Shown one piece after another: positions 1 through 47,252 of a DNA stretch of 47,252 nucleotides. This DNA is from an uncultured Flavobacteriaceae bacterium (GTDB taxonomy: Bacteria; Bacteroidota; Bacteroidia; AKYH767-A; OLB10). The stretch's first letter is position 1; each line of letters starts with the position of its first letter. The notes under the pieces were generated by a model. The model was not told where the DNA came from. It was given only the letters and a program-made list of their open reading frames with translations, and searched no databases. The position numbers were made by a program, and so were the translations under genes. Where the stretch lies: positions 2,202-49,453 of the forward strand of contig CAYWHE010000002.1 in assembly GCA_964458125.1 (NCBI GenBank), given 5' to 3'.

Positions 1-2123
1 CGAACGGATGCAGCGGAGAAGATTCCACCACCCTTACCGTATACGATTTGCCGGTGATCACTATGCCCGTGGTCAGTCCTGTTTGTGAGGGAACCCCTGT
101 CTTTGCCCTGACGGGTGTCAATCCTGCCGGGGGTGTTTATTCCGGAAATGGAATCAGCGGAAACAATTTTGATCCTGCCATGGCCGGAACCGGCACGCAT
201 GTGATCACGTATGCCTTTACGGATGCCAATGGTTGCTCGAATACTGGCAACATGAATATTACGGTAAATGCCCTTCCGAATGTCACGTTATCTTCATTCA
301 GTTCAGTGTGTCAGGATGCAGCACCCATTGCCTTGTCCGGGGGTTCACCTGCAGGAGGTTCTTACAGCGGGACAGGTGTAATCGCCGGATTATTCGATCC
401 CTTCCTGGCCGGCGCCGGCGTGCATGCCATTCAGTATGCGTATACGGATGCCAATGGTTGTTCCAATTCCGACGTCGGGAATTTAACGGTGAACGCCTTG
501 CCGGTGGTGGCGCTTTCTGCCCTTAACCCGGTATGCATCGCCTCGGCGGCCTTTCAGTTAACTGCGGGTTCACCATCAGGCGGAACGTACAGCGGTCCCG
601 GAGTTTCGGCGGGCGTATTTGACCCTGCTGTTGCCGGATTGGGTAATCATTCGATCCGTTATTCCTATACGGATCCGAACGGATGCAGCGGAGAAGATTC
701 CACCACCCTTACCGTATACGATTTGCCGGTTGTAACCTTGGCAACCTTTGGTGCCAGTTGCATAGATGCAGCACCAATTCAGCTGTCGGGAGGATTTCCT
801 GCAGGCGGGGTTTACAGCGGACCTGGTGTTGTCAACAATATTTTCAATCCAGCTCTGGCAGGAACGGGAAATAAAACCATATTCTATTCGTATACGGATG
901 CAAACGGATGTTCAAATTCAGATACTGCCGGCTTGCTTGTAAATCCTTTACCAGTTGTATCCCTGAATCTGAATTTACAGCTTTGTGAGCATGACAGTAC
1001 TCTTTTGCTTACCGGCGGGACACCTGCCGGAGGCGTTTACACCGGAAATAATATAATTGGAGGAAATTTTTATCCCCAGCCTGCAGGACCCGGTGTCCAC
1101 CAGGTGATTTATTTCTATACGGATGCCAATGGATGCACCGGTTATGACACCTCCGCTTTGACAGTGAATCCGATGATTTATCTGCATGCCGGTCCTGATG
1201 ATACCATTTGCACCGGCTACATGCTTCAACTTAACGGAACGGGAGCATCAGGACTGTACTGGTCACCGGCTGCAGGACTCAGTTGTACGGCTTGTCCAGA
1301 CCCTGTAGCATCCCCTGTTGTTTTATCTACTTATATTCTTTCCTCATCGGCAGCATGCAGCGTCCCAGATACCCTGACTATACAGGTCATACCGGCTGTT
1401 TCTGTTCAGGCAGGACCCGATACGGTACTCTGTTACGGATCATCCATTCAGTTATCAGCAGCAGCCAATGCACCTGTAATCTCCTGGGCACCCCCTTCAT
1501 CCCTTTCCTGTGAGGATTGTCCGGATCCTGTAGCCACCCCCCAGGCTCCGGTTTCCTATATTGTAACTGTTACCAATGGCAGTTGTACCGCCGCCGATAC
1601 CATATTCATACGGGTTATTCATCCGGAAGCGGACGCAGGACCTGACCATGAAATATTGTTGGGTGAATCCGTGCAGTTAAATGCTTCCGGATGTTCACAA
1701 TACAGCTGGTCACCCGGACAACTGCTGAATGATTCCCTTTCTTCATCACCCGTGGCAACACCGGAAATTACAACCGTATTTACCGTCCTTGGCGTTCTTG
1801 AGGGTTGCCAGGATTCGGATACGATCGTGGTTCATGTGATTGATATTGGTGATGCCTTGTTTGTTCCAAATGCATTTACGCCTAATAAGGATGGCAGGAA
1901 TGATTTTTTTGGCCCGGTCAGGCAAGGCCAGGTGAATGATTTTGAAATGGTCATTTTTAACCGTTGGGGGCAACGCGTTTTTGAATCCACCAGCATTACC
2001 AAATGGTGGGATGGCACATTTGGCGGTCAGTTGCAACCGGAGGGGACCTATATTTATATCATCCGTATGCGCATTAGCGGACATCCCCTGATGAAAACAG
2101 GTCGCGTCAGTCTGATCCGTTAA
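1..2123 (+). CDS. Cell-surface repeat protein with T9SS type-B sorting domain (gliding-motility-associated C-terminal / CHU_C-like); 5'-truncated by the window edge
   Basis: The frame is open from base 3 (NGCSGEDSTTLTVYDLP continues the internal repeat), so the track start at 48 (a TTG) is internal. Contains five ~75-aa Cys-bracketed repeats (C..L.GG.PAGG.YSG.GV..F.P..AG.G.H.I.Y.YTDANGCS) and three ~60-aa AGPD..C...QL repeats. It ends with FVPNAFTPNKDGRNDFF...FNRWGQRVFES...WDG...GTYIYI, the type-B CTD signature. Confidence 0.85.
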   Translation, partial: NGCSGEDSTTLTVYDLPVITMPVVSPVCEGTPVFALTGVNPAGGVYSGNGISGNNFDPAMAGTGTHVITYAFTDANGCSNTGNMNITVNALPNVTLSSFSSVCQDAAPIALSGGSPAGGSYSGTGVIAGLFDPFLAGAGVHAIQYAYTDANGCSNSDVGNLTVNALPVVALSALNPVCIASAAFQLTAGSPSGGTYSGPGVSAGVFDPAVAGLGNHSIRYSYTDPNGCSGEDSTTLTVYDLPVVTLATFGASCIDAAPIQLSGGFPAGGVYSGPGVVNNIFNPALAGTGNKTIFYSYTDANGCSNSDTAGLLVNPLPVVSLNLNLQLCEHDSTLLLTGGTPAGGVYTGNNIIGGNFYPQPAGPGVHQVIYFYTDANGCTGYDTSALTVNPMIYLHAGPDDTICTGYMLQLNGTGASGLYWSPAAGLSCTACPDPVASPVVLSTYILSSSAACSVPDTLTIQVIPAVSVQAGPDTVLCYGSSIQLSAAANAPVISWAPPSSLSCEDCPDPVATPQAPVSYIVTVTNGSCTAADTIFIRVIHPEADAGPDHEILLGESVQLNASGCSQYSWSPGQLLNDSLSSSPVATPEITTVFTVLGVLEGCQDSDTIVVHVIDIGDALFVPNAFTPNKDGRNDFFGPVRQGQVNDFEMVIFNRWGQRVFESTSITKWWDGTFGGQLQPEGTYIYIIRMRISGHPLMKTGRVSLIR

Positions 2124-2139
2124 TTAACTTATTGTTTTT

Positions 2140-2165
2140 TTCCGCATTTTGCCGGAATTTTTTTT
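2140..2165 (+). terminator. Weak intrinsic terminator candidate downstream of the first CDS
   Basis: 5-bp stem TTCCG/CGGAA (2140-2144 with 2153-2157), 8-nt loop, then T8 (2158-2165). The stem is short, so this is only a candidate. Confidence 0.3.
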
Positions 2166-2300
2166 GCAGAATTCCATCCAAATCAGATTAGTCACACCAA
2201 CACCGGCGGGAAGTTAAAGGACTTTTTGAAACCTTACTCTGTTGTGGTATTAAATATAAACAATGGATTTGACAGGACTGATCTTTTTGATTCATTAATA

Positions 2301-2331
2301 AAAATGCCCTGCATTTTTTGCAGGGCATTTT
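2301..2331. terminator. Bidirectional rho-independent terminator between convergent genes
   Basis: Perfect 13-bp stem AAAATGCCCTGCA (2301-2313) / TGCAGGGCATTTT (2319-2331) with a 5-nt loop. A/T runs on both sides allow it to act for both strands. It lies about 20 nt past the OmpA-family stop on the minus strand. Confidence 0.65.
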
Positions 2332-2352
2332 TATTTTCTCCGTCAACCGGGT

Positions 2353-4551
2353 TTATTTCATGGAAAGACCTTTTTGAATCCGGATCACACGTATTTCTGT
2401 TCTTCGGTTTAACTGATGATCTTCCTCCGAACACAGGCGTCCATCAGCACATTTGTTGATCAGCATGCTTTCGCCACCCCATTGCATTTTCTCCACCATT
2501 TTGGGATCCATGCCTCTTTTGACAAGCCAGTCGGTAGCGCCCTGTGCCCGGCGTTTGGATAATTTCATATTGTAGGCGGCCGTTCCTCTGGCATCGCAAT
2601 AGGAATTCATCAGGAGCCGGACTTCGCTGTGAGCATTGACAAACTCCAGTACTTCCTGCATGGTTTTGGCAGCATCCGGATCCCGGATATTGGATTTGTC
2701 AAAATCAAAGTATACAATTTTATACCACCGGTCATAGGGACCGATATCTTCACCCTTCGGCAATTCAACAATAAATTCATAATCTTTTTCCTTTGCCTGT
2801 CCTTCATTGGACATGTAAATCACTTTGGGCTGGTATCCGCCCTTGGTAATGATCAGGTGCAGGTTGGTATTCGGTTTAAGTTCCTGCCACCAGACGCCTT
2901 TTTCATCCGTATAACCCAGGGTATGCTCCGTCTGATCAAGCCCGATGGTAGCTTCTTTTATTGGCTTCTTCGTTTCCTTGTCTATAACCTTTACAATCAG
3001 TTTGTATTTTTTGACGGGTCTTGGCTCAATTTCCAGCTTGACATGGTAATCTTCCAAAGGAAATATTCCCGCAGTGCTGAATGATTTTAAATCCGTGGAA
3101 TATTCTTCCTTACCGGCTTCAACGGTATAATCCTTATTGGTAACTATTGGCATCTCAAAGCTTCCGTCTTCACGGCTTAACGTTTCGCCTTCCTTGATGT
3201 TATTGCTTTTCAAAGAAACAATTGCGCCAGCTACGGGAATAGCTGTACCTTTCTTAACCACTAAACCGGTCAGTTTGATAATTTTGGTAAAGGCATATAT
3301 TTCATCATTTGCATTCTTTTGTTCCCGGTTGGAACAAACATAGCCATAGTTGGTAGTGTTATCGAACAGGATTCCGAAATCATCTTCACTGCTGTTGATC
3401 GGTGCCCCCATGTTTTTCACTTCAGTTGTCATCTGGTTGTCTTTCATTTTACACCAGTAGATATCCAGACCTCCCAATCCGTCCCGTCCATTGGACGAGA
3501 AAATAAATGTGCCGTCCGCATGCTGGTATGGAAATAGTTCGTTACCGGCTGAATTGATTTTATTTCCCATGTTAACGGGTTTGCCCCAACCGGCCGAATC
3601 TTTATTACAAAAATAGAGATCCATGCCTCCTGAACCACCGGGCATATCGGATGAAAAATACAACCGGTTTCCGTCGGGACTCAGTGCCGTATGCCCGCAG
3701 TTATAGCTGTTGCTGTTGTATGGAAAGTCATCAATCGTCATCCATTTATCGTTGATTTTTTTGGCATGAAAAATCTTCAGGTTGATAGCCTGGTCTTTCC
3801 GGGTCAGGGACCTCGCTTTTTCGATGTTATTCCTGGTAATATAGATTTCATTTCCTTCTTTGTTGAAACAAACGGGACCATCGTTATATTTGATCTGCAG
3901 CTGCATGTCAAAGGGGATGGTCTCTGTAAAACTCAGTCCTTTCCCTTTGGCGTGAAATAAGGTCAGGAACGGCTGGCCGGTCCATTCGTGAGTTCTTTGT
4001 CCGATCTGCTTGCTGGTCCGGGAGGAAGCAAATACAATCCCGTTGTCATATATAACCGGACTGAAATCACCATTTTCAGAATTGATGGTAAGTTTCTGCA
4101 AGGTGTACCTCGATGAATCCATAAAATATCCGGGAAGGTTTTCCAATGACTGTAAAGCCAGTTGCCCTCTTGAATCATCGGGATGATCCTTAGTGAATTG
4201 TATAAACCATGCCTTGGCTTTATCGTATTTTCTGTTGTTAAACAAAGCCTGTCCATAGTAATACTTATGGATGATTTTAACGTCAGATGTTTTTACAATC
4301 TGCTCATACCAGTATTCTGCGCGTTCACTGTTTCCGGTCAGACGGTAACAATCTGCAAGTTTTATTTTCGCTGCTGTGATGTCCGGTTTTTTCTTCAGGA
4401 GCGATTCGTATTCGGGAATGGCCTCCGAATAGGCCAGATGATCGTAATATTCATCTGCTTTAATCTGGTGTACGTTTTGCGCCCAGGAGTTGAAGCTGCA
4501 TATCAGCAGGTACAGGCATGGCGCCAGGATATATTTTATTTTGTTTTTCAT
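2353..4551 (-). CDS. OmpA-family outer-membrane protein with N-terminal TPR, PD40/TolB-like beta-propeller and carboxypeptidase-regulatory-like domains
   Basis: 732 aa with a signal peptide and TPR-like helices (aa ~30-130). PD40-type blades are visible (LSPDGNRLYFSSD..GG.DLYF; ELFPY..DG.FIFSSNG..GLGGLDIYW). Two beta-sandwich segments follow (LTGLVVKKGTAIPVAGAIVSL...). The C-terminus is an OmpA/MotB peptidoglycan-binding domain (VYFDFDKS...NMKLSKRRA...NRRTEIRV). It starts 24 nt after the PorP/SprF gene. Confidence 0.9.
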   Translation of the reverse strand: MKNKIKYILAPCLYLLICSFNSWAQNVHQIKADEYYDHLAYSEAIPEYESLLKKKPDITAAKIKLADCYRLTGNSERAEYWYEQIVKTSDVKIIHKYYYGQALFNNRKYDKAKAWFIQFTKDHPDDSRGQLALQSLENLPGYFMDSSRYTLQKLTINSENGDFSPVIYDNGIVFASSRTSKQIGQRTHEWTGQPFLTLFHAKGKGLSFTETIPFDMQLQIKYNDGPVCFNKEGNEIYITRNNIEKARSLTRKDQAINLKIFHAKKINDKWMTIDDFPYNSNSYNCGHTALSPDGNRLYFSSDMPGGSGGMDLYFCNKDSAGWGKPVNMGNKINSAGNELFPYQHADGTFIFSSNGRDGLGGLDIYWCKMKDNQMTTEVKNMGAPINSSEDDFGILFDNTTNYGYVCSNREQKNANDEIYAFTKIIKLTGLVVKKGTAIPVAGAIVSLKSNNIKEGETLSREDGSFEMPIVTNKDYTVEAGKEEYSTDLKSFSTAGIFPLEDYHVKLEIEPRPVKKYKLIVKVIDKETKKPIKEATIGLDQTEHTLGYTDEKGVWWQELKPNTNLHLIITKGGYQPKVIYMSNEGQAKEKDYEFIVELPKGEDIGPYDRWYKIVYFDFDKSNIRDPDAAKTMQEVLEFVNAHSEVRLLMNSYCDARGTAAYNMKLSKRRAQGATDWLVKRGMDPKMVEKMQWGGESMLINKCADGRLCSEEDHQLNRRTEIRVIRIQKGLSMK

Positions 4552-4575
4552 GATCAGGTTATTTTATTGTTTGTA

Positions 4576-5529
4576 TTAAAAAAAGCGGGGTGTGACAATT
4601 TTGGCTTTATTGAAACTGAGATCATATCCCAGACTGATTTCATGTGATCCTGAATTGTAATTGGAAAGCCTGGTCAGTGTGTAATCGTATGAGTATCCGA
4701 AACGCAGTTGTTTGGTGATCTGGAATTGGGTCAGGAGGGCAATGGCATCACCCGTCCTGTAGGAGGCACCAAGCCAGAACAGTTGTTTGAAAAGCACATT
4801 GAAGCTGATATCACCCTCCAGAGGTGCGCCTTGGGTAGCCTTGATCATGATGGATGGTTTGCATTTGAAGTTCGGATCAAGGGTAAAGACGTACGCCGAA
4901 TAGAAGTAATAATGCCAGTCATGGATATTGGCTTTATTGGAAACTATTTTGAGTGCATATGGATCCACTTTGTTTTCAAGGAATCTGGGTACGGAAAGCC
5001 CGGCATAGAAGCGGTCGGTATTGTAATATAACCCGAATCCGAAATTGGGCATCGTTTTGTTCAGAATGTTGTTGGAGAACTCCGGATCATTGGGATCAAT
5101 CGTGGTTACATCCAGCAGTTTTTCCCGCACATTCACAATCCCTCCCTGCAAGCCAAACGCCAGCATGCCTGTTTCGCTTGTTTTGAGGTGATAGGAATAA
5201 TTCAGGAAGGCGGTGGTGTTATTGCTGACGCCAATCCTGTCATTCATGACGCAAACACCAAGTCCCATCTGTTTATAAAAGACCGGAGTATGTGCGCTAA
5301 AGGTGGCCGTCCTGGGCGCCCCATCCATTCCTGTCCACTGATCACGGTAGAGGATACCAAAGGATGGAAATCCGCGTGTACCTGCATAGGCGGGGTTAAT
5401 AAACATCTCATTGTTCATGTACTGTGTAAACTGCGGTTCATATTGTGCGGAGGCGGTTAATGAACTTAGCAACAATACGATCAGCAGATTAAACCGGAGA
5501 TTTTGTTGAATTTGTTTTTTGCAAATCAT
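4576..5529 (-). CDS. Type IX secretion system membrane protein, PorP/SprF family
   Basis: 317 aa. A signal peptide is followed by AQYEPQFTQYMNNEMFINPAYAG, the N-terminal hallmark of PorP/SprF beta-barrels. The pattern is beta-rich and alternating, ending ...VTPRFF. It lies 80 nt downstream of a type-B-CTD cargo gene, the usual genomic context. Confidence 0.9.
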   Translation of the reverse strand: MICKKQIQQNLRFNLLIVLLLSSLTASAQYEPQFTQYMNNEMFINPAYAGTRGFPSFGILYRDQWTGMDGAPRTATFSAHTPVFYKQMGLGVCVMNDRIGVSNNTTAFLNYSYHLKTSETGMLAFGLQGGIVNVREKLLDVTTIDPNDPEFSNNILNKTMPNFGFGLYYNTDRFYAGLSVPRFLENKVDPYALKIVSNKANIHDWHYYFYSAYVFTLDPNFKCKPSIMIKATQGAPLEGDISFNVLFKQLFWLGASYRTGDAIALLTQFQITKQLRFGYSYDYTLTRLSNYNSGSHEISLGYDLSFNKAKIVTPRFF

Positions 5530-5609
5530 AACGTTATATATTTTTATAAATTAGCTTAATGTGAACTGAGTAATTGATGATATTGGGCAAATCATTTCTG
5601 ATGTAAGGT

Positions 5610-8600
5610 TTAATATCTTAAAGTTATATATCCTTGTATGGGTTTGGAGTGATTATTCAAATCCAGGATATAGAAATACGTTCCCGGCGGCACTTTTTTT
5701 CCAATGTAGATACCCGAGACATTGGAGATACCGTCCCAGTTGTTGTTGTAATCATGTGTTTTAAAGATGAGGTTACCCCACCGGTTGTAAATCCATATTT
5801 TATTGCCCGGGTAATTTTCAATGCCTGTAATGGTATAGCCATCGTTGATTCCATCGCTGTTAGGGGAAAAGCCTGTCGGAATCACCAGTGTATCGCAATC
5901 AATACCGACTTCAATGGTAGCGGTTTTCTGACAGCCGAACTCACCGGTTATGGTAACGGTGTAGACGGTGGATTGCAGTGGCGCGGCAAGTGGATTGTAA
6001 ATGTTGCTGTAGTTGAGACCCTGTTCTGGATTCCATTGGTAGGAGATACCACCGTAGACGTAAAGCTGGGCGGATTCTCCGTCCCTGGTGCAGATGATAG
6101 AATTGGGGCTGGTGGAGACCTGTCCGACCTGGTGGACGGTAACGGAGATGGGTTCGGAAACATAGCTGCCGCAGGCATTGGCCACTATAACCGTATACGA
6201 ACCGGCGGCAGGGGTTGTGAATGTAAAGGAGTTAGCACCCTGCAGGGGCTGCCCGTTGAGGTACCACTGGTAAACGACCCCCGGAATGGAATCGGCCGAG
6301 AGGGTGACCAGTTCACCGATGCACACTTCGGTAGGTCCTGTTGCTACGGCATGGAATATGGAATTATCGGCAATGGAGTAAACAGCGGTGGTGTTGCAGC
6401 CCCTGGCATCGGTGATGGTGACAGTATAGGATCCAGCCAAAAGCTGCTGGAGGTTCTGCGAGGTGGCGCCATTACTCCAGTTAAAGACATAGGGAGCAGT
6501 ACCACCGTTGACAAAGGTGGTGATGGTACCTCCGCTGCCAAAGAGGCAGTTGGCAGCCGTGGTATGAGCGGAAGCGGACAGTGGAGACAGGGGCTGTGCC
6601 ATCACCACGCTCAGAGAAGCAGTACAGCCGTTGGCATCGGTGACGGTGACGGTATAGGTACCTGCGTTGAGAGATGCGATATCCTGTGAGGTGGCTCCGT
6701 TGCTCCAGAGGTATGCATAGGGTGGCGTACCCATGGTGACGGAAAGATCGATGGCGCCGGTTGGATTATTGTAACAATCAATGAGCTGGCTGATCTGCGC
6801 CAGGGGAACAAGCGCTCCGGAAGGTTGCCCGATGGTGGCGGAAGCCAGGATTGTGCAACCGTTGGCATCGGTAAGGGTAACGGTGTATGTACCTGCCCCG
6901 GCCCCGGCGAGGTCTTCGGAGGTGTTACCGTTGCTCCAGTAGAATGAATAAGGCGGAGTACCATTGGCAGGCTGCAGGTCGATAGCCCCGGTTGGCGCAC
7001 CGAAACAAAGGACCTGTTGTGTAACAGCAATTGTTGCGGTAAGTGCGGCGGCAGGCTGGCTCACACCGGCAGAGAGGGCGAATGAACAACCTTTGCTGTC
7101 GGTTACGGTGACCGAATAGGATCCTGCGGCAAGCCCGGAGATGGTCTTGGTGGTCATGCCGTTACTCCAGAGATAATAATAGGGGTATGTTCCACCTTGT
7201 ACGGAAATATTGATGAGCCCGGTGAGTTCGCCATAGCAGGCCACATCGGTAACCGATGAAATATTGGCCACCAGGATTGTATCGGGCTGGCCGATTTTAG
7301 CCGAAGCGGTTCCTGTACAACCGTTGGCATCTGTAACAATAACAGTATAGGTACCGGAAGAGAGATTGGCGGCATCTTCATTGGTATCCCCGTTGCTCCA
7401 AAGAAAGGTATATGGGACCGTTCCACCGGCAGTGTTCAGATCAATGAGCCCATTGACTCCTCCGAAACAGTCGACATGCTGGAGCACAGTTGCGGTAGGA
7501 GCCAGCGGGGCCAGGGGCTGAGAGACCGCAATACCGGATAGGGAGGTGGAACAGCCGTTGATATCAGTGACCTGGACGGCGTAGGCACCGGAATCAAGGC
7601 CGGCCAGGGAAGCGAGTGTATCACCGGTATTCCAGAGATAGGCATAGGGTGCAGTACCGCCTGTAACCGAGAGGCTGATGGCGCCGTTGTTGCCTCCGAA
7701 ACAACTGACGGACGTGATGGCGGAAGTATTGGCATTGAGTGCAGCAGGAGGCTGGATGACGGCCAGGCCCGTAACCTGAAAGACACAACCGTTGGCATCG
7801 GTGATGGTTGCATCGTATGAACCGGCCATGAGGTTGGCGATGGATGAGGAGAGGGCCCCATTGCTCCAGAGGTAATTGTATGGAGGAGTACCGCCGTTGG
7901 TGGCCAGGGAGAGGGCCCCGTTCATACCGCCGAAACAATCAACGGGTGAGTTGGAAGAAACCGAAGCACTAAGGGCAGCGGCAGGCTGTGAGATGAGCAG
8001 AGCCGGGAGGATGGCCGAACAACCGTTGGCATCGGTAACAGTAACAGTATAAGAACCTGGCTGCAGACCGGAAACAGAAGCGGCAGCCTGACCGTTATTC
8101 CACAGGAAGGTATAGGGTGCGGTACCACCGGATGCGGCAACGGCAAGGACACCGTTACCGGCGCCAAAACAATCCACGTTTGTTGTTGAAGCCAGGGAGG
8201 GGTTCAGGGGAGCGGCAGGCTGGGTGACCATGGCGGCTGCGGTGTTGATACAACCGTTGGCATCGGTGATGGTGGTGGAATAGATACCGGAAGGGAGGTT
8301 GGAGAGGTTTTGTGAAGTGGCCCCGTTGCTCCAGAGGTAGGCGTATGGTGGAGTTCCGCCGGCAGGGGAAAGAGCAATGGCCCCGGAATGGTTACCGTAG
8401 CAGTCGACCTGGAGGGTGACGGCGATGGAGCTGCTCAGTGCACCCGGAGGCTGGGAAACGTTGGCGGAAGCATGAAACAGGCATCCGTTGGCATCGGTGA
8501 CCGTGACGAAATAGGAACCGGAATACAGGCCGGAAATATTCTGAGTGGAGGCGGCATTGCTCCACAGGAAGGCATAGGGAGGGGAACCACCGTTGACAGA

Positions 8601-11600
8601 GAGGGAGACGGTTCCGTTACCACCGGAATTACAGGAGACGTTTTGTGTGGTGATGGCGCTGCCGGCAAGAGGAGCTGCCGGCTGACTGACCAGGATGGCG
8701 GCCAGGGTGTTGGAACATCCGTTGTCATCGGTAACGGTAACGGCATACGAACCGGCGGTTAGGCCTGTGATGTTTTGGAGGGAGGATCCGTTACTCCAGA
8801 AGAAGGAATAAGGAGGAGTGCCCCCGGAAGAGGAGAGGGAGATGCTTCCGGAAGCAGCGCCATAACAATCCACGTTGGAAGAGGAAGCGACGGCACTGGC
8901 AAGGGCGGCGGGAGGCTGGCTGATGTTCAGGCCCGCCAGGGAGGTATTGCAGCCGTTGGCATCGGTGATGGAAACGGAGTAAGAACCAGCGGGAACGGAA
9001 GAGAGGTTTTGGGACTGGCTGCCGTTGCTCCAGTTAAAAGCATAAGGAGCGGTACCGCCGGCAACGTTGAGGGAAAGGGCTCCTGAATTGTTGCCGAAAC
9101 AGTCCACGGGAGTGTTACCGGCCAGTGCGGCCTGGAGGGCAGCCGGGGGCTGTGCAATGGAGATGGCGGCAATGGAGGTGATACAGCCGTGATCATCGGT
9201 GATGGTGACGTTGTAGGAACCGGAAGGGATGGCGGAGAGGTTTTGGGAAGAGGCCCCGTTGCTCCAGGCGAATGCATAAGGGGATGTGCCGCCGGCAACG
9301 GAGAGGGAGATGTTTCCGGTGTTGTTTCCAAAGCAGGCCACCGGGGTGCTGGAGGTGACGGCAGCGCTCAGGGCGGCAGCAGGCTGTTCAATGGTGATGG
9401 CGGGCAGGGAAGTGGAACATCCATTGGCATCGGTGATGGCAACGGAGTAAGAACCAGCGGGCAGGGAAGCGATGTTTTGGGACTGTGCCCCGTTGCTCCA
9501 GTTGAAGGTGTAGGGAGCGGTTCCACCGGCAACGGAGAGGTTCAGGGAGCCGTTGTTACCGCCGAAGCAGGCGACATCCGAGGAGGCGGAGACCTGGGCG
9601 ACCAGTGCAGCGGGAGGCTGTGCGATGACCAGGCCGGTCTGGACAGTAGAACAGCCATTGTCATCGGTAACGGTCACCGTATATGAACCGGCGGGAATAG
9701 CGGAGTTGTTCTGGGAAGAACTGCCGTTGCTCCAGTTAAAAGTATAAGGAGCGGTACCTCCGGCCACGTTGAGGAAGATGGATCCGTTGCTGCCGCCGAA
9801 GCAGGAAACATCAGCGGAAGCGGCAAGGGAAGAGGAGAGGGCAAGGGGCGGCTGAGGCACGCTGATGGCGTTAACCTGTCCGGAACAGCCGTTGGCATCG
9901 GTGACGGTTACCGAGTACTGACCGGCCTGGACAGCGGAAAGGTTTTGAGAGGAGGCCCCGTTGCTCCAGTGAAAGGAATAGGAAGCCGTACCACCGTTGA
10001 CGGAGAGGTTGACGGCTCCGTTGTTTCCCCCGAAACAGGAGACCGGGGAGATGGAAGAGGCGGAAATTGTCAGGGGGTTAACCGGCTGAGAAACCAGGAG
10101 GTTGTTCAGGGAGGTGAAGCAACCGTTGGCGTCGGAAACTAAAACCGAATAGGTCCCTGCCGATAACTGGGAGGCAGCGGAGGAAGAAGATCCGTTGTTC
10201 CACAGATAGGAATAGGGCGGGGTACCGCCGGCAGCCAGGACCGTGAGAGCTCCGTTGTTGCCACCGAAGCAATCTACCTGAGCGGCAGCGGAAATGGAAG
10301 CGCTCAATGGTTCAGGGGGCCCAGCAATGGAAATGGCGGATTGAGAAACGGAGCATCCGTTGGCATCGGTAACAGAAACCGTATACGAACCTGCAGGGAG
10401 AGCGAACTGATCTTCAGTAGAGGCTCCGTTGCTCCAGTTGAAAGCATAGGGAGGGGTGCCACCGCTGACGGTTAAGTCGACCGAACCGTTGCTGCCTCCA
10501 AAACAGGCAACGGCGGACTGGGCCGTAATACCAACAGACAGGGTAGCGGCAGGCTGAGCGATAACGGCGGAAGAGACATTGATGCAGCCGTTGTTATCAA
10601 TAACGATAACGGAATAAGTGCCGGCCTGGAGACCGGCGATGTCTTCGGTGGTTTCGCCGTTGCTCCACTGGAAGGAATAGGGAGGGGTGCCGCCGGTAGC
10701 GGAAAGGTTGATCGATCCGTTCTGACCACCAAAGCAGAGCACCTGCTGACTGACGTTAATGGAGGAGTTGAGGGATCCCGGAGGTTGGGAAATGGAGGTC
10801 GAAGAATTGGAGACACAACCGTTGGCATCGGTAATGGTGACGACATAGTTACCGGCATAAAGGCCGGCAATATTCTGTGTGGAGGCTCCGTTGCTCCAGA
10901 GAAAGGAATAGGGAGCCGTTCCGCCGTTGACGGCCAGTTGGATGGCTCCATTGGCGCCGGAGTTACAGGAGACATTGGAAGTGGTGGTAGCGGAAGCGGA
11001 GATTGGAGCGGCCGGTTGGGTAACCTGGATGGCGGCAGCAGTGAAGATACAACCGTTATCATCGGTTACGGTGACGGTATAGGAACCGGCCGGTATATTG
11101 TTCAGATCCTGGGACTGATGGCCATTGCTCCAGAGGTAGGTATAACCGGGGGTGCCTCCCGAGACCTGCAAATCGATGGATCCGGAGGCGTTTCCATGGC
11201 AGGCGACATTGGAAGTGGAGGAAGCGGAAGCCTGTACAGGGTTGAGAGGCTGGGAAATGAGGATGGAAGAGATGTCATCCACACAACCGTTCAGATCGGT
11301 AATGGTGACGGAATAGTTCCCGGTAGAGAGACCGGAAATGGCCTCGGTGGTGGCGCCATTGTTCCACAGGAAGGAGTAAGGAGCGGTACCGCCGGCGACA
11401 GTAATTTGAAGCGCACCATTGCTGCCGCCGTTGCAGGAGACGTTGGAGATGGAAGAAACGGATGCAGCCAGAGCCGCGGGAGGTTCATCAATAAGAATGG
11501 CCTGAATGGCGGCCAGGCAGCCGTTGAAGTCGGTAACGGTTACTGAATATGAACCTGCAGGCAGGGAAGTTATGTTTTGGGAGGAGGCTCCGTTGCTCCA

Positions 11601-13964
11601 CAGGAAGGAATAGGGTGCCGTACCGCCTGAAACGGAAAGGCTTACCGAACCGTTGCTAAAACCAAAACAGCCGGCGTGATTCACGGAAACAACCGCGGGA
11701 TTGAGTGGGGCTGCAGGCTGAGCGATGACGATGGCGGGCAGGGAGGTGGTGCAGCCGTTGGCATCGGAAATGGAAACGGTATAGGAACCGGAAGAAAGAT
11801 TGCTGATGTTTTGCGACACCTCACCTGAATTCCAGGCAAAGGAATAGGGGGATGTTCCGCCGGAGACCAATAAGGTGATGCTTCCGTTGTTCCCGCCGTA
11901 GCAGGATGCGGGGGATGCGGAAACGGTGGAGGCGTTCAGAGGAGCCAAAGGCTGCGAAACGGAAATGGAACTGTTCAGGGTGGTGCAACCGTTTGCATCG
12001 GTAACGGTTACTGTATATGAACCAGCGGTGATGCCGGAAATATTCTGTGTGGAAGCCCCGTTGCTCCAGATAAAGGCATACGGCGGCGTACCGCCGGACA
12101 CATTCAGGTTGATCCAGGCATTGCTGCCGTTGTTGCAGGAAACCTGTGCCAGTCCGGCAACCGATGTGTTCAGGGCAGTAGCCGGTTGTGCAAGGGCAAT
12201 AGCGGAAGAGACCGCGGAGCATCCCAGGGCATCGGTGACGGTAGCGGTATAAACTCCTGCGCTCAGGGAGGAGATTTGTGATGTGGTGGCCCCGTTGTTC
12301 CAGAGATAGGTATAGCCGGCGGTTCCGCCGCTGACATTCAGGCTGATGGAACCATTGCTGCCGCCGTTACAGGATACCGCGGTGAGTGATCCCGTGGACA
12401 CCGACAGGGGAGCGGCAGGCTGGCTGATCACCAGGTTTTCCAGCGATATGGAACAGCCATGGGCATCGGTAACCACCACCGAGTAAGAACCGCTGCTCAA
12501 CTGGCTGATGGTTGATGTCGTTCCGCCGTTACTCCAGTTGTACGTATATGGAGCGGTTCCCCCGCTGACCAGCAGGCTCATGGATCCGTTGTTGCCATTA
12601 AAGCAGTTATTATGGGTTGTTGATGAAATGGAGGCCTGAATGACATTCACATTTGCAATGACTACAGACCGGGTTGCCGAACAGGATGCCTGATCCGTAA
12701 CGGTAACCGTATAGATACCCGATGATAAGCCTGAGATGTCTTCGGTACTCTGGCCGGAACTCCAGTTATATGCAAAAGGTGAATAGCCGCCGTTGACAGT
12801 CAGATTTATCGAGCCCTGTGATGTATTGCAGGAATAGTCAGTATGGGTTTCCAGCAGTGTAGCTGAATTTACAGTAACGTTTTTTGTACATGTTCCCGAG
12901 TAGTTAGCTGAAGTCATGGTGATATTGATCGTATAGAATCCATTGGTATTTCCGTTGTTAACCGTAACGGATGCGCCTGTGTTGGAACCCGATATATATG
13001 CTCCGGAAGTATTATTCAGCAATGTCCACGTATAGGTATAGCCGATAAATGGTGAAATACTGAAGGTTGAAAGATCATCCTTACAAACATTGGTTGTACC
13101 GGAGATATCACACGGAGGTACGGAAATTACTGCTGCTGCTGAAAGTGACCGGTCCTGGTTTCCTCCCGCACCGTCAACAGAGTGAAGGCTCATGTGATAA
13201 GGTGAACCACTGATGCCTGAAGCGGAATTGTTAGGGCACCAGTCTGCAGCGCAGGCAATATGTCCACCCCATGCAAAAACGACAGTTGAATTGGTTGTAG
13301 TAAATGTGATTCTCATAATTGATTCGGAGGAAGAAACATTTAAGTCACCATAGTTGCCATTACTGTTCAGTACATATTGCATGTTGGTTATTGCTGTACC
13401 GTTATACATGGTCATCACCCTTTCACCTGCCGGCAAGGCATTGAAGGTTGTTATGGGTTGTGGCAGGTTGGTACAGGCAACTGTTTTATTCACAACCGGG
13501 GCAGGAATGGGATAACTTACAGGCGACGGATTAATTCCGCTGAGTCCGGATAAGGGATTAATTGCCTCAGCCGGATGTGAGAACTGTGCGTGAGGATCCA
13601 ATCGTTGAAAATGGGTGATAAAATCAATGGCATTTACACTGCTGTGTGTGATATCCCATCCTATTTCGATATAATGTGTCCCCGGAGTCAGGCCGGTTAC
13701 AACACACCGGTATGGAACCGACATGCTTTCCGTATAATGCGAATTGGATGATCCCGCATTTCCGTTTACCCAATTAACGGGAGAAATCGGAGAGGCAAAA
13801 GATCCATTTCTAGCCTGGTCGATATTGCCAGATTGTGCCAATGAAATTGAAGGAAGTAAGATCAGTAATAGCGTCTTTAGAAAATTTCCATGCTTTGATG
13901 CTGGAGAGTCAATCCCTGAATGGTCTGATCGGACAAACCTGTTGGGCCAATATCTTGTTTTCAT
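5610..13964 (-). CDS. Giant SprB-repeat adhesin (2,784 aa) with T9SS type-B sorting domain
   Basis: Single 8.36-kb ORF starting at ATG 13964. A hydrophobic leader (LLLILLPSISLAQ) precedes a ~330-aa unique N-terminal region. Then come 28 tandem ~76-aa SprB-type repeats (C[FY]G..NG.I.L.V.GGT.PY.F.WSNG...QN...L.AG.Y.VTVTD.NGC), Ig-like segments, and a C-terminal type-B CTD (LVIPTGFSPNSDGINDGY...IYNRWGNLIF...WDG...GTYFY). Confidence 0.9.
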   Translation of the reverse strand: MKTRYWPNRFVRSDHSGIDSPASKHGNFLKTLLLILLPSISLAQSGNIDQARNGSFASPISPVNWVNGNAGSSNSHYTESMSVPYRCVVTGLTPGTHYIEIGWDITHSSVNAIDFITHFQRLDPHAQFSHPAEAINPLSGLSGINPSPVSYPIPAPVVNKTVACTNLPQPITTFNALPAGERVMTMYNGTAITNMQYVLNSNGNYGDLNVSSSESIMRITFTTTNSTVVFAWGGHIACAADWCPNNSASGISGSPYHMSLHSVDGAGGNQDRSLSAAAVISVPPCDISGTTNVCKDDLSTFSISPFIGYTYTWTLLNNTSGAYISGSNTGASVTVNNGNTNGFYTINITMTSANYSGTCTKNVTVNSATLLETHTDYSCNTSQGSINLTVNGGYSPFAYNWSSGQSTEDISGLSSGIYTVTVTDQASCSATRSVVIANVNVIQASISSTTHNNCFNGNNGSMSLLVSGGTAPYTYNWSNGGTTSTISQLSSGSYSVVVTDAHGCSISLENLVISQPAAPLSVSTGSLTAVSCNGGSNGSISLNVSGGTAGYTYLWNNGATTSQISSLSAGVYTATVTDALGCSAVSSAIALAQPATALNTSVAGLAQVSCNNGSNAWINLNVSGGTPPYAFIWSNGASTQNISGITAGSYTVTVTDANGCTTLNSSISVSQPLAPLNASTVSASPASCYGGNNGSITLLVSGGTSPYSFAWNSGEVSQNISNLSSGSYTVSISDANGCTTSLPAIVIAQPAAPLNPAVVSVNHAGCFGFSNGSVSLSVSGGTAPYSFLWSNGASSQNITSLPAGSYSVTVTDFNGCLAAIQAILIDEPPAALAASVSSISNVSCNGGSNGALQITVAGGTAPYSFLWNNGATTEAISGLSTGNYSVTITDLNGCVDDISSILISQPLNPVQASASSTSNVACHGNASGSIDLQVSGGTPGYTYLWSNGHQSQDLNNIPAGSYTVTVTDDNGCIFTAAAIQVTQPAAPISASATTTSNVSCNSGANGAIQLAVNGGTAPYSFLWSNGASTQNIAGLYAGNYVVTITDANGCVSNSSTSISQPPGSLNSSINVSQQVLCFGGQNGSINLSATGGTPPYSFQWSNGETTEDIAGLQAGTYSVIVIDNNGCINVSSAVIAQPAATLSVGITAQSAVACFGGSNGSVDLTVSGGTPPYAFNWSNGASTEDQFALPAGSYTVSVTDANGCSVSQSAISIAGPPEPLSASISAAAQVDCFGGNNGALTVLAAGGTPPYSYLWNNGSSSSAASQLSAGTYSVLVSDANGCFTSLNNLLVSQPVNPLTISASSISPVSCFGGNNGAVNLSVNGGTASYSFHWSNGASSQNLSAVQAGQYSVTVTDANGCSGQVNAISVPQPPLALSSSLAASADVSCFGGSNGSIFLNVAGGTAPYTFNWSNGSSSQNNSAIPAGSYTVTVTDDNGCSTVQTGLVIAQPPAALVAQVSASSDVACFGGNNGSLNLSVAGGTAPYTFNWSNGAQSQNIASLPAGSYSVAITDANGCSTSLPAITIEQPAAALSAAVTSSTPVACFGNNTGNISLSVAGGTSPYAFAWSNGASSQNLSAIPSGSYNVTITDDHGCITSIAAISIAQPPAALQAALAGNTPVDCFGNNSGALSLNVAGGTAPYAFNWSNGSQSQNLSSVPAGSYSVSITDANGCNTSLAGLNISQPPAALASAVASSSNVDCYGAASGSISLSSSGGTPPYSFFWSNGSSLQNITGLTAGSYAVTVTDDNGCSNTLAAILVSQPAAPLAGSAITTQNVSCNSGGNGTVSLSVNGGSPPYAFLWSNAASTQNISGLYSGSYFVTVTDANGCLFHASANVSQPPGALSSSIAVTLQVDCYGNHSGAIALSPAGGTPPYAYLWSNGATSQNLSNLPSGIYSTTITDANGCINTAAAMVTQPAAPLNPSLASTTNVDCFGAGNGVLAVAASGGTAPYTFLWNNGQAAASVSGLQPGSYTVTVTDANGCSAILPALLISQPAAALSASVSSNSPVDCFGGMNGALSLATNGGTPPYNYLWSNGALSSSIANLMAGSYDATITDANGCVFQVTGLAVIQPPAALNANTSAITSVSCFGGNNGAISLSVTGGTAPYAYLWNTGDTLASLAGLDSGAYAVQVTDINGCSTSLSGIAVSQPLAPLAPTATVLQHVDCFGGVNGLIDLNTAGGTVPYTFLWSNGDTNEDAANLSSGTYTVIVTDANGCTGTASAKIGQPDTILVANISSVTDVACYGELTGLINISVQGGTYPYYYLWSNGMTTKTISGLAAGSYSVTVTDSKGCSFALSAGVSQPAAALTATIAVTQQVLCFGAPTGAIDLQPANGTPPYSFYWSNGNTSEDLAGAGAGTYTVTLTDANGCTILASATIGQPSGALVPLAQISQLIDCYNNPTGAIDLSVTMGTPPYAYLWSNGATSQDIASLNAGTYTVTVTDANGCTASLSVVMAQPLSPLSASAHTTAANCLFGSGGTITTFVNGGTAPYVFNWSNGATSQNLQQLLAGSYTVTITDARGCNTTAVYSIADNSIFHAVATGPTEVCIGELVTLSADSIPGVVYQWYLNGQPLQGANSFTFTTPAAGSYTVIVANACGSYVSEPISVTVHQVGQVSTSPNSIICTRDGESAQLYVYGGISYQWNPEQGLNYSNIYNPLAAPLQSTVYTVTITGEFGCQKTATIEVGIDCDTLVIPTGFSPNSDGINDGYTITGIENYPGNKIWIYNRWGNLIFKTHDYNNNWDGISNVSGIYIGKKVPPGTYFYILDLNNHSKPIQGYITLRY
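5670..12597 (-). repeat. Copy A of a 6,928-bp perfect direct repeat (partner 14102-21029)
   Basis: Base-for-base identity to the partner at a constant offset of 8,432 wherever I compared lines. All antisense ORFs in the track recur with the same offset and identical translations. The first mismatches are at 5669/14101 and 12598/21030. Confidence 0.95.
6390..12850 (-). repeat. Tandem array of 28 SprB-type coding repeats (~228-231 bp each) in the 2,784-aa gene; boundaries approximate
   Basis: I counted 28 occurrences of the PY.[FY].W[SN].G core in the translation. The TDANGC-encoding string ccgttggcatcggt recurs once per unit on the plus strand. Confidence 0.8.
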
Positions 13965-14041
13965 TATCTTATTGCAGTTTGTTGATGTTTGGTTTTATAA
14001 GTTGCGGAATTAATAGGTATATATTTGAATTTAGTTATTTC

Positions 14042-17000
14042 CTAATACCTTAATGTAATATATCCCTGTACCGGTTTTGAATCGTTATTCAGGTCCAGGA
14101 CATAGAAATACGTTCCCGGCGGCACTTTTTTTCCAATGTAGATACCCGAGACATTGGAGATACCGTCCCAGTTGTTGTTGTAATCATGTGTTTTAAAGAT
14201 GAGGTTACCCCACCGGTTGTAAATCCATATTTTATTGCCCGGGTAATTTTCAATGCCTGTAATGGTATAGCCATCGTTGATTCCATCGCTGTTAGGGGAA
14301 AAGCCTGTCGGAATCACCAGTGTATCGCAATCAATACCGACTTCAATGGTAGCGGTTTTCTGACAGCCGAACTCACCGGTTATGGTAACGGTGTAGACGG
14401 TGGATTGCAGTGGCGCGGCAAGTGGATTGTAAATGTTGCTGTAGTTGAGACCCTGTTCTGGATTCCATTGGTAGGAGATACCACCGTAGACGTAAAGCTG
14501 GGCGGATTCTCCGTCCCTGGTGCAGATGATAGAATTGGGGCTGGTGGAGACCTGTCCGACCTGGTGGACGGTAACGGAGATGGGTTCGGAAACATAGCTG
14601 CCGCAGGCATTGGCCACTATAACCGTATACGAACCGGCGGCAGGGGTTGTGAATGTAAAGGAGTTAGCACCCTGCAGGGGCTGCCCGTTGAGGTACCACT
14701 GGTAAACGACCCCCGGAATGGAATCGGCCGAGAGGGTGACCAGTTCACCGATGCACACTTCGGTAGGTCCTGTTGCTACGGCATGGAATATGGAATTATC
14801 GGCAATGGAGTAAACAGCGGTGGTGTTGCAGCCCCTGGCATCGGTGATGGTGACAGTATAGGATCCAGCCAAAAGCTGCTGGAGGTTCTGCGAGGTGGCG
14901 CCATTACTCCAGTTAAAGACATAGGGAGCAGTACCACCGTTGACAAAGGTGGTGATGGTACCTCCGCTGCCAAAGAGGCAGTTGGCAGCCGTGGTATGAG
15001 CGGAAGCGGACAGTGGAGACAGGGGCTGTGCCATCACCACGCTCAGAGAAGCAGTACAGCCGTTGGCATCGGTGACGGTGACGGTATAGGTACCTGCGTT
15101 GAGAGATGCGATATCCTGTGAGGTGGCTCCGTTGCTCCAGAGGTATGCATAGGGTGGCGTACCCATGGTGACGGAAAGATCGATGGCGCCGGTTGGATTA
15201 TTGTAACAATCAATGAGCTGGCTGATCTGCGCCAGGGGAACAAGCGCTCCGGAAGGTTGCCCGATGGTGGCGGAAGCCAGGATTGTGCAACCGTTGGCAT
15301 CGGTAAGGGTAACGGTGTATGTACCTGCCCCGGCCCCGGCGAGGTCTTCGGAGGTGTTACCGTTGCTCCAGTAGAATGAATAAGGCGGAGTACCATTGGC
15401 AGGCTGCAGGTCGATAGCCCCGGTTGGCGCACCGAAACAAAGGACCTGTTGTGTAACAGCAATTGTTGCGGTAAGTGCGGCGGCAGGCTGGCTCACACCG
15501 GCAGAGAGGGCGAATGAACAACCTTTGCTGTCGGTTACGGTGACCGAATAGGATCCTGCGGCAAGCCCGGAGATGGTCTTGGTGGTCATGCCGTTACTCC
15601 AGAGATAATAATAGGGGTATGTTCCACCTTGTACGGAAATATTGATGAGCCCGGTGAGTTCGCCATAGCAGGCCACATCGGTAACCGATGAAATATTGGC
15701 CACCAGGATTGTATCGGGCTGGCCGATTTTAGCCGAAGCGGTTCCTGTACAACCGTTGGCATCTGTAACAATAACAGTATAGGTACCGGAAGAGAGATTG
15801 GCGGCATCTTCATTGGTATCCCCGTTGCTCCAAAGAAAGGTATATGGGACCGTTCCACCGGCAGTGTTCAGATCAATGAGCCCATTGACTCCTCCGAAAC
15901 AGTCGACATGCTGGAGCACAGTTGCGGTAGGAGCCAGCGGGGCCAGGGGCTGAGAGACCGCAATACCGGATAGGGAGGTGGAACAGCCGTTGATATCAGT
16001 GACCTGGACGGCGTAGGCACCGGAATCAAGGCCGGCCAGGGAAGCGAGTGTATCACCGGTATTCCAGAGATAGGCATAGGGTGCAGTACCGCCTGTAACC
16101 GAGAGGCTGATGGCGCCGTTGTTGCCTCCGAAACAACTGACGGACGTGATGGCGGAAGTATTGGCATTGAGTGCAGCAGGAGGCTGGATGACGGCCAGGC
16201 CCGTAACCTGAAAGACACAACCGTTGGCATCGGTGATGGTTGCATCGTATGAACCGGCCATGAGGTTGGCGATGGATGAGGAGAGGGCCCCATTGCTCCA
16301 GAGGTAATTGTATGGAGGAGTACCGCCGTTGGTGGCCAGGGAGAGGGCCCCGTTCATACCGCCGAAACAATCAACGGGTGAGTTGGAAGAAACCGAAGCA
16401 CTAAGGGCAGCGGCAGGCTGTGAGATGAGCAGAGCCGGGAGGATGGCCGAACAACCGTTGGCATCGGTAACAGTAACAGTATAAGAACCTGGCTGCAGAC
16501 CGGAAACAGAAGCGGCAGCCTGACCGTTATTCCACAGGAAGGTATAGGGTGCGGTACCACCGGATGCGGCAACGGCAAGGACACCGTTACCGGCGCCAAA
16601 ACAATCCACGTTTGTTGTTGAAGCCAGGGAGGGGTTCAGGGGAGCGGCAGGCTGGGTGACCATGGCGGCTGCGGTGTTGATACAACCGTTGGCATCGGTG
16701 ATGGTGGTGGAATAGATACCGGAAGGGAGGTTGGAGAGGTTTTGTGAAGTGGCCCCGTTGCTCCAGAGGTAGGCGTATGGTGGAGTTCCGCCGGCAGGGG
16801 AAAGAGCAATGGCCCCGGAATGGTTACCGTAGCAGTCGACCTGGAGGGTGACGGCGATGGAGCTGCTCAGTGCACCCGGAGGCTGGGAAACGTTGGCGGA
16901 AGCATGAAACAGGCATCCGTTGGCATCGGTGACCGTGACGAAATAGGAACCGGAATACAGGCCGGAAATATTCTGAGTGGAGGCGGCATTGCTCCACAGG

Positions 17001-20000
17001 AAGGCATAGGGAGGGGAACCACCGTTGACAGAGAGGGAGACGGTTCCGTTACCACCGGAATTACAGGAGACGTTTTGTGTGGTGATGGCGCTGCCGGCAA
17101 GAGGAGCTGCCGGCTGACTGACCAGGATGGCGGCCAGGGTGTTGGAACATCCGTTGTCATCGGTAACGGTAACGGCATACGAACCGGCGGTTAGGCCTGT
17201 GATGTTTTGGAGGGAGGATCCGTTACTCCAGAAGAAGGAATAAGGAGGAGTGCCCCCGGAAGAGGAGAGGGAGATGCTTCCGGAAGCAGCGCCATAACAA
17301 TCCACGTTGGAAGAGGAAGCGACGGCACTGGCAAGGGCGGCGGGAGGCTGGCTGATGTTCAGGCCCGCCAGGGAGGTATTGCAGCCGTTGGCATCGGTGA
17401 TGGAAACGGAGTAAGAACCAGCGGGAACGGAAGAGAGGTTTTGGGACTGGCTGCCGTTGCTCCAGTTAAAAGCATAAGGAGCGGTACCGCCGGCAACGTT
17501 GAGGGAAAGGGCTCCTGAATTGTTGCCGAAACAGTCCACGGGAGTGTTACCGGCCAGTGCGGCCTGGAGGGCAGCCGGGGGCTGTGCAATGGAGATGGCG
17601 GCAATGGAGGTGATACAGCCGTGATCATCGGTGATGGTGACGTTGTAGGAACCGGAAGGGATGGCGGAGAGGTTTTGGGAAGAGGCCCCGTTGCTCCAGG
17701 CGAATGCATAAGGGGATGTGCCGCCGGCAACGGAGAGGGAGATGTTTCCGGTGTTGTTTCCAAAGCAGGCCACCGGGGTGCTGGAGGTGACGGCAGCGCT
17801 CAGGGCGGCAGCAGGCTGTTCAATGGTGATGGCGGGCAGGGAAGTGGAACATCCATTGGCATCGGTGATGGCAACGGAGTAAGAACCAGCGGGCAGGGAA
17901 GCGATGTTTTGGGACTGTGCCCCGTTGCTCCAGTTGAAGGTGTAGGGAGCGGTTCCACCGGCAACGGAGAGGTTCAGGGAGCCGTTGTTACCGCCGAAGC
18001 AGGCGACATCCGAGGAGGCGGAGACCTGGGCGACCAGTGCAGCGGGAGGCTGTGCGATGACCAGGCCGGTCTGGACAGTAGAACAGCCATTGTCATCGGT
18101 AACGGTCACCGTATATGAACCGGCGGGAATAGCGGAGTTGTTCTGGGAAGAACTGCCGTTGCTCCAGTTAAAAGTATAAGGAGCGGTACCTCCGGCCACG
18201 TTGAGGAAGATGGATCCGTTGCTGCCGCCGAAGCAGGAAACATCAGCGGAAGCGGCAAGGGAAGAGGAGAGGGCAAGGGGCGGCTGAGGCACGCTGATGG
18301 CGTTAACCTGTCCGGAACAGCCGTTGGCATCGGTGACGGTTACCGAGTACTGACCGGCCTGGACAGCGGAAAGGTTTTGAGAGGAGGCCCCGTTGCTCCA
18401 GTGAAAGGAATAGGAAGCCGTACCACCGTTGACGGAGAGGTTGACGGCTCCGTTGTTTCCCCCGAAACAGGAGACCGGGGAGATGGAAGAGGCGGAAATT
18501 GTCAGGGGGTTAACCGGCTGAGAAACCAGGAGGTTGTTCAGGGAGGTGAAGCAACCGTTGGCGTCGGAAACTAAAACCGAATAGGTCCCTGCCGATAACT
18601 GGGAGGCAGCGGAGGAAGAAGATCCGTTGTTCCACAGATAGGAATAGGGCGGGGTACCGCCGGCAGCCAGGACCGTGAGAGCTCCGTTGTTGCCACCGAA
18701 GCAATCTACCTGAGCGGCAGCGGAAATGGAAGCGCTCAATGGTTCAGGGGGCCCAGCAATGGAAATGGCGGATTGAGAAACGGAGCATCCGTTGGCATCG
18801 GTAACAGAAACCGTATACGAACCTGCAGGGAGAGCGAACTGATCTTCAGTAGAGGCTCCGTTGCTCCAGTTGAAAGCATAGGGAGGGGTGCCACCGCTGA
18901 CGGTTAAGTCGACCGAACCGTTGCTGCCTCCAAAACAGGCAACGGCGGACTGGGCCGTAATACCAACAGACAGGGTAGCGGCAGGCTGAGCGATAACGGC
19001 GGAAGAGACATTGATGCAGCCGTTGTTATCAATAACGATAACGGAATAAGTGCCGGCCTGGAGACCGGCGATGTCTTCGGTGGTTTCGCCGTTGCTCCAC
19101 TGGAAGGAATAGGGAGGGGTGCCGCCGGTAGCGGAAAGGTTGATCGATCCGTTCTGACCACCAAAGCAGAGCACCTGCTGACTGACGTTAATGGAGGAGT
19201 TGAGGGATCCCGGAGGTTGGGAAATGGAGGTCGAAGAATTGGAGACACAACCGTTGGCATCGGTAATGGTGACGACATAGTTACCGGCATAAAGGCCGGC
19301 AATATTCTGTGTGGAGGCTCCGTTGCTCCAGAGAAAGGAATAGGGAGCCGTTCCGCCGTTGACGGCCAGTTGGATGGCTCCATTGGCGCCGGAGTTACAG
19401 GAGACATTGGAAGTGGTGGTAGCGGAAGCGGAGATTGGAGCGGCCGGTTGGGTAACCTGGATGGCGGCAGCAGTGAAGATACAACCGTTATCATCGGTTA
19501 CGGTGACGGTATAGGAACCGGCCGGTATATTGTTCAGATCCTGGGACTGATGGCCATTGCTCCAGAGGTAGGTATAACCGGGGGTGCCTCCCGAGACCTG
19601 CAAATCGATGGATCCGGAGGCGTTTCCATGGCAGGCGACATTGGAAGTGGAGGAAGCGGAAGCCTGTACAGGGTTGAGAGGCTGGGAAATGAGGATGGAA
19701 GAGATGTCATCCACACAACCGTTCAGATCGGTAATGGTGACGGAATAGTTCCCGGTAGAGAGACCGGAAATGGCCTCGGTGGTGGCGCCATTGTTCCACA
19801 GGAAGGAGTAAGGAGCGGTACCGCCGGCGACAGTAATTTGAAGCGCACCATTGCTGCCGCCGTTGCAGGAGACGTTGGAGATGGAAGAAACGGATGCAGC
19901 CAGAGCCGCGGGAGGTTCATCAATAAGAATGGCCTGAATGGCGGCCAGGCAGCCGTTGAAGTCGGTAACGGTTACTGAATATGAACCTGCAGGCAGGGAA

Positions 20001-23000
20001 GTTATGTTTTGGGAGGAGGCTCCGTTGCTCCACAGGAAGGAATAGGGTGCCGTACCGCCTGAAACGGAAAGGCTTACCGAACCGTTGCTAAAACCAAAAC
20101 AGCCGGCGTGATTCACGGAAACAACCGCGGGATTGAGTGGGGCTGCAGGCTGAGCGATGACGATGGCGGGCAGGGAGGTGGTGCAGCCGTTGGCATCGGA
20201 AATGGAAACGGTATAGGAACCGGAAGAAAGATTGCTGATGTTTTGCGACACCTCACCTGAATTCCAGGCAAAGGAATAGGGGGATGTTCCGCCGGAGACC
20301 AATAAGGTGATGCTTCCGTTGTTCCCGCCGTAGCAGGATGCGGGGGATGCGGAAACGGTGGAGGCGTTCAGAGGAGCCAAAGGCTGCGAAACGGAAATGG
20401 AACTGTTCAGGGTGGTGCAACCGTTTGCATCGGTAACGGTTACTGTATATGAACCAGCGGTGATGCCGGAAATATTCTGTGTGGAAGCCCCGTTGCTCCA
20501 GATAAAGGCATACGGCGGCGTACCGCCGGACACATTCAGGTTGATCCAGGCATTGCTGCCGTTGTTGCAGGAAACCTGTGCCAGTCCGGCAACCGATGTG
20601 TTCAGGGCAGTAGCCGGTTGTGCAAGGGCAATAGCGGAAGAGACCGCGGAGCATCCCAGGGCATCGGTGACGGTAGCGGTATAAACTCCTGCGCTCAGGG
20701 AGGAGATTTGTGATGTGGTGGCCCCGTTGTTCCAGAGATAGGTATAGCCGGCGGTTCCGCCGCTGACATTCAGGCTGATGGAACCATTGCTGCCGCCGTT
20801 ACAGGATACCGCGGTGAGTGATCCCGTGGACACCGACAGGGGAGCGGCAGGCTGGCTGATCACCAGGTTTTCCAGCGATATGGAACAGCCATGGGCATCG
20901 GTAACCACCACCGAGTAAGAACCGCTGCTCAACTGGCTGATGGTTGATGTCGTTCCGCCGTTACTCCAGTTGTACGTATATGGAGCGGTTCCCCCGCTGA
21001 CCAGCAGGCTCATGGATCCGTTGTTGCCACTGTAACAGGATACAGCAGTGGTATTGGAAAGGACTGCATTCAGCGCAGCGGGTGGTTGTGTTACCGAAAT
21101 ACCTGCCTGGCCGGTTGTACATCCGTGGCTATCGGTAACGGTAACCGTATATGATCCTGCTGGCAGTGAAGCGGGATCTTCAGCCTGTGATCCGGTGTTC
21201 CACAGGTAGGTATAGGGTGAAGTTCCGCCGGAGACCGTCAAATCTACTGCACCATTTCCACCCCCGAAGCATGACACTTCTGTGACGGCGGTAATTCCTG
21301 CTGTAAGCGGGCCTGAAGGCTCCATGATCACTCCTGTCGAAACATTGATGCAGCCATTCTGATCCGTTACGGTAACCGTATAACTCCCGGCTGCCAGGTT
21401 GCTGATATCTTCGGATGAGGCGCCATTGCTCCACTGGTAATTATATGGCGGTGTTCCGCCCGTGCTGTTCAGATTTATCGAACCGTTACCGCCGGCATAG
21501 CAAAGCACCTGCTGGGTGACGGTTATGGAGCTGTTTAACGATCCGGCCGGCTGGCTGATCGTAGCGGAAGCTGTTGAGGAACAACCTTTGGAGTCGGTAA
21601 TGGTCACCACGTAGGTTCCGGCATATAAACCGGATACATTCTGGTTTCCGGATCCGTTGCTCCAGAGATAGGAATATCCTGGTGTTCCTCCGGTTACCTG
21701 AAGGTTGATCGAACCGTTTGCACCTGAATTGCAGGATACATTGGAAGCGGTTGTGGCGGTTCCGGTAACAGGCTGCGCCGGTTGTGAAACTACCAGTGAA
21801 GCTGCGATGGTCGTGCAACCGTGTCCATCGGTAACCGTGACAGCATAGGAACCGGCCGGAATGTTGTTCAGGTCCTGGGAAATGGCCCCATTGCTCCACT
21901 GGTAGACGTAGGGAGTCGTTCCCCCGTTGACCGACAGGTTAATGGAACCTGACGTATTTCCGAAACATGCTACCGGATTGATGCTGACGGCTGAAACGGT
22001 CAGGCTGGCGGATGGCTGGGAGATGGAAATCCCGTTTACGGTTTTTGAACATCCCTGTGAATCCGTAACTGTTACCGAATAATTGCCTGCTGCCAGGTTG
22101 CTGATGTCCTGCGTGCTGTTTCCATTGCTCCAGTTAAACTGATAAGGTGCAGTGCCGCCTGAAACGTTAAGGGTTATAGCTCCGTTGCTGCCACCGGTAC
22201 AAGTCACATCGGTATTCGAGGAAACAAAGGCAGCGACTGATGCGGCAGGCTGGCTGATACTGATGGCGCTTAATTGCAGCGTACATCCATTATTATCTGT
22301 AACCGACACGGTATAAATTCCCGCCTGTAAGCCGGAGATATTCTGTGAAATGGCCCCGTTGCTCCATTGCCAGGAATAGGGCGCTGTTCCGCCGGCTGCC
22401 ACGGTGCTGATGGCACCGTTCGAACCGTTAAAACAGGATACGTCTGCAGTGGATGATGCGGATCCTGACAGTGCTGATGCCGGCTGGGAAAGGGTTGCCG
22501 ATGTGGTTGCCGTACATCCCAGGGCGCTGGTAACGGTAACCGTATAGGTACCGGAGGCTGCATTGGAAATATTCTGCAGCGTGGCACCATTGCTCCAGTT
22601 GAATGAATAGGGACTGTTGCTGTTTGAAACCGTCAGGCTGATTGTTCCGGTGGTTTGGCCGAAACAATTTATATCGGACTGAGCCGTCGTTACCTGGGGC
22701 TTTTTCCTGAGTGTCAGCACCATCGTGTCTTTCGGTGTAGAACATCCATACCGGGGCGCCAGGAAGAGTGAAACAGATCCCGCATTGATATCGGCGGCCG
22801 AGGGAAAATATTTTACACTGTAACTGCTGTCATCCGGATAAAAAACTCCTGAACCGGAACTCGTCCATTGTTTGGAGCCCGAATATGCGGCAGACGAGAA
22901 GGCAATTGAACCGTTCAGGGTAACGGAATCGGATCCGGAAACGGTAACACAAACCGATTGATCGGCACCGGCGTTGGTAACCAGGTAATCAGGGACGGAA

Positions 23001-24403
23001 AGGCTGCTGGTGACATTTTGCTTGTGTGCAAACCACCAGGTGTTCATGGTATTGTTATTTCCGATGGAGTTTTCCGTATTCACAGGGGAGGAAACCCAGG
23101 TATGACAAGGGAAAGCACATCCCGACAGGTTTGTGGTTCCGCCAACAAGCTGATCATTGTAAAATAAGGAATCCACAAATAAACCGGCCCCCGGACGAAT
23201 GACACTCATCGAAAAACCATTCTCATGGTTTTCAACGTCATACATGGGAAAGTTGACTTCTCCGGATTCCACGTTTACAATTGCCGTGATGGTATTACCG
23301 GCAGGAATATATGCACCCAACCCGTCTTTTCCATCCCAGTGTAGGCAGTTTTGTCCCTGTGGCGTGCCGGGAAAACTCAGGATCCGGTCAGCGGTTCCGG
23401 GATTGTAAACCCCGTTTCCGTTCCGGTCAATTAGGATAGTTACATCAGACTTTTTAGTCAGGTTCACATTGATGCAAATCGAATCGAGCACACAACGTGT
23501 CAGGGAAATAGGCGCATTCAGGAACTGCATGGTTCCGCTGGGAAAAACAACCTGGTCAGGATCCTGCAAGAAAAGTTTAAGTTCTGCGGGAACGAAAAAT
23601 CCCGGTTTTGATTTTCTGTCATTCGAAGCATTGCCTGTATTGGTGCAGCCCCAACTATTACAGGAGGCCCTGAATTTATAGGGTTTGATTCCGTTCATAT
23701 GGACCCTGGTGACAGAACTGTCGGAACCGTATATGTAAAAACTGCCCATAAACTGGCCGGAATAGGAGGAGGTGTTGAAGCTCCAGTTGTAAGAGAACAA
23801 CCTTCCTGGAATAGCCGTGTTGGTGGGAGTATTGACCACTGTAATATCAAAGATGCCGAAATTGATTTCCGAGTTGGTAGTGGCAGTGGTCCCTGACGCT
23901 TCGTTAAATTCAATGTAATAATTTCCCGGCAATCCGGCTGTAGGCGTGATTACAAAGGCATTGTAACCCAGGGAACTGAGAACGGCCGGCCCGTTAACGG
24001 CCTGTTTGTGGTAGGAGATAAATCCCTGGGAACCGGTCGTTTTTGGAAGGAGGGTGGGACCGGAAATGATGACTCCATTCGGATTTTTTACCCTGAAGTA
24101 CCAATCCGTATTGCTGCTGCGTTGCCCCATGCCAAAGTAAATTTTTTCATTCACCGGGTCGCTGATCCGGATGTTTAACCGGTTGGTATCTGTGGCGTTA
24201 TAACAAGCAAAGGAACCCCAGGTGGTTCCGTTCAGGATCATGATGGAGGATGATTTTGTGGTGTCCGGTCTGAATTGGGGCGATCCTTCCGAATGTAATT
24301 CCCGGTTTATACCAAATAGCAACACAACGGATATCAATAACGTGTTTACCGAATAAATTTTGAAAGGGAAATTTCCCGGAAACATGGGATTTTTTTTCGT
24401 CAT
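14042..24403 (-). CDS. Giant SprB-repeat adhesin (3,453 aa) with T9SS type-B sorting domain
   Basis: Single 10.36-kb ORF starting at ATG 24403, with a second in-frame ATG at codon 7. It has a signal peptide and a ~570-aa unique N-terminal region unlike that of the downstream paralogue. It carries 34 SprB-type repeats (7 private, 27 shared). The C-terminal Ig-like and type-B CTD region is almost identical to the downstream gene. A 77-nt gap separates it from the next gene. Confidence 0.9.
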   Translation of the reverse strand: MTKKNPMFPGNFPFKIYSVNTLLISVVLLFGINRELHSEGSPQFRPDTTKSSSIMILNGTTWGSFACYNATDTNRLNIRISDPVNEKIYFGMGQRSSNTDWYFRVKNPNGVIISGPTLLPKTTGSQGFISYHKQAVNGPAVLSSLGYNAFVITPTAGLPGNYYIEFNEASGTTATTNSEINFGIFDITVVNTPTNTAIPGRLFSYNWSFNTSSYSGQFMGSFYIYGSDSSVTRVHMNGIKPYKFRASCNSWGCTNTGNASNDRKSKPGFFVPAELKLFLQDPDQVVFPSGTMQFLNAPISLTRCVLDSICINVNLTKKSDVTILIDRNGNGVYNPGTADRILSFPGTPQGQNCLHWDGKDGLGAYIPAGNTITAIVNVESGEVNFPMYDVENHENGFSMSVIRPGAGLFVDSLFYNDQLVGGTTNLSGCAFPCHTWVSSPVNTENSIGNNNTMNTWWFAHKQNVTSSLSVPDYLVTNAGADQSVCVTVSGSDSVTLNGSIAFSSAAYSGSKQWTSSGSGVFYPDDSSYSVKYFPSAADINAGSVSLFLAPRYGCSTPKDTMVLTLRKKPQVTTAQSDINCFGQTTGTISLTVSNSNSPYSFNWSNGATLQNISNAASGTYTVTVTSALGCTATTSATLSQPASALSGSASSTADVSCFNGSNGAISTVAAGGTAPYSWQWSNGAISQNISGLQAGIYTVSVTDNNGCTLQLSAISISQPAASVAAFVSSNTDVTCTGGSNGAITLNVSGGTAPYQFNWSNGNSTQDISNLAAGNYSVTVTDSQGCSKTVNGISISQPSASLTVSAVSINPVACFGNTSGSINLSVNGGTTPYVYQWSNGAISQDLNNIPAGSYAVTVTDGHGCTTIAASLVVSQPAQPVTGTATTASNVSCNSGANGSINLQVTGGTPGYSYLWSNGSGNQNVSGLYAGTYVVTITDSKGCSSTASATISQPAGSLNSSITVTQQVLCYAGGNGSINLNSTGGTPPYNYQWSNGASSEDISNLAAGSYTVTVTDQNGCINVSTGVIMEPSGPLTAGITAVTEVSCFGGGNGAVDLTVSGGTSPYTYLWNTGSQAEDPASLPAGSYTVTVTDSHGCTTGQAGISVTQPPAALNAVLSNTTAVSCYSGNNGSMSLLVSGGTAPYTYNWSNGGTTSTISQLSSGSYSVVVTDAHGCSISLENLVISQPAAPLSVSTGSLTAVSCNGGSNGSISLNVSGGTAGYTYLWNNGATTSQISSLSAGVYTATVTDALGCSAVSSAIALAQPATALNTSVAGLAQVSCNNGSNAWINLNVSGGTPPYAFIWSNGASTQNISGITAGSYTVTVTDANGCTTLNSSISVSQPLAPLNASTVSASPASCYGGNNGSITLLVSGGTSPYSFAWNSGEVSQNISNLSSGSYTVSISDANGCTTSLPAIVIAQPAAPLNPAVVSVNHAGCFGFSNGSVSLSVSGGTAPYSFLWSNGASSQNITSLPAGSYSVTVTDFNGCLAAIQAILIDEPPAALAASVSSISNVSCNGGSNGALQITVAGGTAPYSFLWNNGATTEAISGLSTGNYSVTITDLNGCVDDISSILISQPLNPVQASASSTSNVACHGNASGSIDLQVSGGTPGYTYLWSNGHQSQDLNNIPAGSYTVTVTDDNGCIFTAAAIQVTQPAAPISASATTTSNVSCNSGANGAIQLAVNGGTAPYSFLWSNGASTQNIAGLYAGNYVVTITDANGCVSNSSTSISQPPGSLNSSINVSQQVLCFGGQNGSINLSATGGTPPYSFQWSNGETTEDIAGLQAGTYSVIVIDNNGCINVSSAVIAQPAATLSVGITAQSAVACFGGSNGSVDLTVSGGTPPYAFNWSNGASTEDQFALPAGSYTVSVTDANGCSVSQSAISIAGPPEPLSASISAAAQVDCFGGNNGALTVLAAGGTPPYSYLWNNGSSSSAASQLSAGTYSVLVSDANGCFTSLNNLLVSQPVNPLTISASSISPVSCFGGNNGAVNLSVNGGTASYSFHWSNGASSQNLSAVQAGQYSVTVTDANGCSGQVNAISVPQPPLALSSSLAASADVSCFGGSNGSIFLNVAGGTAPYTFNWSNGSSSQNNSAIPAGSYTVTVTDDNGCSTVQTGLVIAQPPAALVAQVSASSDVACFGGNNGSLNLSVAGGTAPYTFNWSNGAQSQNIASLPAGSYSVAITDANGCSTSLPAITIEQPAAALSAAVTSSTPVACFGNNTGNISLSVAGGTSPYAFAWSNGASSQNLSAIPSGSYNVTITDDHGCITSIAAISIAQPPAALQAALAGNTPVDCFGNNSGALSLNVAGGTAPYAFNWSNGSQSQNLSSVPAGSYSVSITDANGCNTSLAGLNISQPPAALASAVASSSNVDCYGAASGSISLSSSGGTPPYSFFWSNGSSLQNITGLTAGSYAVTVTDDNGCSNTLAAILVSQPAAPLAGSAITTQNVSCNSGGNGTVSLSVNGGSPPYAFLWSNAASTQNISGLYSGSYFVTVTDANGCLFHASANVSQPPGALSSSIAVTLQVDCYGNHSGAIALSPAGGTPPYAYLWSNGATSQNLSNLPSGIYSTTITDANGCINTAAAMVTQPAAPLNPSLASTTNVDCFGAGNGVLAVAASGGTAPYTFLWNNGQAAASVSGLQPGSYTVTVTDANGCSAILPALLISQPAAALSASVSSNSPVDCFGGMNGALSLATNGGTPPYNYLWSNGALSSSIANLMAGSYDATITDANGCVFQVTGLAVIQPPAALNANTSAITSVSCFGGNNGAISLSVTGGTAPYAYLWNTGDTLASLAGLDSGAYAVQVTDINGCSTSLSGIAVSQPLAPLAPTATVLQHVDCFGGVNGLIDLNTAGGTVPYTFLWSNGDTNEDAANLSSGTYTVIVTDANGCTGTASAKIGQPDTILVANISSVTDVACYGELTGLINISVQGGTYPYYYLWSNGMTTKTISGLAAGSYSVTVTDSKGCSFALSAGVSQPAAALTATIAVTQQVLCFGAPTGAIDLQPANGTPPYSFYWSNGNTSEDLAGAGAGTYTVTLTDANGCTILASATIGQPSGALVPLAQISQLIDCYNNPTGAIDLSVTMGTPPYAYLWSNGATSQDIASLNAGTYTVTVTDANGCTASLSVVMAQPLSPLSASAHTTAANCLFGSGGTITTFVNGGTAPYVFNWSNGATSQNLQQLLAGSYTVTITDARGCNTTAVYSIADNSIFHAVATGPTEVCIGELVTLSADSIPGVVYQWYLNGQPLQGANSFTFTTPAAGSYTVIVANACGSYVSEPISVTVHQVGQVSTSPNSIICTRDGESAQLYVYGGISYQWNPEQGLNYSNIYNPLAAPLQSTVYTVTITGEFGCQKTATIEVGIDCDTLVIPTGFSPNSDGINDGYTITGIENYPGNKIWIYNRWGNLIFKTHDYNNNWDGISNVSGIYIGKKVPPGTYFYVLDLNNDSKPVQGYITLRY
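14102..21029 (-). repeat. Copy B of the 6,928-bp perfect direct repeat (partner 5670-12597)
   Basis: See copy A. Confidence 0.95.
14822..22700 (-). repeat. Tandem array of 34 SprB-type coding repeats in the 3,453-aa gene; boundaries approximate
   Basis: Same repeat consensus as above. There are seven private repeats (SPYSFNW, APYSWQW, APYQFNW, TPYVYQW, PGYSYLW, PPYNYQW, SPYTYLW) followed by the 27 shared ones. Confidence 0.8.
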
Positions 24404-24709
24404 AGTATGAATAGGTTAAATGGAAACTACGGATTCCTGGTTAGAATTTATCATGTCGTTATACTTCACCATGACAAAAAAATTAATTCATTTTTTCCCA
24501 TATTCTTACAAAAGCCGGGAACTCCCTGGTATAAATCAGAATTCGCTAATTGAAAAATTTAAATTTATAAATAACTGAAATACAGTTAATAATGATTTTG
24601 CCCATAGGTTTTTCCCTGCATACGCCCTGCAAATCACTCATTGAATCAGCCAAACAATAAGATTCCCTGCCAAATTCTAACAATCATGCCGGTCGGGCCC
24701 GATTGTAAA

Positions 24710-24717
24710 TATTTTTG
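24710..24717 (+). promoter_or_regulatory. Candidate Bacteroidota -7 promoter box (TATTTTTG = TAnnTTTG) facing the micro-ORF and LytTR gene
   Basis: This is the only perfect TAnnTTTG on either strand of the 585-bp intergenic region 24404-24988. It ends 23 nt before the ATG at 24741. There is no convincing -33 TTG at the right spacing. Confidence 0.35.
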
Positions 24718-24740
24718 GTGGCTAATCCAGGTATCCGTTT

Positions 24741-24845
24741 ATGAAAAAAATGAAAAGGCTGTACCTCCGCTTTCGACTGATCAGTTTTCATGATATGCTG
24801 TTGTTTTTCATCATCCTCATCCTGCTTTTTTTTGTGATTTTATAA
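24741..24845 (+). CDS. Candidate 34-aa membrane micro-protein (below the ORF-track cutoff)
   Basis: ATG...TAA encodes MKKMKRLYLRFRLISFHDMLLFFIILILLFFVIL, a basic N-terminus followed by one hydrophobic helix. It lies just downstream of the -7 box and 143 nt upstream of the LytTR gene. There is no other support, and it could be a chance ORF in AT-rich DNA. Confidence 0.25.
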   Translation: MKKMKRLYLRFRLISFHDMLLFFIILILLFFVIL

Positions 24846-24988
24846 TGAAGGATGACTGGTTGAAATTTGGATAGGGAATATGAATTCCTGTCCGGCACAG
24901 GTATGATTTTCCGTAATGGGAGTAATCCCCATTTAATTTTTGTAAGGTATTTTTCAATTTCCTACCTTTCGCTGGAGGAAATATTCTT

Positions 24989-25735
24989 ATGATCCATTGC
25001 ATCATTATTGACGATGAAAAAATGTGCATCAGTACGCTGGAACTGACGCTGCAGGTTCATTGTCCGGACGTTATCATTGATGCTACCTGTTCCAGCGCGG
25101 AGGAGGGTATGAAAGCCATTGAAAGGTTCCGTCCTGAAGTGGTTTTCCTGGATATAGAAATGCCCCGTATGAACGGCTTTGATATGCTGGAAAGAATAAG
25201 CCCTGTTAATTTTCATATCGTTTTTACCACCGCCTACAACCAGTTTGCCATTAAAGCTTTCCGGTACAGCGCGCTCAATTACCTGCTAAAGCCCATAGAT
25301 CCCGATGAGCTCAGGGAGACGGTACATCGCATCCTGCAGGTCCGAAGGGCTCCTTCGAAAGAACAGTTTGAACTGCTGCTTGAATCCATCCGGCACAGCG
25401 AACCCCGGACACAGCGAATTGCCTTGTCTACCGGTGACGGCTTGTTGTTTGTACAGACTTCCGATATCCTTTATTGCCAGTCTGAAAGTAATTACACCTA
25501 CGTTTACCTGGTCAATGGCGACAGACACCTTCTGGCCAGGCCCCTCAAGGAATTTGAGGACACTTTGTCCGGTGACCGGTTTTACAGGATACACAATTCC
25601 TACCTCGTGAATCTGGATCAGATTAAAAAATTTGTTCGTGGTGACGGGGGATACGTCATCATGAATGACGGTACCCAGATCACGATCGCCAGGGCCAGGA
25701 GGGAAGAGTTTTTTAACCTGTTTGATAAATTTTAG
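24989..25735 (+). CDS. Two-component response regulator, LytR/AlgR (LytTR DNA-binding) family
   Basis: 248 aa. The receiver domain is recognisable (IIIDDE...VVFLDIEMPRMNGFDML...LLKP), as is the C-terminal LytTR domain (ILYCQSESNYTYVYL...FYRIHNSYLVNLD). No histidine-kinase gene lies on either side. Confidence 0.9.
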   Translation: MIHCIIIDDEKMCISTLELTLQVHCPDVIIDATCSSAEEGMKAIERFRPEVVFLDIEMPRMNGFDMLERISPVNFHIVFTTAYNQFAIKAFRYSALNYLLKPIDPDELRETVHRILQVRRAPSKEQFELLLESIRHSEPRTQRIALSTGDGLLFVQTSDILYCQSESNYTYVYLVNGDRHLLARPLKEFEDTLSGDRFYRIHNSYLVNLDQIKKFVRGDGGYVIMNDGTQITIARARREEFFNLFDKF

Positions 25736-25957
25736 CTGACCTTTTCAGGAAATAATTTCATTTCGGGAATCCTTTTCCGGCTGCCAAAGGAAGCAAATTC
25801 TCACGGAAGGATATTTCGGATTTCATGTACATCTTGCCAAACACTAAGAAAAACTACCGGTCACTCAGTTTCATGTAAATAGGTTACCACGTTCCGTTTT
25901 TTTTGCACCGTCAATTCATCAAAACAGCGCCAATCTGTGAAATTACGGTTTTCAAAA

Positions 25958-26152
25958 ATGTGGGAAATAAACCGGCCTGACCCGCCATGTTTTTATACCG
26001 GCCTGGTTACCGTGTTGTTTACGGGATTTATAACTGCGTCTGCGGCAGCTTATCCTGTTTTCCTTTGGTACGGCTTTTCAGGTGGAACGTGTTTTGGAAT
26101 CCTGGCCGTTTGCGCCATGAATATTCAGAAAAGATATCTTTCAATCAGCTAA
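25958..26152 (+). CDS. Possible small two-TM membrane protein (hypothetical)
   Basis: 64 aa from ATG 25958 (the track ORF uses GTG 25937), with two hydrophobic helices (GLVTVLFTGFITASAAAYPVFLW; TCFGILAVCAM). No family is recognised, and an overlapping alternative-frame ORF exists. Confidence 0.2.
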   Translation: MWEINRPDPPCFYTGLVTVLFTGFITASAAAYPVFLWYGFSGGTCFGILAVCAMNIQKRYLSIS

Positions 26153-26178
26153 TCGTTAACACCAATAACTGAAAACCA

Positions 26179-28635
26179 ATGAAAAAAACAATTCAGATAG
26201 CCATATACGTAATTGGTCTGGCTGCAGGTTTGCCTTTAAATGCCCAGAACATTTTCCCGGCATCCGGGAGTACAGGAATCGGAACCAGCAGTCCGAATGC
26301 TTCGGCCCTGCTTGAAATAAAAAGCACATCGAAAGGTGTATTACTTCCTAAAATGACCAGGGCTCAACGCGATGCCATTGGCTCCCCGGCAACCGGTCTG
26401 CTGATTTATCAAACCGACAACGGCAAGGGTCTCTATCATTATGACGGAAATTCCTGGAAAAGTGTTACCGGCAGCAGTCCGGTCAGGGGTCTCAGCGAAA
26501 ACCTGTTCATCGGGCAAAGTGCAGGGGCGGGAAATATAGCCGGCGCTTCCAATATTGGCCTGGGGAAAGGGGCCCTGTTTACCAATTCAACTGCCAGCGG
26601 CCTGGTGGCCATCGGTGATTCGGCTTTATATAACAATTCGAGCGGTTATAAAAATACGGCGGTGGGCCATGCAGTTCTGAAGAATAACACCTCCGGACAG
26701 TATAACACTGCCTTTGGTTATTCAGCCCTGTCGGGTAACCAAACCGGTGCTGAAAATTCTGCCTTAGGTTCCCTGGCACTGATGAACAACACCATGGGAT
26801 ACAGCAATACCGCTGCAGGCGCAAGCACCCTGCTCAACAATGTGTCAGGGTACAACAATACCGCGATGGGAGCCAATTCTATGAAGATGAATGATTACGG
26901 ATATGAAAATACCGCATTGGGATCCTATGCCCTGTATTCCAATACCAATGGCAGCGGAAACCTGGCCGGAGGCTATAAGGCCCTTTACAACAATGCCGGA
27001 GGGAATACCAATGTGGCCCTGGGTCGTGAATCAATGATGTATAATACGGAGGGCAGCGATAACGTGGCGGTAGGATATTATTCACTCTATAATAATACGT
27101 ATGGTGATTACAATGTCGGATTGGGAACCGGTACGCTTATTTCCAATACGTCCGGTTCAGCCAATATCGGAATTGGAGGTTATGCCCTGGGCGCCAATAC
27201 AACGGGCAGTGGAAACATTGCATTAGGTCATGGCACGATGATTTCCAATACGACCGGTGATTACAACAATGCCATCGGAGATAATTCCTTGTATAAAAAT
27301 ACAACTGGAGGTATGAATAATGCTTATGGATACCAGGCCCTGTTTGAAAATACTTCAGGATCCAACAACACTTCCCTGGGTTCGGCAGCCCTATATAATA
27401 ATTTAACCGGAAATGGAAATACAGCTACGGGAAATAATGCCCTGAATAAAAATATCACCGGCAGCGACAATACGGCCAGCGGATTTTATGCCTTATATTT
27501 CAATACGACCGGGCAGTATAACTCATCCCTCGGGTTCTCATCGCTATATTCCAATACCACGGGTGATAATAATGCCGCTGTCGGCGCCAACGCTCTTTAC
27601 AGCAATACAACCGGTTTTTCCAATTCGGCCCATGGGGTGAACAGCTTAAATAACAATACAACGGGCTATTCAAATGTTGCCAACGGAGCCATGGCTCTGT
27701 ATTACAACTCCGCCGGCTTCCGCAACACGGCCGTGGGCTATGGCAGTGGCAGTTACAACGACAACAATACGTCCTGTACTTTTGTCGGTTATGATGCCGA
27801 TCAATCGGTGACTACTGATTTTACCAATTCCATGGCGCTGGGCAATTCCAGCAGGATTACGGCCAGCAACCAGGTTCGTATGGGAAATCCTTCCATCACC
27901 TCCATAGGAGGCTACGCAGGCTGGACCAACCTGAGTGATGGCCGGTACAAGAAGAATATCCGGGAACAGGTTTCCGGCATGAATTTTATCAGGCGCCTTC
28001 GCCCGGTTGTGTACAACCTGGATGTTAAAAAACTGAATGAAAAACTGGGTATTGAAGATGCCGATCCGGATGCTGTAAAAACCAGGGAGCTGGAATTGCA
28101 ATCCGGTTTTATAGCCCAGGAGGTGGAGGAGGCAGCACAGGCAACCGGCTATGTTTTCAGCGGTATTGACAAACCCAAAAATAATGAAGACCTGTATGGA
28201 TTGCGTTATGCCGAATTCGTGGTTCCGGTAGTGAAAGGTATACAGGAAATGGATGGTGATTTGGATAACCTGAAAAGGGAAGTAAAGGAAATACGCGAAG
28301 AAAACGTATATTTGATAAAGGCATTGGAAGAATTAAGGGCCGCCTTTGGACAGTCTGTTTCAACTGCCCGGATGCAGGTTCCTTCCACAGAAGCGCACTT
28401 CGAGATCCATCCAAACCCTGCCAGGGATGAGTTTGTGCTGACCTGCAACAAACAAATGCCGGATCAGACCCGGATTGAAATCATCAGCAGCGAAGGAAAG
28501 CTGGTTAAAACCGTCCCGGTGACTGAAAACAATATGCTGATCGGGACTTCAGATTTGGTGGCAGGCGCCTACCTTTTACTGGTTAAGGATGGTAAAATTG
28601 TTTCCGCCACCCTGAAACTGTTCATTACCCGGTGA
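26179..28635 (+). CDS. Secreted fibre protein: conserved N-module, 25 x 17-aa solenoid repeats, S74 intramolecular-chaperone-like (tail-fibre) domain, coiled coil, T9SS type-A sorting domain
   Basis: 818 aa with a signal peptide. The N-module reads GIGTSSP..LLEIKSTSKGVLLPKMTRAQRDAIGSPATGLLIYQTD..LYHYDG.SW. The S74-like segment reads LSDGRYKKNI...RPVVYNL...SGFIAQEVEEA...GLRYAEFVVPVVKGIQE. A heptad-like stretch follows (LDNLKREVKEIREENVYLIKALEELRA). The C-terminal Por-secretion-tail motif is FEIHPNPARDEFVL...GAYLLLV...KLFITR. Confidence 0.85.
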   Translation: MKKTIQIAIYVIGLAAGLPLNAQNIFPASGSTGIGTSSPNASALLEIKSTSKGVLLPKMTRAQRDAIGSPATGLLIYQTDNGKGLYHYDGNSWKSVTGSSPVRGLSENLFIGQSAGAGNIAGASNIGLGKGALFTNSTASGLVAIGDSALYNNSSGYKNTAVGHAVLKNNTSGQYNTAFGYSALSGNQTGAENSALGSLALMNNTMGYSNTAAGASTLLNNVSGYNNTAMGANSMKMNDYGYENTALGSYALYSNTNGSGNLAGGYKALYNNAGGNTNVALGRESMMYNTEGSDNVAVGYYSLYNNTYGDYNVGLGTGTLISNTSGSANIGIGGYALGANTTGSGNIALGHGTMISNTTGDYNNAIGDNSLYKNTTGGMNNAYGYQALFENTSGSNNTSLGSAALYNNLTGNGNTATGNNALNKNITGSDNTASGFYALYFNTTGQYNSSLGFSSLYSNTTGDNNAAVGANALYSNTTGFSNSAHGVNSLNNNTTGYSNVANGAMALYYNSAGFRNTAVGYGSGSYNDNNTSCTFVGYDADQSVTTDFTNSMALGNSSRITASNQVRMGNPSITSIGGYAGWTNLSDGRYKKNIREQVSGMNFIRRLRPVVYNLDVKKLNEKLGIEDADPDAVKTRELELQSGFIAQEVEEAAQATGYVFSGIDKPKNNEDLYGLRYAEFVVPVVKGIQEMDGDLDNLKREVKEIREENVYLIKALEELRAAFGQSVSTARMQVPSTEAHFEIHPNPARDEFVLTCNKQMPDQTRIEIISSEGKLVKTVPVTENNMLIGTSDLVAGAYLLLVKDGKIVSATLKLFITR
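26500..27774 (+). repeat. 25 uninterrupted 17-codon (51-bp) coding repeats, consensus N-[TVI]-A-x-G-x-x-[AS]-L-x-x-N-T-x-G-x-x
   Basis: aa 108-532 can be sliced into 25 units of exactly 17 residues with no indel, from NLFIGQSAGAGNIAGAS to NTAVGYGSGSYNDNNTS. 25 x 51 = 1,275 bp matches the interval. Confidence 0.85.
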
Positions 28636-28648
28636 TCATTCCTATTAT

Positions 28649-28718
28649 TTATGCACCCGAACGAAGGTCCGGGTGCATAAAATTCTAATCCCGGGCCGAA
28701 GTCTGGGATTCTTTTTTA
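28649..28718 (+). terminator. Tandem hairpins; the second is a good intrinsic terminator
   Basis: Hairpin 1 pairs TTATGCACCCG (28649-28659) with CGGGTGCATAA (28670-28680). Hairpin 2 pairs AATCCCGG (28687-28694) with CTGGGATT (28703-28710, one G-U pair) and is followed by C then T7 (28712-28718). Confidence 0.55.
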
Positions 28719-28729
28719 TATTTACTCCC

Positions 28730-28754
28730 GTCATTTGTCATTTTCAAAAATGAC
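28730..28754. promoter_or_regulatory. Candidate operator: GTCATTT x2 direct plus one inverted copy (8-bp-arm palindrome GTCATTTT-CA-AAAATGAC)
   Basis: GTCATTT occurs at 28730-28736 and 28737-28743, and AAATGAC at 28748-28754. The perfect palindrome spans 28737-28754, 48-72 nt upstream of the ccoI ATG. Confidence 0.25.
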
Positions 28755-28801
28755 CTTGATCATGTCGGGATTTTTCCTGTTCGTTTTTATTTGCATGTCG
28801 G

Positions 28802-31207
28802 ATGATAGAGGAAACCACGGAGCAGAAAATTGTTTGTTTTCATTGCGGTGAAGCCTGCATGGATCAGGATATCTGTATGGAGGACAAGCATTTTTGTTGC
28901 CTGGGTTGCAAAACCGTTTATGAAATTCTTTCCGGCAATAATCTTTGTGCCTATTATAATTATACCGATCATCCCGGCACTACCCAGAAGAAAAAAGTAC
29001 CTTCCCGGGTTTTTGAGGTGCTTGAAGATGAGAAAATAAGGCAGAAACTGATCTCTTTCACCAACGGCCGCCAGACCCATGTTACCTTCTTTATACCCGC
29101 CATGCATTGCAGTTCGTGCATCTGGCTGCTTGAACAGCTTTCCCGTCTGAATAAGGGCATCATCAGTTCCCGGGTCCATTTCATGAGGAAGGAAATGGAG
29201 ATCATTTTTAATGAGCGGGTCATTTCCCTTCGTCAGGTTGCAGAATTATTGCGTGCAGTTGGGTATGAGCCACACCTGAGTTTTCAGGATGCGGATGGGG
29301 TGAATCCGGTAAAAAAATCCAGTACGGAATTGTTTAAAATCGGAATTGCCGGGTTCTGTTTCGGAAACATCATGATGCTGAGTTTCCCTGAATATTTTTC
29401 CTCAGGAAAGATACAGGAGACAGACCTGAAACAATGGTTCTCCTGGCTGAACCTGGTCTTATCGCTTCCGGTCCTTTTCTATTGTTCCACCGGCTTCTTT
29501 GATTCTGCCTGGAAGGGACTGAAGCAAAGATTTTTAAACATCGATGCACCCATTGCCCTGGCCATACTGGTTATTTTTTCCTGGAGCGTTTACGCCATTC
29601 TGAGTCATTCGGGTCCTGGCTATCTGGATTCCATGTCGGGCATTGTTTTTTTTATGCTGCTGGGACGGTTTTTCCAGGACCGGACCTACGATGGCATTTC
29701 CTTCGAGCGTGATTACAAATCCTATTTTCCCATATCGGTTACCGCCCTGGAAGATGGAAAGGAATTGCAAAAGCCGGTTTCTGATATCCGCGCCGGAGCC
29801 CGTCTGCTGATTCATAACCAGGAAATCATCCCTGTTGATGCCATTCTGTTCCGCGGTAAAGCCCGTATTGATTACAGCTTTGTCACCGGGGAGTCGGAAC
29901 CGGTTGAGACGGGAATCGGGGAACTGATCTATGCCGGCGGCAGGCATTCGGGACAGCAGCTGGAAGTGGAAGTGATCCGGGAGGTTTCCCAGAGTTACCT
30001 GACCGGACTCTGGAACAGGGATACGTTTAAAGAAAACCGGGAAAAGCAGGAAAGCCCGTTCATTCATCATGTAAGCCGGTATTTTTCTTTGGTCGTTCTG
30101 GGCCTTTCGGTTGCGGCATGTATATTCTGGCTCTGGGCGGATCCATCGAAAGCTCTTTTGGCGCTGACCACTCCGCTCATCGTAGCCTGTCCCTGCGCCT
30201 TGTTGTTGTCTGCCACGTTCACCAATGGAAATATCCTGAGGATTTTCGGAAAAAATAAATTCTTTGTTAAAAATGCCGCCGTACTTGGAAGACTTGCTGA
30301 AATCAAAGCCGTGGTTTTTGACAAGACAGGCACGCTGACAATTCCTGATTCCAGGCAGGTTGTTTTTGAAGGAGAGCCCCTTCTTCGATCTGATATCCGG
30401 CTGATTCGAAGCATAGCGATACATACCGCTCATCCCTTCAGCAAGGCCATACGGGAATTATTTCCCGGGGATGATTTTGTAAAATTGGATGCCTTTGATG
30501 AATCCTCCGGCCAGGGCATTGAGGCCATGGCTGGGAAGGACCAGATACTGATAGGATCATCGCGGTTTTGCGGGGTGGACGGAAGCCGCGACGGCAGGTC
30601 TACCCGGATATATTACAGGCGAAACGGAACGGTTCGCGGATATTTTGCCGTCCGGAACCTGTACCGGACGGGTTTTGATGACATGCTCCACAATCTGTCG
30701 GGCCGTTTCAGGCTGGCTGTTTTGTCCGGGGATAAGGATTTTGAGAAGAATTTCCTCGCTTCCTTTATCCGGGATCCGCAGGATATGCTGTTCAATCAGA
30801 AGCCGGAAGACAAACTCGAAAGCATTCGTATGCTGAAAGCAAAGTATAATTCAGTGCTGATGGTGGGTGACGGGTTGAATGATGCCGGCGCCTTAAAGGA
30901 AAGCACGGTGGGCATTTCGGTTTCGGATCATAACAACAATTTTTCTCCTGCCTGTGATGCCATCCTGGATGGCGACAGGCTGATCCGGCTGCCCGGCATC
31001 CTGAAACTGGCACGTGCCGCCCGCCTGATTATTCTGGGTAGTTTTGCCCTCTCGCTCGTATATAACGCAGCGGGTTTGTTTTTTGCCCTGCAGGGCGAAC
31101 TGTCCCCGGTGATTGCAGCCATCCTCATGCCCCTGAGTTCCATATCCATCGTCCTCTTTACCACGCTTGCGGGCACTGGCATGGCCCGGAGTTATGGATT
31201 TAAATAA
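28802..31207 (+). CDS. ccoI: Heavy-metal (copper) translocating P1B-type ATPase, CcoI/FixI-like
   Basis: 801 aa. It has an N-terminal Cys-rich cation-ATPase metal-binding module (CFHCGEAC...CCLGCKTVYE). The P-type motifs are present: VTGESEPV, the CPC transmembrane motif (IVACPCALLLS), DKTGTLT and VGDGLNDAGAL. It sits directly upstream of ccoS-ccoNO. Confidence 0.9.
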   Translation: MIEETTEQKIVCFHCGEACMDQDICMEDKHFCCLGCKTVYEILSGNNLCAYYNYTDHPGTTQKKKVPSRVFEVLEDEKIRQKLISFTNGRQTHVTFFIPAMHCSSCIWLLEQLSRLNKGIISSRVHFMRKEMEIIFNERVISLRQVAELLRAVGYEPHLSFQDADGVNPVKKSSTELFKIGIAGFCFGNIMMLSFPEYFSSGKIQETDLKQWFSWLNLVLSLPVLFYCSTGFFDSAWKGLKQRFLNIDAPIALAILVIFSWSVYAILSHSGPGYLDSMSGIVFFMLLGRFFQDRTYDGISFERDYKSYFPISVTALEDGKELQKPVSDIRAGARLLIHNQEIIPVDAILFRGKARIDYSFVTGESEPVETGIGELIYAGGRHSGQQLEVEVIREVSQSYLTGLWNRDTFKENREKQESPFIHHVSRYFSLVVLGLSVAACIFWLWADPSKALLALTTPLIVACPCALLLSATFTNGNILRIFGKNKFFVKNAAVLGRLAEIKAVVFDKTGTLTIPDSRQVVFEGEPLLRSDIRLIRSIAIHTAHPFSKAIRELFPGDDFVKLDAFDESSGQGIEAMAGKDQILIGSSRFCGVDGSRDGRSTRIYYRRNGTVRGYFAVRNLYRTGFDDMLHNLSGRFRLAVLSGDKDFEKNFLASFIRDPQDMLFNQKPEDKLESIRMLKAKYNSVLMVGDGLNDAGALKESTVGISVSDHNNNFSPACDAILDGDRLIRLPGILKLARAARLIILGSFALSLVYNAAGLFFALQGELSPVIAAILMPLSSISIVLFTTLAGTGMARSYGFK

Positions 31208-31241
31208 TCAAATCCCTCAGCAATAGTTACCCTGCAGAACA

Positions 31242-31253
31242 TGATAAAAATCA
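31242..31253. promoter_or_regulatory. FNR/FixK-like box candidate (aTGAT-AAAA-ATCAg vs TTGAT-N4-ATCAA)
   Basis: A TGAT-N4-ATCA palindrome lies in the 109-bp ccoI-ccoS spacer, about 50 nt upstream of the -7 box. cbb3 operons are classically FNR/Anr/FixK-controlled in Proteobacteria, but this is unproven for this lineage. Confidence 0.3.
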
Positions 31254-31298
31254 GTTAAATTGAAATCAGTGATCATAATGCTTTTTACATCACTAAAA

Positions 31299-31306
31299 TA
31301 GCTTTG
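31299..31306 (+). promoter_or_regulatory. Candidate -7 promoter box TAGCTTTG (TAnnTTTG) for ccoS-ccoNO...
   Basis: Perfect consensus match ending 10 nt before the ccoS ATG (31317), which implies a very short leader. Confidence 0.4.
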
Positions 31307-31316
31307 CAACAATAAA

Positions 31317-31514
31317 ATGAGTGTGATCATACTGTTAACCGCTGTCAGTCTGTTTGTTGCAGGCGGGTTTCTCCTGTCCTTTATCTGGTCGGTGAAATCG
31401 GGTCAGTATGAAGATGTCTATACGCCTTCGGTCCGGATCATTCTGGATCAGGAACCGGATAAGGTCCTGGAGGAGGAAACGGAAATAAAATCAGCCAATC
31501 AAACAACCAATTAA
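31317..31514 (+). CDS. ccoS: cbb3-type cytochrome oxidase assembly protein CcoS/FixS
   Basis: 65 aa with a single TM helix. MSVIILLTAVSLFVAGGFLLSFIWSVKSGQYEDVYTPSVRIILD is the typical CcoS sequence pattern. Its position between ccoI and ccoN fits. Confidence 0.9.
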   Translation: MSVIILLTAVSLFVAGGFLLSFIWSVKSGQYEDVYTPSVRIILDQEPDKVLEEETEIKSANQTTN

Positions 31515-31523
31515 TACTGCATT

Positions 31524-33641
31524 ATGGAAATAGAAAAATTCTCCTACGATAACAAGATCGTGCGCAATTTCGCCTACGCCACCATGTTATGGGGCCTGGT
31601 TGGCATGCTCGTTGGTTTATGGGTGGCCCTGCAACTGGCCTTTCCGGCGTTAAACTTCGGAATTTCGTTCACCACCTTCGGCCGCCTCCGGCCGCTTCAT
31701 ACAAATGCCGTTATTTTTGCATTTGTAGGGAACGGCATATTCATGGGCGTTTATTATTCCCTGCAGCGACTATGCAAGGCACGGATGTTCAGTGATTTTT
31801 TGAGCCGTCTTCATTTCTGGGGATGGCAGCTGATTATCGTTTCGGCAGCAGCCACCCTGCCTTTCGGATTCACTACGGGTAAGGAGTATGCCGAACTGGA
31901 GTGGCCCATTGATATAGCCATAGCGCTGATCTGGGTTATTTTCGGCATCAACATGTTTGGCACCATCATCAAGCGAAGGGAACGGCATATTTATGTGGCC
32001 ATCTGGTTTTACATCGCCACGCTTGTTACGGTGGCCGTGCTGCACATTGTGAATTCCTTCGAGCTGCCAATTTCCTTCCTGAAGAGTTATTCCTTATATG
32101 CCGGAGTCCAGGATGCCCTGGTGCAATGGTGGTACGGACACAATGCCGTGGCTTTTTTCCTGACCACGCCCTACCTCGGCCTGATGTATTATTTTCTTCC
32201 CAAGGCCGCGAACCGCCCGGTTTATTCATACAAATTATCCATTGTTCACTTCTGGGCCCTGATATTTCTTTATATCTGGGCCGGACCTCACCATTTACTG
32301 TATACGGCTTTGCCGGACTGGGCCCAGTCTCTTGGCGTGGCCTTCTCCATCATGCTGATCGCTCCTTCCTGGGGCGGTATGGTGAACGGCCTGCTTACCC
32401 TTCGTGGCGCCTGGGATAAGGTGCGGGAAGATGTCGTGCTGAAATTCATGGTGGTGGCCGTCACCGCGTACGGAATGGCCACCTTTGAAGGCCCCATGCT
32501 TTCGCTGAAAAATGTCAATGCCATAGCGCATTTCACCGACTGGATCGTTGCCCACGTGCATGTCGGGGCTTTGGGATGGAACGGTTTCCTGACGTTTGGG
32601 ATCCTATACTGGCTCATACCCCTCATGTTCCGGACACAGCTGTATTCAAAAAAGCTCGCCAATTTTCATTTCTGGATCGGCACCCTGGGCATCTTATTTT
32701 ATGCCATACCCATGTACTGGGCTGGTTTTATGCAAAGCCTGATGTGGAAACAGTTTACCGAGGAAGGCATGCTCAAATACCAGTTCCTGGAAACCGTTAC
32801 CCGGATCATGCCGATGTACCTGATGCGTTCCCTGGGCGGAACCCTCTACCTGATCGGGGTGATTGCCATGACGTATAACCTGATCGTTACTATACGTCAG
32901 GGTTCATTTCTGGATAATGAGGAAGCCGAAGCCGCACCGCTGGCCGCTTATGTGAAGCCCAAAGGCGATTACTGGCACCGTGCGCTGGAACGCAAACCCG
33001 TTCAGTTTATGATTTTGAGCCTGGTCGTTATTCTCATCGGCGGTATCGTTGAACTCGTTCCGACCTTCCTGATCAAATCCAACATTCCCACCATCTCCAG
33101 TGTCCGGCCCTACACACCACTGGAATTGCAGGGCCGTGATATTTATATCCGGGAAGGTTGCTATACCTGTCACTCTCAGATGGTACGGCCGTTCAGGAGC
33201 GAGACGGTCCGTTACGGGGAATATTCCAAAGCCGGGGAATACGTTTATGATCATCCCTTCCAATGGGGTTCCAAGCGCACCGGACCGGATCTGATGCGGG
33301 TGGGCGGAAAGTACCCGGATTCCTGGCATTTCAACCACATGCTGGATCCCACTTCCATGTCATCCGGTTCCATCATGCCTTCCTATCCCTGGTTGTTCGA
33401 TAACGTTCTGGACATCTCCAGCACCGAAGCGAAAATCACCGCCATGCGGCAACTGGGTGTGCCTTATAAAGAGGGCTATGAGCAAAATGCAAACCGGGAT
33501 CTGAAAATACAGGCCCAGGTAATAACTGATAATTTGTCGAGGGATAAAATTAAAATCATGAGCGACAGGGAAATCATAGCCCTTATCGCTTACCTGCAAC
33601 GGCTTGGTACTGACATAAAAATTAAAACCGCTCGACAATGA
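31524..33641 (+). CDS. ccoNO: cbb3-type cytochrome c oxidase, fused subunits I and II (CcoN-CcoO)
   Basis: 705 aa. The N-terminal ~470 aa form a multi-TM haem-copper subunit I (YDNKIVRNF..., WAGPHHLLY, HFTDWIVAHVHVGALGWNG). After an extra TM helix comes a mono-haem CcoO-like domain (GRDIYIREGCYTCHSQMVRPF...GPDL.RVGGKY). Confidence 0.95.
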   Translation: MEIEKFSYDNKIVRNFAYATMLWGLVGMLVGLWVALQLAFPALNFGISFTTFGRLRPLHTNAVIFAFVGNGIFMGVYYSLQRLCKARMFSDFLSRLHFWGWQLIIVSAAATLPFGFTTGKEYAELEWPIDIAIALIWVIFGINMFGTIIKRRERHIYVAIWFYIATLVTVAVLHIVNSFELPISFLKSYSLYAGVQDALVQWWYGHNAVAFFLTTPYLGLMYYFLPKAANRPVYSYKLSIVHFWALIFLYIWAGPHHLLYTALPDWAQSLGVAFSIMLIAPSWGGMVNGLLTLRGAWDKVREDVVLKFMVVAVTAYGMATFEGPMLSLKNVNAIAHFTDWIVAHVHVGALGWNGFLTFGILYWLIPLMFRTQLYSKKLANFHFWIGTLGILFYAIPMYWAGFMQSLMWKQFTEEGMLKYQFLETVTRIMPMYLMRSLGGTLYLIGVIAMTYNLIVTIRQGSFLDNEEAEAAPLAAYVKPKGDYWHRALERKPVQFMILSLVVILIGGIVELVPTFLIKSNIPTISSVRPYTPLELQGRDIYIREGCYTCHSQMVRPFRSETVRYGEYSKAGEYVYDHPFQWGSKRTGPDLMRVGGKYPDSWHFNHMLDPTSMSSGSIMPSYPWLFDNVLDISSTEAKITAMRQLGVPYKEGYEQNANRDLKIQAQVITDNLSRDKIKIMSDREIIALIAYLQRLGTDIKIKTARQ

Positions 33642-33692
33642 GGAGCCTGCCGTTTCGAATCTGAATCCTTAACCTGATAAAGAAATAAAATA

Positions 33693-33890
33693 ATGAAATT
33701 TCAAAGCTATCTCGAAACCATCGCCGGCATCGAAATCTACCCGATGATATCGCTGATCATATTTGTTGTATTTTTTTGCCTGCTGTCTGTTCGCGTGGTG
33801 CGAATGAAGAAGGAAGAGATCAGTATTCTTGAAAACCTCCCGCTTGCCGATGGAACAAAACTTTCCGGAACCGATCAGTCTGCATTATAA
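33693..33890 (+). CDS. ccoQ: CcoQ/FixQ-like small subunit of cbb3 oxidase
   Basis: 65 aa with one TM helix (YPMISLIIFVVFFCLLSV) followed by a basic stretch. It sits between ccoNO and ccoP. The sequence is weakly conserved, so the call rests mainly on size, topology and position. Confidence 0.7.
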   Translation: MKFQSYLETIAGIEIYPMISLIIFVVFFCLLSVRVVRMKKEEISILENLPLADGTKLSGTDQSAL

Positions 33891-33909
33891 TCGAATAAAA
33901 AAACTAGAT

Positions 33910-35088
33910 ATGAAAAACTCAGGCATAAAACTGCGTAGCATAAGTGGAAAAAGGATAGTCTTGTTTTTTTTCCTGCTGATTCCTTCCCTGCTGTATGCTG
34001 CTGAAGGAACACCTGCCGGTCAGGGCGATTCGATTTTTATCCAACCCTTATTTCTGTTCCTGGGGGCCATGGTGCTGATATTTCTGGTGTTCATCATCAC
34101 ACTGGGAAAAATGCTGACCCGGTTAAGCGACTATTATTCCAGGAACAAGGACAAGATGATGCGTGCGATCACCTTGCTGTTCGTTTTTTTCACGGCCTTC
34201 CACCCTGCCGGATCGAACTGCCGGGCGGCAGGCATTTTCCCGTTGCCGGAGTCCTATTCCGGTGTTCCGGCCGGTGTTGTTTATCTGCTGCTGCTGGTGC
34301 TGCTCCTGGAAACGGTAATCATCTTTACCTTATTCAGCATCTTCAACCGTTTTCTTTATAAAAAAGCCGTTACAGGTCAAGCCTCCGGGCTGGTTAAAAA
34401 ACCCCGCGGGGTCTGGCAGCGGATTTTTGGAGGCGCTCCTGTTGAAACGGATGAGGAGAAAATGACTGATCACGTTTATGATGGTATCCGCGAGCTGGAT
34501 AACGGCATGCCGCCCTGGCTTCAGTATATGTTTCTCGTAACGGTTATCTTTGCCGTATTCTATTTGCTGAATTATCATGTCTGGAAAAGCAGCCCGCTGC
34601 AACTGGCCGAATACAATAAGGAGTTGTCCGATGCAAAAGCGCAACTGCTGGAATTTCAGAAAAAATCGGCTAACCTGGTGGACGAATCAAACGTGGTTCG
34701 GTTGACCGATGCCGCTGCCCTGAAGGAAGGGATGGTTATTTTTAATACCAACTGCACGGCCTGCCACGGATTAAATGGAGAAGGTACGGTTGGTCCTAAC
34801 CTGACGGACCAGTTCTGGATTCACGGAGGTGCTATGCGGGATATTTTTAAAACCATTAAATACGGGGTCGTTGAAAAGGGAATGAAATCCTGGCAGTCCG
34901 ATCTTTCACCCCGTCAGATGCAACTGGTGGCCAGTTACATTAAAACGCTGGCCGGGACAAATCCGCCCAATGCAAAAGAAAAACAGGGCGACTTTTACAA
35001 TGAAAATGCAAGCCAGGCAAAAGATACCGCTGCTCCAGGTGCCATCAAACCGCCTGCGGATTCGCTGTTGACGGCGGGCAAAAATTAA
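33910..35088 (+). CDS. ccoP: cbb3-type cytochrome c oxidase subunit III (CcoP), mono-haem form with long N-terminal membrane extension
   Basis: I chose ATG 33910 because the track ORF from 33829 would overlap ccoQ. The FixP N-terminal motif DHVYDGIRELDNGMPPWLQYMF is present. There is a single CxxCH (NCTACHG) in a C-terminal cytochrome c domain. Confidence 0.85.
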   Translation: MKNSGIKLRSISGKRIVLFFFLLIPSLLYAAEGTPAGQGDSIFIQPLFLFLGAMVLIFLVFIITLGKMLTRLSDYYSRNKDKMMRAITLLFVFFTAFHPAGSNCRAAGIFPLPESYSGVPAGVVYLLLLVLLLETVIIFTLFSIFNRFLYKKAVTGQASGLVKKPRGVWQRIFGGAPVETDEEKMTDHVYDGIRELDNGMPPWLQYMFLVTVIFAVFYLLNYHVWKSSPLQLAEYNKELSDAKAQLLEFQKKSANLVDESNVVRLTDAAALKEGMVIFNTNCTACHGLNGEGTVGPNLTDQFWIHGGAMRDIFKTIKYGVVEKGMKSWQSDLSPRQMQLVASYIKTLAGTNPPNAKEKQGDFYNENASQAKDTAAPGAIKPPADSLLTAGKN

Positions 35089-36489
35089 ATGAAACACCTT
35101 CAGGAAACGGACAGGGAATCGTTTCGCGACCGCATGGTCACGGTCGATGAACAGGGTAAGCGCAAGTGGATTTACCCGGTCAGGCCCAAAGGCAGGTTTT
35201 ATCGGTGGAGAACCTGGGTCAGTTACATCTTCCTGTTGTTATTTTTTTTGCTTCCCTTTATCAAAATAAACGGTAATCCGCTTTTTATGATCCAGGTCCT
35301 GGAACGAAAATTTATTCTTTTCAGCGTGGTTTTCTGGCCGCAGGATTTCTTCCTGTTTATGCTGGGCATGCTCACCTTCATTGTTTTTATTGTGGTGTTC
35401 ACGGTCATCTTCGGCCGGGTGTTTTGCGGCTGGGTATGCCCGCAAACCATTTTTATGGAAATGGTGTTCCGGAAAATTGAATACTGGATCGAAGGGGACG
35501 CTCATCAGCAACGCCTGATATCGGCCGGGTTATCCGAAACCAAAAACCTGCTGAAGCGTACCGGTAAACTGATCGTTTTTTTCCTGGTTTCCTTCCTTAT
35601 CGCCAATACCTTCCTGGCCTATATCATTGGAGTGGATGAACTCATGACCATCGCCACCGGCAGTATTTCAAATCATCTTGGCGGATTGATTGCCATCCTG
35701 ATCTTCACCACGGTTTTTTTCCTGGTATATGCCTTTGTGCGGGAACAGGTCTGCTGTATCGTTTGCCCCTACGGCCGCCTCCAGGGTGTGCTGCTGGACC
35801 GGAATTCCATGGTGGTGGCGTATGATTATAAAAGAGGGGAACCCAGGGAAAAAATTCATAAACAGGAAACCCGTACCCAGGGGGACTGCATCGACTGCGG
35901 ATTATGTGTCCGCGTTTGCCCGACCGGAATCGATATCCGGAACGGTACCCAACTGGAATGCATCAATTGTACGGCCTGCATGGATGCCTGTGATGGTATC
36001 ATGGACCAGGTGGGATTTAAGAAAGGACTGATCCGGTATGCTTCTGAAAATAACATCGACCGTCACGAGAAGCTGCATTTTACCGCCCGTATGAAAGGAT
36101 ACTCATTTGTATTATTTTTGCTGATTGGCATTCTGGTTTCTCTGCTGGCCACCCGTACCGATCTGGACACGACCATTTTGCGGGCACAGGGTCAATTATT
36201 CCAGGAACAGGAGGGAGGGAAAATTAGCAACCTGTATAACATTGAACTGATCAACAAAACACATGAGGATATTCCCGTCACCCTGAAACTTGAAAATATG
36301 GATGGAGAAATTAAAATGATCGGAAAAGATATCCGGGTAAAAGCAGAGTCGGAGGCGCGAAGCGCTTTTTTTGTGATCCGTGAAAATGGTAATATCAGGG
36401 AGCAAAAGACGAAATTCAGAGTAGGCATATATGAAAACGGAATTCGTATTGGAACTGCAAAATCAACATTTTTCGGACCCTTTAATTGA
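35089..36489 (+). CDS. ccoG: Cytochrome c oxidase accessory protein CcoG/FixG (4Fe-4S ferredoxin-type)
   Basis: 466 aa with an ATG immediately after the ccoP stop. It has N-terminal TM helices, two ferredoxin Cys clusters (CIDCGLCVRVCPTG, CINCTACMDACD) and a beta-sandwich C-terminus. Confidence 0.9.
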   Translation: MKHLQETDRESFRDRMVTVDEQGKRKWIYPVRPKGRFYRWRTWVSYIFLLLFFLLPFIKINGNPLFMIQVLERKFILFSVVFWPQDFFLFMLGMLTFIVFIVVFTVIFGRVFCGWVCPQTIFMEMVFRKIEYWIEGDAHQQRLISAGLSETKNLLKRTGKLIVFFLVSFLIANTFLAYIIGVDELMTIATGSISNHLGGLIAILIFTTVFFLVYAFVREQVCCIVCPYGRLQGVLLDRNSMVVAYDYKRGEPREKIHKQETRTQGDCIDCGLCVRVCPTGIDIRNGTQLECINCTACMDACDGIMDQVGFKKGLIRYASENNIDRHEKLHFTARMKGYSFVLFLLIGILVSLLATRTDLDTTILRAQGQLFQEQEGGKISNLYNIELINKTHEDIPVTLKLENMDGEIKMIGKDIRVKAESEARSAFFVIRENGNIREQKTKFRVGIYENGIRIGTAKSTFFGPFN

Positions 36490-36497
36490 CGGAACCG

Positions 36498-36935
36498 ATG
36501 AACTGGGGATATAAAATATTATTTCTTTACATAGGCTTCCTGATCTTTGTGCTGACGATGGTCTACCTGTCCATAAACCAGCAGGTGGACCTGGTGGCTC
36601 CGGATTATTACGACAGGGAAATCGCTTTCCAGAAACAGATCGATGCCGGAAAAAACAGCGTGGATGCTCAGGCAGGATGGCAACTGGAAGTGGATGCAAG
36701 CCGCGTCAGACTACGGTATTCCAAACCGGCTGATGCCGCACGCCTGAACGGCACAGTGCTCTTTTTCAGGTCCAGTGATGCCGCTCAGGACCGCAGGGAG
36801 AAACTGCAAACGGCCCCCGATGGAAGCCAGTCATTTGATGTAACCTCCATGAAAAAAGGCGCCTATAAGGTGGTGCTGGAGTGGCAGGTGGACGGCAAAG
36901 CCTATTACGAAGAAAAGAGCATATTTATTCCCTGA
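36498..36935 (+). CDS. FixH-family protein
   Basis: One N-terminal TM helix (YKILFLYIGFLIFVLTMVYL) followed by DLVAPDYYDREIAFQKQID and a beta-rich domain. It sits after ccoG. The start is either ATG 36498 or the TTG at 36486 used by the ORF track, which overlaps the ccoG stop. Confidence 0.8.
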   Translation: MNWGYKILFLYIGFLIFVLTMVYLSINQQVDLVAPDYYDREIAFQKQIDAGKNSVDAQAGWQLEVDASRVRLRYSKPADAARLNGTVLFFRSSDAAQDRREKLQTAPDGSQSFDVTSMKKGAYKVVLEWQVDGKAYYEEKSIFIP

Positions 36936-37630
36936 TGTGGATTACGGCAATATCGGCACTGTTACTCGGACTTGCAGGCAACCTGCATTGCCTCGGCATG
37001 TGTGGTCCCATTGCCATGGCCCTGCCCGTGCATAATCGCGGAACGCTCTACAAATTTTCCGGATTGACCGGTTATAACGCCGGGCGTCTGGTAACATATT
37101 CCATTTTGGGATTGTTGTTCGGCCTTTTTGGAAGGGGATTGGCCATGGCCGGTTTGCAGCGTTACCTGTCCGTGATTTCCGGCATCATCATGATGCTCAT
37201 CCTGTTGTTGCCGGGAATGATCAACCGGTTCCAGTTTCATTCCTGGCTTGGGAAGATAAAGGGTGCCATGCATTTTTTTCTCCATCGAAAAAGCATTCCG
37301 GCTCTTTTTACCCTTGGCCTGGTCAATGGTTTGTTGCCCTGCGGACTTGTTTACATTGCACTGACGGCTTCGCTGGCCACGGGCAATGCCTATACCGGCG
37401 CCTTGTTTATGGCCCTGTTCGGCCTGGCCACCATGCCCGGCATGTTTACCGTTGGATATGTATCAGGGGTCTTAAAGGAAAAAAACAAACGGAGTTTCAG
37501 GCTGGCTTCTCCGGTGTTCACGGTTATCGTGGCGCTTGTACTGATCCTGAGAGGACTTAATCTCGGCATACCATACCTCAGTCCGAAAATCAGTACACCT
37601 TATGAAAAGGCCTCCTGCTGCCACCGGTGA
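36935..37630 (+). CDS. TauE/SafE (DsbD_2-like) family membrane protein commonly ending Bacteroidota cbb3 clusters
   Basis: ATG 36935 overlaps the FixH stop (TGATG), while the track start at 36881 would overlap FixH by 55 nt. It has about 6 TM helices and the motif NLHCLGMCGPIAMALP. Confidence 0.8.
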   Translation: MWITAISALLLGLAGNLHCLGMCGPIAMALPVHNRGTLYKFSGLTGYNAGRLVTYSILGLLFGLFGRGLAMAGLQRYLSVISGIIMMLILLLPGMINRFQFHSWLGKIKGAMHFFLHRKSIPALFTLGLVNGLLPCGLVYIALTASLATGNAYTGALFMALFGLATMPGMFTVGYVSGVLKEKNKRSFRLASPVFTVIVALVLILRGLNLGIPYLSPKISTPYEKASCCHR

Positions 37631-37749
37631 TTAGCCGGTGATGGTATGTGTCTAAAAGGTTGATGGAGATTTTTTAATAGGGAACCGGCCAGGATTTTTT
37701 TAAAAATTTGCAGGTTACCAAAAAACAACTACCTTGTGTTTGATTTACG

Positions 37750-37786
37750 GGTTGAAGGCACACTTCAACCTCATGTGTAATTTTTT
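37750..37786 (+). terminator. Hairpin with displaced T-run; possible terminator of the cbb3 operon
   Basis: 8-bp stem GGTTGAAG (37750-37757) / CTTCAACC (37763-37770) with a 5-nt loop. The T6 run (37781-37786) lies 10 nt downstream, which is non-canonical spacing. Confidence 0.3.
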
Positions 37787-37799
37787 AAAACCTCTAAAC

Positions 37800-38588
37800 A
37801 TGAAGAAAATCAAATCAGAATTTTTTTTACTGGTCCTGTTGACAGTCAGCCTTTCGGCTTGTACTTACAGCACTTACGTGGGCCTGACGGTGAACGAACC
37901 CATGCTGAAGGATGCCGGTGAACGGCAGGGGACCTTGTATATCGGGGCCAACCACCTCGAGTTGCAGGGGGCCTATGCAGCCACGAAACACATCGGCCTG
38001 CTGGCTGACGTATGGAAAGGGTATGACAGGCGGTTTTCCGTTGAATTCATGCCCGGATATTATTACGCTTCACCGACTGGATTTTGCACGGGTGTTTATG
38101 CCGGAGGGGGAATGGCCAACACCAGCGGTTTTAAAGAGATCAATTATTCCACCCTGTTCACGCGTTACAGCGACCGCTACCTCAATCAGGTCCGCTACAC
38201 CACCCTGCTTTGCCAGCCCGCAGTCGGATACAGGCACAAAAACTTTGAAGTGTCTTTTGCTACCCGTTTCGCCTATGTCCGGTTTTCCCAATTCAAAAGC
38301 TGGTACTACCAGATGAATTTGAATGAAGACCAGGATTATAAACTGATGGATTCCTTTCTGACTGGTCATGCCAGCGCCCTGCTGTTTACCCCCGCCATTA
38401 ACTGCAGCATGGGACTGGAACATGTCAAGGTGTTTATTGGAACCAGTGTAACGTGGAGTATGGGCGGCCTGTTCAAGGATGAGATTGGCGGACGTTACCT
38501 GGGCGCCCCTTACCTGTTTTCATCCGGGGTGAAGGTGGACCTGCCTGCTCCGCGTAAATATAAAGGCAAAAACAAGGTTACTTTCTAA
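37800..38588 (+). CDS. Hypothetical lipoprotein, possibly a small outer-membrane beta-barrel
   Basis: I chose ATG 37800 because the track start at 37734 is a TTG. It has a lipobox (LTVSLSAC), an aromatic-rich alternating pattern and a terminal Phe (...NKVTF). No family is recognised. Confidence 0.7.
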   Translation: MKKIKSEFFLLVLLTVSLSACTYSTYVGLTVNEPMLKDAGERQGTLYIGANHLELQGAYAATKHIGLLADVWKGYDRRFSVEFMPGYYYASPTGFCTGVYAGGGMANTSGFKEINYSTLFTRYSDRYLNQVRYTTLLCQPAVGYRHKNFEVSFATRFAYVRFSQFKSWYYQMNLNEDQDYKLMDSFLTGHASALLFTPAINCSMGLEHVKVFIGTSVTWSMGGLFKDEIGGRYLGAPYLFSSGVKVDLPAPRKYKGKNKVTF

Positions 38589-38732
38589 TCCTGCCTTCTG
38601 AAACGCTTCACAGCTTTTTCAGCGGACCTCAAACTTCTGGTCCGGTTATACCATCCGGCCGTAGTTTAGTTGTGATATTTTTCCACTGCCACTGATAAAG
38701 CTTTATTTTTACAGGAAATTTATTTTCATCAG

Positions 38733-40160
38733 ATGAAAATTTCCAGACGAATAACCATAGAGACCATTTTCCTGTTCCTGATGACCGCTTTGTTAACTTC
38801 ATGCAAGCCCGATTTACGGCACGAACAAACCTCAACGGTGGTGACGGATACCGTTACCGTAAAAACCGAAACGGTTGCAACCGGTTATACAGCATCCCTG
38901 GCCGGTATCCAGAACCCGGCTCATGTATACAGCGTGTATGTTCCAACTGTTTATTCCGAAAGGAAATCATGGCCGGTTATTTTTGTTTTTGACGCACATG
39001 CGCGCGGGAAATTGCCGGTAGAAATGTATCAGGAACTGGCGGAAAGCTTTGGTTATATTTTATTTGCTTCGAACAACTCCAGGAACGGCCAGGATATGCA
39101 AACGGCCGCCTCCCTGTTTCTTGAAATGAAAAACGAGGCCATCAGCAGGCTGAATATCGACAGCAGGAGAATGTACACCATGGGTTTTTCAGGCGGTTCC
39201 CGCGTGGCCGCCAATCTGGCCATCAGCCAGGGAGACATTGCCGGTGTCATTGGCTGCAGTGCGGGTTTTCAGGTCGGCAACCAGGCTCTTCCGAATACGC
39301 TCAGCTACATCGGCATTGCCGGCAATGAGGATTTTAACCTGGCCGAAATGAAGGATCTGGACCAGAGCCTTAACATGACCGGCCTGCGGCACCAATTGCT
39401 GATTTTTAACGGCAAACATGAGTGGTGCCCGGTGGAGATCATGCGTGAAGCCTTTTCCTGGATCACCATCAATGCCATGCGTAACCAGTTGATACCAGGC
39501 AGCGACAGCCTTTACCACGCTTTTCTCGGCAGCCAGGAAATCCTGCTTGATAAACTGAAAAAGGAGGGCAATACCTATGAACTTTTTAAGACCAATGAAA
39601 AAATCGTCAACTACCTCGATGGACTCACGGACATTGGTATATACCGGGAACATCTGAATCAGCTGAAAAATTCAGACAAAGTGCTGGCTTACGGCAGTTA
39701 CCTGAACCGCATTGCGGCCGAAGAAGCGAGGCTGCAAAAACAATATGCCGGCTTTATCACCACCCGCGATCTGCCCTGGTGGAAGGCCGAAGTCAGCCAG
39801 TTGCAGCAAGCCATCAGCAGGGATAAAAAAAGGGAAGAGGCCCTGTTTAAAAAACGCCTGTTGAGTTACATGAGCCTCCTGGCCTATATGTACAGCAACC
39901 AGGCATTGACTTCGGGCGACCTGGTGATGGCGAACCGGTTTATTAAAATTTATGAAACGGTTGACCCGGAAAACTCCGAACATGCCTATATGAATGCGCT
40001 GCTGATGATGCAATACAAAAAACCGGCGCTGGCTATAAACGCCCTGAAAAGGGCCGTTGAATTGGGTTTTAATGACCGTGAAAGAATGCTGCAGGAACCG
40101 GCATTCGCCGCTTTATTGGTACTTCCGGAAATGAAAGCCATCACCGACAGTATGCCATAA
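38733..40160 (+). CDS. Hypothetical lipoprotein: alpha/beta-hydrolase-like N-half plus TPR-like helical C-half
   Basis: 475 aa with a lipobox (ALLTSC). GFSGGSRVA resembles a GxSxG nucleophile elbow after WPVIFVFDAHARG. The C-terminal ~180 aa are helical repeats (YMNALLMMQYKKPALAINALKRAVELGFND). Confidence 0.75.
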   Translation: MKISRRITIETIFLFLMTALLTSCKPDLRHEQTSTVVTDTVTVKTETVATGYTASLAGIQNPAHVYSVYVPTVYSERKSWPVIFVFDAHARGKLPVEMYQELAESFGYILFASNNSRNGQDMQTAASLFLEMKNEAISRLNIDSRRMYTMGFSGGSRVAANLAISQGDIAGVIGCSAGFQVGNQALPNTLSYIGIAGNEDFNLAEMKDLDQSLNMTGLRHQLLIFNGKHEWCPVEIMREAFSWITINAMRNQLIPGSDSLYHAFLGSQEILLDKLKKEGNTYELFKTNEKIVNYLDGLTDIGIYREHLNQLKNSDKVLAYGSYLNRIAAEEARLQKQYAGFITTRDLPWWKAEVSQLQQAISRDKKREEALFKKRLLSYMSLLAYMYSNQALTSGDLVMANRFIKIYETVDPENSEHAYMNALLMMQYKKPALAINALKRAVELGFNDRERMLQEPAFAALLVLPEMKAITDSMP

Positions 40161-40496
40161 ATGCAAAGCCTGTTTGATCCATCACCCTTCGGTCCAAACA
40201 ATCTTTCAAAAAATTGAATCCAAAGGGTATTGGACGGAATATTTGCTTCCAATCAGTTCACCTTGCCTCCGGCAGCAGGTTGCACGGGACGGGCTTACAG
40301 CATGGTCAACCATTCCACACCGTCAATGGTAATTTCAGTTGTGGCCAATGGCAGTTTAACCAATGCGGCAGCCCGGACGGCCGGATCAGCCATACCAATC
40401 ATTTCCGACGCCAGTGTTAGGAGAAAGATCATTTAACAGGCCGGGAATGCATTCCGGAATCTGATCCGAAAGGAAACGGAATAGCGATACAGTTTC

Positions 40497-40518
40497 AGGG
40501 CCTTATGGGCCCTTTTCT
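40497..40518 (+). terminator. Terminator-like hairpin in an otherwise unassigned 598-bp gap
   Basis: AGGGCC (40497-40502) pairs with GGCCCT (40508-40513) around a 5-nt loop, followed by TTTCT. It lies 335 nt past the nearest upstream stop. Confidence 0.3.
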
Positions 40519-40758
40519 GTTGCTGTTGCATGGTCGAACCATCCCTGGTTTAGGGGTTCCGGTATAAAATGCGGTGAGGCTGACTTACACCATATCCCTT
40601 CAACAGAGATCCGGTAAAAGGGCGCTGACCGGTTTTTGATCAAAGGCTGCGCTTTAATCGATAATTACAACCGATTGCTCATTCAGGTATGCAGTTTTTT
40701 CAGATATGACGGATTTTTGGGGTATCAAATACAACAAACAATCTAAAAACTCAATATC

Positions 40759-42663
40759 ATGAAAACAACCATTCAAAATTTCCTTGCTTTATTAATTCTG
40801 CTCTCGGCCGTCCTGAATGGCCTGGACTCGATGGCCCAGGTAGGCATCAACACCCTGTCGCCCAATTCGTCTTCCATGCTCGACATTGCTTCCAGCGACA
40901 AAGGACTGCTGATTCCCCGGATGACTTCCGTTCAGCGTTTAGCCATCCCGGCTCCGGCAACGGGACTGATGGTGTATGAAACCACCACCAACCAGTTCTT
41001 TTATTTTGACGGTATTACCTGGAGGCCTTTGGCATCCAACGGTACCGCCTGGAACCTGACCGGCAATACCGGAACGAATTCCGCCGCCAATTTCGTCGGA
41101 ACAACCGATGCCACCGATCTCGTTTTCCGCACCAACAATACGGAGAAAACAAGAATCACCAGCGCCGGCAATATGGGTGTGGGAACACCGGTGCCAACGT
41201 CCAGAATAAGCGCTGCCAGATTCGGCGGTATTGATGATATCCTGTCACTTCGTGATGACTCCAGCAGCATCGTGGTCGGGACCGATTTCGATATACCCGG
41301 CATCATGAGAATTCGCCCGACAAGCGGAAAAGGGGTAGCCATCACCAACAACGGTGATGCGGTTGGCGTATTTGTGAAGTCAGATGCCACTGCCAACGTG
41401 GGTATTGGAACAACCTCACCGGCCAGCAGACTGCACGTGCTTAAAAACGGTGTATCCGGTATTGCTCCTGATGCCAATGCCGTTATCACCGCCGAAAACA
41501 ACAGCACCAGCTACGTCAATATCTTATCTCCTTCCACGACTGAAAACGGAATCATGTTCGGCATCGGTGGGGGCTTTACGCCGTCGGCCAATAACGGAGG
41601 AATCATTTATAATGCCTCCGGAACCAGGAAAGGGTTTCAATTCAGAACAGATGGCAATCTGACGAAGATGTTTCTGGACAGCAATGGACGCGTGGGAATC
41701 GGAATCAGTCCGCTGGTCGCCAAACTGGATGTCCTGGTGAGTACTACCCTCGACACCATCATATACCGCGGCAGAAATTCCTCATCCTCCGGAACAACCA
41801 CCCAGATCGGCAGCATAGAATGGTTCAGGGACTTTTCAAATACCATCGACTTTAATAATAATTCAAACAGCGCCCAGTTTTCCATAAACGTAAACAACAA
41901 CGCCACCCATGATCTTCAACTGGCCTTTGATGATGCCGCCAAACCCGGCACCAACACCTGGACCATCAGTTCCGATGCCCGGTTGAAGGATGATGTGAAA
42001 ACATTCAAGGACGGCCTGGAAACCATTGCGGAAATCAACCCCGTGTATTATGAATACAACGGAAAAGCCGGTACACCCAAAGGCGAATATTTTGTTGGCG
42101 TGCTGGCCCAGGACATGAAAAAGGCTGCGCCATACATGGTCGGTTCCTTTGAATACACGCCTGATGCAAAAAATCTCGATAACCGGGAAACCTATCTTTC
42201 CGTGAACAACGGAGCGCTGACCTATGTGCTGGTGAATGCCGTGAAGGAATTGAATGAAATGGCCGTCAAATCAAACCAGGCGCTGGAGAATATCACGGAT
42301 TTCGGTGTGCAGTCCATGAACGGCACTGAAATGAACGTCAGTTTCAGCCCTTCATTTGCCTCCAGGATCGCTGGCGGAAATCTTCCCGTGGTAACCGTTT
42401 CAGCCGTCAACAGCGATGCCCGTGTGTACGTAAAAAATGTAAACGGCCAGGGATTCACCCTGGTGACCTCTGATCCCCAGACTCAGGTCAACTGGATCGC
42501 TGCAGGTAAACTCGAGCAAAGCCGTTTGTCAGTTTCGAAACAATACACTACCGAAGAGCGGCAGGATCTCATCAGCAAAGTTAAGGTGAAGCATGCCGCC
42601 ATCCGCACAGCAGAGGAAGATGCAGAAACGGCCAAAAGAAGGGCTTCAGGGGAAATCAAATAA
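40759..42663 (+). CDS. Secreted fibre protein with S74 intramolecular-chaperone-like (tail-fibre) domain; no recognisable T9SS CTD
   Basis: 634 aa with a signal peptide. Its N-module is homologous to that of the 818-aa protein (VGINTLSPNSSSMLDIASSDKGLLIPRMTSVQRLAIPAPATGLMVYETT..FFYFDGITW). G.VGIGT..P...L.V motifs recur. The S74-like segment reads WTISSDARLKDDV...INPVYYEYN...GVLAQDMKKAAPYMV...NGALTYVLVNAVKELNE. The C-terminus is a basic/acidic tail. Confidence 0.85.
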   Translation: MKTTIQNFLALLILLSAVLNGLDSMAQVGINTLSPNSSSMLDIASSDKGLLIPRMTSVQRLAIPAPATGLMVYETTTNQFFYFDGITWRPLASNGTAWNLTGNTGTNSAANFVGTTDATDLVFRTNNTEKTRITSAGNMGVGTPVPTSRISAARFGGIDDILSLRDDSSSIVVGTDFDIPGIMRIRPTSGKGVAITNNGDAVGVFVKSDATANVGIGTTSPASRLHVLKNGVSGIAPDANAVITAENNSTSYVNILSPSTTENGIMFGIGGGFTPSANNGGIIYNASGTRKGFQFRTDGNLTKMFLDSNGRVGIGISPLVAKLDVLVSTTLDTIIYRGRNSSSSGTTTQIGSIEWFRDFSNTIDFNNNSNSAQFSINVNNNATHDLQLAFDDAAKPGTNTWTISSDARLKDDVKTFKDGLETIAEINPVYYEYNGKAGTPKGEYFVGVLAQDMKKAAPYMVGSFEYTPDAKNLDNRETYLSVNNGALTYVLVNAVKELNEMAVKSNQALENITDFGVQSMNGTEMNVSFSPSFASRIAGGNLPVVTVSAVNSDARVYVKNVNGQGFTLVTSDPQTQVNWIAAGKLEQSRLSVSKQYTTEERQDLISKVKVKHAAIRTAEEDAETAKRRASGEIK

Positions 42664-42716
42664 ACCGTTAAACGGGATTCCTTCATCAAACCTCAACCCA
42701 TTAAAACCGAATCATC

Positions 42717-44333
42717 ATGAAAAATAAACTGATCTACTACTCATCCATCGTCCTCTTCCTGATCGCATTGCAGTTACTTATTCTCTCCGCTCATGCACAG
42801 GTTGATATGGTCCAGGATAATGTACCGGTGTCGTTAAGCAGCGGCACCACCCTGTTTACGAATGGAAACATCACCTTCAGCGGCACTTCAGCCGTTGAAA
42901 ATAACGGAACCATCCAGCTTTCCGGGAACTGGAACAACAATTCAACGGGGAATGTATTCACGGCCGCCGGCGGTACGGTGATCATGCAAGGCGGAGCCCA
43001 GGTAATTGCCGGTACCAAACCGACATTCTTCAACACCCTGCAGGTGAACTCCACGAGCGTGACACTTGACCAGGATATCACGACAGGTCTGACTAACGGA
43101 TTTCCCTCCTCGGGCGACTTGTTGCTGGTCAACGGTAATTTCTTTCTCAACAGCCACCTGCTTACTGTTGCCAACAATGCCACAACGGGAATCACCCGTA
43201 CTTCCGGGATGATCATCAGCGAAACGGATGGCTTAGCCGGCTATGGCAGGGTGCAATGGAACATCGGCGGGTTTTCGAATAACTATATAATTCCGTTTGG
43301 AAATGCCGTGAGCAACAACCTGGTTCCATTTTCTTTCTCCGTAACAACAGGAGGCGTGCCATCCGGAACAGGTCTGGGCTCGTTTACGGCTTCCACATAC
43401 CCGACCACCACCCTGGCCAATCCGAATAACCGCCCTCTGCCAACAGGTGTTACGCATTTGAACAATGCACTGAACCTGGATAATTTCGCACAGACCCTCG
43501 ACCGTTTCTGGGTTCTTGATGTGGCGGGTTATGCTACCAATCCTACGGCAACGATGACCATGACCTACCGCGACAGCGAACACGATGCCAGCAACGGAAG
43601 TACGAACACCATCACCGAGTCCCTGCTCAAAGCTCAGCGCTGGGATGGGGTTCAATGGACGGCTCAGACCGGAACCATCAACGCCGCATCCAACACCATG
43701 ATAATCAGCGGCACCAATATCTTTAACGGTTCCTGGGCTTTGGCCGGCAGCAATTCCCCGCTTCCCATTGAATTGCTGGCTTTCGATGCCCGTCTGAACC
43801 ATAAAAAAACCGTGGATCTGACCTGGGCAACAGCCGCTGAAATCAACAACGATTATTTTACGATGGAGCGTTCTGCCGACGGTACGAATTTCGAAAGCAT
43901 CGGTACCGTCGATGGAGCCGGAAACAGTAATCAGCCGCTTCATTACCGGGGTGAAGATGAAAATCCTTTCCGCGGAATATCTTACTATCGCCTGAAACAA
44001 ACTGATTTTGACGGCCGCTTTACTTACTCCGATATTAAAAAAGTACGTATCGAGGAAGGCAGCACCGCTGTTGTTCAAGTTTCAGTTTATCCAAACCCGG
44101 CCACTGACCATGCTTACATACAAATACAGGGCGCCGGCATCCAGGAAAACAGCCGAATGGAGGTTTACAATGCACTGGGACAGGTGGTGTCCCATGACTT
44201 CCTGGCCGGCATGGGCAGCGGCAAAGCGGGCGTATACGAACTGCATACCGGAAATTTCAATTCAGGATTTTACCTGGTACGCATCCTGAACGGAGATGAC
44301 ATGCTGGGATCGCAAAAGCTGATCGTTAAATAA
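42717..44333 (+). CDS. T9SS type-A sorting-domain protein of unknown function
   Basis: 538 aa with a signal peptide and a beta-helix-like N-half. An Ig/FN3-like module is present (PLPIELLAFDARLNHKKTVDLTWATAAEINNDYFTMERSADGTNFESIG...YYRLKQTDFDGRFTYS). The C-terminal Por-secretion-tail reads VSVYPNPATDHAYIQ...GFYLVRIL...KLIVK. It starts 53 nt after the preceding gene. Confidence 0.85.
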   Translation: MKNKLIYYSSIVLFLIALQLLILSAHAQVDMVQDNVPVSLSSGTTLFTNGNITFSGTSAVENNGTIQLSGNWNNNSTGNVFTAAGGTVIMQGGAQVIAGTKPTFFNTLQVNSTSVTLDQDITTGLTNGFPSSGDLLLVNGNFFLNSHLLTVANNATTGITRTSGMIISETDGLAGYGRVQWNIGGFSNNYIIPFGNAVSNNLVPFSFSVTTGGVPSGTGLGSFTASTYPTTTLANPNNRPLPTGVTHLNNALNLDNFAQTLDRFWVLDVAGYATNPTATMTMTYRDSEHDASNGSTNTITESLLKAQRWDGVQWTAQTGTINAASNTMIISGTNIFNGSWALAGSNSPLPIELLAFDARLNHKKTVDLTWATAAEINNDYFTMERSADGTNFESIGTVDGAGNSNQPLHYRGEDENPFRGISYYRLKQTDFDGRFTYSDIKKVRIEEGSTAVVQVSVYPNPATDHAYIQIQGAGIQENSRMEVYNALGQVVSHDFLAGMGSGKAGVYELHTGNFNSGFYLVRILNGDDMLGSQKLIVK

Positions 44334-44374
44334 AATAGCCGTTGAATAATTGGATTGTTTGATACTTTTGGTGA

Positions 44375-44407
44375 ATCATCCCGCTTCAGGCGGGATGATT
44401 TTTTTTA
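44375..44407 (+). terminator. Rho-independent terminator
   Basis: ATCATCCCGC (44375-44384) pairs with GCGGGATGAT (44390-44399) around a 5-nt loop, followed by T8 (44400-44407). Confidence 0.7.
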
Positions 44408-44516
44408 TGCCGGCCGGCCCGACATCCGCCGTACAACCGTACATGGAATTTATCTCCTGAAATATCCTGAACCAGGAGAGGAACATTTCCATATTCGGAA
44501 ATATTTTTAAATTACC

Positions 44517-44524
44517 TATCTTTG
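44517..44524 (+). promoter_or_regulatory. Candidate -7 promoter box TATCTTTG (TAnnTTTG) for rnpB
   Basis: Perfect consensus ending about 9 nt before the predicted 5' end of the RNase P RNA. Confidence 0.5.
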
Positions 44525-44533
44525 CATGAATAA

Positions 44534-44923
44534 GAAACGCAAACCGTCCTGTCGCTTTCCGGGTTAAACCGGGGGGAGGAAAGTCCGGGCAACAAAGGGC
44601 GCCACACTTCCTAACGGGAAGGTCAACGGGTAACCGGTGAACAGACAGTGCCACAGAAAATAACCGTCCCGCTTCCGGCGGGATAAGGGTGAAAACGTGA
44701 GGTAAGAGCTCACGGGTGTTTGCAGTGATGCAGGCACCGGGTAAACCTTGTGGGTTGAAAGACCAAATATATCCGGTTCCGGGGACGGCCCGTTCCCGTC
44801 CAGGCAGTAATGCCTGGCAACCGGAAGGGTAGGTTGATAGAGGTGAACGGCAACGTTCATCCCAGATAAATGACAGGATGCTGCTTAGGCAGTAACAGAA
44901 CCCGGCTTACAGGTTTGCGTTTT
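44534..44923 (+). ncRNA. rnpB: RNase P RNA, bacterial type A
   Basis: The P4 strands are both present: GAGGAAAGTCCGGGC (5' strand) and ACAGAACCCGGCTTA (3' strand). P1 pairs AAACGCAAACC (44535-44545) with GGTTTGCGTTT (44912-44922). P2 pairs CCTGTC with GACAGG. A T-run follows. The ends are accurate to a few nt. Confidence 0.9.
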
Positions 44924-45054
44924 TTTTATGAATCAGTTCAGGGCTGAATCCCTGGATCCATAATTCAACCGCTAAAGGGACGATTTTTCAAAATCTTTTC
45001 TTTCAGAAAAAGCTGCTGAATAACTGAAACTTCTTCTTACTTTGCACATCCTTT

Positions 45055-47124
45055 ATGCGGAAGTTATTGATTTTTATTTCCAACAAGCATGAGATGATTT
45101 TGCGCAGCATCATCATCGTGGCCTCCGTGCTGGTGATGGTTTATCTCATGCCGCATCACATCCGCTACAGGCTGGAGTATAAGAAGGGTAAACCATGGAC
45201 CGGAGAAACTCTTCAGGCGCCATATCGCTTTGCCATTCTCAAATCACGGGATTCCCTGGAAACGGAAAAACGGCAGCTCATGCTGGAGGCCCCCGTCTGT
45301 TACGGACTTGATTCTGTGGTCAGACAAAAGGTTTTGACGGGGTTCAGGAAAAACCTGACCGGGTCGTTTAGCGGGCTGATCGTTCCCAGGGCGGAACCGG
45401 AATCCGATGCAGGCAAAATGCTGTCTACCGGCGAGGAAGTTTTGCATAACCTTTATCAGACAGGAATCATCCATCTGTCGAAAAGCAGCCCGGAAATGAG
45501 CGGGAAGCCCGTCATGCTGATCACCGGAAATAAATTCACCTACCGGGAACCCGAAGAGTTTTATACCATCACCTCGGCCCGCGATTATATTCATGGTTTC
45601 CTGTTCTCCAACCCGGCTCCCTTTAACGACAGGCTGGAGCAGCAGCTCATACAGGTGCTCGAACCGGATGTTTATTATGACGAGGCCACCACCTCCAAAA
45701 TCAAGGACCAGTTGCTGGAAGGCATTTCCCTCACGCACGGTTACGTCAACAAGGGCGATGTCATTATTGCCAAAGGCGAGCTGGTGGATTCCAGGAAAAG
45801 TTTGCTCATCGAATCCCTGAGGGCCACCTTTGAACGCAGGGATGAACCCGTGGAGAGTACGGGAGAGGTCCTGGCCGGCCACCTGGCCCTGGTGAGCATC
45901 GCCATCGGTGTGCTGATGATCTTCGTAGCTCTTTTCCGCAAGGATGTTTTTGCCGATAATAAACGCATGACCATCATTTTCCTGTCCATCATCCTGCTGG
46001 TTTTTGTGTATTCGAGGGCCCTGCGTATGGAAGCGGTAAACCTTTACATCGTGCCCTGCTGTATATTGCCCATCGTCATCCGGGCCTTTTTCGACACGCG
46101 CGTGGCCTTGTTCACCCATGTGATCACCATCCTGATTTTAGGCTCCATCGCGCCCAACAGTTTTGAATTTGTGTACATGCAGATCATTGCCGGTATGGTA
46201 GCCATTTTCAGCATTGTCAATCTCCGCAACCGCTCCCAGTTGTTTATAGCCACCAGCCTGATCTTCCTGGCTTACCTGGTTTGTTACATCGGTCAGAGCA
46301 TCATCCATGAAGGAAGCATACTCCGGGTGGAATGGGCCAATACCACCTGGCTCTTTGCCAACGCCATCCTCACCCTGTTCGCTTACCCGATCATTTACGT
46401 ATACGAGAAGGTGTTTGGGGTTATTTCCGATGTCAAGTTAATTGAGTTGTCCGATGTCAACGTTCCGTTGCTGAGGGAGCTTTCACTCAAGGCACCCGGC
46501 ACCTTCCAGCATTCCATGCAGGTGGCCAACCTGGCCGAGGCAGCCGTTTACAGGATCGGCGGAAATGCTTTGCTGGTCAGGGTTGGCGCCATGTACCACG
46601 ACATCGGCAAGATGGACATGCCCATGTATTTTATCGAAAACCAGAGTACGCAGGTCAATCCACATGACGAACTGACCTTTGATGAAAGCGCCAGGATCAT
46701 CATCAGTCACGTGATCAAGGGAATTGAAAAGGCGAAGAAACACAACCTGCCCGACCTGATCATTGATTTTATCCGCACCCATCACGGTACCACCATGGTG
46801 CAGTATTTCTACCAGAGTTTCCTGAAAAATTACCCGGAGAAAATTCTGCATGAAGAGGATTTTCAGTACCCGGGACCCATTCCGTTTTCCAGGGAAACAG
46901 CCGTGCTCATGATGGCCGATTCGGTGGAAGCTTCTTCGAGAAGCCTTCCCAACCCCGATGAGGAATCCATTGATGAACTGGTGGAAGCCATTATCGACAG
47001 GCAGATAGCCCAGCAGCAGTTTATCAATTGCGATATTACCTTTAAGGATATCACGGTCATCAAAAAGCTTTTTAAGAAAATGCTCATGAGCATTTACCAT
47101 GTGCGTATTGAATACCCGCACTGA
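45055..47124 (+). CDS. 7TM-receptor-type HD/HDIG phosphohydrolase (PgpH/YqfF-like)
   Basis: 689 aa. It has an N-terminal TM helix and an extracytoplasmic region, followed by a block of seven TM helices (aa ~270-460). The cytoplasmic HD domain is recognisable (FQHSMQVANLAE...AMYHDIGK...FIRTHHGT). Confidence 0.9.
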   Translation: MRKLLIFISNKHEMILRSIIIVASVLVMVYLMPHHIRYRLEYKKGKPWTGETLQAPYRFAILKSRDSLETEKRQLMLEAPVCYGLDSVVRQKVLTGFRKNLTGSFSGLIVPRAEPESDAGKMLSTGEEVLHNLYQTGIIHLSKSSPEMSGKPVMLITGNKFTYREPEEFYTITSARDYIHGFLFSNPAPFNDRLEQQLIQVLEPDVYYDEATTSKIKDQLLEGISLTHGYVNKGDVIIAKGELVDSRKSLLIESLRATFERRDEPVESTGEVLAGHLALVSIAIGVLMIFVALFRKDVFADNKRMTIIFLSIILLVFVYSRALRMEAVNLYIVPCCILPIVIRAFFDTRVALFTHVITILILGSIAPNSFEFVYMQIIAGMVAIFSIVNLRNRSQLFIATSLIFLAYLVCYIGQSIIHEGSILRVEWANTTWLFANAILTLFAYPIIYVYEKVFGVISDVKLIELSDVNVPLLRELSLKAPGTFQHSMQVANLAEAAVYRIGGNALLVRVGAMYHDIGKMDMPMYFIENQSTQVNPHDELTFDESARIIISHVIKGIEKAKKHNLPDLIIDFIRTHHGTTMVQYFYQSFLKNYPEKILHEEDFQYPGPIPFSRETAVLMMADSVEASSRSLPNPDEESIDELVEAIIDRQIAQQQFINCDITFKDITVIKKLFKKMLMSIYHVRIEYPH

Positions 47125-47252
47125 GAGCGATTCAGATTCAGGAAAATTTCTTCAGGCCTTCTCCGGTCAGCCGGATTGTTTTCTCCATTTCGCTTCTGTT
47201 AAATCAATGAGACTATCGTTTCAGAAGCTCCAGAGGAGCGAACTGAAGCGAT

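Follow-up and report, generated by a model that had tools for sequence, protein, structure and literature searches.

Two giant adhesin genes, arranged in tandem in a 47,252-nt stretch of DNA from an uncultured Flavobacteriaceae bacterium (hereafter the window), share an exactly identical segment that encodes stalk and anchor, and carry unrelated N-terminal heads. On balance, it seems somewhat probable that recombination recently copied this 6,928-bp stalk-and-anchor segment from one gene into the other; both the mechanism and the recency are what we infer from the pattern of identity and divergence. The locus is a clear case of a process already known and does not represent a novel type of system.

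Both genes, taken from the list of open reading frames (ORFs), lie on the minus strand. The upstream gene, g2 (14042-24403), encodes 3,453 amino acids (aa) and matches the Pfam profiles SprB (33 stretches) and CHU_C, as well as TIGR04131 (58 bits, cutoff 35). Its product comprises an N-terminal module (head2, aa 1-579, 22667-24403), seven SprB units of its own (U1-U7, aa 580-1122, 21038-22666, delimited with a repeat HMM), 27 units shared with g1 (34 in total), an Ig-like region and a C-terminal domain (CTD) of type B. The downstream gene, g1 (5610-13964; 2,784 aa), matches Pfam SprB and CHU_C, the latter at about 5619-5882, and is resolved by the repeat HMM into head1, one unique and 27 shared units (28 in total), the Ig-like region and the type-B CTD. 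The unique 5' part of g1 (12598-13964) consists of head1 (aa 1-375, 12840-13964), a single divergent SprB unit (u1, 12606-12839) and the 8 nt with which a chimeric unit opens. Both giant ORFs are intact, without frameshifts. Judging from these profile matches, g1 and g2 are classed as SprB-repeat adhesins with a T9SS type-B CTD.

The initial annotation had described a zero-mismatch direct repeat, and direct string comparison (the window contains no N) confirmed that positions 5670-12597 in g1 equal positions 14102-21029 in g2 over 6,928 nt, with 0 mismatches and an offset of 8,432. Self-BLASTN of the window returned a single alignment (5611-12597 against 14043-21029), whose 13 mismatches all fall within the final 59 nt. 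The block holds 2,309 complete codons, the same in both genes, and spans 27 SprB units (repeat HMM), the Ig-like region and the CHU_C/type-B CTD minus its last 19 codons, as had been proposed. The antisense ORFs said to recur at this offset were found as three pairs at +8,432 (9189/17621, 10472/18904 and 10785/19217). Save for a 55-nt match at the left end, no other 30-mers recur in the window. As read from these comparisons, the block identity is neither chance nor ordinary repeat similarity. If the block differed at the synonymous rate of the gene tails (pS 0.79), the chance of seeing no difference at all across ~1,800 synonymous sites would be ~10^-1219. SprB units within each gene are ~63-67% identical to one another in DNA (self-BLASTN), which argues for one long tract and against general repeat homogenisation. 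Taking the assembly at face value, 0 differing sites out of 6,928 place the true divergence below ~0.04% per site (95% bound).

The last 19 codons and the stop codon of g1 (tail1, 5610-5669, minus strand, TAA) and of g2 (tail2, 14042-14101, minus strand, TAG), which lie just outside the block, are homologous and 77% identical. They differ at 14 of 60 nt, with the breakdown originally reported: nine purely synonymous codon changes, three replacements (I/V, H/D by 2 nt, and I/V) and the two stop codons. With 10 of 12.7 synonymous sites different (pS 0.79, dN 0.07), the tails are saturated, and their third-position identity to each other (0.5) is not above that to the genes of other genera (0.35-0.5). 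At the opposite edge, 12598/21030, identity is lost suddenly between CFN|GNNGS in g1 and CYS|GNNGS in g2, with the third position of the N/S codon as the first base of the block; the edge does lie in frame within an SprB repeat start, as first noticed. Specific homology ends within the CxxGxNG motif that opens the repeat, and beyond it there is generic SprB-repeat similarity only. No divergence gradient is seen on approaching the block edges. The edges are as sharp as initially claimed, but on the 5' side the edge joins the sequences out of register within a conserved repeat motif and does not mark where a conversion of aligned paralogues stopped. Since neither junction breaks the frame, and motif and domain remain in homologous register, they point to a homology-guided event.

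When the sequences 3' of the g1 and g2 stop codons were compared with each other, no homology was found. The copies thus have a different context on both sides and do not constitute a head-to-tail duplicated unit; contexts that differ on all four sides require copy-and-paste between two genes. Neither a single old nor a single recent duplication, as the initial annotation already held, fits copies in such contexts with tails saturated by synonymous change.

The proposal of a recent tract laid over an older paralogue pair holds in so far as a recent recombination tract sits on much older divergence, but not as a simple pair that diverged in place. The first 375 and 579 residues of the two proteins are unrelated (no BLASTP similarity between head1 and head2) and come from different head families, which the nearest relatives carry singly. 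In the close relatives L004 and L008, a single head1-type gene is followed by the start of sprF, whereas in L006 and L007 a single head2-type gene occupies a locus other than the head1-type one. In the comparison of related genomes suggested at the outset, the nearest relatives have no long high-identity repeats, and no sister genome carrying the same two-gene locus was found, leaving no unconverted comparator. The orthologues in L004 and L008 share 84.7% identity with each other, without a gap in 3,158 aa, the stalk being as strongly conserved as the head, which indicates that such arrays are normally stable.

The two heads represent separate, widespread and unannotated domain families, neither of them with any Pfam or NCBIfam match. 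The head1 family has 561 matches across phyla, on many stalk types, the closest being 70% identical to head1. The AF2 models (pLDDT 91.4 for head1 and 86.7 for head2, the latter a multi-beta-sandwich) gave no fold match in the PDB for head1 and no informative one for head2. The g2 stalk is collinear with that of L008 (five consecutive best matches, 0 of 5,000 permutations; rho 0.47), and no such collinearity exists with the stalk of a head2-type relative. U3-U7 best match units 4-8 of the L008 head1-type gene, in order, U1 best matches the first unit of the head2-type gene of L006, and U4-U7 are old paralogues of the shared units B14-B17. By these matches g2 is itself chimeric, with a stalk that, including the g2-only repeats, is collinear with the head1-type genes of relatives. 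Together with the outlying composition of head1 (see below), this suggests that stalk exchange probably happened more than once. As to the direction of copying, the cues are the more complete, ancestral-looking array of g2 and the compositionally foreign-looking head of g1.

In the preferred reading, the segment would have been copied by ectopic homologous recombination, in the form of gene conversion or of two unequal crossovers, which would be equivalent. Of the two junctions, one would have been resolved out of register in the SprB repeat's most conserved nucleotide motif (C-x-x-G-x-N-G), leaving 28 repeat units in g1 and 34 in g2, and the other inside the CTD, 57 nt ahead of the stop codon. 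Against this stands the poor homology outside the edges, which is 77% in the tail and generic repeat similarity on the 5' side. Such poor homology is a weak substrate for RecA-type recombination. The same point is echoed in PMC12046097.

A possible but rather unlikely alternative is a horizontally transferred graft of the 1.5-kb piece 12598-14101 (the end of one adhesin gene, the spacer, head1 and the first repeat) from a lineage that already had tandem adhesins. Where a resident single gene was present on two sister chromosomes, the two ends of the piece would have recombined with its CTD and with one of its repeat starts, in an ends-in or join-point-inheritance mode, duplicating the resident stalk into copies identical from the outset. 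Bacterial genetics has established that an inherited join point can regenerate a duplication, as in the transductional duplications of Salmonella. The graft would account for the abruptness of both edges, for the absence of specific homology outside the 5' one, and for a full ancestral-looking array in g2 when that of g1 begins at unit B8. It would also explain why head1 is a strong outlier in synonymous composition, with a GC4 of 0.375 (head2 0.59, block 0.63) and a GC3 of 0.40 against a mean of 0.568 +/- 0.055 for the genes of the window; in relatives, head1-type genes show a low GC3 over their full length (0.30-0.39). Imported DNA would explain this contrast between head1 and the block no less well than a conversion of neighbours that had long been resident. 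However, other surface-protein genes in the window are lowish in GC3 too (0.45-0.53), the tails are too short for a composition test, and no donor-like sequence was found for head1, whose best match is the 70% one. Moreover, the sprF gene 3' of g1 is the conserved partner of the head1-type genes of relatives and the shared stalk is collinear with head1-type stalks, which suggests that a head1-type gene is old at the locus. Long-term concerted evolution, in which recurrent conversion keeps the interior of an old pair identical, the present identity being its latest round, while short unconvertible ends drifted to saturation, is doubtful. A need for both proteins to fit the same SprF/PorE anchor and the same stalk length might favour conversion here, and a single sprF/porE-like pair would serve both genes. 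Saturated tails abutting zero divergence agree with such a history, as does at least one earlier stalk exchange (U3-U7 collinear with head1-type stalks, U1 matching a head2-type relative). GC-biased conversion could also raise the fourfold-site GC of the block, which is 0.631 against 0.525 in the g2 unique repeats (Fisher P=4e-4). Nevertheless, this signal is weak and post hoc, the block GC3 of 0.625 being inside the normal range of window genes and near the GC4 of head2 (0.59). The lack of a divergence gradient near the edges, and relatives with single genes and no related genome with the pair, also argue against it.

The initial annotation had raised the possibility of an assembler copying one repeat onto the other, which is now partly answered and seems quite improbable. 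The topology may be right and the copies only near-identical, made exact when a graph assembler passed twice along a single collapsed repeat edge or when multi-mapped reads were used in polishing; at the extreme, either the copy number or the second copy would be wrong, or the metagenomic alleles of two strains would have been stitched together. A collapse also predicts zero mismatches in 6.9 kb, and the layout head2, block, intervening segment (J), block, tail1 would be the sole path through a collapsed-repeat loop, giving identity by construction. In public data the organism is represented only by a single 1.2-kb Logan contig, and there is no record of the giant proteins, suggesting that the source was metagenomic or of low coverage. 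On the other hand, segment 12598-14101 joins the block end back to the block start, in frame on both sides, and two block copies are thus needed in at least one genome. The Logan contig (SRR14932609), assembled independently with k=31, is 100% identical to 4487-5699 and ends at 5699. This is 30 nt (k-1) into the block, exactly where a contig should stop if a de Bruijn branch lies at 5669|5670, and indicates that both continuations exist in the reads. The intact giant ORFs argue in the same direction, and a few true SNPs between the copies would not change the biological conclusion. Scarcely credible are a simple tandem duplication in which an 8.4-kb unit was recently copied, and programmed variation by an invertase or shufflon-type cassette switch. 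The constant offset and the co-oriented copies would suit either, and phase variation commonly affects adhesin loci, but the repeat covers only 6,928 of 8,432 bp with unlike flanks on both sides, and no recombinase gene, convincing inverted repeats or silent cassettes were found near the locus.

Haemophilus influenzae HMW1/HMW2, Helicobacter pylori babA/babB and the Rhs/CDI toxins also combine a near-identical scaffold and export signal, maintained via recombination, with one functional end that differs. They use other secretion systems (two-partner, autotransporter-like, T6SS/CDI) and have the variable part elsewhere; the logic appears similar to that of g1 and g2, as a resemblance only. Precedents for conversion among bacterial surface-protein paralogues have been described (PMC7050475, PMC12046097, PMC5266723). 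Brucella omp2a/omp2b show gene conversion between linked outer-membrane paralogues (PMC7050475), and Mycobacterium tuberculosis PE/PPE pairs undergo gene conversion and include a 7.3-kb duplication born of recombination (PMC12046097), with tract identity of up to 100% that varies by lineage in both (PMC7050475, PMC12046097). They resemble the present locus in being closely linked paralogues with mosaic tracts that exactly match the partner, and in long repeats hidden from short reads. However, those pairs are homologous over their full length and have unconverted comparator strains, whereas here only stalk and anchor are common and one junction is out of register in a repeat array. In Porphyromonas gingivalis, hagA, rgpA and kgp share adhesin-domain repeats whose identity is attributed to recombination and defeats automated assembly (PMC5266723). 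These genes are dispersed and have type-A CTDs, protease or haemagglutinin domains and shorter repeat units, in contrast to one 6.9-kb tract common to adjacent type-B genes with differing N-terminal heads.

The closest likeness is to Flavobacterium johnsoniae SprB, a type-B CTD adhesin with a cognate PorP-like protein, SprF (PMC9143113): giant size, SprB repeats, the type-B CTD (CHU_C/TIGR04131) and a porP/sprF gene directly downstream. In contrast to that system, two tandem adhesin genes here precede one sprF, followed by a porE-like gene, the heads are unrelated to anything annotated, and no sprC or sprD genes were seen. The PorP/SprF-family gene (4576-5529, minus strand; PF11751, E=1.8e-86; TIGR03519, 288 bits, cutoff 90.55) sits 80 bp downstream of g1, and its product is presumed to be the cognate secretion and anchor partner of the shared CTD. 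Next comes a PorE-like/CHU_0125-like OmpA-family gene (2353-4551, minus strand) with TPR, PD40, CarboxypepD_reg and OmpA domains, which scores under both curated cutoffs (NF053607, 364 bits, cutoff 620; NF052230, 308 bits, cutoff 600). It has been postulated that a porE-like gene after sprF marks non-mobile, wall-anchored type-B proteins (PMC9143113). No terminator-like sites occur between g2, g1 and sprF on the coding strand, and the 77-bp spacer between g2 and g1 (13965-14041) has neither such a site nor a Bacteroidota -7 motif on the minus strand; g2 and g1 are probably co-transcribed, and their products would share SprF/PorE.

The T9SS would export both adhesins through the type-B CTD, and at the cell surface they would be retained by the PorP/SprF and PorE-like proteins, whose genes lie just downstream. 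The outcome of the proposed recombination would be two adhesins with different heads and a common stalk, secretion signal and anchor. With its 6.9-kb direct repeats, the locus would in turn be liable to lose the 8,432-bp unit, and head1 with it, in a RecA-mediated event, or to amplify that unit.

Two adjacent minus-strand genes encode the giant adhesins, namely the downstream gene g1 (5610–13964; 2,784 aa ORF) and the upstream gene g2 (14042–24403; 3,453 aa ORF), each of which contains one copy of a long identical block. Pfam PF13573 (SprB) detects 26 stretches in the g1 protein (E=3e-288) and 33 in the g2 protein (E=0), and a custom repeat HMM built from the sequence delimits 28 and 34 SprB units, respectively. 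According to this HMM, the g1 protein comprises a head (aa 1–375), one divergent SprB unit, 27 regular units of 77–78 aa and ~240 aa of Ig-like region plus CTD. The g2 protein has its own head (aa 1–579) and seven units of its own (U1–U7), followed by the 27 units and the C-terminus of g1. The T9SS type-B sorting domain of both proteins is recognized by CHU_C PF13585 (91 bits, cutoff 27) and, at the extreme C-terminus, by TIGR04131 (57–58 bits, cutoff 35), and hydrophobic N-terminal stretches are visible in both. With SprB repeats, this CTD and an adjacent sprF gene, the g1 and g2 products have the make-up of SprB-like T9SS type-B CTD adhesins.

The two copies of the block, 5670–12597 in g1 and 14102–21029 in g2, are identical over 6,928 nt, with 0 mismatches and 0 gaps. 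This confirms the zero-mismatch repeat reported in the initial annotation, as well as its count of 2,309 identical codons. A self-BLASTN of the window returned a single 6,987-nt alignment, in which all 13 mismatches fall within the last 59 nt. Since the SprB units within one gene are only ~63–67% identical in DNA, the perfect identity of the block is not part of a general homogenization of the repeats.

At the 3′ edge (gene orientation), homology persists for 19 codons beyond the block. These final codons plus the stop (tail1, 5610–5669; tail2, 14042–14101) differ at 14 of 60 nt, through the changes already described: nine synonymous codons, three replacements (I/V, H/D and I/V) and TAA vs TAG. 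The synonymous divergence is saturated (10 of 12.7 sites differ, pS 0.79) and dN is 0.07. At third positions, the tails agree with each other (0.5) no better than each of them does with orthologues in other genera (0.35–0.5), and no similarity was found beyond the stop codons of g1 and g2. The 5′ edge had likewise been placed correctly, at CFN/GNNGS in g1 and CYS/GNNGS in g2. The first base of the block is position 3 of the third codon in a SprB unit, within the conserved C-x-x-G-x-N-G motif. Outside this edge, the sole unit unique to g1 is 36–46% identical (aa) to any g2 unit, which is generic repeat similarity. No g2 unit flank resembles the g1 flank at the 5′ junction (maximum 52% over 54 nt), and a derivation of g1 from a g2-like array by deletion of units is for that reason not supported.

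It had been proposed that the block is a gene-conversion or unequal-recombination tract overlying an older pair of paralogues. The mosaic at the 3′ end, with its 14 of 60 differing nucleotides, is in favour of this proposal, but at the 5′ end the flanks offer no more than generic repeat similarity. The accompanying argument against a simple duplication is sound. Of the 8,432 bp of the offset, 6,928 bp recur and 1,504 bp do not, and all four flanks of the block differ, which rules out a simple head-to-tail tandem duplication. Programmed DNA inversion or cassette variation was also rejected, as no recombinase gene or silent cassettes were found among the ORFs of the window, and an invertible element was discarded, since around the promoter and spacer regions the inverted repeats are only short and weak. 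One segment occupies two distinct gene contexts, and at each of its ends both the reading frame and the homologous register are kept. Such an arrangement is the hallmark of homology-guided ectopic recombination, by gene conversion or by a pair of unequal crossovers, and the preferred reading is that the identity of the block arose recently in this way.

The repeat could also owe something to the way in which the contig was assembled. If the window comes out of a short-read assembly resolved on the graph, or was polished with multi-mapped reads, the exact identity could be partly made by construction and the copy number may exceed two. However, the segment 12598–14101 joins the end of one block to the start of the other in frame, and therefore two copies exist in at least one genome. 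Furthermore, a Logan k=31 contig from an independent assembly (run SRR14932609) is identical to 4487–5699 and ends exactly 30 nt (k−1) inside the block. This is the expected end point if reads from that 30-mer reach both tail1 and tail2, which supports a real branch, at one of the two edges. Exact look-up in the Logan collection found none of the predicted edge-bounded fragments (the 2,309-aa block, residues 1–465 of g1 and residues 1–1134 of g2). In the public assemblies, exact look-up of g1, g2 and the neighbouring LytTR regulator gave nothing on record; sprF alone was found, on one 1.2-kb Logan contig, and an exact 40-mer from the block end had no match in the JGI metagenomes. No paper was found to mention the accession of the Logan run. 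It can safely be stated that the copies are at least ~99% identical and that the edges are real.

The composition at synonymous positions bears on a further alternative, in which the head module of g1 (head1), or the whole 1.5-kb joint 12598–14101, may possibly have been grafted from a lower-GC lineage. GC4 is 0.375 in head1, 0.59 in the g2 head (head2), 0.525 in U1–U7 and 0.631 in the block, the last two differing from each other with P=4e-4. The head1 value is far below that of the rest of either gene and of the neighbouring genes (0.53–0.65), and its GC3 (0.40) compares with a mean of 0.57 ± 0.055 for the genes of the window. This marked outlier status of head1 is compatible with a graft. 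The idea of GC-biased conversion in the block was set aside, since the GC3 of the block lies within the normal range of the window and its GC4 is near that of head2, head1 being the real outlier.

The N-terminal regions of head1 and head2 show no similarity to each other. Head1 (12840–13964) is a ~280-aa N-terminal beta-sandwich domain with invariant G/N/H/W/D positions in the family alignment. Its family (561 matches) extends over Bacteroidota, Acidobacteriota, KSB1, Chloroflexota and others, with members fused to SprB, PKD, DUF11, HYR or Ig stalks. Head1 itself is matched by no Pfam or NCBIfam model, and its confident AF2 model (pLDDT 91.4) has no PDB counterpart (TM ≤0.23); it looks like an undescribed adhesin-tip family. 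Head2 (22667–24403) comprises ~570 aa in several beta-sandwich domains (AF2 pLDDT 86.7). Its smaller family (44 matches) is fused to type-A or type-B CTDs, either as short head-plus-CTD proteins (~620 aa, type-A CTD) or mounted on giant stalks of SprB or PKD type that carry type-B CTDs. Head2 is equally devoid of Pfam and NCBIfam annotation, and its AF2 model has no meaningful PDB match (TM ≤0.23).

Scans of genomes and metagenomes did not find another genome with the same two-gene locus, the best relatives being single genes with 64–70% head identity. The genome scan for head1-type loci yielded only L004 (64%) and L005 (55%), and the metagenome scan yielded L008 (70%) plus 79 more distant loci. 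The closest head1-type genes, in L008 (~67–70% head identity) and L004 (~64–67%), are single genes of 3,158–3,160 aa followed by sprF, with unrelated genes upstream; none of the head1-type loci from either scan is preceded by a gene of head2 type. For head2, the nearest genes (L006 and L007, ~61% identity) are single ones at other loci. Repeats between genes (≥300 bp, ≥90% identity) were detected at none of the loci of the relatives, including 80 metagenome loci; most of these contigs are short-read assemblies, where the absence of a repeat is a poor guide to the frequency of such tracts. The adhesin ORFs are broken by stops or frameshifts in several MAG relatives (L003, 714–3239; L006, 10001–21713; L007, 10001–21125). 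One head gene, for instance, stops at 358 aa, and 237 bp further on the SprB repeats set in again. These interruptions could be long-read consensus errors or real pseudogenization.

The arrays themselves seem to be durable. The head1-type orthologues of L004 (8306–17788) and L008 (9875–19351), which stem from separate metagenome sources, show 84.7% identity with no gap along 3,158 aa and 33 repeat units, the stalk being conserved as much as the head. Such SprB arrays are therefore normally stable, and this one has preserved its number of units although it is highly repetitive. Within g2 (14102–22666), units U2–B15 are paralogous to B12–B25, B denoting the units common to both genes, at an offset of 10 units (~2,334 bp). 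The aa identity along this diagonal is 0.46–0.70 and reaches at least 0.54 in 12 of the 14 pairs, the background being 0.48 ± 0.05. Since this old duplication runs unbroken across the block edge, the units unique to g2 and those of the block were already part of a single array in the distant past. Moreover, the best matches of U3–U7 are the consecutive units 4–8 of L008, a run found in 0 of 5,000 permutations, and the overall unit order of g2 correlates with that of L008 (rho 0.47, permutation P 0.008). The head2-type relative shows no such collinearity, save for U1, which best matches the first unit of that relative. Thus, g2 is a chimera, with head2 placed on a stalk from the lineage that bears head1 in other genera. 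Stalk exchange has probably occurred more than once, and the unit-level analysis suggests that g2 keeps the fuller ancestral array, a pattern that fits copying in either direction. The tails carry no signal on the direction of copying when compared with outgroups. A search with the C-terminal non-repeat region returned short fragments (≤67% identity) in which the heads are not visible, and the C-termini of the head2-type relatives fall outside the loci analysed.

The genes around the adhesins indicate how they may be displayed. A PorP/SprF-family gene (4576–5529; TIGR03519 288 bits, cutoff 90.55) lies 80 bp downstream of g1 and is followed by an OmpA-family gene with all the TPR, PD40 (beta-propeller), CarboxypepD_reg and OmpA_C domains. 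The latter scores 308 bits with NF052230 and 364 bits with NF053607, below the respective curated cutoffs of these PorE/CHU_0125 models (600 and 620), so it is PorE-like but not a certified PorE member. No terminator-like sites were found between g2, g1 and sprF on the coding strand, and a g2–g1–sprF operon is plausible; promoter, terminator and Bacteroidota −7 motif scans gave no information on separate g1 transcription. The spacer between g2 and g1 shows no conservation with relatives. Secretion and retention of type-B CTD proteins have been ascribed to cognate PorP-like proteins, and the same work postulates that cargo with a porE-like gene nearby is non-mobile and wall-anchored (PMC9143113). 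The two adhesins share the identical 27-unit stalk and a type-B CTD identical save for three conservative residues among the last 19. With one sprF/porE-like pair downstream, both would be expected to use the same secretion and anchoring partners.

Divergent from g2, over a 585-bp AT-rich spacer, lies a LytTR-type response regulator gene (24989–25735, plus strand), with no adjacent histidine kinase gene within the window; this regulator might control the adhesin operon. In the gene at 26179–28635 (plus strand), a Peptidase_S74 domain (an endosialidase/tail-fibre-type intramolecular chaperone) precedes a T9SS type-A sorting domain; a secreted bacterial protein here bears a module like those of phage tail fibres. 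The remainder of the window is ordinary chromosome, including a cbb3 oxidase cluster, and this context is confirmed by a bacterial class A RNase P RNA (44536–44925, plus strand; Rfam RF00010, 262.6 bits). Apart from the block, the only repeated 30-mers in the 47-kb window belong to a 55-nt exact direct repeat (1–55 and 676–730), which touches the left window end and may extend beyond it. Both copies, separated by 675 nt (225 aa), fall within a further type-B CTD protein gene, which has an open frame over 3–2123 and consists of ~75-aa repeat modules. This repeat may mark a second tract of recombination, this one in a neighbouring adhesin gene.

Direct repeats of 6.9 kb would predispose the locus to RecA-dependent loss or amplification of the 8,432-bp unit, its loss leaving a g2-like gene that ends in tail1, while head1 is gone. 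A much bolder scenario, to which we give little credence, is a standing system of shared stalks and exchangeable heads, in which stalk and anchor modules move repeatedly between genes of different head families and the 6.9-kb repeats act as a RecA switch. Repeated movement of this kind would explain the collinearity of the g2 stalk with the head1-type stalks of other genera. In such a system, identity of the modules would be maintained to let both heads stand at one height through one SprF/PorE anchor, and the repeats would pop out or amplify the 8.4-kb head1 unit in subpopulations. It would amount to recombinational variation of the adhesin repertoire in environmental Bacteroidota, with a possible footprint of GC-biased conversion in the shared tract.

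Conversion or recombination among linked surface-protein paralogues is known from omp2a/omp2b in Brucella (PMC7050475) and from the PE/PPE genes of M. tuberculosis, including a 7.3-kb duplication (PMC12046097). Within the T9SS cargo of Bacteroidota, identical adhesin repeats are found in hagA, rgpA and kgp of P. gingivalis (PMC5266723). No literature linking SprB-type genes with gene conversion in this sense was found, the two terms occurring together in a single paper (PMC5714932). Given how well this process is documented among linked surface paralogues, the locus represents an unusually clean case of a known process and reveals no new mechanism. It offers a very clean multi-kilobase bacterial recombination tract, with 0 of 6,928 nt differing beside synonymous saturation. 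Loci of this type are unstable and liable to be broken or mis-assembled by short reads, and they can skew dN/dS or phylogenetic analyses. The tract builds two adhesins with different tips on one scaffold and with one T9SS type-B secretion/anchor signal. Its organization suggests that one PorP/SprF–PorE pair can serve two cargoes, and that the heads and stalks of SprB-type adhesins evolve as separable modules.
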